A stretch of 64,000 nt of DNA from Octopus sinensis (lineage: Eukaryota): positions 11,036,001 through 11,100,000 of the forward strand of contig NC_043023.1 in NCBI RefSeq assembly GCF_006345805.1, given 5' to 3'. Shown piece after piece: positions 1 to 64,000 of this stretch (within the stretch, counting starts at the first letter, position 1; each line of letters starts with the position of its first letter). The position numbers and the translations under genes were made by a program. The notes below the pieces were generated by a model. That model did no database searches. It had not been told where the DNA came from and saw nothing but the letters and a program-made list of their open reading frames with translations.

Positions 1-120
1 TAAGGCACACATATATACATATCAGTTATTAGGCATCTACATGTGTTCATATACACATTTTCTTTCATCTTACACTGCCGTATTGATAATGCAGAAATTA
101 TAAGTCTTTTCGCCTACAAG

Positions 121-500
121 AATATATTTTTGTATGGAAATTGGAAAGGACTGAACAAAACTCTTGTGGTCAGTAAAAAATATATCATTCCCACACTTGT
201 GAACCGAAATCTACGAGTCACGACTAAAAGTTGAACCATTTGAGATAATACTTGACATTTCTCAGATTTTTGTCTCAGATTCCTGAAGAATTGATATGGA
301 AGACGTAATGATAATGTAGAAAATGTAACAAAAATATATGTGTGGAATTTGGAAAAAAAAAATATACATTGCATAATTTCCACACTTGTAAACCGAAACA
401 GATAATATTCTCGACAAAAAGCTAAACCGTAAGAAATAATTCTTTAAAACATTTCTCAGATTTTTGTCTCAGATTCCTGAAGAATTGATATGGAAGACGT
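121..500 (+). repeat. ~194-bp tandem duplication of the acceptor/start region of the ZNF gene
   Basis: atttctcagatttttgtctcagattcctgaagaattgatatggaagacgt occurs twice, with ATGs at 296 and 490. Confidence 0.85.
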
Positions 501-2070
501 TAAGGACTTGGACACTTCTACCACAACTGATTTTACCGATGTAGATTCAGCAACATCGATAGAGAGAGACGAGAAACCTTTATGGAGTGAACTATTTATT
601 AATCAAGCATCGATAATTGGAACTATTCCAAAATATTGCTGTGAGATTTGTGGGAAAACCTTCGATTCTGAACAGGATTTCTTCACGCATAAAGACGCAC
701 ACAATAAGGACAAACCATTCCATTGTGAAATATGTGGGAAATATTTTGCATATAACAGTTATTTCATAAGTCATCAACGAATCCATACAGGGGAAAAGCC
801 GTATCATTGCGAGATATGTGAGAAGTCTTTCACTCAGAATTCTCACCTTGTTATCCACATACGTAGCCATACGGGGGAGAAACTATTTCGCTGTGAGATA
901 TGTGATAAATCCTTTGTTTCCAACAGCAATTTAACAAAACATAGGCGAATCCACACGGGGGAAAAACCGTATCATTGTGAAATCTGCTTCAAGTCTTTCG
1001 TCTCAAATTGTAAATTAACCAGACACAAGCGGATTCATACGGGCGAAAGACCGTACCATTGTGAAACGTGCGGTGAATCTTTCATCTGTAGTAGTGTTTT
1101 AAACAGACATAAACGGATCCACACGGATGCCAAGCTTTTTCAGTGTGAAATCTGTGAGAAAACCTTCTTTGATCATGCTAATCTTGTCATTCACGAACGG
1201 ATCCATTCCGGAGAGAAGCCGTTTGCCTGTGAAATCTGCGGAAAAGCATTCATTACTAATTCTAAGGTTACGATCCACAAACGGAGTCACACTGGGGAGA
1301 AACTGTTCCCCTGTGAAATCTGTTGGAAGTCTTTTGTCTCTAATAATGTCTTGACGAAACACAAACGAATTCATACTGGAGAAAAGAACTTCCATTGTGA
1401 AGTGTGTGCGAAAGCGTTTGGTACTAACAGTGATTTAATCAGACACCGACGAATCCACACGGGGGAGAAACCATACCACTGTGACATCTGTGGGAAATCC
1501 TTTACTCAGAATTCTTGCCTTGTTATTCACACTCGTAGCCATTCGGGATTGAAACCGTATCACTGTGAAGTGTGCGGGAAATCTTTTGTTGATAATAGTA
1601 ATCTAAACAGACACAGACAAACACATGCTAAAGAGAAAGCTTTTAACTTTAAAACTGTGGTAGAGGCTAAGCCTTTTAACCATGACACTTCGGCAGAAGC
1701 TAAGGTTTTTATCTATGGAACTTCAGCAGAACCTGAGCCTTTTAACCATGAAACTTCGGTAGAAGCTAAGGCTTTTAACTGTGAAACTTCGGTAGAGGCT
1801 AAGCCTTTTAACTCTGAAACTGTGGTAGAAGCTAAGCCTTTTAACTATAAAACTTCAGTAGAAGCTAAGGCTTTTAACCGTGAAACTTTGGAAGTGGCAA
1901 AGCCTTCAAAATGTGAAACTTCGGTAGAGGCTAAGCCTTTAAACTGTGAAACTTTGGAAGAGGCTAAACCTTCAAACTGTGAAACTTTGGAAGAGGCTAA
2001 ACCTTCAAACTGTGAAACTTTAGTAGAGGCTAAGCCTTATAACTGTGAAACTTCGGTAGAGGCTGTCTGA
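490..2070 (+). CDS. C2H2 zinc-finger protein, 12 tandem fingers plus C-terminal 11-aa repeat tail
   Basis: 526-aa ORF with 12 CxxC-x12-HxxxH units joined by TGEKP-like linkers. No KRAB/BTB/SCAN motif seen. Pyrimidine-rich acceptor-like ttttgtctcag just upstream; AATAAA near 2136. Confidence 0.92.
1645..2067 (+). repeat. 33-bp coding tandem repeat, 13 units (consensus [11 protein letters not shown])
   Basis: Unit aactgtgaaacttcggtagaggctaagcctttt repeated in frame from the last finger to the stop codon. Confidence 0.95.
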
Positions 2071-3105
2071 TATGTTTATAAACAATGACTTCCACGACAA
2101 AATAGAAGGGACCAACCGCATTCACTCAATTTACAAATAAATCAACATTGTACAAAATGAGAACTGAGATTAATTAAACTGAGTTAATTACTATTCTATG
2201 ATATATTTTATTAACACAAAACAGCACACCTTGGAATTTTTGTAGACATTTGTTGATTCTACATGTGTAGTGTAATTAAAAATTTATAAGCAAATGATAG
2301 AGTTTGTGATTATTAAAATTAATTATACTGACTTAATAATCATTTTATAGTATAAATGAAATAGAGCATCACAGTTTAGAATTTTGGCAAGCATTTGGGG
2401 ATTCCAGCATAGTTTCTATGTGGTCCCTTTCATTTTGTAAAGAAGATTGTTCATATGCCTATTCGACATCTTTATCAAACTTTTTCTTGTATATTTAAAC
2501 TCAAGTTCACCATGCATATATTGCAGAATGTACATTGTGAATTATACTGAAAAAAAAAACAAACCCCATTGTCTTTGAATTCTTGTAATCTATGAATGTT
2601 GTCTCTTTTGGGAGAAATACTTCCATTAAAGATTTGGGAAATTCTTATTTGTGAATTATGAACTATTGTTGTTTTAATGCTCACTTTTCCATGTTGGCAT
2701 GGGTTAAATGGAATTTGTTGAGACAGGTTTTCTTTGGTTGGATGCCCTCCCTGATGCCAACCATCACACGTTTTACATGCAAAGTAATATTTCTTCGTGG
2801 TTGGTCACGTTTCCATTGGAGATTGAAAACAAACAACACCACATGTAGAAAGATGACACCTGTCTGCAACAAACATGTGTCAAGATGTGGAGACACATAC
2901 ACACACTCTCTTCCACCTTCTAAATCCACTCACAAGGTTTGGGCTGACCCAAGGTGCCACACCCTAGGATTGAACCTAAAACCACATGGTTGGGTAGCAG
3001 ACTACTTAACCATGAAACCATACCTACATTTGTGCTCTCACATACACACATGTGGTGGGCTTCTTTTCAGTTTCTGAGTTCAAATTCTGCCTCCCACCAA
3101 ATTTT

Positions 3106-3526
3106 CAAAATCGAAATCGATCAACATCAATGGAAATTGCAGCTGTGATACCAGTGCCAGTGGTACGTAAGAGAACCATCCGAACGTGGCCGTAGCCAGC
3201 GTCACCCCGACTGGCCCTGTGCCGGTGGCACGTAAAAAGCACCATCCAATTGTGGCCGTTGCCAGTCTCACCTCGCCCCCGTGCCGGTGGCACATAAAAA
3301 GCACCATCTGATTGTGGCCGTTTGCCAGCCTCGTCTGGCACCTGTGCCGGTAGCACGTAAAAAGCACCCATTACACTCACGGAGTGGTTGGCGTTAGGAA
3401 GGGCATCAAGCTGTAGAAACATTGCCAAATCAGACTGGGCCTGGTGCCGCCTTCTGGCTTCCCAGATCCCAGTTGAACAGTCCAACCCATGCTAGCATGG
3501 AAAGCAGACGCTAAACGATGATGATG
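3106..3526 (+). mobile_element. 5'-truncated RTE-type LINE 3'UTR with GGCAC-rich tandem units and (GAT)n tail
   Basis: (AAATC)n start, ~63-bp units, ggttggcgttaggaagggcatc terminal domain, gatgatgatg tail; same layout as 7786-9731. Confidence 0.75.
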
Positions 3527-3862
3527 TGTCTGTACTCCCTACCCAATCCACTCACAAGGCTCGGGTGGGCCTGGCTCTACAGCCGAAGATATTCAGGGTG
3601 CCATTCAGTAGAACTGAACCCCAAATCACAGGGTAACTGAGCAATCTTCTTAACCACAGAACCCTGCCTGTCTTAAATATAAGCAAATACTGTATCTACA
3701 GGAGGGAAGTAGTGACAGGGTTTGTTGAAAACATTGCGACCAGAAATAAAAAGGAAAGATGGGCCTTAATGAATCAATGCAAGGAAACTGACAGCTGTAT
3801 GGTTAACAAGCTTGCTTCCCAACCATCAGATATCAGGTTCAGTCCGATTCTCGTGTATTTAT

Positions 3863-4390
3863 GTCCCCGTAACTTAGCAGTTTGGCAAAAGAGACCGTGG
3901 GCAAATGTCTTCTACTATAGCCTCGGGCCGACTAAAGCCTTGTGAGTGGATTTGGTAGACGGAAACTGAAAGAAGCCTGTCGTATATATGTATATATATA
4001 TATATATGTGTGTGTTTGTGTCTGTCCCCTCAACATCGCTTGAGAACCGATGCTGGTGTGTTTACATCCCCGTAACTTAGCGGTTTGGCAAAAGAGACCG
4101 TGGGCAAGTGTCTTCTACTATAGCCTCGGGCTGACCAAGGCCTTCTGAGTGGATTTGGTTGACGGAAACTGAAAGAAGCCTGTCGTATATATGTATATAT
4201 ATATATGTGTGTGTTTGTGTCTGTCCCCTCAACATCGCTTGAGAACCGATGCTGGTGTGTTTACGTCCCCGTAACTTAGCAGTTCAGCAAAAGAGACCGA
4301 TAGAACAAGTACCAGTCTTACAAAGAATAAGTCCTGGGATCGATTTGCTTGACTAAAGGCAGTGCTCCAGCATGGCCACAGTCACGTGAC
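3863..4390 (+). mobile_element. SINE family 2, with ~200-bp internal segment tandemly repeated
   Basis: ccccgtaacttag recurs at ~3864, ~4067 and ~4267; ends in the aagagt-type tail. Confidence 0.75.
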
Positions 4391-4640
4391 TGAAACAAGT
4401 AAAAGAGTAACAAAAGGACAAAATTAATGAAAATGGTTTGGACAGGTAAAAAGAGGATAAGCAGGTGTCTGGAAAAAAAATAATTAACTTGAAATTTTGA
4501 TGGTAATTAGATCACGTTAACCCTTTTGTTATATTTCTGTTGAAATGCAATGCCTTGGTTTCAATTAATTCTGAAAATAATTTAGCAAAGTAAACTGTCA
4601 TTATTAACACTTTGCTTATCTTGTGCATGTTATATAGTAG

Positions 4641-5055
4641 AGCTGGCAGAATCGTTAGCACGCCGGGCGAAATGTGTAGCTGTATTTCGTCTGCCGTTAG
4701 GTTCTGAGTTCAAATTCCGCCAAGGTCGACTTTGCCTTTCATCCTTTCGGGTTCGATAAATTAAGTACCATTTACGCACTGGGGTCGATGTAATCGACTT
4801 AATCCCTTTGTCTGTCCTTATTTGTCCTCTCTGTGTTTAGCCCCTTGCGGGTAATAAAGAAATAGGTATATCGTCTGCCGCTACGTTCTGAGTTCAAATT
4901 CCGCCGAGGTCGACTTTGCCTTTCATCCTTTCGGGGTCGATAAATTAAGTATCAGTTATACGCTGGGGTCGATATAATCGACTTAATCCCTTTGTTTGTC
5001 CTTATTTGTCCTCTCTGTGTTTAGCCCCTTGTGGATAGTAAAGAAATAGGTATAT
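4641..5055 (+). mobile_element. SINE family 1 (tRNA-like head), head-to-tail dimer
   Basis: A-box-like tggcagaatcgttag, B-box-like gagttcaaattcc; body repeated after the aaataggtat junction. Confidence 0.85.
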
Positions 5056-5355
5056 AGTACACAAAACACTTTTCCCTGGCGTCTACGTGTTCACACATAA
5101 ACGATACATCAAAGAGGCCAGGGAACAGAAGAAAGAAGAGATGCACCCAACACCAGAGCTGAAGACACCTCCGAAAGGTAGGGCCCCGCCACGTCAAAAC
5201 GGTAGAGGAGTAGGGGCCGAAACCGGACGTGGTTCCTCCTGATGTTGTCTTGAGCCAACTCGATCCTATAAAGGAGCGGTTGTGGTAGCAGACCATGAAA
5301 CACGGTTGTAATTCCTCCAATCCTAGTTACAAAAAATTATTTTTTAAATCTGTAG

Positions 5356-5845
5356 TTCAATGGCATATTTCGGTCATATTATGCGGAGAGAATCCCTGGA
5401 GAAGGACATCATGCTCGGAATAGTAAGTGGCAAGAGAGGAAGAGGCCGACCAAGAACCTGCTGGCTTTACACCATCAAGAGTGATACCTATTTCTTTACT
5501 ACCCACAAGGGGCTAAACACGGAGAGGACAAACAAGGACAGACAAACGGATTAAGTCGATTACATCGACCCCAGTGTGTAACTGGTACTTATTTAATCGA
5601 CCCCCGAAAGGATGAAAGGCAAAGTCGACCTCGGCGGAATTTGAACTCGTAACGTAACGGCAGACGAAATACGGCTATGCATTTCGCTCGGCGTGCTAAC
5701 GTTTCTGCCAGCTCGCCGCCTTAAAGAGTGATACCGCAATGGACATAGCCAATCTGAAGGAAGCGGCCAAGAATAGAACTGACTGGAGGACACCGATTCA
5801 ACAAGTGACCGAGAGTCGACTTCGACTGAGCGGATAGAGGGTTCA
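5356..5845 (+). mobile_element. RTE (BovB-like) LINE ORF2 C-terminal fragment split by a SINE
   Basis: YFGHIMRRESLEKDIMLGIVSGKRGRGRPR..DT, continuing after the SINE as AMDIANLKEAAKNRTDWR; uninterrupted paralog at 58402-58632. Confidence 0.85.
5489..5723 (-). mobile_element. SINE family 1 with 12-bp TSD
   Basis: TSD aagagtgatacc at 5477-5488 and 5724-5735. Confidence 0.9.
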
Positions 5846-5957
5846 AAATGTAAAGATCCTGAAAACATTTACTTTACCAACCGCACATCTATTTTAATCA
5901 GGGCGTAAATCTTTTCAACAAATAAAGCTATTCATTGTAATATTTTTCTGGCACTTA

Positions 5958-6358
5958 TACTCTTTACTCTTTTACTTGTTTCAGTCATTTGACTGCGGCG
6001 ATGCTGGAGCACTGCCTTTAGTCGAGCAACTCGACCCCGGAACTTATTCTTTGTAAGCCTAGGACTTATTCTATCGGTCTCTTTTGCTGAACCGCTAAGT
6101 GACAGGGACATAAACACACCAGCATCGGTTGTCAAGCAATGCTAGGGGGACAAACATATACACACACATACATATATGTATATTTATACATATATGCGAC
6201 AGGCTTCTTTCAGTTTCCGTCTACCAAATCCACTCACAAGGCATTGGTCGGCCCGAGGCTATAGTAGAAGACACTTGCCCAAGGTGCCACGCAGTGGGAC
6301 TGAACCCGGAACCATGTGGTTGGGAAGCAAGCTACTTACCACACAGCCACTCCTGCGC

Positions 6359-6390
<32 letters not shown>

Positions 6391-6495
6391 ATATATATAT
6401 ATATACAATGGGCTTCTTTCAGTTTTTGTCTACCAAATCCACTCTGGTCGTGACACCTTGGGCAAGCTACTTACCACACAGTCACTCCTGCGCTT
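5958..6495 (-). mobile_element. SINE family 2 plus an extra partial head
   Basis: (tactct)n tail on the + strand; tRNA-like head ggagtggctgtgtggtaag...gggttcagtccc on the - strand. Confidence 0.8.
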
Positions 6496-6662
6496 ATGTT
6501 TCTTATTTAATATCTCCTCCAGTCCCATTGTCACCAAATGTATTCAGTGTGTAATTGTATTCATTTATTCAAGCGTGAAATTCGTTTGCAATTTTATTGC
6601 CTGAAAAGTCCAATTCAATTCAGTAACTATGAGTAAGCAAATCATATAACCTTGAAAAACAA

Positions 6663-7084
6663 TATGACACACACACACATACTTATATTTACATGCACAT
6701 ACATGTTTGCATATACACAGATACACACACACACACATATATATATATATACAAATATATAAATATACATATATATCTATATATATATACACATATATAT
6801 ATGTATATATACACACTCAGATACACACACACATATATATATACATACATTCATATATATATATACACACACATATATGCATATATATATATATATATAT
6901 TTCTTATTATACACATATGCATGGCCACAGCTCGTGAGCTGAAACTAGATAAAATAAAATTTTAAAAAATATATATATGTGTATGTGAGTGTGTATACAT
7001 ATATATAGATATATATATAAATATATATGTATATTTATATATATACTTATATATAAGTATATATTTATATATATATACATGTAT

Positions 7085-7127
<43 letters not shown>

Positions 7128-7200
7128 GACACATATATATATGTATACATAGTTTCTGCTCGCTGGGGCATGCATATGTGTATATATATATATATATATA
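6663..7200. repeat. Complex (TA)n/(CA)n microsatellite
   Basis: Visible dinucleotide runs. Confidence 0.9.
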
Positions 7201-9731
7201 GAAGTAGTTGATAGCTTCCGCTACCTAGGAGACCAAGTCAGTAGCAGGGGTGGGTGTGCTGAAAGTGTAACTGCTAGAGTAAGAATGGCCTGGGCAAAGT
7301 TTAGAGAGCTCTTACCCCTGCTGGTGACAAAAGGCCTCTCGCTAAGAGTAAAAGGCAGACTATATGATGCGTGTGTACGTACAGCCATGCTACATGGTAG
7401 TGAAACATGGGCCGTGACAGCTGAGGATATGCGTAAGCTTGCAAGAAATGAAACCAGTATGCTCCGATGGATGTGTAATGTCAGTGTTCATAATCGTCAG
7501 AGTGTAAGTACTTTGAGAGAAAAGTTGAACCTAAGAAGTGTCAGTTGTGGTGTGCAAGAGAGACGGCTGCGCTGGTATGGTCATGTGACGAGAATGGCTG
7601 AAGATAGTTATGTGCAAAAGTGCTACACCCTAGCAGTTGAGGGAACCTGTGGAAGAGGTAGACCCAGGAAAACCTGGGACGAGGTGGTGAAGCACGACCT
7701 TCGAACTTTAGGTCTCACCAAGGAAATGACTGAAGACCGAGTCCTATGGAAGTGTGCTGTGCATGAGAGGACCCGGCAGGACTAGTCAGGCCATATCCCG
7801 TGGCCCCTACCTGGGACGTAGTTGATCCACCTGTGCATACCTTCCTTCTTGTGACACTTGTGAAGACCTGCTGAGGCAAGTGAAAATCAATCAAAATAGA
7901 TGAACATCAATGGAATTTGTATCTTTGTGGTACCAGTGCCTGTGGCACACAAGAAAACCATCCGAACGTGGCCGTAGCCAGTACCGCATCGACTCGCCTC
8001 CGTGCTATGGGAACATGGTGGCACATAAAAACACCATCCGAAGACCCGGCAAGACTAGTCAGGTCATAACCCGTGGGCCCTACCTTGGGACGTAGTCAGT
8101 CCACCTGTATATACCTTCCTTCTTGTGACACTTGTGAAGACCTGTTGAGGCAAGTGAAAATCAAAACAAATCAAAATAGATGAACATCAATGGAACTTGT
8201 ATCTTTGTGGTACCAGTGCCAGTGGCACTCAAGAATCCATCCGAACGTGGCCGTAGTCAGTACCGCTTGTGGCACCAGTGCCGGTGGCACACAAGAATCC
8301 ATCCGAACGTGGCCGTAGTCAGTACCGCATCACTGGCCATCGTGCTGTGGGCACATAACAAACACCATCCGGTCGTGGCCGTTCGCCAGCCTCATCTGGC
8401 ACCTGTGTCGGTGGCACATAAAAACACCATCCGAAGACCCGGCAAGACTAGTCAGGCCATAACCCATGGCCCCTACCTGGGACGTAGTCAGTCCACCTGT
8501 GCATACCTTCCTTCTTGTGACACTTGTGAAGACCTGTTGAGGCAAGTGAAAATCAAAATCAAAACAAATCAAAATAGATGAACATCAATGGAATCTGTAT
8601 CTTTGTGGTACCAGTGCCGGTGGCACACACTTTGTGGTACCGGTGCCGGTGGCACACAAGAGAACCATCCGAACGTGGCCGTAGCCAGTTCCGCATCGAC
8701 TGGCCTCCGTGCTGTGGGCACGTAACAAACACCATCCGATCATGGCCGTTCGCCAGCCTCATCTGGCACCTGTGTCGGTGGCACATAAAAACACCTTCCG
8801 AAGACCCGGCAAGACTAGTCAGTCCACCTGTGCATACCTTCCTTCTTGTGACACTTGTGAAGACCGGTTGAGGCAAGTGAAAATCAAATCAAATCAAATC
8901 AAATCAAAATAGACAAAATAGATGAACATCAATGGAATTTGTATCTTGTGGTACCAGTGCCGGTGGCACACAAGAAATCCATCAGTGCTGTAGTCAGTGC
9001 GGTGGGCACATGACAAACACCATCCGATCGTAGCCGTTCGCCAGCCTCATCTAGCACCTGTGTCGGTGGCACATAAAAACACCATCCGAAGACCCGGCAA
9101 GACTAGTCAGGCCATAACCCATGGCCCCTACCTGGGACGTAGTCAGTCCACCTGTGCATACCTTCCTTCTTGTGACACTTGTGAAGACCTGTTGAGGCAA
9201 GTGAAAATCAAAACAAATCAAAATAGATGAACATCAATGGAATTTGTATCTTTGTGGTACCAGTGCCGGTGGCACACACTTTGTGGTACCGGTGCCGGTG
9301 GCACACAAGAGAACCATCCGAACGTGGCCGTAGCCAGTACCGCATCGACTGGCCTCCGTGCTGTGGGCACGTAACAAGCACCATCCGATCGTCGCCGTTT
9401 GCCAGCCTCATCTGGCACCTGTGTCGGTGGCACATAAAAACACCATCCGAGCGTGGCCGTCTGCCAGCCTCGTCTGGCACCTGTGTCGGTGGCACATAAA
9501 AAACACCATCCGAGCGTGGCTGTTTGCCAGCCTCGTCTGGCACCTGTGTCGGTGGCACATAAAATCACCCACTACACTCTCGGAGTGGTTGGCGTTAGGA
9601 AGGGCATCCAGCTGTAGAAACACTGCCAGATCTGACTGGACTGGTGCAGCCTTCGGGCTCCCCAGACCCCAGTTGAACCGTCCAACCCATGCTAGCATGG
9701 AAAGCGGACGTTAAATGATGATGATGATGAT
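7201..9731 (+). mobile_element. 5'-truncated RTE-clade LINE: RT C-terminus (7201-7785) plus internally amplified 3'UTR and (GAT)n tail
   Basis: Frame open from 7201: EVVDSFRYLG..AWAKFRELLPLL..KGRLYDACVRTAMLHGSETW..RRLRWYGHV..GRGRPRKTW. The UTR module starting gacccggcaagactagtcag recurs about 5 times (~7770, 8043, 8436, 8802, 9090). Confidence 0.9.
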
Positions 9732-10130
9732 GATGATATATATATATATATGCATATATATGTGTATGTATATGTGTGTATATATTATGTATGTATATAT
9801 GTGTGTGTGTATATATATATGGGTGTGTGTGTATATATATAGATATATATGTATATTTATATATTTGTATATATATATATGTGTGTGTGTATATATATAT
9901 GGGTGTGTGTGTATATATATGGGTGTGTGTGTATATATATAGATATATATGTATATTTATATATTTGTATATATATATATATATGTGTGTGTACGTGCGT
10001 ATATGTATGCATGTGCATGTAAATATATGTATATGTGTTTGTGTCACATGTTATTTATATATATACATATATACATAGATATATATAGAGCGACATATAC
10101 ATACACACACACATATATATATATGCATAT
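9732..10130. repeat. Complex (TA)n/(TG)n microsatellite
   Basis: Visible dinucleotide runs. Confidence 0.9.
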
Positions 10131-10504
10131 CACGTGATCACGTGACCGACCAGACCATCAGATGTTTTACGCATCGCCGGTCACAATGCGTTCGCTGGCT
10201 AAGCGAGCAGGCCAACAGAAGAAAGAGAGAAAGAGTGGTGAAAGAGTACAGCAGGGATCACCACCCCCTGCACGCGCCCACGCAGACCAGTCTGCGCATG
10301 TCATCGTTCTTCTGCCTTCCACACCAATTCAGATCACACCCGTAGAAGAAATGGTTTCGTCCAACTCCTGCTCTTGCAAAAGTTCGGAAAAACTGGCCCT
10401 CATCCCGAAGTATAGAAATACAAGGTAAAACTGAAACTTGGTTTTCTTTTTCTTTTCACTTTGTTCCTGTTTTATACAACCATTTCCTTATATAATGCTT
10501 ACGA

Positions 10505-10912
10505 TAAGGTGGCGAACTTAATCCGTTTGTCTGTCCTTGTCTGTCCCCTTTGTGTTTAGCCCCTTGTGGGTAGTTAAGAAATATATATAATGTTTACGAT
10601 AAGGTGGCGAACTCGCAGAAACGTTAGCACGCCGGGCGAAATGCGTAGCCGTATTTCGTCTGCCGTTACGTTCTGAGTTCAAATTCCGCCGAGGTCGACT
10701 TTGCCTTTCATCCTTTCGGGGGTCGATAAATTAAGTACCAGTTACGCACAGGGGTCGATGTCATCGACTTAATCCGTTTGTCTGTCTTTGTTTGTCCTCT
10801 CTGTGTTTAGCCCCTTGTGGGTAGTAAAGAAATAGGTATTTCGTCTGCCGCTACGTTCTGAGTTCAACCTTGTTTGTCCCCTCTGTGGATAGTAAAGAAA
10901 TATATAATGTTT
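10505..10912 (+). mobile_element. SINE family 1 cluster (partial, full, partial)
   Basis: Same head and body as 4641; tataatg(c/t)ttacga is repeated three times as a TSD-like flank. Confidence 0.8.
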
Positions 10913-10913
10913 A

Positions 10914-11126
10914 CGAGGGGTGCAGAAAAGTTCCTGGCTTTGGGTAAAAGGAAATGCGCGAGGATCAGTTAATGATGATTCAATTCAACATGTTCCCCTC
11001 TCAGATTCACATAATAACTGCAGTGGTCCTTCAGTTTTTCTAAGTTCTATAAAAGAACACGGAACGTTAAGCCTCAAACGAGGCCTTTGACAACCCTTAA
11101 ATAAAGGAAATTTTCTGCACCCCTGT
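10914..11126. mobile_element. Tc1/mariner-like MITE
   Basis: tacgaggggtgcagaaaagttcc ... ggaaattttctgcacccctg terminal inverted repeats (TIRs). Confidence 0.65.
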
Positions 11127-11155
11127 GGATTCCGATAGAATCATGTACTTAAAAG

Positions 11156-12928
11156 GGTTAATATAGGGCGTAACAAATATCAGAAAATCAAAAAAAAAAT
11201 GTGTGTAATAGGTGTAAAACAACTTCCTATGAACGAATATGAAAAAAAAAATTCGCGCACGCGAAAGGGGGGTGGGGGAGAGGCCTCGGAATATTTATAT
11301 CGGGAATTTCCGAAAGCGTCTGAACCGGGCACAAAAACAAAAACAAAAACAGCGTAATAGGTGTAAAACAACTTGCTCTAAACGACTATCATGAAAAAAA
11401 TGCGCGCTCGCGAAAGGGGGGTGGGGGAGAGGCTTCGGAAATTTCACATCTTCAGTCCACGGCCTTTAAACTAAGAAAAAATAGTGTAATTGGTGTAAAA
11501 CTACTTGTTCTAAACGAGTATCAAGAACACACACTCACACATGAATCATAAACTCCGTATTTCGCAAAAAAAAAAAATAAAGAGAAGAAATTCTGGAAAA
11601 AGTGAAGAAATGTTGGATCTCATTCCTTGGTTAAAGCTATTTTAAACATTAAATTTATGCTTTTCTTTGAAATAGTTCAGATATATGCAATTCTTCTCAC
11701 TTATTAAGATGCATTTATCAGAAAAAAAGAGACAGAAAAAATTATTATTTTGTGTCAATCCTTCCCTAATTATCCTTTATTAATTAGTTTTGGCGTGTAT
11801 TTTTTTCCCAAATTTATTTTTTCACCTTTACAACACTGTTTAGTAAAGCAATTAATTATCTTTATAATTTGCATATTTGACTTATTAATCAAAATTCTCT
11901 AGATGTAATATATACTAAGTAATGCATCCTTCATTTATGTGTTCCGTTCTGTATTATGCATGCGTGACTGTTTGTATGTAAGTGTGTTTAACTGTGCACA
12001 TGAATGTGAATATTAAAGAACATATTTATTTACTATGATTGTTATTTTCAGAACAAATAAATCTTTTGGCTGTTATGTTATTGATGTTATTATTATTGCT
12101 AGTTAAAGGGTGGTGACTTGGCTGAATATTTTGAGTCTTGTAGTATGTAGTTGTGTTAGTCAATATTCTGAGTTCAAATCCAACTCATTTCTTTATCATC
12201 ATTATCGATGGACCACTCAAAGAGGTATGTATACATTATCATTTTCGTAACATAATTTCTGTAGTATTTCAAGATGTTTCTGACACGTATTTTGATTCAC
12301 ATGGCGGAGATCCAACATTTCTTCACTTTTTCCAGAATTTCTTCTCTTTATTTTTTTTTTTTGCGAAATACGGAGTTTATGATTCATGTGTGAGTGTGTG
12401 TTCTTGATACTCGTTTAGAACAAGTAGTTTTACACCAATTACACTATTTTTTCTTAGTTTAAAGGCCGTGGACTGAAGATGTGAAATTTCCGAAGCCTCT
12501 CCCCCACCCCCCTTTCGCGAGCGCGCATTTTTTTCATGATAGTCGTTTAGAGCAAGTTGTTTTACACCTATTACGCTGTTTTTGTTTTTGTTTTTGTGCC
12601 CGGTTCAGACGCTTTCGGAAATTCCCGATATAAATATTCCGAGGCCTCTCCCCCACCCCTCTTTCGCGAGAGCGCATTTTTTTTTGTCATATTCGTTTAG
12701 AGCAAGTTGTTTTACACATATTACACTATTTTTTTTTGTTTTGGTGCCCGGGTCAGCTCCTCAGACGCTTTCGGAACTTCCCGATGTGAATTTTCCGAGG
12801 CCTCTCCCCCACCCCCCTTTCGCGTGCGCGAATTTTTTTTTTCATATTCGTTCATAGGAAGTTGTTTTACACCTATTACACACATTTTTTTTTTGATTTT
12901 CTGATATTTGTTACGCCCCATATTAACC
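11156..12928. mobile_element. Long-TIR (foldback-like) non-autonomous DNA element, copy A, 8-bp TSD CTTAAAAG
   Basis: Termini GGTTAATATAGGGCG..CGCCCCATATTAACC; TSD at 11148-11155 and 12929-12936; inverted arms ~11156-11620 and ~12308-12928 around an AT-rich spacer. Confidence 0.9.
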
Positions 12929-13333
12929 CTTAAAAGATATGCACTGGTAGAGTTAAGAGTGAAGGTGAATAATATGCGCGCTCAGTATTTAAGGTTAGGG
13001 TTTCGCCGAAAACGGGTGGTGTGCGTATTCTTTACCTCCGACAGGGTTGAGTAATGTCTGAGGTTTCGGTCAATGGCTGGTTGGAGTCAAGATATTAGGT
13101 AGTATATCTCGACTTTACACACAGAGAAAAACTAACCCTACGAGTATTTAGCGCCCGAGGGGCTTGCCCACCTTACACCTTACTTTAAATAATACGTTGT
13201 GGGTATAGGGCAGTTTCCAGAAGAAAAAAAAAAGTAATATAAAATGCTTATGTATTTGTATTATTTGTCTATAAAATAAATATAAGATTTTAAAATGTCA
13301 GCTTTTATTATATTCGTTATATATATTGTGAGT

Positions 13334-13538
13334 TATACTAGCCATCTCAAAATGTCTAACCACTAAGGGTGGGTGTTACTGTAGCTTGTATCCCCAGGAG
13401 AACATCGTCTCCAGCTGGCTTTAGGCACACTTTCTGTGCCCTTATGCCTAAAGCCAGCTGGAGACGATGTTCTCCTGGGGCTACAAGCTACAGTAACACC
13501 CACCCTTAGTGGTTAGCCATATTGAGATGGCTAGTATA
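13334..13538. mobile_element. Near-perfect ~205-bp hairpin MITE (duplicate at 27776-27980)
   Basis: tatactagccatctcaa...ttgagatggctagtata; arms of ~90 bp. Confidence 0.85.
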
Positions 13539-14388
13539 CCTCACATTGTCGTGCAGTTTACTGTTTACACCTCGTTCAGAGATTTATTATTGTTATATAT
13601 ATTATTACCGGTATAAATGAATATTACTAATCCCTGGCACATTGGGGGGAAAAAAAAGGAACTGCCTCTAGATAGTTTAGGAAGCACTATTCTAGGGTGT
13701 CCTAACAGGTTTTAGATTCCAATTGGTGAAAAGGTCACAGCCATCTTGGGTTTTTTCATTTACTTCGATTGTACATATAACACAGGACTCTTTCAGTTTC
13801 TGTCTTCCAAATCCACTCACAGGCTTTCGTCGACGAGGGGCTATAGTAGAAAATACTTGCCCAAGATTCCACCGTGGGACTGAGGCAGGACCGTGTTGTT
13901 GAAAAGCAAGAGTCTTACCACAGGGCCACGCCCTTGTATTAAACGATTTCAAAATATCACTGTTTGATTTGACCTCATTATTAAAAGGCGGCAAGTTAGC
14001 AGAAACGTTAGGGTGCAGGGCAAAATTCTGAGCGCCATTTCGTCTGTTTTTACGTTTTGAGTTCAAATGCTGCCGGAGGTTTCTTAGCCTCTCATTGTTC
14101 TAGTGTTGTTGAAATAAGTACTAGTTAATACTTATTTCTTTACGACAGACAAGGGGCTAAACACAGAGAGGACAAACAAGGACAGACAAACGGATTAAGT
14201 CGATTATTTCGACCCCAGTGCGTAACTGGTACTTAATTTATCGATCCCGAAAGGAAGACAGGCAAAGTCGACCTCGGCGGAATTTGAACTCAGAACGCAA
14301 CGGCAGACAAAATACGGCTACGCATTTCGCCCGGCGTGCTAACGTTTCTGCCAGCTCGCCGCCTCTTTGCCAGGGGCAATATAATCGA

Positions 14389-14710
14389 GGTACTACTAGC
14401 GAACAGTGGTCCCGTCCCGGTGGGTGCACACACGCAGTCGCGCCTCCGCGCTAGCTAGTCGTGACTAGTCGACCCTACAACGGCTACCTAGCAAAGTAAA
14501 TAAAACACAAAATAAATAATTTTTTTACACAAAGCAAATAATTTTTGTTAAACAAAGTAAATAAAACACAAAAACACGAAGTAAATAATTTTTTAATTAA
14601 AGTAAATAAAACGCAAAAACAAAGTAAGGATCGACTAGTCATGACTAGCTGGGTGCGGATGCGCGAGTACGCAAGAGCGCGCACCGGGACCACTGTTCGC
14701 TAGTAGTACC
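14389..14710. mobile_element. TIR MITE with GG..CC termini (duplicate at 28845-29166)
   Basis: GGTACTACTAGCGAACAGTGGTCCC ... GGGACCACTGTTCGCTAGTAGTACC, with an A-rich core. Confidence 0.85.
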
Positions 14711-15269
14711 TATTTCTTTATTACCCACAAGGGGCTACACACAGAGGGGACAAACAAGGACAGACATAGTTATTAAGTCGATTACATCAACCCAGTGCGT
14801 AACTGGTACTTATTTAATCGACCCCGAAAGGATGAAAGGCAAAGTCGACCTCGGCGGAATTTGAACTCAGAACGTAGCGCTAGTATTACCTATAATCTCC
14901 TCCCTGAAATTGCTGATCTTGTGCCAAAATTTTAAACCAGTATTACAACGGCCACGTTTCGTTTTGTAGTGTGGCCAAATGGCGGATGTGCGCACAATGA
15001 GTCCCACCCATTTGACTGACCTTTCCGGATTTGGTTTTTTATCCGGATTCCTATGCTTTCGAAGACGGTGATTCCGTCATCGAAAAACCATGTTTTCAAA
15101 ATTTTTAACCCCGCAATTTTTTATTTTAAACTTTTTTTCGAAATCTTTTTTTCAATCTACGTGAAAAAATACGGAGATTAAAAATATGGGAGGGGATGGG
15201 GAAAATAAATTTTGGCGATCCTTCGGTAAGTGGCTTAGTTTACATTTCTGAAGATAACAGAAACCCTTT

Positions 15270-15945
15270 TCTCCTAAACTTATCACAAACCCTAACCCTA
15301 ACCTTTTCCTTTTGAATGGCAGACAATTTCTAGTTAACTAAACACTTTAAAACTTCGTATACTGGTAGAATGTGTCAAAATAAAACATTTTTTTTTGTCT
15401 TGGCTCTCTTGAGAAAATTGTAATTTGTTTGTTTAACGTAGTTTAATTTTTCGAATTTAAACCAATCCTATGCTCTCTTTTCAGCTAAAATCATTTGCTG
15501 CATCTAAAACTGAGACAACATCCTGTAACTAACCCTAAACCTGCCCCCTAACCCTAATTTTTTTTTTTATTAATTGTTACGAGTGTAAAAAAAACTAAAG
15601 CAATGGGATTAAATTAACAATTAAGAAAAAAAATCTAGGGTTAGGGTTAGGGGGGAGGTTTAGGGTTAGTGACAGGATGTTGTCTCAGTTTTAGACGCAG
15701 CAAATGATTTTAGTTGAATGGAGGTAATCGATTGGTTAAAATTACCGAAATGCTCAGATTTTCAGACGAAATATCAAACAAACTATAGAATTTTCTCAAA
15801 GCCAAGAGAAAAAGATGTTTTATAAACACATTCTACCAGTATACGAAGTTTAAAAGTGTTTAGTTAACTAGAAATTGTGTTGACATCTGCCGTTCAAAAG
15901 GAAAAGATCCCCCTTTTCTCCTAACCCTAACACAAACCCTAACCC
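15270..15945. repeat. Foldback repeat containing TTAGGG/CCCTAA-like motifs (duplicate ~29730-30425)
   Basis: Arms ~15310-15560 and ~15630-15905 are reverse complements; short aaccct and agggtt runs. Confidence 0.75.
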
Positions 15946-17053
15946 CCCATATATAAAAAAAACAAACACTTTCTTGAAATGTATCCGGTACTTATAACGA
16001 AGTTACGCCCAAATTCTAATTGCAAATTTTTTTATGAAAAACTCCAAAATTTGTCCACTCCATCCCGCTGTTTAAAAGTGAAAATGAGCGAATGTTTTGT
16101 CCGTTTCTGCATGCGTTGATTTATGGTGAAAAACAGCAAAAGGACTATGGCACGTGAAGCCCTCACCACGAAACTCGATATGCTAAAAATAACAGCTTAA
16201 TGCCTTTTTTACTCTTTTACATGTTTCAGTCATGCTGGAGCACCGCCTTTAATCAAGCAACTCGACCCCGGGACTTATTCTTTTGTAAGCCCAGTACTTA
16301 TTCTATCGGTCTCTTTTGCCGAACCACTAAGTGATGGGGACATAAACACACCAGCATCAGTTGTCAAGCAATGCTAGGGGGACAAACACAGACACACAAA
16401 CACACACACTCATATATATATATATATACACATATATACGACAGGCTTCTTTCAGTTTCCGTCTACCAAATCCACTTACAAGGCATTCGTCGGCCTGAGG
16501 CTACAGTAGAAGACACTTGCCCAAGGTGCCACGCAATGGGACTGAACCTGGAACCATGTGGTTGGTTAGCAAGCTCCTTACCACACAGCCACTCCTGCGC
16601 CTGGAGAATTTTTGTGTTTGTGTGTATGTGTTTGACTGAGGACTGGCCAGCCAGTAGGCTGCACCAGGCTCCAATCTGATCTGGAAAGGTTTCTACAGCT
16701 GGATGCCCTTGCTAATGCCAACAACTCCCAGAGTATAGTGGGTGCTTTTTACTTGCCTCTGGCATGGGAGCCAGTCAGGCTGCACTGTATATTACTTATA
16801 CATGTGTGTGTGTGTGTGTGTGTAGATTTATATACATATGATGAGCTTTTTAAAAAATTGTTTTTGTTTATTTTTCTAGCGCCTGTCTTTGAAAAAAGAC
16901 ATGGCGTTTATTCAGATTATGAAGAAAATTATTCAAGGTGACATTGAATATGTTGAAAAATTTATTCAAGAAAATAAAGTAAGTTAAATTTTCTGATGTT
17001 TTGTCAGAATTGATTATTTGTATATTATTTTATACTTAGTATTAAGAGTTCCT

Positions 17054-17383
17054 GTGAAGGCACATGGCTCAGTGGTTAGAGCATCGAGCTTACAATCGTG
17101 AGGTTGTGAGTTCGAATCCCGGACCGGGCTGTATGTTGCAAGACACTTTATTTCACGCTGCTCCATTTAACTCAGCTGTAGAAATGAGTTGCGACATCAC
17201 AGGTGCCAAGCTGTATCGGCCCCTTTGTCTTTCCCTTGGATAACATCGGTTGTATGGAGAGGGGCAGCTGGTATACATGAGCGACTGCTGGCCTTCCATA
17301 AACAACCTTGGCTAGACTTGTACCTTGGAGGGTAACTTTCTAGGTGCAATCTCATGATCATTCATGACCGAAGGGGGTCTCCC
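17054..17383 (+). mobile_element. SINE family 4 (tRNA-derived head), 14-bp TSD (duplicate at 31529-31858)
   Basis: tggctcagtggttagagc ... gagttcgaatccc boxes; TSD tattaagagttcct at 17040-17053 and 17384-17397. Confidence 0.9.
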
Positions 17384-18319
17384 TATTAAGAGTTCCTAGG
17401 AGAGCAAGCTGGTAGAATTGTTTGCACATTGAGCACATTTTGTTCATCTTTGTCCTGAGTTCAAATTCCACCAAGGTTAGCTTTGCATTTATCCTTTCAG
17501 GGTTGATAAAATATATAACAATCAAGCTCTGGGGTCAATGTAATCTACTTGCTTCCTCCCCTGAAACTGCTGGCCTTGTGCCAAAATTTGAATCCAGTAT
17601 TTGGGGTTCTTAATTAATTGCATATATTTGTCTGTGATATTTTATTTGTCTTCAAATCTTACCTCTTCATCATTATTAGTTTTTATAAATTGTTAATGAA
17701 ACCTTGAGTCATGCCACAGTCGATGGAATGGGAGTGTGGAAGCTGGTCATCATATTCTGAGAGGAAATATTCAGTCAAAGAGATGAGAGCTAGATGGAAC
17801 CAATAGACAAGTTCCCCTGCCTCACACAGTTGAACGTTTTAAGAAATGTTCCATACTAAACATGAACCAATGACGAAATATATGGAATTCTAGCCTGGAG
17901 GGGGTTTTCGTATTAATTGTTTGGACTTTGTGAACACATACCAATTGTTTTTATAAGATTTTTAACGCTTTGAATTAAATGTGACCATTTTGCAAAGCCA
18001 GGCAATACTGCTAGTTGTGTATATATTTTTTCATTGTGTTGTATGGCATACTGAAAGATGTCTTGTACTCTTCTATATTTTAACATTCATCGATTTTCTC
18101 GCAGCTCAACATAGACAAACTTTCCATTATAGTCGTGGCATGCTATCTAGCAGAACAAGGTACAAACTTCTATCATCGAAACAACACCAATGCCACACCA
18201 CTTGATGTCTCTGAGGACACAAATTTAAAAGAGGAACTGAAAACATTTGTTTCAACTAGGTAAGTGATGTACTAAACCTTGCAAAATAAACCAGTGAGTT
18301 GTTGTGTCTTTTGTTTTTG

Positions 18320-20380
18320 TGCTTGAGAAAACCCGGCAAGCCAAATGAGACCATAACCTCATGGCCTATGCCAGGGGCAGAACCAGCCCACTTATGTGTA
18401 CCTTTCCTTCTTTGGACACTAAACTCTGCTTGCGAAGACCTGTTGAGGCAAGTGAAATCAAAATCAAATTCGATGACTGGCATCTGTGCTAGTGGGGCGT
18501 AAAGAGCACCATATTAGCGTGATCCTTGACACAGCAGCTAACTGGCTTCCGTGTCAGTGGCACATAAAAGGCACCATTCAAGCGTGATCTTACCAGTGTC
18601 GCCTTATTGGCACATGTAAAAACATTCGAGCGAGGTTGTTGCCAGTACCACCTGACTGGCGCCTGTGCCGGTGGCACGTAAAAGCACCCACTACACTCTC
18701 GGATTGGTTGGCGTTTGGAAGGGCATCCAGCTGTAGGAACTCTGCCAGATCAAGACTTGTTCTAAACGAGTATCAAGAACACACACTCACACATGAATCA
18801 TAAACTCCGTATTTCGCAAAAAAAAAAAATAAAGAGAAGAAATTCTGGAAAAAGTGAAGAAATGTTGGATCTCATTCCTTGGTTAAAGCTATTTTAAACA
18901 TTAAATTTATGCTTTTCTTTGAAATAGTTCAGATATATGCAATTCTTCTCACTTATTAAGATGCATTTATCAGAAAAAAAGAGACAGAAAAACTTATTAT
19001 TTTGTGTCAATCCTTCCCTAATTATCCTTTATTAATTAGTTTTGGCGTGTATTTTTTTCCCAAATTTATTTTTTCACCTTTACAACACTGTTTAGTAAAG
19101 CAATTAATTATCTTTATAATTTGCATATTTGACTTATTAATCAAAATTCTCTAGATGTAATATATACTAAGTAATGCATCCTTCATTTATGTGTTCCGTT
19201 CTGTATTATGCATGCGTGACTGTTTGTATGTAAGTGTGTTTAACTGTGCACATGAATGTGAATATTAAAGAACATATTTATTTACTATGATTGTTATTTT
19301 CAGAACAAATAAATCTTTTGGCTGTTATGTTATTGATGTTATTATTATTGCTAGTTAAAGGGTGGTGACTTGGCTGAATATTTTGAGTCTTGTAGTATGT
19401 AGTTGTGTTAGTCAATATTCTGAGTTCAAATCCAACTCATTTCTTTATCATCATTATCGATGGACCACTCAAAGAGGTATGTATACATTATCATTTTCGT
19501 AACATAATTTCTGTAGTATTTCAAGATGTTTCTGACACGTATTTTGATTCACATGGCGGAGATCCAACATTTCTTCACTTTTTCCAGAATTTCTTCTCTT
19601 TATTTTTTTTTTTTTGCGAAATACGGAGTTTATGATTCATGTGTGAGTGTGTGTTCTTGATACTCGTTTAGAACAAGTAGTTTTACACCAATTACACTAT
19701 TTTTTCTTAGTTTAAAGGCCGTGGACTGAAGATGTGAAATTTCCGAAGCCTCTCCCCCACCCCCCTTTCGCGAGCGCGCATTTTTTTCATGATAGTCGTT
19801 TAGAGCAAGTTGTTTTACACATATTACGCTGTTTTTGTTTTTGTTTTTGTGCCCGGTTCAGACGCTTTCGGAAATTCCCGATATAAATATTCCGAGGCCT
19901 CTCCCCCACCCCTCTTTCGCGAGAGCGCATTTTTTTTTGTCATATTCGTTTAGAGCAAGTTGTTTTACACATATTACACTATTTTTTTTTTGTTTTGGTG
20001 CCCGGGTCAGCTCCTCAGACGCTTTCGGAACTTCCCGATGTGAATTTTCCGAGGCCTCTCCCCCACCCCCCTTTCGCGTGCGCGAATTTTTTTTTTCATA
20101 TTCGTTCATAGGAAGTTGTTTTACACCTATTACACACATTTTTTTTTTGATTTTCTGATATTTGTTACGCCCTATATTAACCCTTAAAAGATATGCACTG
20201 GTAGAGTTAAGAGTGAAGGTGAATAATATGCGCGCTCAGTATTTAAGGTTAGGGTTTCGCCGAAAACGGGTGGTGTGTGTATTCTTTACCTGGTGCAGCC
20301 ATCTGGTTCGCCAGCCCTCAGTCAAATCGTCCAACCCATGCTAGCATAGAAAGCGGACGTTAAACGATGATGATGATGCT
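18320..20380 (+). mobile_element. RTE 3'UTR/VNTR element interrupted by a templated insertion
   Basis: Intact counterpart at ~32796-33330. Confidence 0.8.
18758..20288 (+). other. 1531-bp templated insertion copied from 11506-13034
   Basis: Constant ~7252-bp offset to the donor; absent from copy 2; ACT and CCT microhomologies at the junctions; 4 bp (ggag) lost. Confidence 0.9.
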
Positions 20381-20598
20381 TATTGTCACTTGTGCCAATA
20401 CATTTGTTACTGCTAATACTTCTTTCCATAACTCTACTGATTAAAGAAGGAACTGTGTTGGTATCTTGATTAAATAGAGGTCAGTGTGTGTATGTTGCTC
20501 CCCGTATTACCTTTAATGATCCATTTCCCTGATTAACATTGGAAGAGTGAAGAAATGCTGATAAATCAAGAGTCATCCATACAAGAAACAACAGTTAA

Positions 20599-21058
20599 CC
20601 CTTTTGATACAAATCCGGCTGTTCTCTGGCTCTGAGAACAAATGTCTTGTTTTCATAAGTTTTGAATTAAAGTCTTCCACCAAATCTTAATCACAATTTA
20701 TGTTCCTAACACTAGCTTAATGATAACTAAGTTATTTTACTAAATTCTTTGTCAAATAAAATTGAAAGAAACAGAGCATCGCGACAGAAATATGGTAACA
20801 AAAGGCTTAAAATATATAATAGAGAAACAATTCTTAACCCTTTTCATACCAACCTGGCTGAAACCAGCTCTGGCTCTGAGTACAAATGTCTTGTTTTCAT
20901 AAGTTCTGAATTAAAATCTTCCCACCAAACATCAATCACAATTTATGTTCCTAACACTAGTTTAATGATAACTAAGTTATTTTACTAAATTCTTTGTTAT
21001 ATTTAAAGCAATTGAAAGAAACAGAGAGCATCCCAAAATAAATACAGTAACGAAAGGA
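20599..21058. mobile_element. Two adjacent ~210-bp piggyBac-like MITEs (duplicate ~33548-34007)
   Basis: TTAA-CCCTTTT starts and AAAGG(G/C/A)-TTAA ends. Confidence 0.65.
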
Positions 21059-21416
21059 TTAAAATAAGGGATTGACAAAATCTAAGAGGGAACAGTAATG
21101 ATGGTACAAGTTGTTGTCCATCAAGCTTTAAGAAACAACGGAGCTAGCTTAATCTTTAATCACTGGATCACAAATCTATTTATAAATTACAACATTTCAA
21201 TGAGATCTACACAGAATCACATCTCCTCAAGTAATTATCAAAACCCCTGTTAATCATTATAGATCATCTTATTTCACTATTTGATTTGGATTACCTTTGT
21301 AGAATCTCTTTATTACTCTTTTATTTGTTTCTGTCATATGACTGTGGCCATGCTGGAGCACCGCCTTTGGTCAAGTTGCGCCGCAGGGTCTTGGAGGAGA
21401 TAGTGTTAGTTGAAGG

Positions 21417-21644
21417 TGGCGAGCTGGCAGAATCGTTAGCACAGTGGGCGAAATGCGTGGCCGTATTTCGTCTGCCGCTACGTTCTGAGTTCAAATTCCG
21501 CCGAGGTCGACTTTGCCTTTCATCCTTTCGGGTCGATTAAATAAGTACCAGTTATGCACTGGGGTCGATGTAATCAACTTAATCCGTTTGTCTGTCCTTG
21601 TTGGTCCCTTCTATGTTTAGCCCCTTGTGGATAGTAAAGAAATA
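21417..21644 (+). mobile_element. SINE family 1 monomer with 15-bp TSD
   Basis: TSD agtgttagttgaagg at 21402-21416 and 21645-21659. Confidence 0.9.
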
Positions 21645-22734
21645 AGTGTTAGTTGAAGGCTACCAAACCTGACACACACAGACGACTTCAGCTTTTTGTA
21701 TATATAGATTTCATCCCTAAGCAAGCATGTAATCGAGCCTAAATGGTTGAGTGTGTATGCATGGTCAAGAAGTTAAAGAGTTTGCTTCAGAATCCTGAAG
21801 GTCCTGGTTCAATTTTTAAAATACACTACATAAGATAGAGCAAGAGACAGTCTTCAGGAAAGTTGGGATAAAAAGTGTTAAAGTTCTACTTTTCTATCAC
21901 TTTTTCTAAAGAACATTTACTCTTACTCTTTACTATTTTTACTTGTTTCAGTCATTTGACTGCGGCCATGCTGGAGCACCGCCTTTAATCGAGCAACTCG
22001 ACACCGGGACTTATTCTTTTGTAAGCCCAGTACTTATTCTATCGGGCTCTTTTGCCGAACCGCTAAGTAACGGGGACATAAACACACCAGCATCGGTTGT
22101 CAAGCTATGCTAGGGGGACAAACACAAACACACAAACACACACACGCATATATATATATATACATATATACGACGGGCTTCTTTCAGTTTCCACCTACCA
22201 AATCCACTCACAAGGCATTGGTCAGCCCGGGGCTATAGCAGAAGACACTTGCCCAAGGTGCCACGCAGTAGGACTGAACCCGGAACCATGTGGTTGGTAA
22301 ACAAGCTACTTACCACACAACCACTTGACTAATTTTTTTGTGAATTGTCTGATTCTAATATTTCTAATAAAATATACAGACACGGAATTGTATATTTCTC
22401 ATTTCAGATGGATCCCAAGTTAATGTCATAGATTCCTGTCAGGTTCCCAGAGATGAATTTATGAGATTACAACTCAGAGAATAAACCAAATGTACAATAT
22501 GTCAGCAGAGACGTTGGAACATAGTCTTTCAATGTGGCCACGCCTCATGTAAAGAATGTGGAGAACAACTCAGTTATTGCCACATGTGTTGGTAACCTTT
22601 GAACAAAAGGATTGTTATATATTGACCATCTTTATTCTGGTTTTCTCTTTGCTTTATTGCTCGCCAATCTGAGAACTACCCCTGATCACATTAACCAGAC
22701 AGCCACGTCCACCCTGTATGAGTTGGAACTTTAA

Positions 22735-23318
22735 CCCCCTTACCCAACAATTATTTTGAAAATAAATGTATTTTTTCAGACATATTTTTTAATTGTTTTA
22801 TTTTACTATGTTTTGAATGGTGATTTTGAGGTATATTTCAAACCTTATTTATTATGAATTTTAATTCAATAATATTGATTTTAAATTACCGTTGTGGGCA
22901 GAAACGAGTTAACCGGTTTTTTTCATAAATCATATTACTTTTACAAAAAATCATGTTATTTTATTTGGTTATCGACATGGTGGGGTTATAATATAAAGGT
23001 ATAAAAAAAACAACGTAAAAACAAAGTGAATACTTCTATTCATAAAATGTGCCTTCCAACCCTTCGACTGTCTCCAGGTGACTAAATCATACTCGGTCTT
23101 CAATGCCTTACTCAAGCGAAAGGTGGCAGAAATCGTCACTGCCAGACGTATAAAGTGAGCGAATATACTCGTATATGTCAAAAACGAGTTTATAATAGAC
23201 AAAGGAACTCGTTTGCTGTCGATTTTGGCGAGTCTATCTTTTGACGAGTTAACTCGCCAGAGATAGAAAAAAACGATTTCGGTCAAAACGCATATATTCG
23301 TTTCTGCCGGGTAAGGGG
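22735..23318. mobile_element. piggyBac-like MITE (duplicate at 35676-36261)
   Basis: TTAA-CCCCTTACCC ... GGGTAAGGGG-TTAA. Confidence 0.8.
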
Positions 23319-23507
23319 TTAACACGTTTCTGAACATTTTTACCAAACAAGAGAAAACTAAGAATATTTTAACAATATCATGAAGATTAATAAACCATTT
23401 GTGCATTTGTATCCTGTTCTTTTATAGCATGCACAAATGTGTGTGCTATAAAAATCACAAATAATGAGCAAAATTTGAAGCAGGTCTCTTTTTTTATTTT
23501 TCGTTTG

Positions 23508-23940
23508 AAAATCAAAATCGAAATCAATCAACATCAATGGAAATTGTAGCTGTGATACCAGTGCCGGTGGCACATAAGAGGACCATCCAAACGTGGCTGT
23601 TGCCAGCACTGCCCCAACTGGCCTCCGTGCCGGTGGCACGTAAAAAGCACCATCCGATCGTGGCCGTTTGCCAGCCTCGTCTGGCACCTGTGCAGGTGGC
23701 ACGTAAAAAGCACCATCTGATTGGGGCCGTTTGCCAGCCTCGTCTGGCACCTGTGCAGGTGGCACGTAAAAAGCACCCACAACACTCACGGATTGGTTGG
23801 CGTTAGGAAGGGCATCCAGCTGTAGAAACACTGCCAGATCGAACTGGAGCCTGGCGCAGCCTTCTGGCTTCCCAGATCCCGGTCGAACCGTCCAACCCAT
23901 GCTAGCATGGAAAACGGACGTTAAACGATGATGATGATCG
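23508..23940 (+). mobile_element. RTE 3'UTR/VNTR element (duplicate ~36452-36946, one extra 63-bp unit)
   Basis: (AAATC)n, 63-bp units, terminal domain, (GAT)n tail. Confidence 0.8.
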
Positions 23941-24254
23941 TAATGATGCAGTTTCCCTCCTGTGAATATGTCAGTTTAGGTTCATGTAACTACTACAAGA
24001 TAAATTTACCACAGATGTACGATTTAGTGTACTCTCTTTACTCTTTTACTTGTTTCAGTCATTTGACTGCGGCCATGCTGGAGCACCACCTTTAATCGAG
24101 CAACTCGACCCCGGGACTTATTTTTTTGTAAGCCCAGTACTTATTCTATCGGTCTCTTTTGCCAAACCACTAAGTAACGGGGACATAAACACACCAGCAT
24201 CGATTGTCAAGCAATGCTAGGGGGACAAACACAGAAACACAAACACACACACTC

Positions 24255-24286
<32 letters not shown>

Positions 24287-24481
24287 ATATATATACGACG
24301 GGCTTCTTTTCAGTTTCCGTCTACCAAATCCACTCACAAGGCTTTGGTCGGCCCGAGGCAATAGTAGAAGACACTTGCCCAAGGTTCCACGCAGTGGGAC
24401 TGGACCCGGAACCATGTGGTTGGTAAACAAGCTACTTACCACACAGCCATGCCTGCGTACTGAATTTTGGTAGTGAAATGG

Positions 24482-25546
<1,065 letters not shown>

Positions 25547-25852
25547 TTTCCTTAGACATTAAATAAGTACCAGTTACGCACTGGAGTCGATATAATCGAC
25601 TTAATCCGTTTGTCTGTCCTTGTTTGTCCTCTTTGTGTTTAGCCCCTTGTGGCTAGTAAAGAAATAGGTATTACGAATCATTCCTCTTGCTGGGGGGGAA
25701 TTGTACTACACCTATCAGATATAGCTGATATAAAATACTCACAAATATCCATTGATTTTGTATCATAAATAAAAATTTTAGAATCTTAACACATTTAACA
25801 ATTCAACATTTTAAGCAAGATTTCAAAAAATAAAATAGATTTTATTCTTGTT

Positions 25853-26035
25853 ATCGTGACGTGTATTTGCCATTTAAATATAGCTAACCCCTAATAGGGG
25901 GTGCTACTGTAGTTTGTAGCCCCAGGAGGACGCCTCCTCCAGCTGGCTTTAGAGGTGTCCTCCTGGGGCTACAAACTACAGTAGCATCCACCCTTAGGGA
26001 TTAGCCATATTTAAATGGCAAATATACGTCACGAT
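25853..26035. mobile_element. Hairpin MITE related to 13334-13538 (duplicate at 38953-39136)
   Basis: atcgtgacgtgtatttgcc...ggcaaatatacgtcacgat; shared core ctgtag(c/t)ttgtagccccaggag..ctccagctggc. Confidence 0.8.
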
Positions 26036-26550
26036 GTGTTGCAGCTACTTTTCATAACTCGCTCTAAGATTTATTCTTCTTGTTACGTCTGTGCAGAAAT
26101 AAAGTACGTTTCGCCATTTCTAATTCCGAGTCAGTTTTTTTAATTGCTATTTTATTTCCTGTGGAATCGCACCTTCGTTATAAATTACACTGAATTAAAT
26201 GTTACAGCAGGTAAGATATGATGCATACTTTTAGTAAAGATCATTAAGGTGATCTTAAGTGTAAGTTTTTAATTGTCTGAATTACTAAATATTTAAACAT
26301 AGACTTAACACTATCACTTGTTCGTTATGGATACGTATACTATGTTTGTGATTACATATATGCATGTGTGCTCTACGATTGAATCTTGCCAATACCCACA
26401 AATACCTCATAAATCCTCCTTTGTTTTTATTTCGTTTTTTAGACGTTATAGTGTACTTTACGGAAGATTTGGCTGTTGTTTCTAGCAGTTCGGAAAATCA
26501 TGTAAAGGTTTCGTCTTTGCTGATTTCCATGACAACAGACAGTTCCGAAC

Positions 26551-27370
26551 GGTTAATATAGGGCGTTACGCCTATCAGAAAATCAAAAAAAAAATGTGTG
26601 TAATAGGTGTAAAACAACTTCCTATGAACGAATATGAAAAAAAAAATTCGCGCACGCGAAAGGGGGGTGGGGGAGAGGCCTCGGAAAATTCACATCGGGA
26701 AGTTCCGAAAGCGTCTGAGGGGCTGACCCGGGCACCAAAACAAACAAAAAATAGTGTAATATGTGTAAAACAACTTGCTCTAAACGAATATGACAAAAAA
26801 TGTACAAAAATACGGAGTTTATGATTCATGTGTGAGTGTGTGTTCTTGATACTCGTTTAGAACAAGTAGTTTTACACCAATTACACTATTTTTTCTTAGT
26901 TTAAAGGCCGTGGACTGAAGATGTGAAATTTCCGAAGCCTCTCCCCCACCCCCCTTTCGCGAGCGCGCATTTTTTTCATGATAGTCGTTTAGAGCAAGTT
27001 GTTTTACACCTATTACGCTGTTTTTGTTTTTGTTTTTGTGCCCGGTTCAGACGCTTTCGGAAATTCCCGATATAAATTTTCCGAGGCCTCTCCCCCACCC
27101 CTCTTTCGCGAGTGCGCATTTTTTTTTGTCATATTCGTTTAGAGCAAGTTGTTTTACACATATTACACTATTTTTTTTTGTTTTGGTGCCCGGGTCAGCC
27201 CCTCAGACGCTTTCGGAACTTCCCGATGTGAATTTTCCGAGGCCTCTCCCCCACCCCCCTTTCGCGTGCGCGAATTTTTTTTTTCATATTCGTTCATAGG
27301 AAGTTGTTTTACACCTATTACACACATTTTTTTTTTGATTTTCTGATATTTGTTACGCCCTATATTAACC
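26551..27370. mobile_element. Chimeric long-TIR element at the duplication junction (left flank of B, right flank of A)
   Basis: Left flank TTCCGAAC (26543-26550), right flank CTTAAAAG (27371-27378). Confidence 0.92.
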
Positions 27371-30300
27371 CTTAAAAGATATGCACTGGTAGAGTTAAGA
27401 GTGAAGGTGAATAATATGCGCGCTCAGTATTTAAGGTTAGGGTTTCGCCGAAAACGGGTGGTGTGCGTATTCTTTACCTCCGCCAGGGTTGAGTAATGTC
27501 TGAGGTTTCGGTCAATGGCTAGTTGGAGTCAAGATATTAGGTAGTATATCTCGACTTTACACACAGAGAAAAACTAATCCTACGAGTATTTAGCGCCCGA
27601 GGGGCTTGCCCACCTTACACCTTACTTTAAATAATACGTTGTGGGTATAGGGCAGTTTCCAGAAGAAAAAAAAAAGTAATATAAAATGCTTATGTATTTG
27701 TATTATTTGTCTATAAAATAAATATAAGATTTTAAAATGTCAGCTTTTATTATATTCGTTATATATATTGTGAGTTATACTAGCCATCTCAAAATGTCTA
27801 ACCACTAAGGGTGGGTGTTACTGTAGCTTGTAGCCCCAGGAGAACATCGTCTCCAGCTGGCTTTAGGCACACTTTCTGTGCCCTTATGCCTAAAGCCAGC
27901 TGGAGACGATGTTCTCCTGGGGCTACAAGCTACAGTAACACCCACCCTTAGTGGTTAGCCATATTGAGATGGCTAGTATACCTCACATTGTCGTGCAGTT
28001 TACTGTTTACACCTCGTTCAGAGATTTATTATTGTTATATATATTATTACCGGTATAAATGAATATTACTAAGAAATATTACCAATCCCTGGCACATTGG
28101 GGGGGAAAAAAAAGGAACTGCCTCTAGATAGTTTAGGAAGCACTATTCTAGGGTGTCCTAACAGGTTTTAGATTCCAATTGGTGAAAAGGTCACAGCCAT
28201 CTTGGGTTTTTTCATTTACTTCGATTGTACATATAACACAGGACTCTTTCAGTTTCTGTCTTCCAAATCCACTCACAGGCTTTCGTCGACGAGGGGCTAT
28301 AGTAGAAAATACTTGCCCAAGATTCCACCGTGGGACTGAGGCAGGACCGTGTTGTTGAAAAGCAAGAGTCTTACCACAGGGCCACGCCCTTGTATTAAAC
28401 GATTTCAAAATATCACTGTTTGATTTGACCTCATTATTAAAAGGCGGCAAGTTAGCAGAAACGTTAGGGTGCAGGGCAAAATTCTGAGCGCCATTTCGTC
28501 TGTTTTTACGTTTTGAGTTCAAATGCTGCCGGAGGTTTCTTAGCCTCTCATTGTTCTAGTGTTGTTGAAATAAGTACTAGTTAATACTTATTTCTTTACG
28601 ACCCACAAGGGGCTAAACACAGAGAGGACAAACAAGGACAGACAAACGGATTAAGTCGATTATTTCGACCCCAGTGCGTAACTGGTACTTAATTTATCGA
28701 TCCCGAAAGGAAGACAGGCAAAGTCGACCTCGGCGGAATTTGAACTCAGAACGCAACGGCAGACAAAATACGGCTACGCATTTCGCCCGGCGTGCTAACG
28801 TTTCTGCCAGCTCGCCGCCTCTTTGCCAGGGGCAATATAATCGAGGTACTACTAGCGAACAGTGGTCCCGTCCCGGTGGGTGCACACACGCAGTCGCGCC
28901 TCCGCGCTAGCTAGTCGTGACTAGTCGACCCTACAACGGCTACCTAGCAAAGTAAATAAAACACAAAATAAGTAATTTTTTTACACAAAGCAAATAATTT
29001 TTGTTAAACAAAGTAAATAAAACACAAAAACACGAAGTAAATAATTTTTTAATTAAAGTAAATAAAACGCAAAAACAAAGTAAGGATCGACTAGTCATGA
29101 CTAGCTGGGTGCGGATGCGCGAGTACGCAAGAGCGCGCACCGGGACCACTGTTCGCTAGTAGTACCTATTTCTTTATTACCCACAAGGGGCTACACACAG
29201 AGGGGACAAACAAGGACAGACATAGTTATTAAGTCGATTACATCAACCCAGTGCGTAACTGGTACTTATTTAATCGACCCCGAAAGGATGAAAGGCAAAG
29301 TCGACCTCGGCGGAATTTGAACTCAGAACGTAGCGCTAGTATTACCTATAATCTCCTCCCTGAAATTGCTGATCTTGTGCCAAAATTTTAAACCAGTATT
29401 ACAACGGCCACGTTTCGTTTTGTAGTGTGGCCAAATGGCGGATGTGCGCACAATGAGTCCCACCCATTTGACTGACCTTTCCGGATTTGGTTTTTTATCC
29501 GGATTCCTATGCTTTCGAAGACGGTGATTCCGTCATCGAAAAACCATGTTTTCAAAATTTTTAACCCCGCAATTTTTTATTTTAAACTTTTTTTCGAAAT
29601 CTTTTTTTCAATCTACGTGAAAAAATACAGAGATTAAAAATATGGGAGGGGATGGGGAAAATAAATTTTGGCGATCCTTCGGTATAAGTACCGTAAGTGG
29701 CTTAGTTTACATTTCTGAAGATAACAGAAACCCTTTTCTCCTAAACTTATCACAAACCCTAACCCTAACCTTTTCCTTTTGAATGGCAGACAATTTCTAG
29801 TTAACTAAACACTTTAAAACTTCGTATACTGGTAGAATGTGTCAAAATAAAACATTTTTTTTTGTCTTGGCTCTCTTGAGAAAATTGTAATTTGTTTGTT
29901 TAACATAGTTTAATTTTTCGAATTTAAACCAATCCTATGGCCTCTTTTGAGCTAAAATCATTTGCTGCGTCTAAAACTGAGACAACATCCTGTAACTAAC
30001 CCTAAACCTCCCCCCTAACCCTAAATTTTTTTTCTTAATGTTAACTTAATTCAATTGCTACGCGTGTAAAAAAATCTAAAGCAATGGAATTAAATTAATT
30101 TAACAATTAAGAAAAAAAATTTAGGGTTAGGGGGAGGTTTAGGGTTAGTTACAGGATGTTGTCTCAGTTTTAGACGCAGCAAATGATTTTAGTTGAATGG
30201 AGGTAATCGATTGGTTAAAATTACCGAAATGCTCAGATTTTCAGACGAAATATCAAACAAACTATAGAATTTTCTCAAAGCCAAGAGAAAAAGATGTTTT

Positions 30301-33300
30301 ATAAACACATTCTACCAGTATACGAAGTTTAAAAGTGTTTAGTTAACTAGAAATTGTGTTGACATCTGCCGTTCAAAAGGAAAAGATCCCCCTTTTCTCC
30401 TAACCCTAACACAAACCCTAACCCCCCATATATAAAAAAAACAAACACTTTCTTGAAATGTATCCGGTACTTATAACGAAGTTACGCCCAAATTCTAATT
30501 GCAAATTTTTTTATGAAAAACTCCAAAATTTGTCCACTCCATCCCGCTGTTTAAAAGTGAAAATGAGCGAATGTTTTGTCCGTTTCTGCATGCATTGATT
30601 TATGGTGAAAAACAGCAAAAGGACTATGGCACGTGAAGCCCTCACCACGAAACTCGATATGCTAAAAATAACAGCTTAATGCCTTTTTTACTCTTTTACA
30701 TGTTTCAGTCATGCTGGAGCACCGCCTTTAATCAAGCAACTCGACCCCGGGACTTATTCTTTTGTAAGCCCAGTACTTATTCTATCGGTCTCTTTTGCCG
30801 AACCACTAAGTGATGGGGACATAAACACACCAGCATCAGTTGTCAAGCAATGCTAGGGGGACAAACACAGACACACAAACACACACACTCATATATATAT
30901 ATATATACACATATATACGACAGGCTTCTTTCAGTTTCCGTCTACCAAATCCACTTACAAGGCATTCGTCGGCCTGAGGCTACAGTAGAAGACACTTGCC
31001 CAAGGTGCCACGCAATGGGACTGAACCTGGAACCATGTGGTTGGTTAGCAAGCTCCTTACCACACAGCCACTCCTGCGCCTGGAGAATTTTTGTGTTTGT
31101 GTGTATGTGTTTGACTGAGGACTGGCCAGCCAGTAGGCTGCACCAGGCTCCAATCTGATCTGGAAAGGTTTCTACAGCTGGATGCCCTTGCTAATGCCAA
31201 CAACTCCCAGAGTGTAGTGGGTGCTTTTTACTTGCCTCTGGCATGGGAGCCAGTCAGGCTGCACTGTATATTACTTATACATGTGTGTGTGTGTGTGTAG
31301 ATTTATATACATATGATGAGCTTTTTAAAAAATTGTTTTTGTTTATTTTTCTAGCGCCTGTCTTTGAAAAAAGACATGGCGTTTATTCAGATTATGAAGA
31401 AAATTATTCAAGGTGACATTGAATATGTTGAAAAATTTATTCAAGAAAATAAAGTAAGTTAAATTTTCTGATGTTTTGTCAGAATTGATTATTTGTATAT
31501 TATTTTATACTTAGTATTAAGAGTTCCTGTGAAGGCACATGGCTCAGTGGTTAGAGCATCGAGCTTACAATCGTGAGGTTGTGAGTTCGAATCCCGGACC
31601 GGGCTGTATGTTGCAAGACACTTTATTTCACGCTGCTCCATTTAACTCAGCTGTAGAAATGAGTTGCGACATCACAGGTGCCAAGCTGTATCGGCCCCTT
31701 TGTCTTTCCCTTGGATAACATCGGTTGTATGGAGAGGGGCAGCTGGTATACATGAGCGACTGCTGTCCTTCCATAAACAACCTTGGCTAGACTTGTACCT
31801 TGGAGGGTAACTTTCTAGGTGCAATCTCATGATCATTCATGACCGAAGGGGGTCTCCCTATTAAGAGTTCCTAGGAGAGCAAGCTGGTAGAATTGTTTGC
31901 ACATTGAGCACATTTTGTTCATCTTTGTCCTGAGTTCAAATTCCACCAAGGTTAGCTTTGCATTTATCCTTTCAGGGTTGATAAAATATATAACAATCAA
32001 GCTCTGGGGTCAATGTAATCTACTTGCTTCCTCCCCTGAAACTGCTGGCCTTGTGCCAAAATTTGAATCCAGTATTTGGGGTTCTTAATTAATTGCATAT
32101 ATTTGTCTGTGATATTTTATTTGTCTTCAAATCTTACCTCTTCATCATTATTAGTTTTTATAAATTGTTAATGAAACCTTGAGTCATGCCACAGTCGATG
32201 GAATGGGAGTGTGGAAGCTGGTCATCATATTCTGAGAGGAAATATTCAGTCAAAGAGATGAGAGCTAGATGGAACCAATAGACAAGTTCCCCTGCCTCAC
32301 ACAGTTGAACGTTTTAAGAAATGTTCCATACTAAACATGAACCAATGACGAAATATATGGAATTCTAGCCTGGAGGGGGTTTTCGTATTAATTGTTTGGA
32401 CTTTGTGAACACATACCAATTGTTTTTATAAGATTTTTAACGCTTTGAATTAAATGTGACGATTTTTGCAAAGCCAGGCAATACTGCTAGTTGTGTATAT
32501 ATTTTTTCATTGTGTTGTATGGCATACTGAAAGATGTCTTGTACTCTTCTATATTTTAACATTCATCGATTTTCTCGCAGCTCAACATAGACAAACTTTC
32601 CATTATAGTCGTGGCATGCTATCTAGCAGAACAAGGTACAAACTTCTATCATCGAAACAACACCAATGCCACACCACTTGATGTCTCTGAGGACACAAAT
32701 TTAAAAGAGGAACTGAAAACATTTGTTTCAACTAGGTAAGTGATGTACTAAACCTTGCAAAATAAACCAGTGAGTTGTTGTGTCTTTTGTTTTTGTGCTT
32801 GAGAAAACCCGGCAAGCCAAATGAGACCATAACCTCATGGCCTATGCCAGGGGCAGAACCAGCCCACTTATGCGTACCTTTCCTTCTTTGGACACTAAAC
32901 TCTGCTTGCGAAGACCTGTTGAGGCAAGTGAAATCAAAATCAAATTTGATGACTGGCATCTGTGCTAGTGGGGCGTAAAGAGCACCATATTAGCGTGATC
33001 CTTGACACAGCAGCTAACTGGCTTCCGTGTCAGTGGCACATAAAAGGCACCATTCAAGCGTGATCTTACCAGTGTCGCCTTATTGGCACATGTAAAAACA
33101 TTCGAGCGAGGTTGTTGCCAGTACCACCTGACTGGCGCCTGTGCCAGTGGCACGTAAAAGCACCCACTACACTCTCGGATTGGTTGGCATTTGGAAGGGC
33201 ATCCAGCTGTAGGAACTCTGCCAGATCAAGACTGGAGCCTGGTGCAGCCATCTGGTTCGCCAGCCCTCAGTCAAATCGTCCAACCCATGCTAGCATAGAA

Positions 33301-36300
33301 AGCGGACGTTAAACGATGATGATGATGCTTATTGTCACTTGTGCCAATACATTTGTTACTGCTAATACTTCTTTCCATAACTCTACTGATTAAAGAAGGA
33401 ACTGTGTTGGTATCTTGATTAAATAGAGGTCAGTGTGTGTATGTTGCTCCCCGTATTACCTTTAATGATCCATTTCCCTGATTAACATTGGAAGAGTGAA
33501 GAAATGCTGATAAATCAAGAGTCATCCATACAAGAAACAACAGTTAACCCTTTTGATACAAATCCGGCTGTTCTCTGGCTCTGAGAACAAATGCCTTGTT
33601 TTCATAAGTTTTGAATTAAAGTCTTCCACCAAATCTTAATCACAATTTATGTTCCTAACACTAGCTTAATGATAACTAAGTTATTTTACTAAATTCTTTG
33701 TCAAATAAAATTGAAAGAAACAGAGCATCGCGACAGAAATATGGTAACAAAAGGCTTAAAATATATAATAGAGAAACAATTCTTAACCCTTTTCATACCA
33801 ACCTGGCTGAAACCAGCTCTGGCTCTGAGTACAAATGTCTTGTTTTCATAAGTTCTGAATTAAAATCTTCCCACCAAACATCAATCACAATTTATGTTCC
33901 TAACACTAGCTGAATGATAACTAAGTTATTTTACTAAATTCTTTGTTATATTTAAAGCAATTGAAAGAAACAGAGAGCATCTCAACAGAAATATGGTAAC
34001 AAAAGGGTTAAAATAAGGGATTGACAAAATCTAAGAGGGAACAGTAATGATGGTACAAGTTGTTGTCCATCAAGCTTTAAGAAACAACGTAGCTAGCTTA
34101 ATCTTTAATCACTGGATCACAAATCTATTTATAAATTACAACATTTCAATGAGATCTACACAGAATCACATCTCCTCAAGTAATTATCAAAACCCCTGTT
34201 AATCATTATAGATCATCTTATTTCACTATTTGATTTGGATTACCTTTGTAGAATCTCTTTATTACTCTTTTATTTGTTTCTGTCATATGACTGTGGCCAT
34301 GCTGGAGCACCGCCTTTGGTCAAGTTGCGCCGCAGGGTCTTGGAGGAGATAGTGTTAGTTGAAGGTGGCGAGCTGGCAGAATCGTTAGCACAGTGGGCGA
34401 AATGCGTGGCCGTATTTCGTCTGCCGCTACGTTCTGAGTTCAAATTCCGCCGAGGTCGACTTTGCCTTTCATCCTTTCGGGTCGATTAAATAAGTACCAG
34501 TTATGCACTGGGGTCGATGTAATCAACTTAATCCGTTTGTCTGTCCTTGTTGGTCCCTTCTATGTTTAGCCCCTTGTGGATAGTAAAGAAATAAGTGTTA
34601 GTTGAAGGCTACCAAACCTGACACACACAGACGACTTCAGCTTTTTGTATATATAGATTTCATCCCTAAGCAAGCATGTAATCGAGCCTAAATGGTTGAG
34701 TGTGTATGCATGGTCAAGAAGTTAAAGAGTTTGCTTCAGAATCCTGAAGGTCCTGGTTCAATTTTTAAAATACACTACATAAGATAGAGCAAGAGACAGT
34801 CTTCAGGAAAGTTGGGATAAAAAGTGTTAAAGTTCTACTTTTCTATCACTTTTTCTAAAGAACATTTACTCTTACTCTTTACTATTTTTACTTGTTTCAG
34901 TCATTTGACTGCGGCCATGCTGGAGCACCGCCTTTAATCGAGCAACTCGACACCGGGACTTATTCTTTTGTAAGCCCAGTACTTATTCTATCGGGCTCTT
35001 TTGCCGAACCGCTAAGTAACGGGGACATAAACACACCAGCATCGGTTGTCAAGCTATGCTAGGGGGACAAACACAGACACAAACACACACACGCATATAT
35101 ATATATATATACGACGGGCTTCTTTCAGTTTCCACCTACCAAATCCACTCACAAGGCATTGGTCAGCCCGGGGCTATAGCAGAAGACACTTGCCCAAGGT
35201 GCCACGCAGTAGGACTGAACCCGGAACCATGTGGTTGGTAAACAAGCTACTTACCACACAACCACTTGACTAATTTTTTTGTGAATTGTCTGATTCTAAT
35301 ATTTCTAATAAAATATACAGACACGGAATTGTATATTTCTCATTTCAGATGGATCCCAAGTTAATGTCATAGATTCCTGTCAGGTTCCCAGAGATGAATT
35401 TATGAGATTACAACTCAGAGAATAAACCAAATGTACAATATGTCAGCAGAGACGTTGGAACATAGTCTTTCAATGTGGCCACACCTCATGTAAAGAATGT
35501 GGAGAACAACTCAGTTATTGCCACATGTGTTGGTAACCTTTGAACAAAAGGATTGTTATATATTGACCATCTTTATTCTGGTTTTCTCTTTGCTTTATTG
35601 CTCGCCAATCTGAGAACTACCCCTGATCACATTAACCAGACAGCCACGTCCACCCTGTATGAGTTGGAACTTTAACCCCTTACCCAACAATTATTTTGAA
35701 AATAAATGTATTTTTTCAGACATATTTTTTAATTGTTTTATTTTACTATGTTTTGAATGGTGATTTCGAGGTATATTTCAAACCTTATTTATTATGAATT
35801 TTAATTCAATAATATTGATTTTAAATTACCGCTGTGGGCAGAAACGAGTTAACCGGTTTTTTTCATAAATCATATTACTTTTACAAAAAAATCATGTTAT
35901 TTTATTTGGTTATCGACATGGTGGGGTTATAATATAAAGGTATAAAAAAAAAACAACGTAAAAACAAAGTGAATACTTCTATTCATAAAAGGTGCCTTCC
36001 AACCCTTCGACTGTCTCCAGGTGACTAAATCATACTCGGTCTTCAATGCCTTACTCAAGTGAAAGGTGGCAGAAATCGTCACTGCCAGACGTATAAAGTG
36101 AGCGAATATACTCGTATATGTCAAAAAAGAGTTTATAATAGACAAAGGAACTCATTTGCTGTCGATTTTGGTGAGTCTATTTTTTGACAAGTTAACTCGC
36201 CAGAGATAGAAAAAAACGATTTCGGTCAAAACGCATATATTCGTTTCTGCCGGGTAAGGGGTTAACACATTTCTGAACATTTTTACCAAACAAGAGAAAA

Positions 36301-37261
36301 CTAAGAATATTTTAACAATATCATGAAGATTAATAAACCATTTGTGCATTTGTATCCTGTTCTTTTATAGCATGCACAAATGTGTGTGCTATAAAAATCA
36401 CAAATAATGAGCAAAATTTGAAGCAGGTCTCTTTTTTTATTTTTCGTTTGAAAATCAAAATCGAAATCGATCAACATCAATGGAAATTGTAGCTGTGATA
36501 CCAGTGCCGGTGGCACATAAGAGGACCATCCAAACGTGGCTGTTGCCAGCACTGCCCCAACTGGCCTCCGTGCCGGTGGCACGTAAAAAGCACCATCCGA
36601 TCGTGGCCGTTTGCCAGCCTCGTCTGGCACCTGTGCAGGTGTCATGTAAAAAGCACCATCTGATTGGGGCCGTTTGCCAGCCTCGTCTGGCACCTGTGCA
36701 GGTGGCACGTAAAAAGCACCATCTGATTGGGGCCGTTTGCCAGCCTCGTCTGGCACCTGTGCAGGTGGCACGTAAAAAGCACCCACAACACTCACGGATT
36801 GGTTGGCGTTAGGAAGGGCATCCAGCTGTAGAAACACTGCCAGATCGAACTGGAGCCTGGCGCAGCCTTCTGGCTTCCCAGATCCCGGTCGAACCGTCCA
36901 ACCCATGCTAGCATGGAAAACGGACGTTAAACGATGATGATGATCGTAATGATGCAGTTTCCCTCCTGTGAATATGTCAGTTTAGGTTCATGTAACTACT
37001 ACAAGATAAATTTACCACAGATGTACGATTTAGTGTACTCTCTTTACTCTTTTACTTGTTTCAGTCATTTGACTGCGGCCATGCTGGAGCACCACCTTTA
37101 ATCGAGCAACTCGACCCCGGGACTTATTTTTTTGTAAGCCCAGTACTTATTCTATCGGTCTCTTTTGCCAAACCACTAAGTAACGGGGACATAAACACAC
37201 CAGCATCGATTGTCAAGCAATGCTAGGGGGACAAACACAGAAACACAAACACACACACTCA

Positions 37262-37294
<33 letters not shown>

Positions 37295-37497
37295 ATATAT
37301 ATATATATATACGACGGGCTTCTTTTCAGTTTCCGTCTACCAAATCCACTCACAAGGCTTTGGTCGGCCCGAGGCAATAGTAGAAGACACTTGCCCAAGG
37401 TTCCACGCAGTGGGACTGGACCCGGAACCATGTGGTTGGTAAACAAGCTACTTACCACACAGCCATGCCTGCGTACTGAATTTTGGTAGTGAAATGG

Positions 37498-38646
<1,149 letters not shown>

Positions 38647-39651
38647 TTTCCTTAGACATTAAATAAGTACCAGTTATGCACTGGAGTCGATATAATCGAC
38701 TTAATCCGTTTGTCTGTCCTTGTTTGTCCTCTTTGTGTTTAGCCCCTTGTGGCTAGTAAAGAAATAGGTATTACGAATCATTCCTCTTGCTGGGGGGGAA
38801 TTGTACTACACCTATCAGATATAGCTGATATAAAATACTCACAAATATCCATTGATTTTGTATCATAAATAAAAATTTTAGAATCTTAACACATTTAACA
38901 ATTCGACATTTTAAGCAAGATTTCAAAAAATAAAATAGATTTTATTCTTGTTATCGTGACGTGTATTTGCCATTTAAATATGGCTAACCCCTAATAGGGG
39001 GGTGCTACTGTAGTTTGTAGCCCCAGGAGGACGCCTCCTCCAGCTGGCTTTAGAGGTGTCCTCCTGGGGCTACAAACTACAGTAGCATCCACCCTTAGGG
39101 ATTAGCCATATTTAAATGGCAAATATACGTCACGATGTGTTGCAGCTACTTTTCATAACTCGCTCTAAGATTTATTCTTCTTGTTACGTCTGTGCAGAAA
39201 TAAAGTACGTTTCGCCATTTCTAATTCCGAGTCAGTTTTTTTAATTGCTATTTTATTTCCTGTGGAATCGCACCTTCGTTATAAATTACACTGAATTAAA
39301 TGTTACAGCAGGTAAGATATGATGCATACTTTTAGTAAAGATCGTTAAGGTGATCTTAAGTGTAAGTTTTTAATTGTCTGAATTACTAAATATTTAAACA
39401 TAGACTTAACACTATCACTTGTTCGTTATGGATACGTATACTATGTTTGTGATTGCATATATGCATGTGTGCTCTACGATTGAATCTTGCCAATACCCAC
39501 AAATACCTCATAAATCCTCCTTTGTTTTTATTTCGTTTTTTAGACGTTATAGTGTACTTTACGGAAGATTTGGCTGTTGTTTCTAGCAGTTCGGAAAATC
39601 ATGTAAAGGTTTCGTCTTTGCTGATTTCCATGACAACAGACAGTTCCGAAC

Positions 39652-40469
39652 GGTTAATATAGGGCGTTACGCCTATCAGAAAATCAAAAAAAAAATGTGT
39701 GTAATAGGTGTAAAACAACTTCCTATGAACGAATATGAAAAAAAAAATTCGCGCACGCGAAAGGGGGGTGGGGGAGAGGCCTCAGAAAATTCACATCGGG
39801 AAGTTCCGAAAGCGTCTGAGGAGCTGACCCGGGCACCAAAACAAAAAAAAAATAGTGTAATATGTGTAAAACAACTTGCTCTAAACGAATATGACAAAAA
39901 ATGTACAAAAATACGGAGTTTATGATTGATGTGTGAGTGTGTGTTCTTGATACTCGTTTAGAACAAGTAGTTTTACACCAATTACACTATTTTTTCTTAG
40001 TTTAAAGGCCGTGGACTGAAGATGTGAAATTTCCGAAGCCTCTCCCCCACCCCCCTTTCGCGAGCGCGCATTTTTTTCATGATAGTCGTTTAGAGCAAGT
40101 TGTTTTACACCTATTACGCTGTTTTTGTTTTTGTTTTTGTGCCCGGTTCAGACGCTTTCGGAAATTCCCGATATAAATATTCCGAGGCCTCTCCCCACCC
40201 CTCTTTCGCGAGAGCGCATTTTTTTTGTCATATTCGTTTAGAGCAAGTTGTTTTACACATATTACACCATTTTTTTTTGTTTTGGTGCCCGGGTCAGCTC
40301 CTCAGACGCTTTCGGAACTTCCCGATGTGAATTTTCCGAGGCCTCTCCCCCACCCCCCTTTCGCGTGCGCGAATTTTTTTTATCATATTCGTTCATAGGA
40401 AGTTGTTTTACACCTATTACACACATTTTTTTTTTGATTTTCTGATAGACGTAACGCCCTATATTAACC
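39652..40469. mobile_element. Long-TIR element, copy B, 8-bp TSD TTCCGAAC
   Basis: GGTTAATATAGGGCG..CGCCCTATATTAACC; TSD at 39644-39651 and 40470-40477; lacks the spacer present in copy A. Confidence 0.92.
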
Positions 40470-40833
40470 TTCCGAACTACATTCTTTTATTCTTTTACTT
40501 GTTTCGGCATTTGACTGCGGCCATGCTGGAGCACCGCCTTTAATCGAGCAACTCGACCCCGGGACTTATTCTTTTGTAAGCCTATTACTTATTCTATCGG
40601 TCTCTTCTGTATAAATGTATTTTATTGGCTAAAATTACATAAATTTAAATGCTTGTGTTAATTATTATTATTATTAATTTGTAGAAAAAGAAAAGGCAGC
40701 TTGCTGGCAGAATCATTATCACGCCGTCTTACTGTTCTGAGTTCAAAATCTGCCGAGGTCGACTTCGCCTTTCATCCATCCGTTCAGTGTCTCTAAATCG
40801 GTCAAACTCCAGCAAAAAAAAAAAAAAAAATAC

Positions 40834-41228
40834 GGCGATCTTTCGTCTTAGTAGACATTTCCGTCGATTTCCGTAAAATTTTTTTTTTATATATATGGGC
40901 TTGCGGGAACTTTTGAAGTAATATACATACATATACACATACACCGAGTAAAAAATTTCAGTTATCTCTCTCTTTCACACATTACTCTCTCTGTCTCTTC
41001 ACACACACTAACAAAAGCACTTCACTTACACAACACTGTCTGTCTCCCACACATGTCCATCAATGCTCACATGCACGGTAACTTCAAAAGAACTTCCCTC
41101 GTCATACAATCGCTTTCTCTTAGTCTCTTTCGCTCTCATTACTTCAAAAGTTCCCGCAAGCCCATATGTAAACAAAAAAAAATTTTACGGAAATCGACGG
41201 AAAGGTCTACTAGAGACGAAAGATTGCC
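40834..41228. mobile_element. GG..CC TIR MITE, same family as 61187-61615
   Basis: ggcgatctttcgtc(t)tagtagac ... gtctactagagacgaaagattgcc. Confidence 0.8.
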
Positions 41229-41986
41229 AAAAAGGCAATAGGTGTAAAACAACATGTAGTAAAAGAATATGAAAAAGAAAATGCGCGATGGCGAAGGGGG
41301 TGCGGGGGAAAGGACACGGAAAAATATTTTTGCTGAATTTGAACGGTCTTTTATGCATGTTTATCTAGAGCTGTGGTTTTCAACCATTTCCTGCTATGGA
41401 CCTCTTTTGGTTAGTATTTTATTTTGATGGACCCCGATTGCCATTCAATGTTTAAAAACTCGTTTTATAGAAACTTCTTTCAAAATTCCTATTTTGTTTT
41501 TTACACATTAACTTGTGTAAGGTGAACTACATAAAATTTTAGATGATTAATTTTTAAAATATGGATTACGTTTGATAAATTATAATTCATTTCTGTAGGA
41601 ATATACTGAAATTTTCACTGTTTTTTCTCTTATTTTAAGATTTTTCTGTATTTTACATTTCAGATCAGATTATCAGAAAGGAATTGTTTACCTCTGTAAC
41701 ATCATCAACACCAGTTGTCTTTTAATGGCTAAAGAAATATGTAATGGAACATATATAACACTTTACATAAGTCTACAGTGAATTATGGTGAAATATTTCT
41801 TTTCAACTGGAATTTATATCAAGATATTTCTTATAAAACTTGGACAAATTTTCAAAGGAGTTTGCAGTATTTTCAGATATTGATAAAGATTGCCAATGTT
41901 GGAAATATAGCAGAAGAAATATTAGAATCAAATGTAACAACAAAAAGTAGAACATATATATTTATTGTGGTGAGAGAATATGAACA

Positions 41987-43678
41987 ATGGAGAATGAATT
42001 ATTAATGACCAAGGTTAGATTTAAATCAGAGTTTAAAAGTATTGAATTTCCTGATGATATAAAGAAAGAGAACACAAAGAGAGAAAGCTTATATCACTGT
42101 GATGTCTGTGGTAAGTCATTCTATAAGAAGTCCAATCTCACAACTCACAAATACATTCATACAGGAGAAAAACCATATCGTTGTGATGTCTGTGGTAAAT
42201 CATTCTCTCAAAATGTTCACTTAATTGGACACAAATACATTCATACAGGAGAGAAACCATATCACTGTGATATCTGTGGGAAATCGTTTTCTCAAAGGTC
42301 TAGTTTAACTAATCACTTATATATTCACACAGGATTAAAACCATATCAGTGTGATATCTGTGGTAAAGCATTCTCTCAAAAGGAACACTTAACCAAACAT
42401 AAACGTATCCATACAGGAGAAAAACCATATCAGTGTGATATCTGCAGCAAATCATTCTCTCAAAGATCTGGATTAACAAACCACTTACTAACACACACAG
42501 GAGTTAAACCATATCACTGTGATATCTGTGGTAAATCTTTTTCTCAAAATGAGCACTTGACTAAACATAGACGTATTCATACAGGAGAAAAACCATATCA
42601 GTGTGATATCTGCAGTAAATCATTTTCTCAAAGATCTAGCTTAACTAACCACATGCATATTCATACAGGAGAAAAACCATATCATTGTGATATCTGCGGT
42701 AAAACCTTCTCTCAGAATGAACAGCTGACCAAACATAAACGTATTCATACAGGAGAGAAACCATATCATTGTGATATCTGCGGTAAAACCTTCTCTCAGA
42801 ATGAACACCTGACCAAACATAAACGTATTCATACAGGAGAGAAATCATATCAGTGTGATATCTGTGGTAAATCATTCTCTGAAAGTGGTTATTTAACTTC
42901 TCATAAACGAATTCATACAGGAGACAGACCGTATCAATGTGATATCTGTGGGAAATCAGTCTCTCAGACAAGTGAATTAACTAAACACAAACGTGTTCAT
43001 ACTGGAGAAAAACCATATTGCTGTGATATCTGTGGTAAATCATTCTCTGTAAGTACTGCCTTGACTAGACACAGACGTATTCATACAGGAGAGAAGCCAT
43101 ATCACTGTGATATCTGCAGTAAATCATTTTGCCAGAGTGGTGAATTAACTATACACAAACGTATTCATACAGGAGAGAAACCATATCATTGCAGTACTTG
43201 TGGTAAATCTTTCTCTCAAGTAAACAGCTTAACTACACACAAACGTATTCACACAGGAGAAAAGCCATATCACTGTGATATCTGTGGTAAATCATTCCCT
43301 CAAAGAAATAACTTGACTATACACAAACGTATTCACACAGGAGAAAAGCCATATCACTGTGATATCTGTGGTAAATCATTCCCTCAAAGAAATAACTTGA
43401 CTATACACAAACGTATTCACACAGGAGAAAAGCCATATCACTGTGATATCTGTGGTAAATCATTCCCTCAAAGAAATAACTTGACTATACACAAACGTAT
43501 TCACACAGGAGAAAAGCCATATCACTGTGATATCTGCAGTAAATCATTTTGCCAGAGTGGTGAATTAACTACACACAAACGTATTCACACAGGAGAAAAG
43601 CCATATCACTGTGATATCTGTGGTAAATCATTTTCTTCAGGAAATCCTTTAAATATTCACAAACGCATACATATGTGA
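41987..43678 (+). CDS. C2H2 zinc-finger protein, 19 tandem fingers
   Basis: 563 aa = 36-aa leader + 18x28 + 23; canonical HTGEKPY linkers; in-frame stop two codons upstream of the ATG. Confidence 0.93.
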
Positions 43679-43922
43679 GGAAGACCATGTTGCTGTGATA
43701 TCATTGGCAAATGATTCTCTTCAAGAAGTCACTCAACTACACACATTTTTATTCCTATGAAAAAGTAATTGTTTTAACATTGACCCTTTAGCATTCGAGC
43801 CTGCTGTGTCAGGCCAAAGTATTTAACCAATTTTATGTGAAACTGGCCAGATCTGGCTTCTAACTAAACCCCTTCAATGTCATTCTAAATGTAAACAATC
43901 ACATCATCAAAATCCCAACAAT

Positions 43923-44520
43923 CATCATCATCATCATTGTCGTTTAACGTCCGCTTTCCATGCTAGCATGGGTTGGACAATTTGACTGAGGTCTGGCAAA
44001 CCAGATGGCTGCACCAGACTCCAGTCTGATCTGGCAGAGTTTCTACAGCTGGATGCCCTTCCTAATGCCAACCACTCCGAGAGTGTAGTGGGTGATTTAA
44101 CGTGCCACCGGCACGAGGGCCAGTCTGGTAGTACTGGCAACAGCCACACTCAATGGTGCTTTTTTTTATGTGCCACCTGCACACCGGCACAAGTGCCAGT
44201 AAGGCGACACTGGTAACGATCACACTCAAATGGTGCTTTTTACATGCCTCCAGCACAAACGCCATTTAGCCGCTCTGGCAACAATCACGCTCATATGGTA
44301 CTCTTAGCACTCCACTAGCATGGATGCCAGGAGAGGCTGGTAATGGCCATGATCGGTTGGTGCTTTTCATGTGCCACCGGTACAGAAGCCAGTCAAGGCG
44401 GTGCTGGCATCGGCCACATTCAGATGGTGCTTTTTACGTGCCACCAGCACGGGTATTACAACTACAATTTCCATTTGGTTTTTATTTGATGTTGATGTAC
44501 TTGACTCAGTAGGTCTCCTC
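43923..44520 (-). mobile_element. RTE 3'UTR/VNTR element, older copy
   Basis: (CAT)n tail on the + strand, terminal domain and diverged GGCAC units. Confidence 0.75.
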
Positions 44521-45418
44521 AAGCACAGCAGGTCGCAAACTGGCCATATTAAACCAAATATTCAACTCATTTTATTTTCAGACAAACCAGATCCAGCCTC
44601 TTGCACCTACCCTACAATGTCATTCTAAAACTAAGCTATCACATCATTGAAATCTGTAAACTACAAAATAATGTATGATTAATTGACAACAATATAAATA
44701 AATAAACATTACATTTGACAAATTAATGTGAATCTAAAACGATTAAAGTTTGAATTATGGTAATTACCTTGTAACAAACATATTCTTTTTGTTTTTACTC
44801 TTTTACTTGTTTCACTCATATGACTGCGGCCATGCTGGAGCAACGCCTTTAGTCGAGCAAATCGAACCCAGGACTTATCCTTTGTAAGCCTAGTACTTAT
44901 TCTATCGGTGTCTTTAGCTGAACCGCTAAGTTATAGGGACGTAACACACCAGCATCGGTTGTCAAGAGATGTTGGGGGGACAAACACAGACACACAAACA
45001 TATACACACATACATCATCATCATCATTTAACATCTGCTTTCTATGCCAGCAATGGGCTGGATGATTTGACTGAGGACTGGTGAGCCAAAAGGCTGCACC
45101 AGGCTCCAATCTGATCTGGCAGAGTTTCTACAGCTGGATGCCCTTCCTAATGCCAACCACTCCGAGAGTGTAATGGTTGCTTTTACGTGCTACTGCACCA
45201 GGGCCAGGGCTTCTTTCAGTTTCCATCTACCAAATCCACTCACAAGGCTTTTGTCAGCCCAAGGCTATAGTAGAAGACACTTGCCCAAGGTGCCACACAG
45301 TGGGACTGAACCTGGAACCATATCATTGGGAAACAAGCTTCTTACCACACAGCCACTCCTATACCTATGTTTAATTTTTGTGGAGTAAATTAATTTTTCT
45401 ACTCTAACCATGTGCCTT

Positions 45419-45459
<41 letters not shown>

Positions 45460-45477
45460 TGTTTGTTCCTTCTCGAG

Positions 45478-45760
45478 CCATGCTTGGCTCATAAGGGCCA
45501 GTTTCCCAGTTTCTTGGCGTATAGGTCCCCACCTTGATGGGACGCCGGTCCAAAGCAGGTGAGCTGCAAGATGCAGGAGGAAAGAGTGAGAGAAAGTTGT
45601 GGTGAAAGAGTCAGCAGAAGTTCATCATTACCTTCTTCCGGAGCCGCGTGGAGCTTAGGTATTTCGCTCATAAACACACACATCGCCCGGGCTGAGATTC
45701 AAACCCACGATCCCTCGACCGCGAGTCCGCTGCTCTAACCACTAAGCCATGTGCCTCCAC
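45478..45760 (-). mobile_element. SINE family 3 (tRNA-Arg-like head)
   Basis: Reverse complement of gtggaggcacatggcttagtggttagagcagcggactcgcggtcg; homologous to 59520-59902. Confidence 0.75.
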
Positions 45761-45889
45761 ATTTTCATCCTTTAGGGGTCAATAAAATGAGTATCAGTTG
45801 AGCACTGGGATTGATGCAATCATCTTACCCCAACCTCCCGACATTGCTGGCATTGTGCGAAAATTTAAAATCAATATATACTCACTATG

Positions 45890-47990
45890 ACAGTGGCAAG
45901 CTGGCAGAATTGTTAGCACACTGGGCAAAATTTCATCCATCCTTATGTTCTGAGTTCATACAAAGGTAGAATGCTTGTCATGTATATTGATGTGGGTTCA
46001 AGCCCCACATGCAGCTTTTGACTTTTTCAACCCAATATCTACATGTTTATCATTACATTCTGAGTTCAAACTCCACTGAGATCAACTTCGCCTTTCATCC
46101 TTTCAGCATCAATAAAATAAGGACCAGTTAAGGACTGGGGTCGATGTAATCAATTTATGCCCCTGCCCTGAAATTACTGGCCTTGTGCCACAATTTGAAA
46201 CCAATATTTGCATGCTATGAAGATGACAAGCTGGCAGAAACGTTAGCACACTGGGCGAAATGCTTAACGGTATTTCATCCGCCGCTACATTCTGAGTTCA
46301 AATTCCACCGAGGTCGACTTTGCTTTTCATCCTTTCAGGGTCAATTAAATAAGTACCAGTTATGCACTGGGGTCGATATAATCGACTTAATCTGTTTGCC
46401 TGTCCTTGTTTGTCCTCTCTGTGTTTAGCCCCTCGGGGGTAATAAAGAAATAGATATAGGTATTTCGTCTGCCGCTACATTCTGAGTTTAAATTCCGCCG
46501 AGGTCGAGTTTGCTTTCATCCTTTCGATAAATTAAGTACCAGTTACACACTGGGGTGGATGTAATCAACTTAATCCCTTTGTCTGTCCTTGTTTGTCCCC
46601 TTTGTGTTTAGCCCCTTGTGGGCAATAAAAAAATTAAGAAATGTTAGCGCAGGAATGGCTGTGTGGTAAGTAGCTTGCTTACCAACCACATGGTTCTGGG
46701 TTCAGTCCTACTGTGTGGAATCTTGGGCAAGTGTCTTCTGCTATAACCTCGGGCCGACCAATGCCTTGTGAGTGGATTTGGTAGACGGAAACTGAAAGAA
46801 GCCTGTCGTATATATGTATATGTGTGTAATGTTTATGCGTCTGTGTTAGTCTCCCCAACATCGCTAAGTGACTTGGACATAAACACACCAGCATCGGTTG
46901 TCAAGCGATGTTGGGGGGACTAACACAGACACACAAACATTACACACACATACATATATACGACAGGCTTCTTTCAGTTTCCGTCTACCAAATCCACTCA
47001 CAAGGCATTGATCGGCTCGGGGCTATAGTAGAAGATACTTGCCCAAGGTGCCACGCAGTGGGACTGAACCCGGAACCATGTGGTTGGTAAACAAGCTACT
47101 TACCACACAGCCACTCCTGCACCTTAATACTGCATTAATATTCCTTGCCTTTTTTGTTGTGTTGTTGCCTTTATTGCACTCATAAATTAAAATATGCTGA
47201 ATATCCTCTTTTGAAAAAAATAATTGTTAAAATCGAACTGCACTCTATAAAATTTGCATTGAGGATAAATACAAGGCAAAGTTACTACCTGCTTTTATAG
47301 CAAGCTGATGCAGGTAGTTTATCCTATACCCCTCTGCAATGGAAAAATCTGCATCATATATGGTATGACTCCATATATATATATATATCATCATCATCAT
47401 CATCGTTTAATGTCCACTTTCCATGCTAACATGGGTTGGATGGTTCGACCAGGGTTTGGGAAGCCAGGTGGCTGCACCAGACTCCAGTCTGATCTGGCAA
47501 TGTTTCAACAGCTGGATGCCCTTCCTAACGCCAACAACTCCATGAGTGTAGTGGATGCTTTTTACATGCCACCAGCACATGAGCCAAAGGATATATATAT
47601 ATATATACTCATTCACTTGTTTCAATCATTTGACTGATACCATGCTGGAGCACCACCTTTAGTTGAGCAAATCGACCTCCAGGACTTACTCTTTGTAAGC
47701 CTAATACTTATTCTATCGGTCTCTTTTGCCGACCCGCTAAGTTACGAGGATGTAAACACATCAACATTGGTTGTCAAGCGATATTGGGGAAACAAACACA
47801 CACACACGCATACATATATATATACATATACACGACAGGCTTCTTTCAGTTTCCATCTACCAAATCCACTCATAAGGCTTTGGTCAGCCCGAGTCTATAG
47901 TAGAAGACTGTTACCCAAGTGCCACGCAGTGGGACTGAACCTGGAACTGTGTGGTTGGTTAGCAAGCTACTTACCGCACAGCCACTTCCA
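45890..47990. mobile_element. Cluster of nested family 1 and family 2 SINEs and an RTE tail
   Basis: Multiple recognisable heads and bodies in both orientations. Confidence 0.7.
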
Positions 47991-47996
47991 TATATA

Positions 47997-48514
47997 TCTC
48001 TCTATATATAAACGGCAGTTTGTCTGTCTGTGTTCTGTCAGGTTGTACCCTCACCCTAACCACAGCTTTCAACCGATTCTGATGAAACTTGACACACACA
48101 TAGCCCAATGTCATAATTCAAAACTAACGCAGTGAAAATTTTGAAAAGTTCCACCAGTTCTGAAAAAACCGATAAATTCGACATGGGGTCGAGAATCTAA
48201 GCTTTTTATATCAAACACATTTTCTGTTGTAGTTTTCGCAACTTGCAATCGATTTTCACCAAACTCATGGTGAAGCTTAATGTTACCCTAAGAAACTTAA
48301 TTCTAACGTTAGTTTTCCATGCAATACCTTACCATCGGAAAAAATCGATAAAATCATGCCATTTTGGGAAATCGCATTCAAATTCAAGATGACATATTTT
48401 CAACAATATCTTTCACAATTTGGCAGGAAATTAGAGGGAAAGGACTGGATTGGGATTAATCGTTGCCTACTAGGGGCTCTTACATACCCGGGCAACGCTG
48501 GGCTATGCTACTAG
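47997..48514 (+). mobile_element. Non-autonomous Helitron-like element
   Basis: 5' TC(tc)tatatataaac start; 3' GC hairpin cccgggcaacgctggg followed by CTAG|T. Confidence 0.65.
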
Positions 48515-49006
48515 TATATATATAAATGCGGTTTCAGTTTCCATTTACCAAATCCATTCACAAGGCTTTGGTTAGCCCAAGGCTATAAATAGAAGACATT
48601 TGCCCAAGGTGCCACGCAGTGGGACTGAACCCAGAACCGTGTGGTTGGGAGTCAGGCTTCGGAGCAAGAATGGCCTTCAACCATTTCTATGATATGAAAT
48701 GCAAAGGTTGTATTGCCCAAGCTAGGATGCTGTTAAATGTTTTAATCTTTTCTGTTTTCCTCTGTTATCTCGGTGCGGTACGGTGGATAAATTTAAGACT
48801 TTAGCTCTTATTTCTAGCAAGTGGATGCTTGTTTAAGCATCCTAACACTTCGTACAAATTTATAATTCATAGCTATTTAATGCTATTGCACCTGCGATCC
48901 ACCTATGTCACTGCTGGTGATATCATCAATTTTAAAATTTATCCACAGATTATATGAACAGTAGCGACATCTGATTTCAAATCTCAGTATTTGAATGTTT
49001 TGCTTA

Positions 49007-49044
<38 letters not shown>

Positions 49045-49076
49045 CATACAAATATATATATATATATACATACAAA

Positions 49077-49114
<38 letters not shown>

Positions 49115-49624
49115 CATACATACATACATATATATATAAACAAAGGACCCCCACTGATGCGGTCACAGGAGTGTAACGAAAGAACTCTGGCCGAAATAAG
49201 ATTAAGATTAATGTAAAAAATGAATAACACTGAAGCAAAATAACACCAAATATATAGTGCGTGTGTTTTTAGTGGCTAAACTGGCAACATGACCATTCCG
49301 AAATATAACAATATATATATATATATTTGTGTGTGTGTGTGTATGCATGTATATATACGAAGTGTTGAAAAGTTCCTGGTTTTGAATAAAAGAAAATACA
49401 AGACAAATCCATTAATTATTATTTTATTCAACATATTCCCCTCTCAGCTTCACACACAGTTTCACATAAAATTGGTTAAATATTTTGGCCTGACACAGCA
49501 GGCTCGAATGCTAAAGGGTTAAATGTTAAAACAATTACTTTTTCATCGGAATAAAAATGTGTGTAGTTGAGTGACTTCTTGAAGAGAATCATTTGCCAAT
49601 GATATCACAGCAACATGGTCTTCC

Positions 49625-50896
49625 TCACATATGTATGCGTTTGTGAATATTTAAAGGATTTCCTGAAGAAAATGATTTACCACAGATATCACAGTGATAT
49701 GGCTTTTCTCCTGTGTGAATACGTTTGTGTATAGTTAAGCTGTTTACTTGAGAGAAAGATTTACCACAAGTACTGCAATGATATGGTTTCTCTCCTGTAT
49801 GAATACGTTTGTGTATAGTTAATTCACCACTCTGGCAAAATGATTTACTGCAGATATCACAGTGATATGGCTTCTCTCCTGTATGAATACGTCTGTGTCT
49901 AGTTAAGGCACTACTTACAGAGAATGATTTACCACAGATATCACAGCAATATGGTTTTTCTCCAGTATGAACACGTTTGTGTTTAGTTAATTCACTTGTC
50001 TGAGCGACTGATTTCCCACAGATATCACATTGATACGGTCTGTCTCCTGTATGAATGCGTTTATGAGAAGTTAAGTGACCACTTTCAGAGAATGATTTAC
50101 CACAGATATCACACTGATATGGTTTCTCTCCTGTATGAATACGTTTATGTTTGGTCAGGTGTTCATTCTGAGAGAAGGTTTTACCGCAGATATCACAATG
50201 ATATGGTTTTCCTCCTGTATGAATATGCATGTGGTTATTTAAGCCAGATCTTTGAGAAAATGATTTACTGCAGATATCACACTGATATGGTTTTTCTCCT
50301 GTATGAATACGTCTATGTTTAGTCAAGTGCTCATTTTGAGAAAAAGATTTACCACAGATATCACAGTGATATGGTTTAACTCCTGTGTGTGTTAGTAAGT
50401 GGTTTGTTAATCCAGATCTTTGAGAGAATGATTTGCTGCAGATATCACACTGATATGGTTTTTCTCCTGTATGGATACGTTTATGTTTGGTTAAGTGTTC
50501 CTTTTGAGAGAATGCTTTACCACAGATATCACACTGATATGGTTTTAGCCCTGTGTGAATATATAAGTGATTAGTTAAAGTAGACCTCTGAGAAAACGAT
50601 TTCCCACAGATATCACAGTGATATGGTTTCTCTCCTGTATGAATGTATTTGTGTCCAATTAAGTGAACATTTTGAGAGAATGATTTACCACAGACATCAC
50701 AACGATATGGTTTTTCTCCTGTATGAATGTATTTGTGAGTAGTGAGATTAGACTTCTTATAGAATGACTTACCACAGACATCACAGTGATATAAGCTTTC
50801 TCTCTTTGTGTTGTCTTTCTTTATATCATCAGGAAATTCAATACTTTTAAACTGTGATTTAAATCTAACCTTGGTCACTAATAATTCATTCTCCAT
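49625..50896 (-). CDS. C2H2 zinc-finger protein, 14 fingers; inverted paralog of 41987-43678
   Basis: 423 aa = 36 + 13x28 + 23; leader and first fingers nearly identical to the + strand gene. Confidence 0.93.
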
Positions 50897-51324
50897 TGTT
50901 CATATTCTCTCACCACAATAAATATATATGTTCTACTTTTTGTTGTTACATTTGATTCTAATATTTCTTCTTCTAGATTTCCAACATTGGCAATCTTTCT
51001 CAATATCTGAAAATACTGCAAACTCCTTTGAAAATTTGTCAAGTTTTATAAGAAATATCTTGATATAAATTTCAGTTGAAAAGAAATATTTCACCATAAT
51101 TCACTGTAGACTTATGTAAAGTGTTATATATGTTCCATTACATTTTTCTTTAGCCATTAAAAGACAACTGGTGTTGATGATGTTACAGAGGTAAACAATT
51201 CTTTTCTGATAATCTGATCTGAAATGTAAAATATAGAAAAATTTTTTAATTAGAGAAAAAACAGTGAAAATTTCAGTGTATTCCTATAAAGATGAATTAT
51301 AATTTATCAAATGTAATCCATATT

Positions 51325-52613
51325 GAGGTGGAAGACACGGCATGGCTTAGAAAGAAGGATCACCACAACCACATCAATGTGGCCGAAATGGATGCTGTAT
51401 TGAATGGTGTCAACCTAGCATTGAGATGAGGACTGCAAACTGTTGAGATCCAGATTGATTCTGCCTCAGTGGTCACCAACTGGAAGAGGATTTGTATGAA
51501 AGGGGCCATGGAAATGGTGATCAAGCATTGTCTGGGAATCCTGAAGGAGCTAACTGCCAAGTTCACCCTAGAACTGCATGCAGTGTCTGTGCCCTCAGAA
51601 AAGAATAAGGCAGATGTTCTAACCAGAGTGAAAAAGAATTGGTTGGGAACAGGAGAGGATGTTCTGGGTGGCAGCGGTTTGTTGGTTGGAGGGCACAGAA
51701 TTAAGGAGGCTGCACAGTATGTGGAACTGTGACAGGTGCCAATTGGCTGATCCTGCCCCGGACACACTTGAACCAGGAAACATTCAGATAGAGGAAGAAT
51801 GGAAGGGGCTGGCTATTGATGCGACACGCTATCGGGGAATGGTGTACCTTTCAATGGTCGACTGTGGACCGGGACGAATGACTATATGGAGAAAAATTAG
51901 GGTGGAGACTGCTGTCAACGTCACAGAGGTCCTGTATGCGGTGTTTTTGGAAAGGGGGCTGGTAGACAAGCTATTGATGGATAACAGCTCAGTTTTTTGC
52001 TCAGAGCTGCTGAGAGAGATGCTTGGAAGATGGAGTATGGGAAAACTTATTCAGAGCTGTATGCAGGCCAGGTAGAATTGGGATTGTGGAGCGGTACCAC
52101 TGTACGATTTAAGCCATGGCTGAGAAGGGATGAATCTCCCCTATAGGGGCAGTCTTCTTGTATGATATGTTGCCCAGGGTAGGACAAGCCAAAGAGTCGG
52201 TCCTGCACAGGGCTGTAATCCGATACAAATGGAGACACCCGAGCATGGTGCCACAGCGGCACAATCATGGTGCAGCACCCTGAATAATGTGTCAATGGAT
52301 GTCTTAGATATTCGAAGGGTGATTAGGTCTTCCGATGACGAAGGGTAGGGAAAAGGCGACTCCGAGACCCTACGGAGATCTCTAAGGGAACGTTCCCAGC
52401 CCCAGGTAGATGGATGATTACAAGACAGAACAAGGAGCAGTGATCGTTAGATCGGGGTAGGGTGGGGGGCATGTGGTGGAAGGAAGAATGGAAGCGTCGA
52501 GAGATGACGGCAGCGAGTGAGAAGAAAAATTTTCCCCTGCGTTTGGTTTTTTCCTGGGGATGCGAGCTGTGACAGACGCCAGTGGTGAAGATACTAAGGT
52601 CGTATTTAACACA
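51325..52613 (+). mobile_element. Degenerate Ty3/Gypsy-type LTR retrotransposon fragment (RNase H, integrase, possible PPT and 3' LTR)
   Basis: HINVAEMDAVLNGVNLAL..IDSASV (RNase H-like); CDRCQ, LAIDATRY..YLSMVDCG, LLMDNS..F and GIVER-like integrase motifs with stops and frameshifts; purine tract 52454-52469 followed by TG at 52472. Confidence 0.75.
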
Positions 52614-52647
52614 GGTGAAGAATTGATCAACCTGTCGGCGGTACCTG

Positions 52648-53045
52648 AGGAGGCGAGTTGGCAGAAACATTAGCACGCCGGGCGAATTGCGTAGCCGTAT
52701 TTCGTCTGCTGTTACGTTCTGAGTTCAAATTCCGCCGAGGTCAACTTTGCCTTTTATCCTTTCGTGGTGGATAAATTAAGTACCAGTTTCACACTGGGGT
52801 CGATGTAATCGACTTAATTCCTTTGTCTGTCCTTGTTTGTCCTCTCTGTGTTTAGCCTCTTGTGGGTAGTAAAGAAATAGGTATTTCGTCTGACGCTACG
52901 TTTTGAGTTCAAATTCCGCTGAGGTTGACTTTGCCTTTCGTCATTTCAGGGTCGATTAAATAAGTACCAGTTACACACTGGGGTCAATATAATCGACTTA
53001 GTCCATTTGTCTGTCCTTGTTTGTCCCCTCCGTGTGTAGCCCCTT
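52648..53045 (+). mobile_element. SINE family 1 dimer
   Basis: Head at 52650; aaataggtatttcgtc junction at ~52880. Confidence 0.85.
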
Positions 53046-53820
53046 GAGTTTAATACGCAGGGGATTTTTAGGGGGCTGTACCACTGAAAAACCTAAACCT
53101 TGTGTATAATATGCACCCCTTCTCTAACCTGAGTCAAGGTCTATATAATGTCCTTGGTTTGTAAAAATGTATACGGTAACGTCATTTATTATTATTGTAT
53201 ATATATAACATAATGCAAACGTGTAGCTTTTTTGTGCATTTTGTTTGCAGAAAATAAAGAAATAACAGTAATAACGTTTAAGAAAGATTTTTAGGGGGCT
53301 GTACCTCTGAAAAACCTAAACCTTTATAAGGTCCTTGGTTTGTAAAACTGTATACGGTAAGGTCCTTTATTATTATTGTATATATAACATAATGCAAACG
53401 TGTAGCTTTTTTGTGCATTTTGTTTGCAGAAAATAAAGAAATAACAGTAATAACGTTTAATAAATGTTGCTTACTGCAAGTTATGGATGATTCTTTTACG
53501 ACTTCATTGCTTTCAGGCTTAGCTTAAGGTATTTTCGCTCCAGACATCACAAAATGTGTCTGCATAAACATTGCCGGACAGCAAATAGAGACTCGGACAT
53601 TGCTTAGGAAATAATTTTCATTTTTAACCTCGTATATAGTACGCACTAGGGATTTTGATCTTTAAATTTTTGGAAAAAAATGCGGATTATACTCGAAGAT
53701 TTACGGTGTATATATATATATATATATAGTTGAATAAGGGTAGAAATTGATATTAATCAATTAAAACCAGTGGCCTAGCATATTAAAAAAATCCGAAGAT
53801 TAAAATATTTTTTACATACA

Positions 53821-53985
53821 AAATTTAAAGGACTGACAACTAAAAGTGGACGGTCAATATGCTAGATATAGATGTGAATGTGCTGAGTTTTCTCTTGAGA
53901 ACACATTCTTGGTGGAAAATAGCGATTTTGACGTCTATATCTAGCATATTGACCGTCCACTTTTAGTGGTCAGTCCTTTAAATTT
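53821..53985. mobile_element. Hairpin MITE (inverted paralog at 62185-62349)
   Basis: aaatttaaaggactgac..tagatataga and its reverse complement; ~52-bp arms. Confidence 0.8.
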
Positions 53986-54567
53986 CATATATATACATAT
54001 ATATATATGTGATGTATATATATACATATATATATGTATGTGTGCGCACCGAATTTTATTCATGATATAATTGTAATCTACACCACCTGAAAATTTCATT
54101 TAAAAATATTCATTTCACTCTAAGTTATGAGAAAGCAAAGACAGGTGTGCAGTAGTTTTGCAGGTAGGCCTGTTTAATTACAATTAATTACATTTGAGGA
54201 TAGACAATAAAAAAACTCGGGAACTTTCACGTGTGACAGGAAATTTCAATTAACCCATATTCACAGAAATTTACTAAAAATAAAATATATGTTATATTTT
54301 ACCTGTTATAATATATAACTCAGTGTTTCGTGAGAAATGTGATTATATTACACCAAAGTGCAATTAACTGGAGATTAAAGTCACAACAAAATATTGGGGA
54401 AAAGTAAAAATCGACTGGGAACAAACGAAACGTACTAAATATCCGAAAGTTGTCACCTGGTATGTCTTAGCCTTCATTTGAATATTCTGTGGTGTCTGGG
54501 GAGAATATCTTTATTGTGATCATGGTGATCTTACATAAAATGGGACAATACAGGACAAACAAAAGAC

Positions 54568-55858
54568 AGGTACTAGTCGCGTAGACTGAACCCGGTGCGC
54601 GCAGACGCGCATGCCAGTCGTAGGTAGTCGATCCTACAGCGACTGGCGTATGCAAATGAGCTGATTGGCGCAACACTGCAAAAACTAAGTTAATAGCGAG
54701 CCCCTACTGGAGCTTAGGAAATATTTTTCAACGATATACGGTGTATATTATTTTAACCTTAAGGACAGTCAAACATTTTTTTTTTCAAAGTAGACCACTA
54801 CAGGCGACAATTCATTTGTGTTTCCTTTGAATAGCTACGGAAAACTTCGTTAACCATTCAGCTATGCTCGTTCTCTTTCAACTGGAATTTAACCCCTGAC
54901 CAACTCTAAATTATTAGACATTTTGGTCGTGGCCATCCCGCTTTGTTGTAAATCCAATACTGCATTGTTCAGTTTGACTTTTAAAAAAAAGCATTTGATA
55001 GTGTAGATAGGGAAGGCTTAAAAAAAATTCGGCTGCTATTTCTAACAGCTCGGTGGAAGATATCTCTTGACCGAAGTTGTACAAGGTCTGTGTTTGCTCC
55101 TTGTTTTCAGTTTCTCCAAAGACCCAACTGAACTCTCGTCTTTAACTTCAGCTAAACAGTTCCCAGTCCCAAGACTGCCCTGGCCGTGCAGACCTGATCA
55201 AAGGAGTTTATTTTTAACCAGACGTAAAGTAACCCTTTACTTCATAGAAATGTTTTATTTCTACGTGGGGGAAATTTGGTTACTATAAGTTTACATTGAA
55301 GAGACTTGGTCGTTGACAGGAGCCTCATAAGTTAACGCAGTGAACCATTTCATACGAGGCAATTAGTGTTATCTTCGTCTGTGATCTGTCACTGTACTAC
55401 CCTTCCACTATCTGCCTGGCAACTAAATTCAAACCCCAAGTTGTTGGCTTGTCACCAGGAACCGATTTTCCTGTTGAAGCCTACAGTAAAATTACCTTTT
55501 TTTTGGGGGGGGGGGAACCAATTTTTAAAAACTTTTTTTTGAATTTTCATGCTGCAGTTTGCCATAGCTATTCAAAGTAAACACAAGTGAATTGTCGCCT
55601 GTAGTGGTCTACTTTGAAAAAAAAAATGTTTGACTGTCCTTAAGGTTGTTTTGCTTTTTTTTCAGTGCTTCTAATTGTTTTGTAACGAAAAAAAAAACGC
55701 AATTGTCTTTAAAATAATATACACCGTATATCGTTGAAAAATATTTCCTGAGCTACAGTAGGGGCTCGCTATTAATTTAGTTTTTGCAATGTTGCGCCTA
55801 TCAGCTCATTTGCATACGCAAGTCGCTGTAGGATCGACTACATACGACTGGCTAGCGC
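54568..55858. mobile_element. Nested TIR elements (outer arms ~190 bp, inner arms ~75 bp)
   Basis: 54590-54755 is the reverse complement of 55710-55858; 54757-54830 is the reverse complement of 55575-55647. Confidence 0.75.
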
Positions 55859-56352
55859 GTAACTGGTACTTAATTTATCGACCCTGAAAGAATGAAAGGC
55901 AAAGTCGACCTCGGCGGAATTTGAACTCGCAACGTAACGCAGACGAAATACCTATTTCTTTATTACCCACAGAGCGGACAAACAAGGACAGACATAGGTA
56001 TTAAGTCGATTACATCGACCCCAGTGCGTAACTGGTACTTAATTTATCGACCCTGAAAGGATGAAAGGCAAAGTCAACCTCGGCGGAATTTGAACTCAGA
56101 ACGTAACGACAGACGAAATACCTATTTCTTTATTACCCACAAGGGGCTACACACAGAGGGGACAAACAAGGACAGACATAGGTATTAAGTCGATTACATC
56201 GACCCCAGTGCGTAACTGGTACTTTATTTATCGACCCCGAGAGGATGAAAGGCAAAGTCGACCCCAGCGGAAATTGAACTCAGAACGTAACGACAGACGA
56301 AATACCGCTAAGCATTTCGCCCGGCGCGCTAACGTTTCTGCCAGCTCGACAC
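55855..56352 (-). mobile_element. SINE family 1 trimer
   Basis: gacgaaatacctatttc junctions at ~55950 and ~56120. Confidence 0.85.
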
Positions 56353-57029
56353 CTTATCGTAAAACATTGTATAAGGAAATGGTTGTATAAAACAGGAAAA
56401 AAGGAAAAGAAAACCAAGTTTCAGTTTTACCTTGTATTTCTATACTTCGGGATGAGGGCCAGTTTTTCCGAACTTTTGCAAGAGCAGGAGTTGGACGAAA
56501 CCATTCCTCCAATGGGTGTGGTCTGAATTGGTGTGGAAGGCAGAAGAACGATGACATGCGCAGACTGGTCTGCGTGGTCGCGTGCTTCGCGTTCTTTCTT
56601 CCTCCTGGTCGAGGCTGATCTCAATTTGCTCAATTTTCTTTGTTCGTAAAAATGTTCGTTTTCTATGTTTGTGTTTGCATGCTTTCGTTTTTCATTGTGT
56701 CTACATTTTTTTTGCTGTCCTGTACGCATATATGCATGTATATATACATATATATGTAGGTATATAAGATATGTATGTATATATGCATATATATATGTGT
56801 GTGTGTGTATCTGTGTATATGCATGCATGTATGTGCATGTAAATATAAGTATGTGTGTGTGTGTCATATTGTTTTTCAAGGTTATATGATTTGCTTACTC
56901 AAAGTCACTGAATTGAATTGGACTTTTCAGGCAATAAAATTGCAAACGAATTTCACGCTTGAATAAATGAATACAATTACACACTGAATACATTTGGTGA
57001 AAATGGGACTGGAGGAGATATTAAATAAG

Positions 57030-57834
57030 AAACATAAGCCCAGGAGTGACTGTGTGGTAAGTAGCTTGCCCAAGGTGTCATGACCAAAGCCCTGTGAGTG
57101 GATTTGGTAGAGGGAAACTGAAAGAAGCCCATTGTATATATATATAGATAGATATATAGATGCAGGAGTGGCTGTGTGGTAAGTAGCTTGTTTACCAACC
57201 ACATGGCTCCGGGTTCAGTCCCACTGCGTGACACCTAGGGCAAGTGTCTTCTACTATAGCCTCGGGCCGACCGAAGCCTTGTGAGTGGATCTGGTAGACA
57301 GAAACTGAAAGAAGCCCATCGTATATAGGCGCAGGAGTGGCTGTGTGGTAAGTAGCTTTCCCAAGGTGTCATGACCAAAGCCCTGTGAGTGGATTTGGTA
57401 GAGGGAAACTGATATAGAAGCATGTATATATATAGATAGATAGATGCAGGAGTGGTGTGTGGTAAGTAGCTTGTTTACCAACCACATGGCTCGGGTTCAG
57501 TCCCACTGCGTGACACCTAGGGCAAGTGTCTTCTACTATAGCCTGGCTGACCGAGCCTTGGAGTGGATTCTGGTAGACAGAAACTGAAAGATCTATATGT
57601 GATGTGTGAAGTAGTTTAGTGTATACAAGAGGGAAACTGAAAGAAGCCCATTGTATATATCTAGATAGATACATGCAGGAGTGGCTGTGTGGTAAATAGC
57701 TTGTTTACCAACCACATGGTTCCGGGTTCAGTCCCACTGTGTGGTATCTTGGACAAGTGTCTTCTACTATTGTCTCGGGCCGACCAAAGCCTTGTGAGTG
57801 GATTTGGTAGACAGAAACTGAAAGAAGCCCATTG

Positions 57835-57868
<34 letters not shown>

Positions 57869-58280
57869 TGCAGGAGTGGCTGTGTGGTAAGTAGTTTGCT
57901 TACCAACCACATGGTTCCGGGTTCAGTCCCACTGCGTGGCACCTTGGGCAAGTGTCTTCTACTATAGCCTCGGGCCGACCAAAGCCTTGTGAGTGGATTT
58001 GGTAGACAGAAACTGAAAGAAGCCCGTCATATATATGTATATATATATATATATGTCTGTGTGCGTATATGTTTGTGTGTCTGTGTTTGTCCCCCTAGCA
58101 TTGCTTGACAACCGATGCTGGTGTGTTTACGTCCCCGTCACTTAGTGGTTCGCAAAAGAGACCGATATAATAAGTACTAGGCATACAAAGAATAAGTCCT
58201 GGGGTCGAGTTGCTTGACTAAAGGCGGTGCTCCAGCATGGCCGCAGTCAAATGACTGAAACAAGTAAAAGAGTAAAGAGT
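57030..58280 (+). repeat. Tandem array of SINE family 2 5' halves ending in one full copy
   Basis: ggagtggctgtgtggtaagtagc head repeated about 6 times. Confidence 0.8.
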
Positions 58281-58394
58281 ATAAGTGCCAGGAAAATATT
58301 ACAATGAATAGCTTTATTTGTTGGAAAGATTTACGCCCTGATTAAAATAGATGTACGGGGTGTAAAGTTAATGTTTTCAGGATCTTTACATTTT

Positions 58395-58640
58395 GAACCC
58401 TCTATCCGCTCAGTCGAAGTCGACTCTCGGTCACTTGTTGAATCAGTGTCCTCCAGTCAGTTCTATCCTTGGCCGCTTCCTTCAGATTGGCTATGTCCAT
58501 TGCGGTATCACTCTTGATGGTGTAAAGCCAGCAGGTTCTTGGTCGGCCTCTTCCTCTCTTGCCACTGACCATTCCGAGCATGATGTCCTTCTCCAGGGAT
58601 TCTCTCCACTTAATATGACCGAAATATGCCATTGAACTAC
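58395..58640 (-). mobile_element. RTE LINE C-terminal fragment, uninterrupted (empty-site paralog of 5356-5845)
   Basis: 76-aa ORF YFGHIKWRESLEKDIMLG..RGRPRTCW..DRTDWRTLIQQVTESRLRLSG. Confidence 0.85.
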
Positions 58641-59159
58641 AGATTTAAAAAATTATTATTTAAAAAATAATTTTTTGTAACTAGGATTGGAGGAATTACA
58701 ACCATGTTTCGTGTTCTGCTACCACAACAGCTCTTTTATAGGATCCACTTAGCTCAAGACAACATCAGGAGGAACCACGTCCGGTTTCGGCCCCTACTCC
58801 TCTACCGTTTTGACGTGGCGGGGCCCAACATTTCGGAGGTGTCTTCAGCTCTGGTGTTGGGTGCATCTCTTCTTTCTTCTGTTCCCTGGCCTCTTTGATG
58901 TATCGTTTATGTGTGAACACGTAGACGCCAGGGAAAAGTGTTTTGTGTACTATATACTTATTTCTTTACTACCCACAAGGGGCTAAATACAGAGAGGACA
59001 AATAAGGACAGACATAGTGCCTCAATATACGAGTTAATTTGTTCCTGGAGGCTGCTCATAAAGTGAAAACTCATAAAGCAGAGCAATAATTTCTCATAGA
59101 AGCAATGTTATTAATGATAATTTGTTCCCAGAAAAATATTTTACCATAAAATTTATAAT

Positions 59160-59499
59160 TGAGACCCCCTTCGATCACGAATGACCATGGGATTGCACCT
59201 AGAAATTTACCCTCCAAGGTACAAATCCGGGCAAGGTTGCCTATGGAAGACCAGCAGTCACCCATGCATACCAGCTTCCCCTCTCCTCGCCACTGATGTT
59301 ATCCAAGGGAAAGGCAAAGGGGCCGATACAGCTTGGCACTCGTGACGTCGCAACTCATTTCTACAGCTGAGTGAACTGGAGCAACGTGAAATAAGGTATC
59401 TTGCTCAAGAACACAACACGCAGCCCAGTCTGGGATTCGAAGCTCACAACCTCACGATCGTAAGCTCGACGCTCTAACCACTGAGCCATGCACCTTCAC
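59160..59499 (-). mobile_element. SINE family 4 with 12-bp TSD
   Basis: TSD aaaatttataat at 59148-59159 and 59500-59511. Confidence 0.85.
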
Positions 59500-59519
59500 A
59501 AAATTTATAATACTCATAA

Positions 59520-59902
59520 GTGGAGGCGCAATGGCCCAGTGGTTAGGGCAGCGGACTCGCGGTCATAGGATCGCGGTTTCGATTCCCAGACCGGGTGTTG
59601 TGAGTGTTTATTGAGCGAAAACACCTAAAGCTCCACGAGGCTCTGGCAGGGGATGGTGGTGATCCCTGCTGTACTCTTTCACAACTTTCTCTCAAGCTTA
59701 CTTCCTGTTTCTGTTGTACCTGTATTTCAAAGGGCCGGCCTTGTCACTCTCTGTGTCACGCTGAATATCCCCAAGAACTACGTAAAGGGTACACGTGTCT
59801 GTGGAGTGCTCAGCCACTTACACATTAATTTCACGAGCAGGCTGCTCCGTTGATTCGGATCAACCGGAACCCTCATCGTCGTAACCGACAGAGTGCTTCC
59901 AC
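59520..59902 (+). mobile_element. SINE family 3 with 11-bp TSD
   Basis: tggcccagtggttagggc and ggtttcgattccc boxes; TSD aatactcataa at 59509-59519 and 59903-59913. Confidence 0.85.
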
Positions 59903-60500
59903 AATACTCATAAATAAATGGCAATAAAACAACAGCAAAATGTAAAGAATATTTAATGTGAAGTAAAAAGAATCTCCAGATCATTTAGAATAGACAAAAT
60001 ATTATTATTATTGTTTTCTGAATCCTTTTCATTATAATCGTGCACATCATCACTTGTAGATGGGACTGCCAATTCACAAGCACACATAGATGAATTTGTA
60101 GATTTCTTTTAAAAAACAAGTCTAAAGTTTCGTTTTCGGATTTGGTTTGCAAGATTCTTTATATTAATTCGTGTGTTGAAGCATATTCTGTTGTGTCTGG
60201 GGAGAGTCATTTGCTTCCACGGAAACACCCGAAGTGAAATGTTTTGATTTTGTCGAAAGAATGCTGTTTAAATTTCATTTCATCTCGATTAGCATGTCTT
60301 GGGGGCACACCCTGCTGTTCTTCATTTTATTGTGAATTCCAACGAAATACTTCCAGATCATCAGATAACATAGTAATTCAACATTGCAAATATTACATCA
60401 ACACTGTTTTATTGTGAATTACAACGAAATACATTTCGTTTTCGGATTTGGTTTGCAAGATTCTTTATATGAGTTCGTGTGTTGAAGCATATTCTGTTGT

Positions 60501-60752
60501 GTCTGGGGATAGTCATTTTCTTTTTGTGCCTTATAAGGCGACACACTCCCCGGTAAAATTACCACTTATTTCTTATTTTTATTTTCCTAAAAGTTTCGTT
60601 GCATCGTGTAACCTTTTCAATATTGCAACCTATTGAAAAGGTTGCAAGACGCAAAGAAAATTTTAGGAAAATAAAAATAAGAAATAAGTGGAAATTCTAC
60701 CGATGAGTGTGTTACATTATAAGGCACAAAAACAAAATGACTCTCCCCAGAC
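60501..60752. mobile_element. Palindromic MITE
   Basis: gtctgggga(t/g)agtcatttt ... aaaatgactctccccagac; ~120-bp arms. Confidence 0.75.
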
Positions 60753-61030
60753 GAGAATGGAAGGTGCAGTGAAAGGGTCTTTCATCTCAGGCCCCGGTTT
60801 GCTGACCTACTTCAGATACCATCTGAAGAGCAAGATGGGGCTGAAGAGGAGGATCCTGCCACCGACAGTATTCGAGAAACGATGGATGTGATGAGAAAGG
60901 TGGGTGTTAGTAACCCAGCTTAATCATTGAGGAAAGGAAAAGTTCGTTGTTGGGCCTTACAGGCTGCCGGGTGCGACCCATAACGTTTTGTTCTTGTTTT
61001 TCTTTGATTTAGTTTCAGTTTAAATAAAAG
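60748..61030 (+). mobile_element. Possible L1/Tx1-clade LINE 3' fragment
   Basis: TRMEGAVKGSFISGPGLLTYFRYHLKSKMGLKRRIL..FEKRW resembles a Tx1 ORF2 C-terminus; AATAAA near 61022. Confidence 0.5.
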
Positions 61031-61186
61031 TTCTAGTTAAAGGAAAATTCAAACGATACATAAAATACATATTATTTAAGTAAATTTTTAATATTTATAT
61101 TATGCAAACACATGAAACATCTTTGTCTTTTGTTTGTCCTGTATTGTCCCATTTTATGTAAGATCACCATGATCATAATAAAGATA

Positions 61187-61615
61187 GGCAATCTTTCGTC
61201 TCTAGTAGACCTTTCCGTCGATTTCCGTAAAAAAATTTTTTTTTTACATATGGGCTTGCGGGAACTTTTGAAGTAATGAGAGCGAAAGAGACTAAGAGAA
61301 AGCGATTGTATGACGAGGGAAGTTCTTTTGAAGTTACCGTGCATGGGAAGCATTGATGTACATGTATGTGTGCGTGCGTGTGTGTGTTTGATGGGGTGTG
61401 GGAGACAGACAGTATGTTGTGTAAGTGAAGTGCTTCTGTTAGTGTGTGTGAAGAGACAGAGTAATGTGTGAAAGAAAGAGATAACTGAAATTTTTTACTC
61501 GGTGTATGTGTATATGTATGTATATTACTTCAAAAGTTCCCGCAAGCCCATATGTAAAAAAAAAAAAAATTTTACGGAGATCGACGGAAAGGTCTACTAG
61601 AGACGAAAGATCGCC
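61187..61615. mobile_element. GG..CC TIR MITE with 8-bp TSD TAAAGATA
   Basis: TSD at 61179-61186 and 61616-61623; empty site at ~54505-54515. Confidence 0.9.
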
Positions 61616-62108
61616 TAAAGATATTCTCCCTAAACACAGCAGAATATTCAAATGAAGAACTAAGACATACCAGGTGACAACTTTCGGATATTTAGTACGT
61701 TTCGTTTGTTCCCAGTCGATTTTTACTTTTCCCCAATATTTTGTTGTGACTTTAATCTCCAGTTAATTGCACTTTGGTGTAATATAATCACATTTCTCAC
61801 GGAACACTGAGTTATATATTATAACAGGTAAAATATAACATATATTTTATTTTTAGTAAATTTCTGTGAATATGGGTTAATTGAAATTTCCTGTCAAACG
61901 TGAAAGTTCCCGAGTTTTTTTATTGTCTATCCTCAAATGTAATTAATTGTAATTAAACAGGCCTACCTGCAAAACTACTGCACACCTGTCTTTGCTTTCT
62001 CATAACATAGAGTGAAATGAATATTTTTAAATGAAATTTTCAGGTGGTGTAGATTACAATTATATCATGAATAAAATACGGTGCGCACACATACATACTG
62101 ATATACAT

Positions 62109-62184
<76 letters not shown>

Positions 62185-62467
62185 AAATTTAAAGGACTGA
62201 CCACTAAAAGTGGACGGTCAATATGCTAGATATAGACGTCAAAATCGCTATTTTCCACCAAGAATGTGTTCTCAAGAGAAAACTCAGTACATTGACGTCT
62301 ATATCTAGCATATTGACCGTCCACTTTTAGTTGTCAGTCCTTTAAATTTTGTATGTAAAAAATATTTTAATCTTCATATTTTTTTAATATGCTGGGCCAC
62401 TGGTTTTAATTGATTAATATCAATTTCTACCCTTATTCAACTATATATATATATATATATATATATA

Positions 62468-62985
62468 CACCCGTAAATCTTCGAGTATAATCCGCATTTT
62501 TTTCAAAAAATTTAATGGTCAATATCCCTAGTGCGTACTATATACGAGGTTAAAAATGAAAATCATTTCCTAAGCAATGTCCGAGTCTCTATTTGCTGTC
62601 CGGCAATGTTTATTCAGATGCATTTTGCGATGTCGGGCGTGAAAATACCTTAAAGCTAAGCCTGAAAGCAATGAAGTCATAAAAGAATCATCCATAACTT
62701 GCAGTAAGCAACATTTATTAAACGTTATTACTGTTATTTCTTTATTTTCTGCAAACAAAATGCACAAAAAAGCTACACGTTTGTATTATGTTATATATAC
62801 AATAATAATAAAGGACGTTACCGTATACAGTTTTGCAAACCAAGGATGTTATATAGACCTCCTTGACTCAAGTTAGAGAAGGGGTGCATATTATACACAA
62901 GGTTTAGGTTTTTCAGTGGTACAGCCCCCTAAAAATCCCCTGCGTATTATACTCAAGGGCGAACCATACTCGAGGATTTACGGTA
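62468..62985. mobile_element. Tc1/Tigger-like MITE (truncated inverted paralog at 53041-53708)
   Basis: ccgtaaatcttcgagtat ... atactcgaggatttacgg TIRs, flanked by TA. Confidence 0.7.
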
Positions 62986-63011
62986 ATCGGAATCGAACCA
63001 TCTGAAAAGTA

Positions 63012-63807
63012 TTTACTCTTTTACTTGTTTCAGTCATTTGACTGCTGCCATGCTGGAGCACCGCCTTTAATCGAGCAACTCGACCCCGGGACTTATTCTT
63101 TTGCAAGCCCAGTACTTATTCTATCGGTCTCTTTTGCCCAACCGCTAAGTAACGGGGACATAAGCACACCAGCATCGGTTGTCAAGCAATGCTAGGGGAC
63201 AAACACAGACACACAAACATACACGCACACAGACATATATATATATATATATATATACATGGCTGTGTGGTAAGTAGCTTGTTTACCAACCACATGGTTC
63301 TGGGTTCAGTCCCACTGCGTGGCACCTTGGGCAAGTGTCTTCTACTATAGCCTCGGGCCAACCAAAGCCTTGTGAGTGGATTTGGTAGACGGAAACTGAA
63401 AGAAGCCCGTCGTTTATATGTATATATATGTGTGTGTGTGTTTGTCCCCCAAGCATTGCTTGACAACCAATGCTGGTGTGTTTATGTCCCCGTCACTTAG
63501 CGTTTTGGCAAAACAGACCGATAGAATAAGTACTGGGCTTACAAAGAATAAGTCCCGGGGTCGAGGTGCTCGATTAAAGGCGGTGCTCCAGCATGGCCGC
63601 AGTCAAATGACTGAAACAAGTAAAAGAGTAAAGAGTAAAAAGAGTAATATACGACGGGCTTCTTTCAGTTTCCATCTACCAAATCCACTCACAAGGCTTT
63701 GGTCGGCCCGAGGCTATAGTAGAAGACACTTGCCCAAGGTACAACGCAGTGGGACTGAACCCGGAAGCATGTGGTTGGTAAACAAGCTACTTACCACACA
63801 GCCACAG
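63012..63807. mobile_element. Nested SINE family 2 copies in opposite orientations
   Basis: A + strand copy (63260-63645) lies inside a - strand copy. Confidence 0.75.
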
Positions 63808-64000
63808 ACAATTTCACTACAACGTGCCTATTTTTCTGAAAGTTACTGGTAAAACCAAGACAGTGGGATGGAATACACTTGTGTGGGCTTGCTATTTATC
63901 TATTTGGATATTGTAAAGACTGATCAATTATGTGTCTCAACATACGTACCTTTTTATATTGCATATGTCCACTTCCATTGTATTTACTAGAATTTATTAC

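Follow-up and report, generated by a model that had tools for sequence, protein, structure and literature searches.

A 1.5-kb patch of foldback transposon and flanking DNA within a LINE tail of Octopus sinensis, probably copied in by microhomology-primed repair of a break

A LINE tail in the Octopus sinensis genome is interrupted by a 1.5-kb piece of DNA that was copied, in the same orientation, from a foldback transposon locus about 7 kb upstream, and we consider it probable that the piece was put there by microhomology-primed templated repair (ectopic SDSA) of a two-ended break, which would make it a repair-mediated duplication, or filler patch. The window, by which we mean the whole 64,000-nucleotide stretch that was analysed, is a zinc-finger gene cluster full of SINE and LINE fragments and hairpin repeats, and it contains no Ns. 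The two segments at the centre of the analysis are the following.

18758 to 20288, plus strand: the inserted patch, 1531 bp, a copy of 11506-13034
11506 to 13034, plus strand: the donor segment, 1529 bp, intact; its left side is continuous with the rest of the foldback element A and its right side with single-copy flank

Self-BLAST of the window aligned 11503-13037 with 18755-20291 on the plus strand at 99.61% identity over 1537 columns, in agreement with the first-pass annotation, which had read 18758-20288 as a same-orientation copy of 11506-13034 from ~7.25 kb upstream. In a base-by-base global alignment (1529 aligned bases), insert and donor differ by four substitutions (11741 A/C, 12568 C/A, 12919 C/T and 13024 C/T) and by two one-base differences in poly-T length. 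The donor begins 7252 bp upstream of the patch on the same chromosome and the same strand, outside the ad hoc "proximal" cut-off of 5 kb used by Pace et al. The window plus the 9.5 kb upstream of it holds one intact donor and this patch, and no further copy of the unit.

The donor segment overlaps a complete foldback transposon.

11156 to 12928, unstranded: foldback transposon "element A", 1773 bp, with arms at 11156-11621 and 12307-12928 and a 685-bp loop

Element A begins GGTTAATATAGGGCG... and ends ...ATATTAACC, its arms are composed of ~156-bp subrepeats, and it is flanked by an 8-bp TSD, CTTAAAAG, at 11148-55 and 12929-36. The patch carries the inner 116 bp of the left arm of A, the 685-bp loop, the entire right arm, the right TSD of A and 98 bp of the flank of A. 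Thus, the left end of the copied piece lies 350 bp inside the left arm, and its right end lies 106 bp past the right terminus (the TSD plus the 98 bp of flank). That flank is single-copy within the window. We also considered whether the right end of the patch could be the boundary of another repeat and rejected this, as 12929-13323 recurs in the window only as its paralogue in copy 2 of the duplication described below.

Both the donor and the acceptor are associated with a large repeat structure, R-X-R-X-R, in which R is the right arm of the foldback family (R1 12366-12928, R2 26808-27370 and R3 39909-40469). The interrupted tail lies in the first R-X unit, and its uninterrupted counterpart lies in the second.

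12366 to 27370, plus strand: copy 1 of the R-X unit, R1 + X1 + R2, which bears the insert
26808 to 40469, plus strand: copy 2 of the R-X unit, R2 + X2 + R3, in which the site is empty
18475 to 18757, plus strand: the LINE (RTE-like) 3' tail of copy 1, portion to the left of the interruption
20289 to 20386, plus strand: the LINE 3' tail of copy 1, portion to the right of the interruption, with (GAT)n at its end
33231 to 33240, plus strand: the empty (ancestral) site in copy 2, ACT-GGAG-CCT, with GGAG at 33234-33237, lost in copy 1

Neither R2 nor R3 served as the donor, in that both lack the 860-bp part comprising inner arm and loop, and the insert carries no R2-private variant. We trace the patch to the element A locus because this is the sole place where the loop occurs together with the flank.

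The polarity of the event follows from the family to which the interrupted tail belongs. Copy 2 reads caagACT-GGAG-CCTggtg across the site (33227-33243; in longer form ...GATCAAGACT-GGAG-CCTGGTGCA), and the LINE tail before the insertion was ...CAAGACTGGAGCCTGGTG... The host repeat is represented in the window by ten aligned copies (8 independent), which all continue through the site as ACTGGAGCCTGG, two with a gap of 1-2 nt, and which terminate in ...GGACGTTAAACGATGATGATG. Since ACTGGAGCCTGG is thus uninterrupted throughout the family, the ancestral state is the empty one and the change in copy 1 was an insertion; the opposite case, a deletion in copy 2, is ruled out by the consensus of the repeat family. 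The tail had already been described as intact in copy 2, and we see it intact both there and in the eight independent family members. At about 6.9-9.73 kb lies a longer member of the family, truncated at its 5' end, which encodes a peptide resembling the C-terminal part of a LINE reverse transcriptase, and the ORFs of that interval gave no match in Pfam. The earlier label "RTE" for the host repeat fits the (GAT)n end and the reverse-transcriptase-like peptide and is plausible on those two features, with no profile or database match to go with them.

At its two ends, the patch joins the tail through three shared nucleotides.

18755 to 18757, plus strand: left junction microhomology ACT, common to acceptor and donor (11503-11505)
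20289 to 20291, plus strand: right junction microhomology CCT, common to acceptor and donor (13035-13037)

With each join marked by a slash, the left junction reads ...caagACT/TGTTC in the acceptor and ...aactACT/TGTTC in the donor (over a longer span, ...GATCAAGACT/TGTTCTAAACG and ...AAAACTACT/TGTTCTAAACG). At the right junction, the donor reads ...TTTA/CCTccg and the acceptor ...TTTA/CCTggtg (longer, ...ATTCTTTA/CCTCCGACA and ...ATTCTTTA/CCTGGTGCA). Four nucleotides (GGAG) are missing from the acceptor site and nothing is duplicated. No TSD, TIR or poly-A is present at the patch ends, where ...AAGACT and CCTGGTG... flank an insert with ...GTATTCTTTA at its end. Base by base, this bears out the first-pass account of a shared ACT on the left, a shared CCT on the right, a loss of 4 bp and no TSD. 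In a simulation that drew random joins from the window's own sequence, a single junction reached at least 3 nt of microhomology in 6.0% of cases and both junctions of a pair did so in 0.37%, so the microhomology alone is meaningful but not overwhelming.

Exact look-ups with the two junction-spanning ORFs, and with two ORFs 2.7-3.6 kb downstream of the patch, returned no match, and a homology search with the right-junction ORF returned no candidate. When metagenome and prokaryote-genome collections were scanned for the exact patterns of the two junctions and of two element motifs, there was likewise no match, as expected for an animal locus.

The ends of the patch argue strongly against a mobile or RNA-mediated unit such as a transposon, a Helitron, or a LINE-driven retrocopy or transduction. 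The patch does hold transposon sequence and does sit in a LINE tail, but it is not bounded by the TIRs of the foldback family, and where that family makes 8-bp TSDs, 4 nt were lost here. The insert ends bear no 3' poly-A, no (GAT)n or other LINE tail repeat and no TSD, as a LINE retrocopy or 3' transduction would. The insert starts TGTTC and ends CTTTA rather than with the 5'-TC/CTRR-3' ends of a Helitron, and the host site is ACT/GGAG/CCT, not an A^T target. The piece also includes 98 bp of single-copy flank, and the window has the donor and this one copy only. Since neither patch end is a transposon end, the patch is not a transposition product; here we arrive, with agreeing coordinates, at the same view as the first-pass annotation, which had the piece starting in the left arm of A and running past TIR and TSD into flank. 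Mobility of the whole piece by any of these routes strikes us as extremely improbable.

What the locus does display is a known empty site with a derived insertion, microhomology together with deletion, and the absence of a TSD or a poly-A/T tail, which are features by which repair-mediated duplications are recognised. The first-pass annotation had proposed templated break repair or microhomology-mediated template switching, and the derived same-orientation copy, the 3-nt microhomologies and the 4-nt deletion uphold that proposal.

The start and end states are observed, and from them we infer the steps that followed the break. A two-ended chromosome break would have occurred in or beside GGAG in copy 1, and processing of the ends would have removed the 4 nt GGAG. 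One 3' end, either the top-strand ...ACT-3' or the bottom-strand ...AGG-3', would then have annealed by 3 nt to a transiently single-stranded template at the ectopic site 7.25 kb upstream, which may have been that of the same chromatid, of the sister or of the homologue. Once a polymerase had copied about 1.53 kb, the new strand would have been displaced and would have annealed through the second 3-nt microhomology to the end across the break, with fill-in and ligation completing the repair. The product would be a dispersed direct repeat of 1.5 kb, along with a second foldback that is truncated. The sequence fits priming from either end, and a template in cis as well as one on the sister or homologue. 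It counts against the SDSA model that 3-nt microhomologies are weak primers and that sequence alone cannot separate SDSA, MMBIR and end-joining capture of a fragment.

A replicative origin by FoSTeS/MMBIR is the alternative to weigh here: a fork would have stalled or collapsed in the LINE tail, and its nascent 3' end would have moved by microhomology to a template 7.25 kb behind, from which 1.5 kb was copied before a second switch returned it to the tail. This predicts the same junction signature as SDSA (microhomology at both joins, a same-orientation cis copy and a small deletion), the region is rich in hairpin-forming repeats able to stall forks, and MMBIR-linked templated insertions are documented (PMC8421209). 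However, a one-ended upstream invasion that continued would be expected to leave a 7.25-kb tandem duplication, the return to within 4 nt is more simply explained by a second end that was waiting there, and there are no extra switches, inversions or non-templated bases. We favour a two-ended break over a collapsed fork because the points of departure and return are only 4 nt apart, a spacing which suggests, though we only infer it, that both ends of one break were available. Two-ended SDSA-style repair is thus the favoured reading, with one-ended fork-collapse MMBIR its close rival, though an unlikely one.

The junctions are also compatible with capture of a fragment, in which a 1.5-kb piece of the foldback region (from sister or homologue) or an extrachromosomal circle was ligated into the break through microhomology-mediated end joining. 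DNA of the foldback or palindromic kind is known to break readily. Moreover, the capture of extrachromosomal DNA at breaks is documented in a passage of Pace et al. (PMC2671141). Against this, the donor is intact and scarless, so a second, perfectly repaired pair of breaks would be needed, and a re-opened circle is usually circularly permuted relative to its donor, whereas the insert is collinear. On balance, we judge capture to be quite improbable and keep templated repair of a two-ended break as the working explanation.

The surrounding duplication provides the empty site and also bears on when the patch arose. Two further foldback elements mark its structure.

26551 to 27370, unstranded: a hybrid foldback at the duplication joint that includes R2, with a B-type left arm and an A-type right arm
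39652 to 40469, unstranded: foldback "element B" (length 818 bp), related to A but with an internal deletion, which includes R3

Element B has a matched 8-bp TSD, TTCCGAAC, at 39644-51 and 40470-77. The flanks of the hybrid are mismatched, with the B-type TTCCGAAC on the left (26543-50) and the A-type CTTAAAAG on the right (27371-78), and the joint lies within 563 bp of homology between two foldback right arms. A chimeric element with mismatched TSDs is a classic mark of unequal homologous recombination between two elements. By this signature, the duplication of about 13-14 kb, which includes a zinc-finger-coding fragment, would have arisen by unequal recombination between two foldback elements, unless the assembler has stacked two haplotypes. 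Two haplotypes ~0.6% apart, stacked through the shared R repeat, could mimic a duplication; such stacking is possible because the divergence between the copies (0.55-0.72%) is below the heterozygosity of 1.22% reported for a sister species (bioRxiv 10.1101/2023.05.16.540928). If the haplotypes were stacked, the patch would be a heterozygous insertion and its interpretation would be unchanged.

Apart from the patch, copy 1 and copy 2 differ by 0.55-0.72% substitutions, small indels, one 63-bp unit and one 84-bp unit, and no other large structural change sets the two ~13-kb copies apart. At 24537 / 37553, copy 2 has exactly one extra 84-bp C2H2 zinc-finger unit, and at 23688 / 36631 it has one extra 63-bp unit of a LINE-tail subrepeat; both differences are changes in unit number by slippage or unequal exchange inside coding-type repeats. 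At 13629 / 28071, copy 2 has a 13-bp indel, AAGAAATATTACC, adjoining ...GAATATTACT. It resembles a short and imperfect duplication templated by the AATATTAC motif next to it and may be a miniature version of the repair process that we propose for the patch.

The duplicated unit also contains long self-complementary palindromes at 13327-13545 and 15323-15878 (paralogues 27769-27987 and 29790-30357), with 78-91% complementarity, which are probably MITE-like elements. These palindromes gave sub-threshold matches to plant miRNA-precursor models, only because they are hairpins. The region as a whole is unusually rich in hairpin-forming DNA.

To place the patch in time relative to the duplication, we compared the 669 bp over which donor, patch, R2 and (arm only) R3 align. 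At 12919, the donor alone has C, and patch, R2 and R3 have T, so that the patch has kept the ancestral T. Two changes are private to the patch, an A at the equivalent of 12568 and a T at the equivalent of 13024 (CpG to TpG). Of the three variants private to R2, the patch has none. The private changes over the 669 bp (donor 1, insert 2, R2 3) are star-like. By this comparison, the patch has evolved as a separate locus since it was copied, which argues against pasted-in donor reads. Because copy 2 is empty, the patch has to date from the duplication or later. The divergence between insert and donor (4/1529) is lower than that between copy 1 and copy 2 (65/10859) at a one-sided P of only 0.05-0.06, so the case for a clearly younger patch is marginal.

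The star-like pattern and the narrow divergence gap speak for another possibility, namely that the patch and the 13-14-kb duplication came from one multi-switch replicative rearrangement. The joint of the duplication, however, lies in its long homology and carries the mismatched-TSD hybrid, which points to homologous recombination and is unlike the 3-nt joins of the patch, and the point estimates suggest a patch about half the age of the duplication. We regard a single complex event as very improbable, and we continue to treat the patch as the outcome of its own episode of break repair.

An artefact of a long-read assembly that is heterozygous and rich in repeats, whether through a mis-join or through chimeric reads, has to be considered with the same data. 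The junctions rest on a single PacBio-based assembly, GCA_006345805.1, two of the six differences between insert and donor are homopolymer lengths, which are typical long-read errors, and the duplication around the patch could itself consist of stacked haplotypes, as described above. Yet 3 nt gives an assembler no overlap for connecting a LINE tail with the interior of a foldback arm, and it would have had to make such a connection twice. The substitutions look real, with the ancestral state at 12919 and the CpG to TpG change at 13024, and the two junctions together restore the LINE tail minus exactly 4 nt. An artefact is accordingly hard to credit, and a genuine repair patch is the reading that we carry forward.

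As far as tested, the patch has no function of its own. No tRNA was found in patch or donor, neither has an Rfam match at E <= 0.1, and the ORFs of the patch are short and low-complexity only, so that a functional RNA or gene within it was rejected as an explanation. As single-stranded DNA, 18758-19680 folds into a 116-bp stem with a 685-nt loop (dG -180 vs -72 kcal/mol for shuffles).

The known system that the patch resembles most is that of the repair-mediated duplications described in the human genome by Pace et al. (PMC2671141). More than 1,000 such events are known there, in each of which a TE is interrupted by sequence with one parental copy, and 824 of the donors lie within 5 kb; "microhomology + deletion" (MH+Del) is among the commonest breakpoint classes (PMC2671141). 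By its junctions, the octopus patch matches this MH+Del class (PMC2671141). As in the human cases, a TE with a known consensus is interrupted, a nearby donor on the same chromosome is intact, there is no poly-A or TSD, and microhomology (2-9 nt) is combined with a small deletion (1-15 nt), for which ectopic SDSA has been proposed. The octopus patch, at 1531 bp and from 7.25 kb away, exceeds the human proximal class (<5 kb; mean 162 bp, maximum 619 bp) but is within the range of the distant one (>5 kb or interchromosomal; maximum 3424 bp; PMC2671141). It differs further in its cephalopod host and in its donor, a foldback transposon plus flank.

Other templated processes are less close. The filler DNA ascribed to SDSA in plants (PMC4423477) is also a foreign genomic copy at a repaired break, often with deletion of flanking bases, but plant fillers at transposon excision footprints have a mean of 13 bp and a range of 1-123 bp (Roffler & Wicker 2015, PMC4423477), whereas the octopus patch is a hundred times longer and its acceptor shows no sign of a prior transposon. 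FoSTeS/MMBIR insertions share the junction microhomology and the templated copying from nearby; they start from a one-ended break or stalled fork and are often chained or inverted, unlike the simple two-junction patch with its 4-nt return. End joining that depends on polymerase theta (TMEJ) shares the use of microhomology, the small deletion and the templated extra sequence. The inserts left by TMEJ typically measure from a few nucleotides to tens of them and are copied from the immediate vicinity of the break, whereas the octopus insert is 1.5 kb and comes from 7 kb away. The patch reveals no new mechanism; it is an instance of a known mutation class, larger and somewhat more distant than typical, in a mollusc.

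Several other features of the cluster that houses the patch were recorded in the same survey of the window. An intact 526-aa C2H2 zinc-finger ORF at 490-2070 is recorded as a called gene (CM016885.1, GCA_006345805.1, the O. sinensis assembly of Li et al. 2020, as cited in bioRxiv 10.1101/2023.05.16.540928). An exact look-up matched this ORF in that assembly only, and the locus retrieved there is 100% identical to 1-12070 of the window. The end of the ORF, at 1640-2064, consists of 12.9 tandem copies of a 33-bp (11-aa) unit, an unusual C-terminal repeat after a finger array. Long C2H2 zinc-finger arrays at 41558-43845 (plus strand) and 49457-51324 (minus strand) are inverted relative to each other, about 6 kb apart and up to 90% identical; they contain an ORF of 563 aa with about 19 fingers (41987-43678) and one of 423 aa (49625-50896, minus strand), and the arrangement looks like an inverted gene duplication within the cluster. 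Two further pairs of inverted repeats, at 89-96% identity, comprise 4993-6798 with 56728-59014 (about 50 kb apart) and 53325-54513 with 61616-62853 (about 8 kb apart), and these could be TE copies or larger inverted segmental duplications.

A broader idea is that foldbacks are recurrent organisers of local structural change in the octopus, with their arms duplicating C2H2 zinc-finger segments by unequal recombination and their hairpin-prone, readily unwound DNA serving as a preferred template for kilobase-scale patches at breaks nearby. We think this doubtful, and its preferred-template part, which the first-pass annotation had also suggested and which would mean a systematic donor bias as opposed to a chance choice, rests on one event.

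For the annotation of TEs, the patch is a caution, in that a "foldback fragment" with foreign flank is not a transposition. It is a clean case of germline templated break repair in a cephalopod, with donor, acceptor and empty site all in one window, and it offers a starting case for surveying the octopus genome for patches of this kind. In this lineage, it shows, pieces of kilobase size can be moved by repair-mediated duplication, among them a transposon fragment along with the DNA that flanks it, and the new 1.5-kb direct repeats and the new hairpin that it has left behind can seed further rearrangement in the zinc-finger gene cluster.
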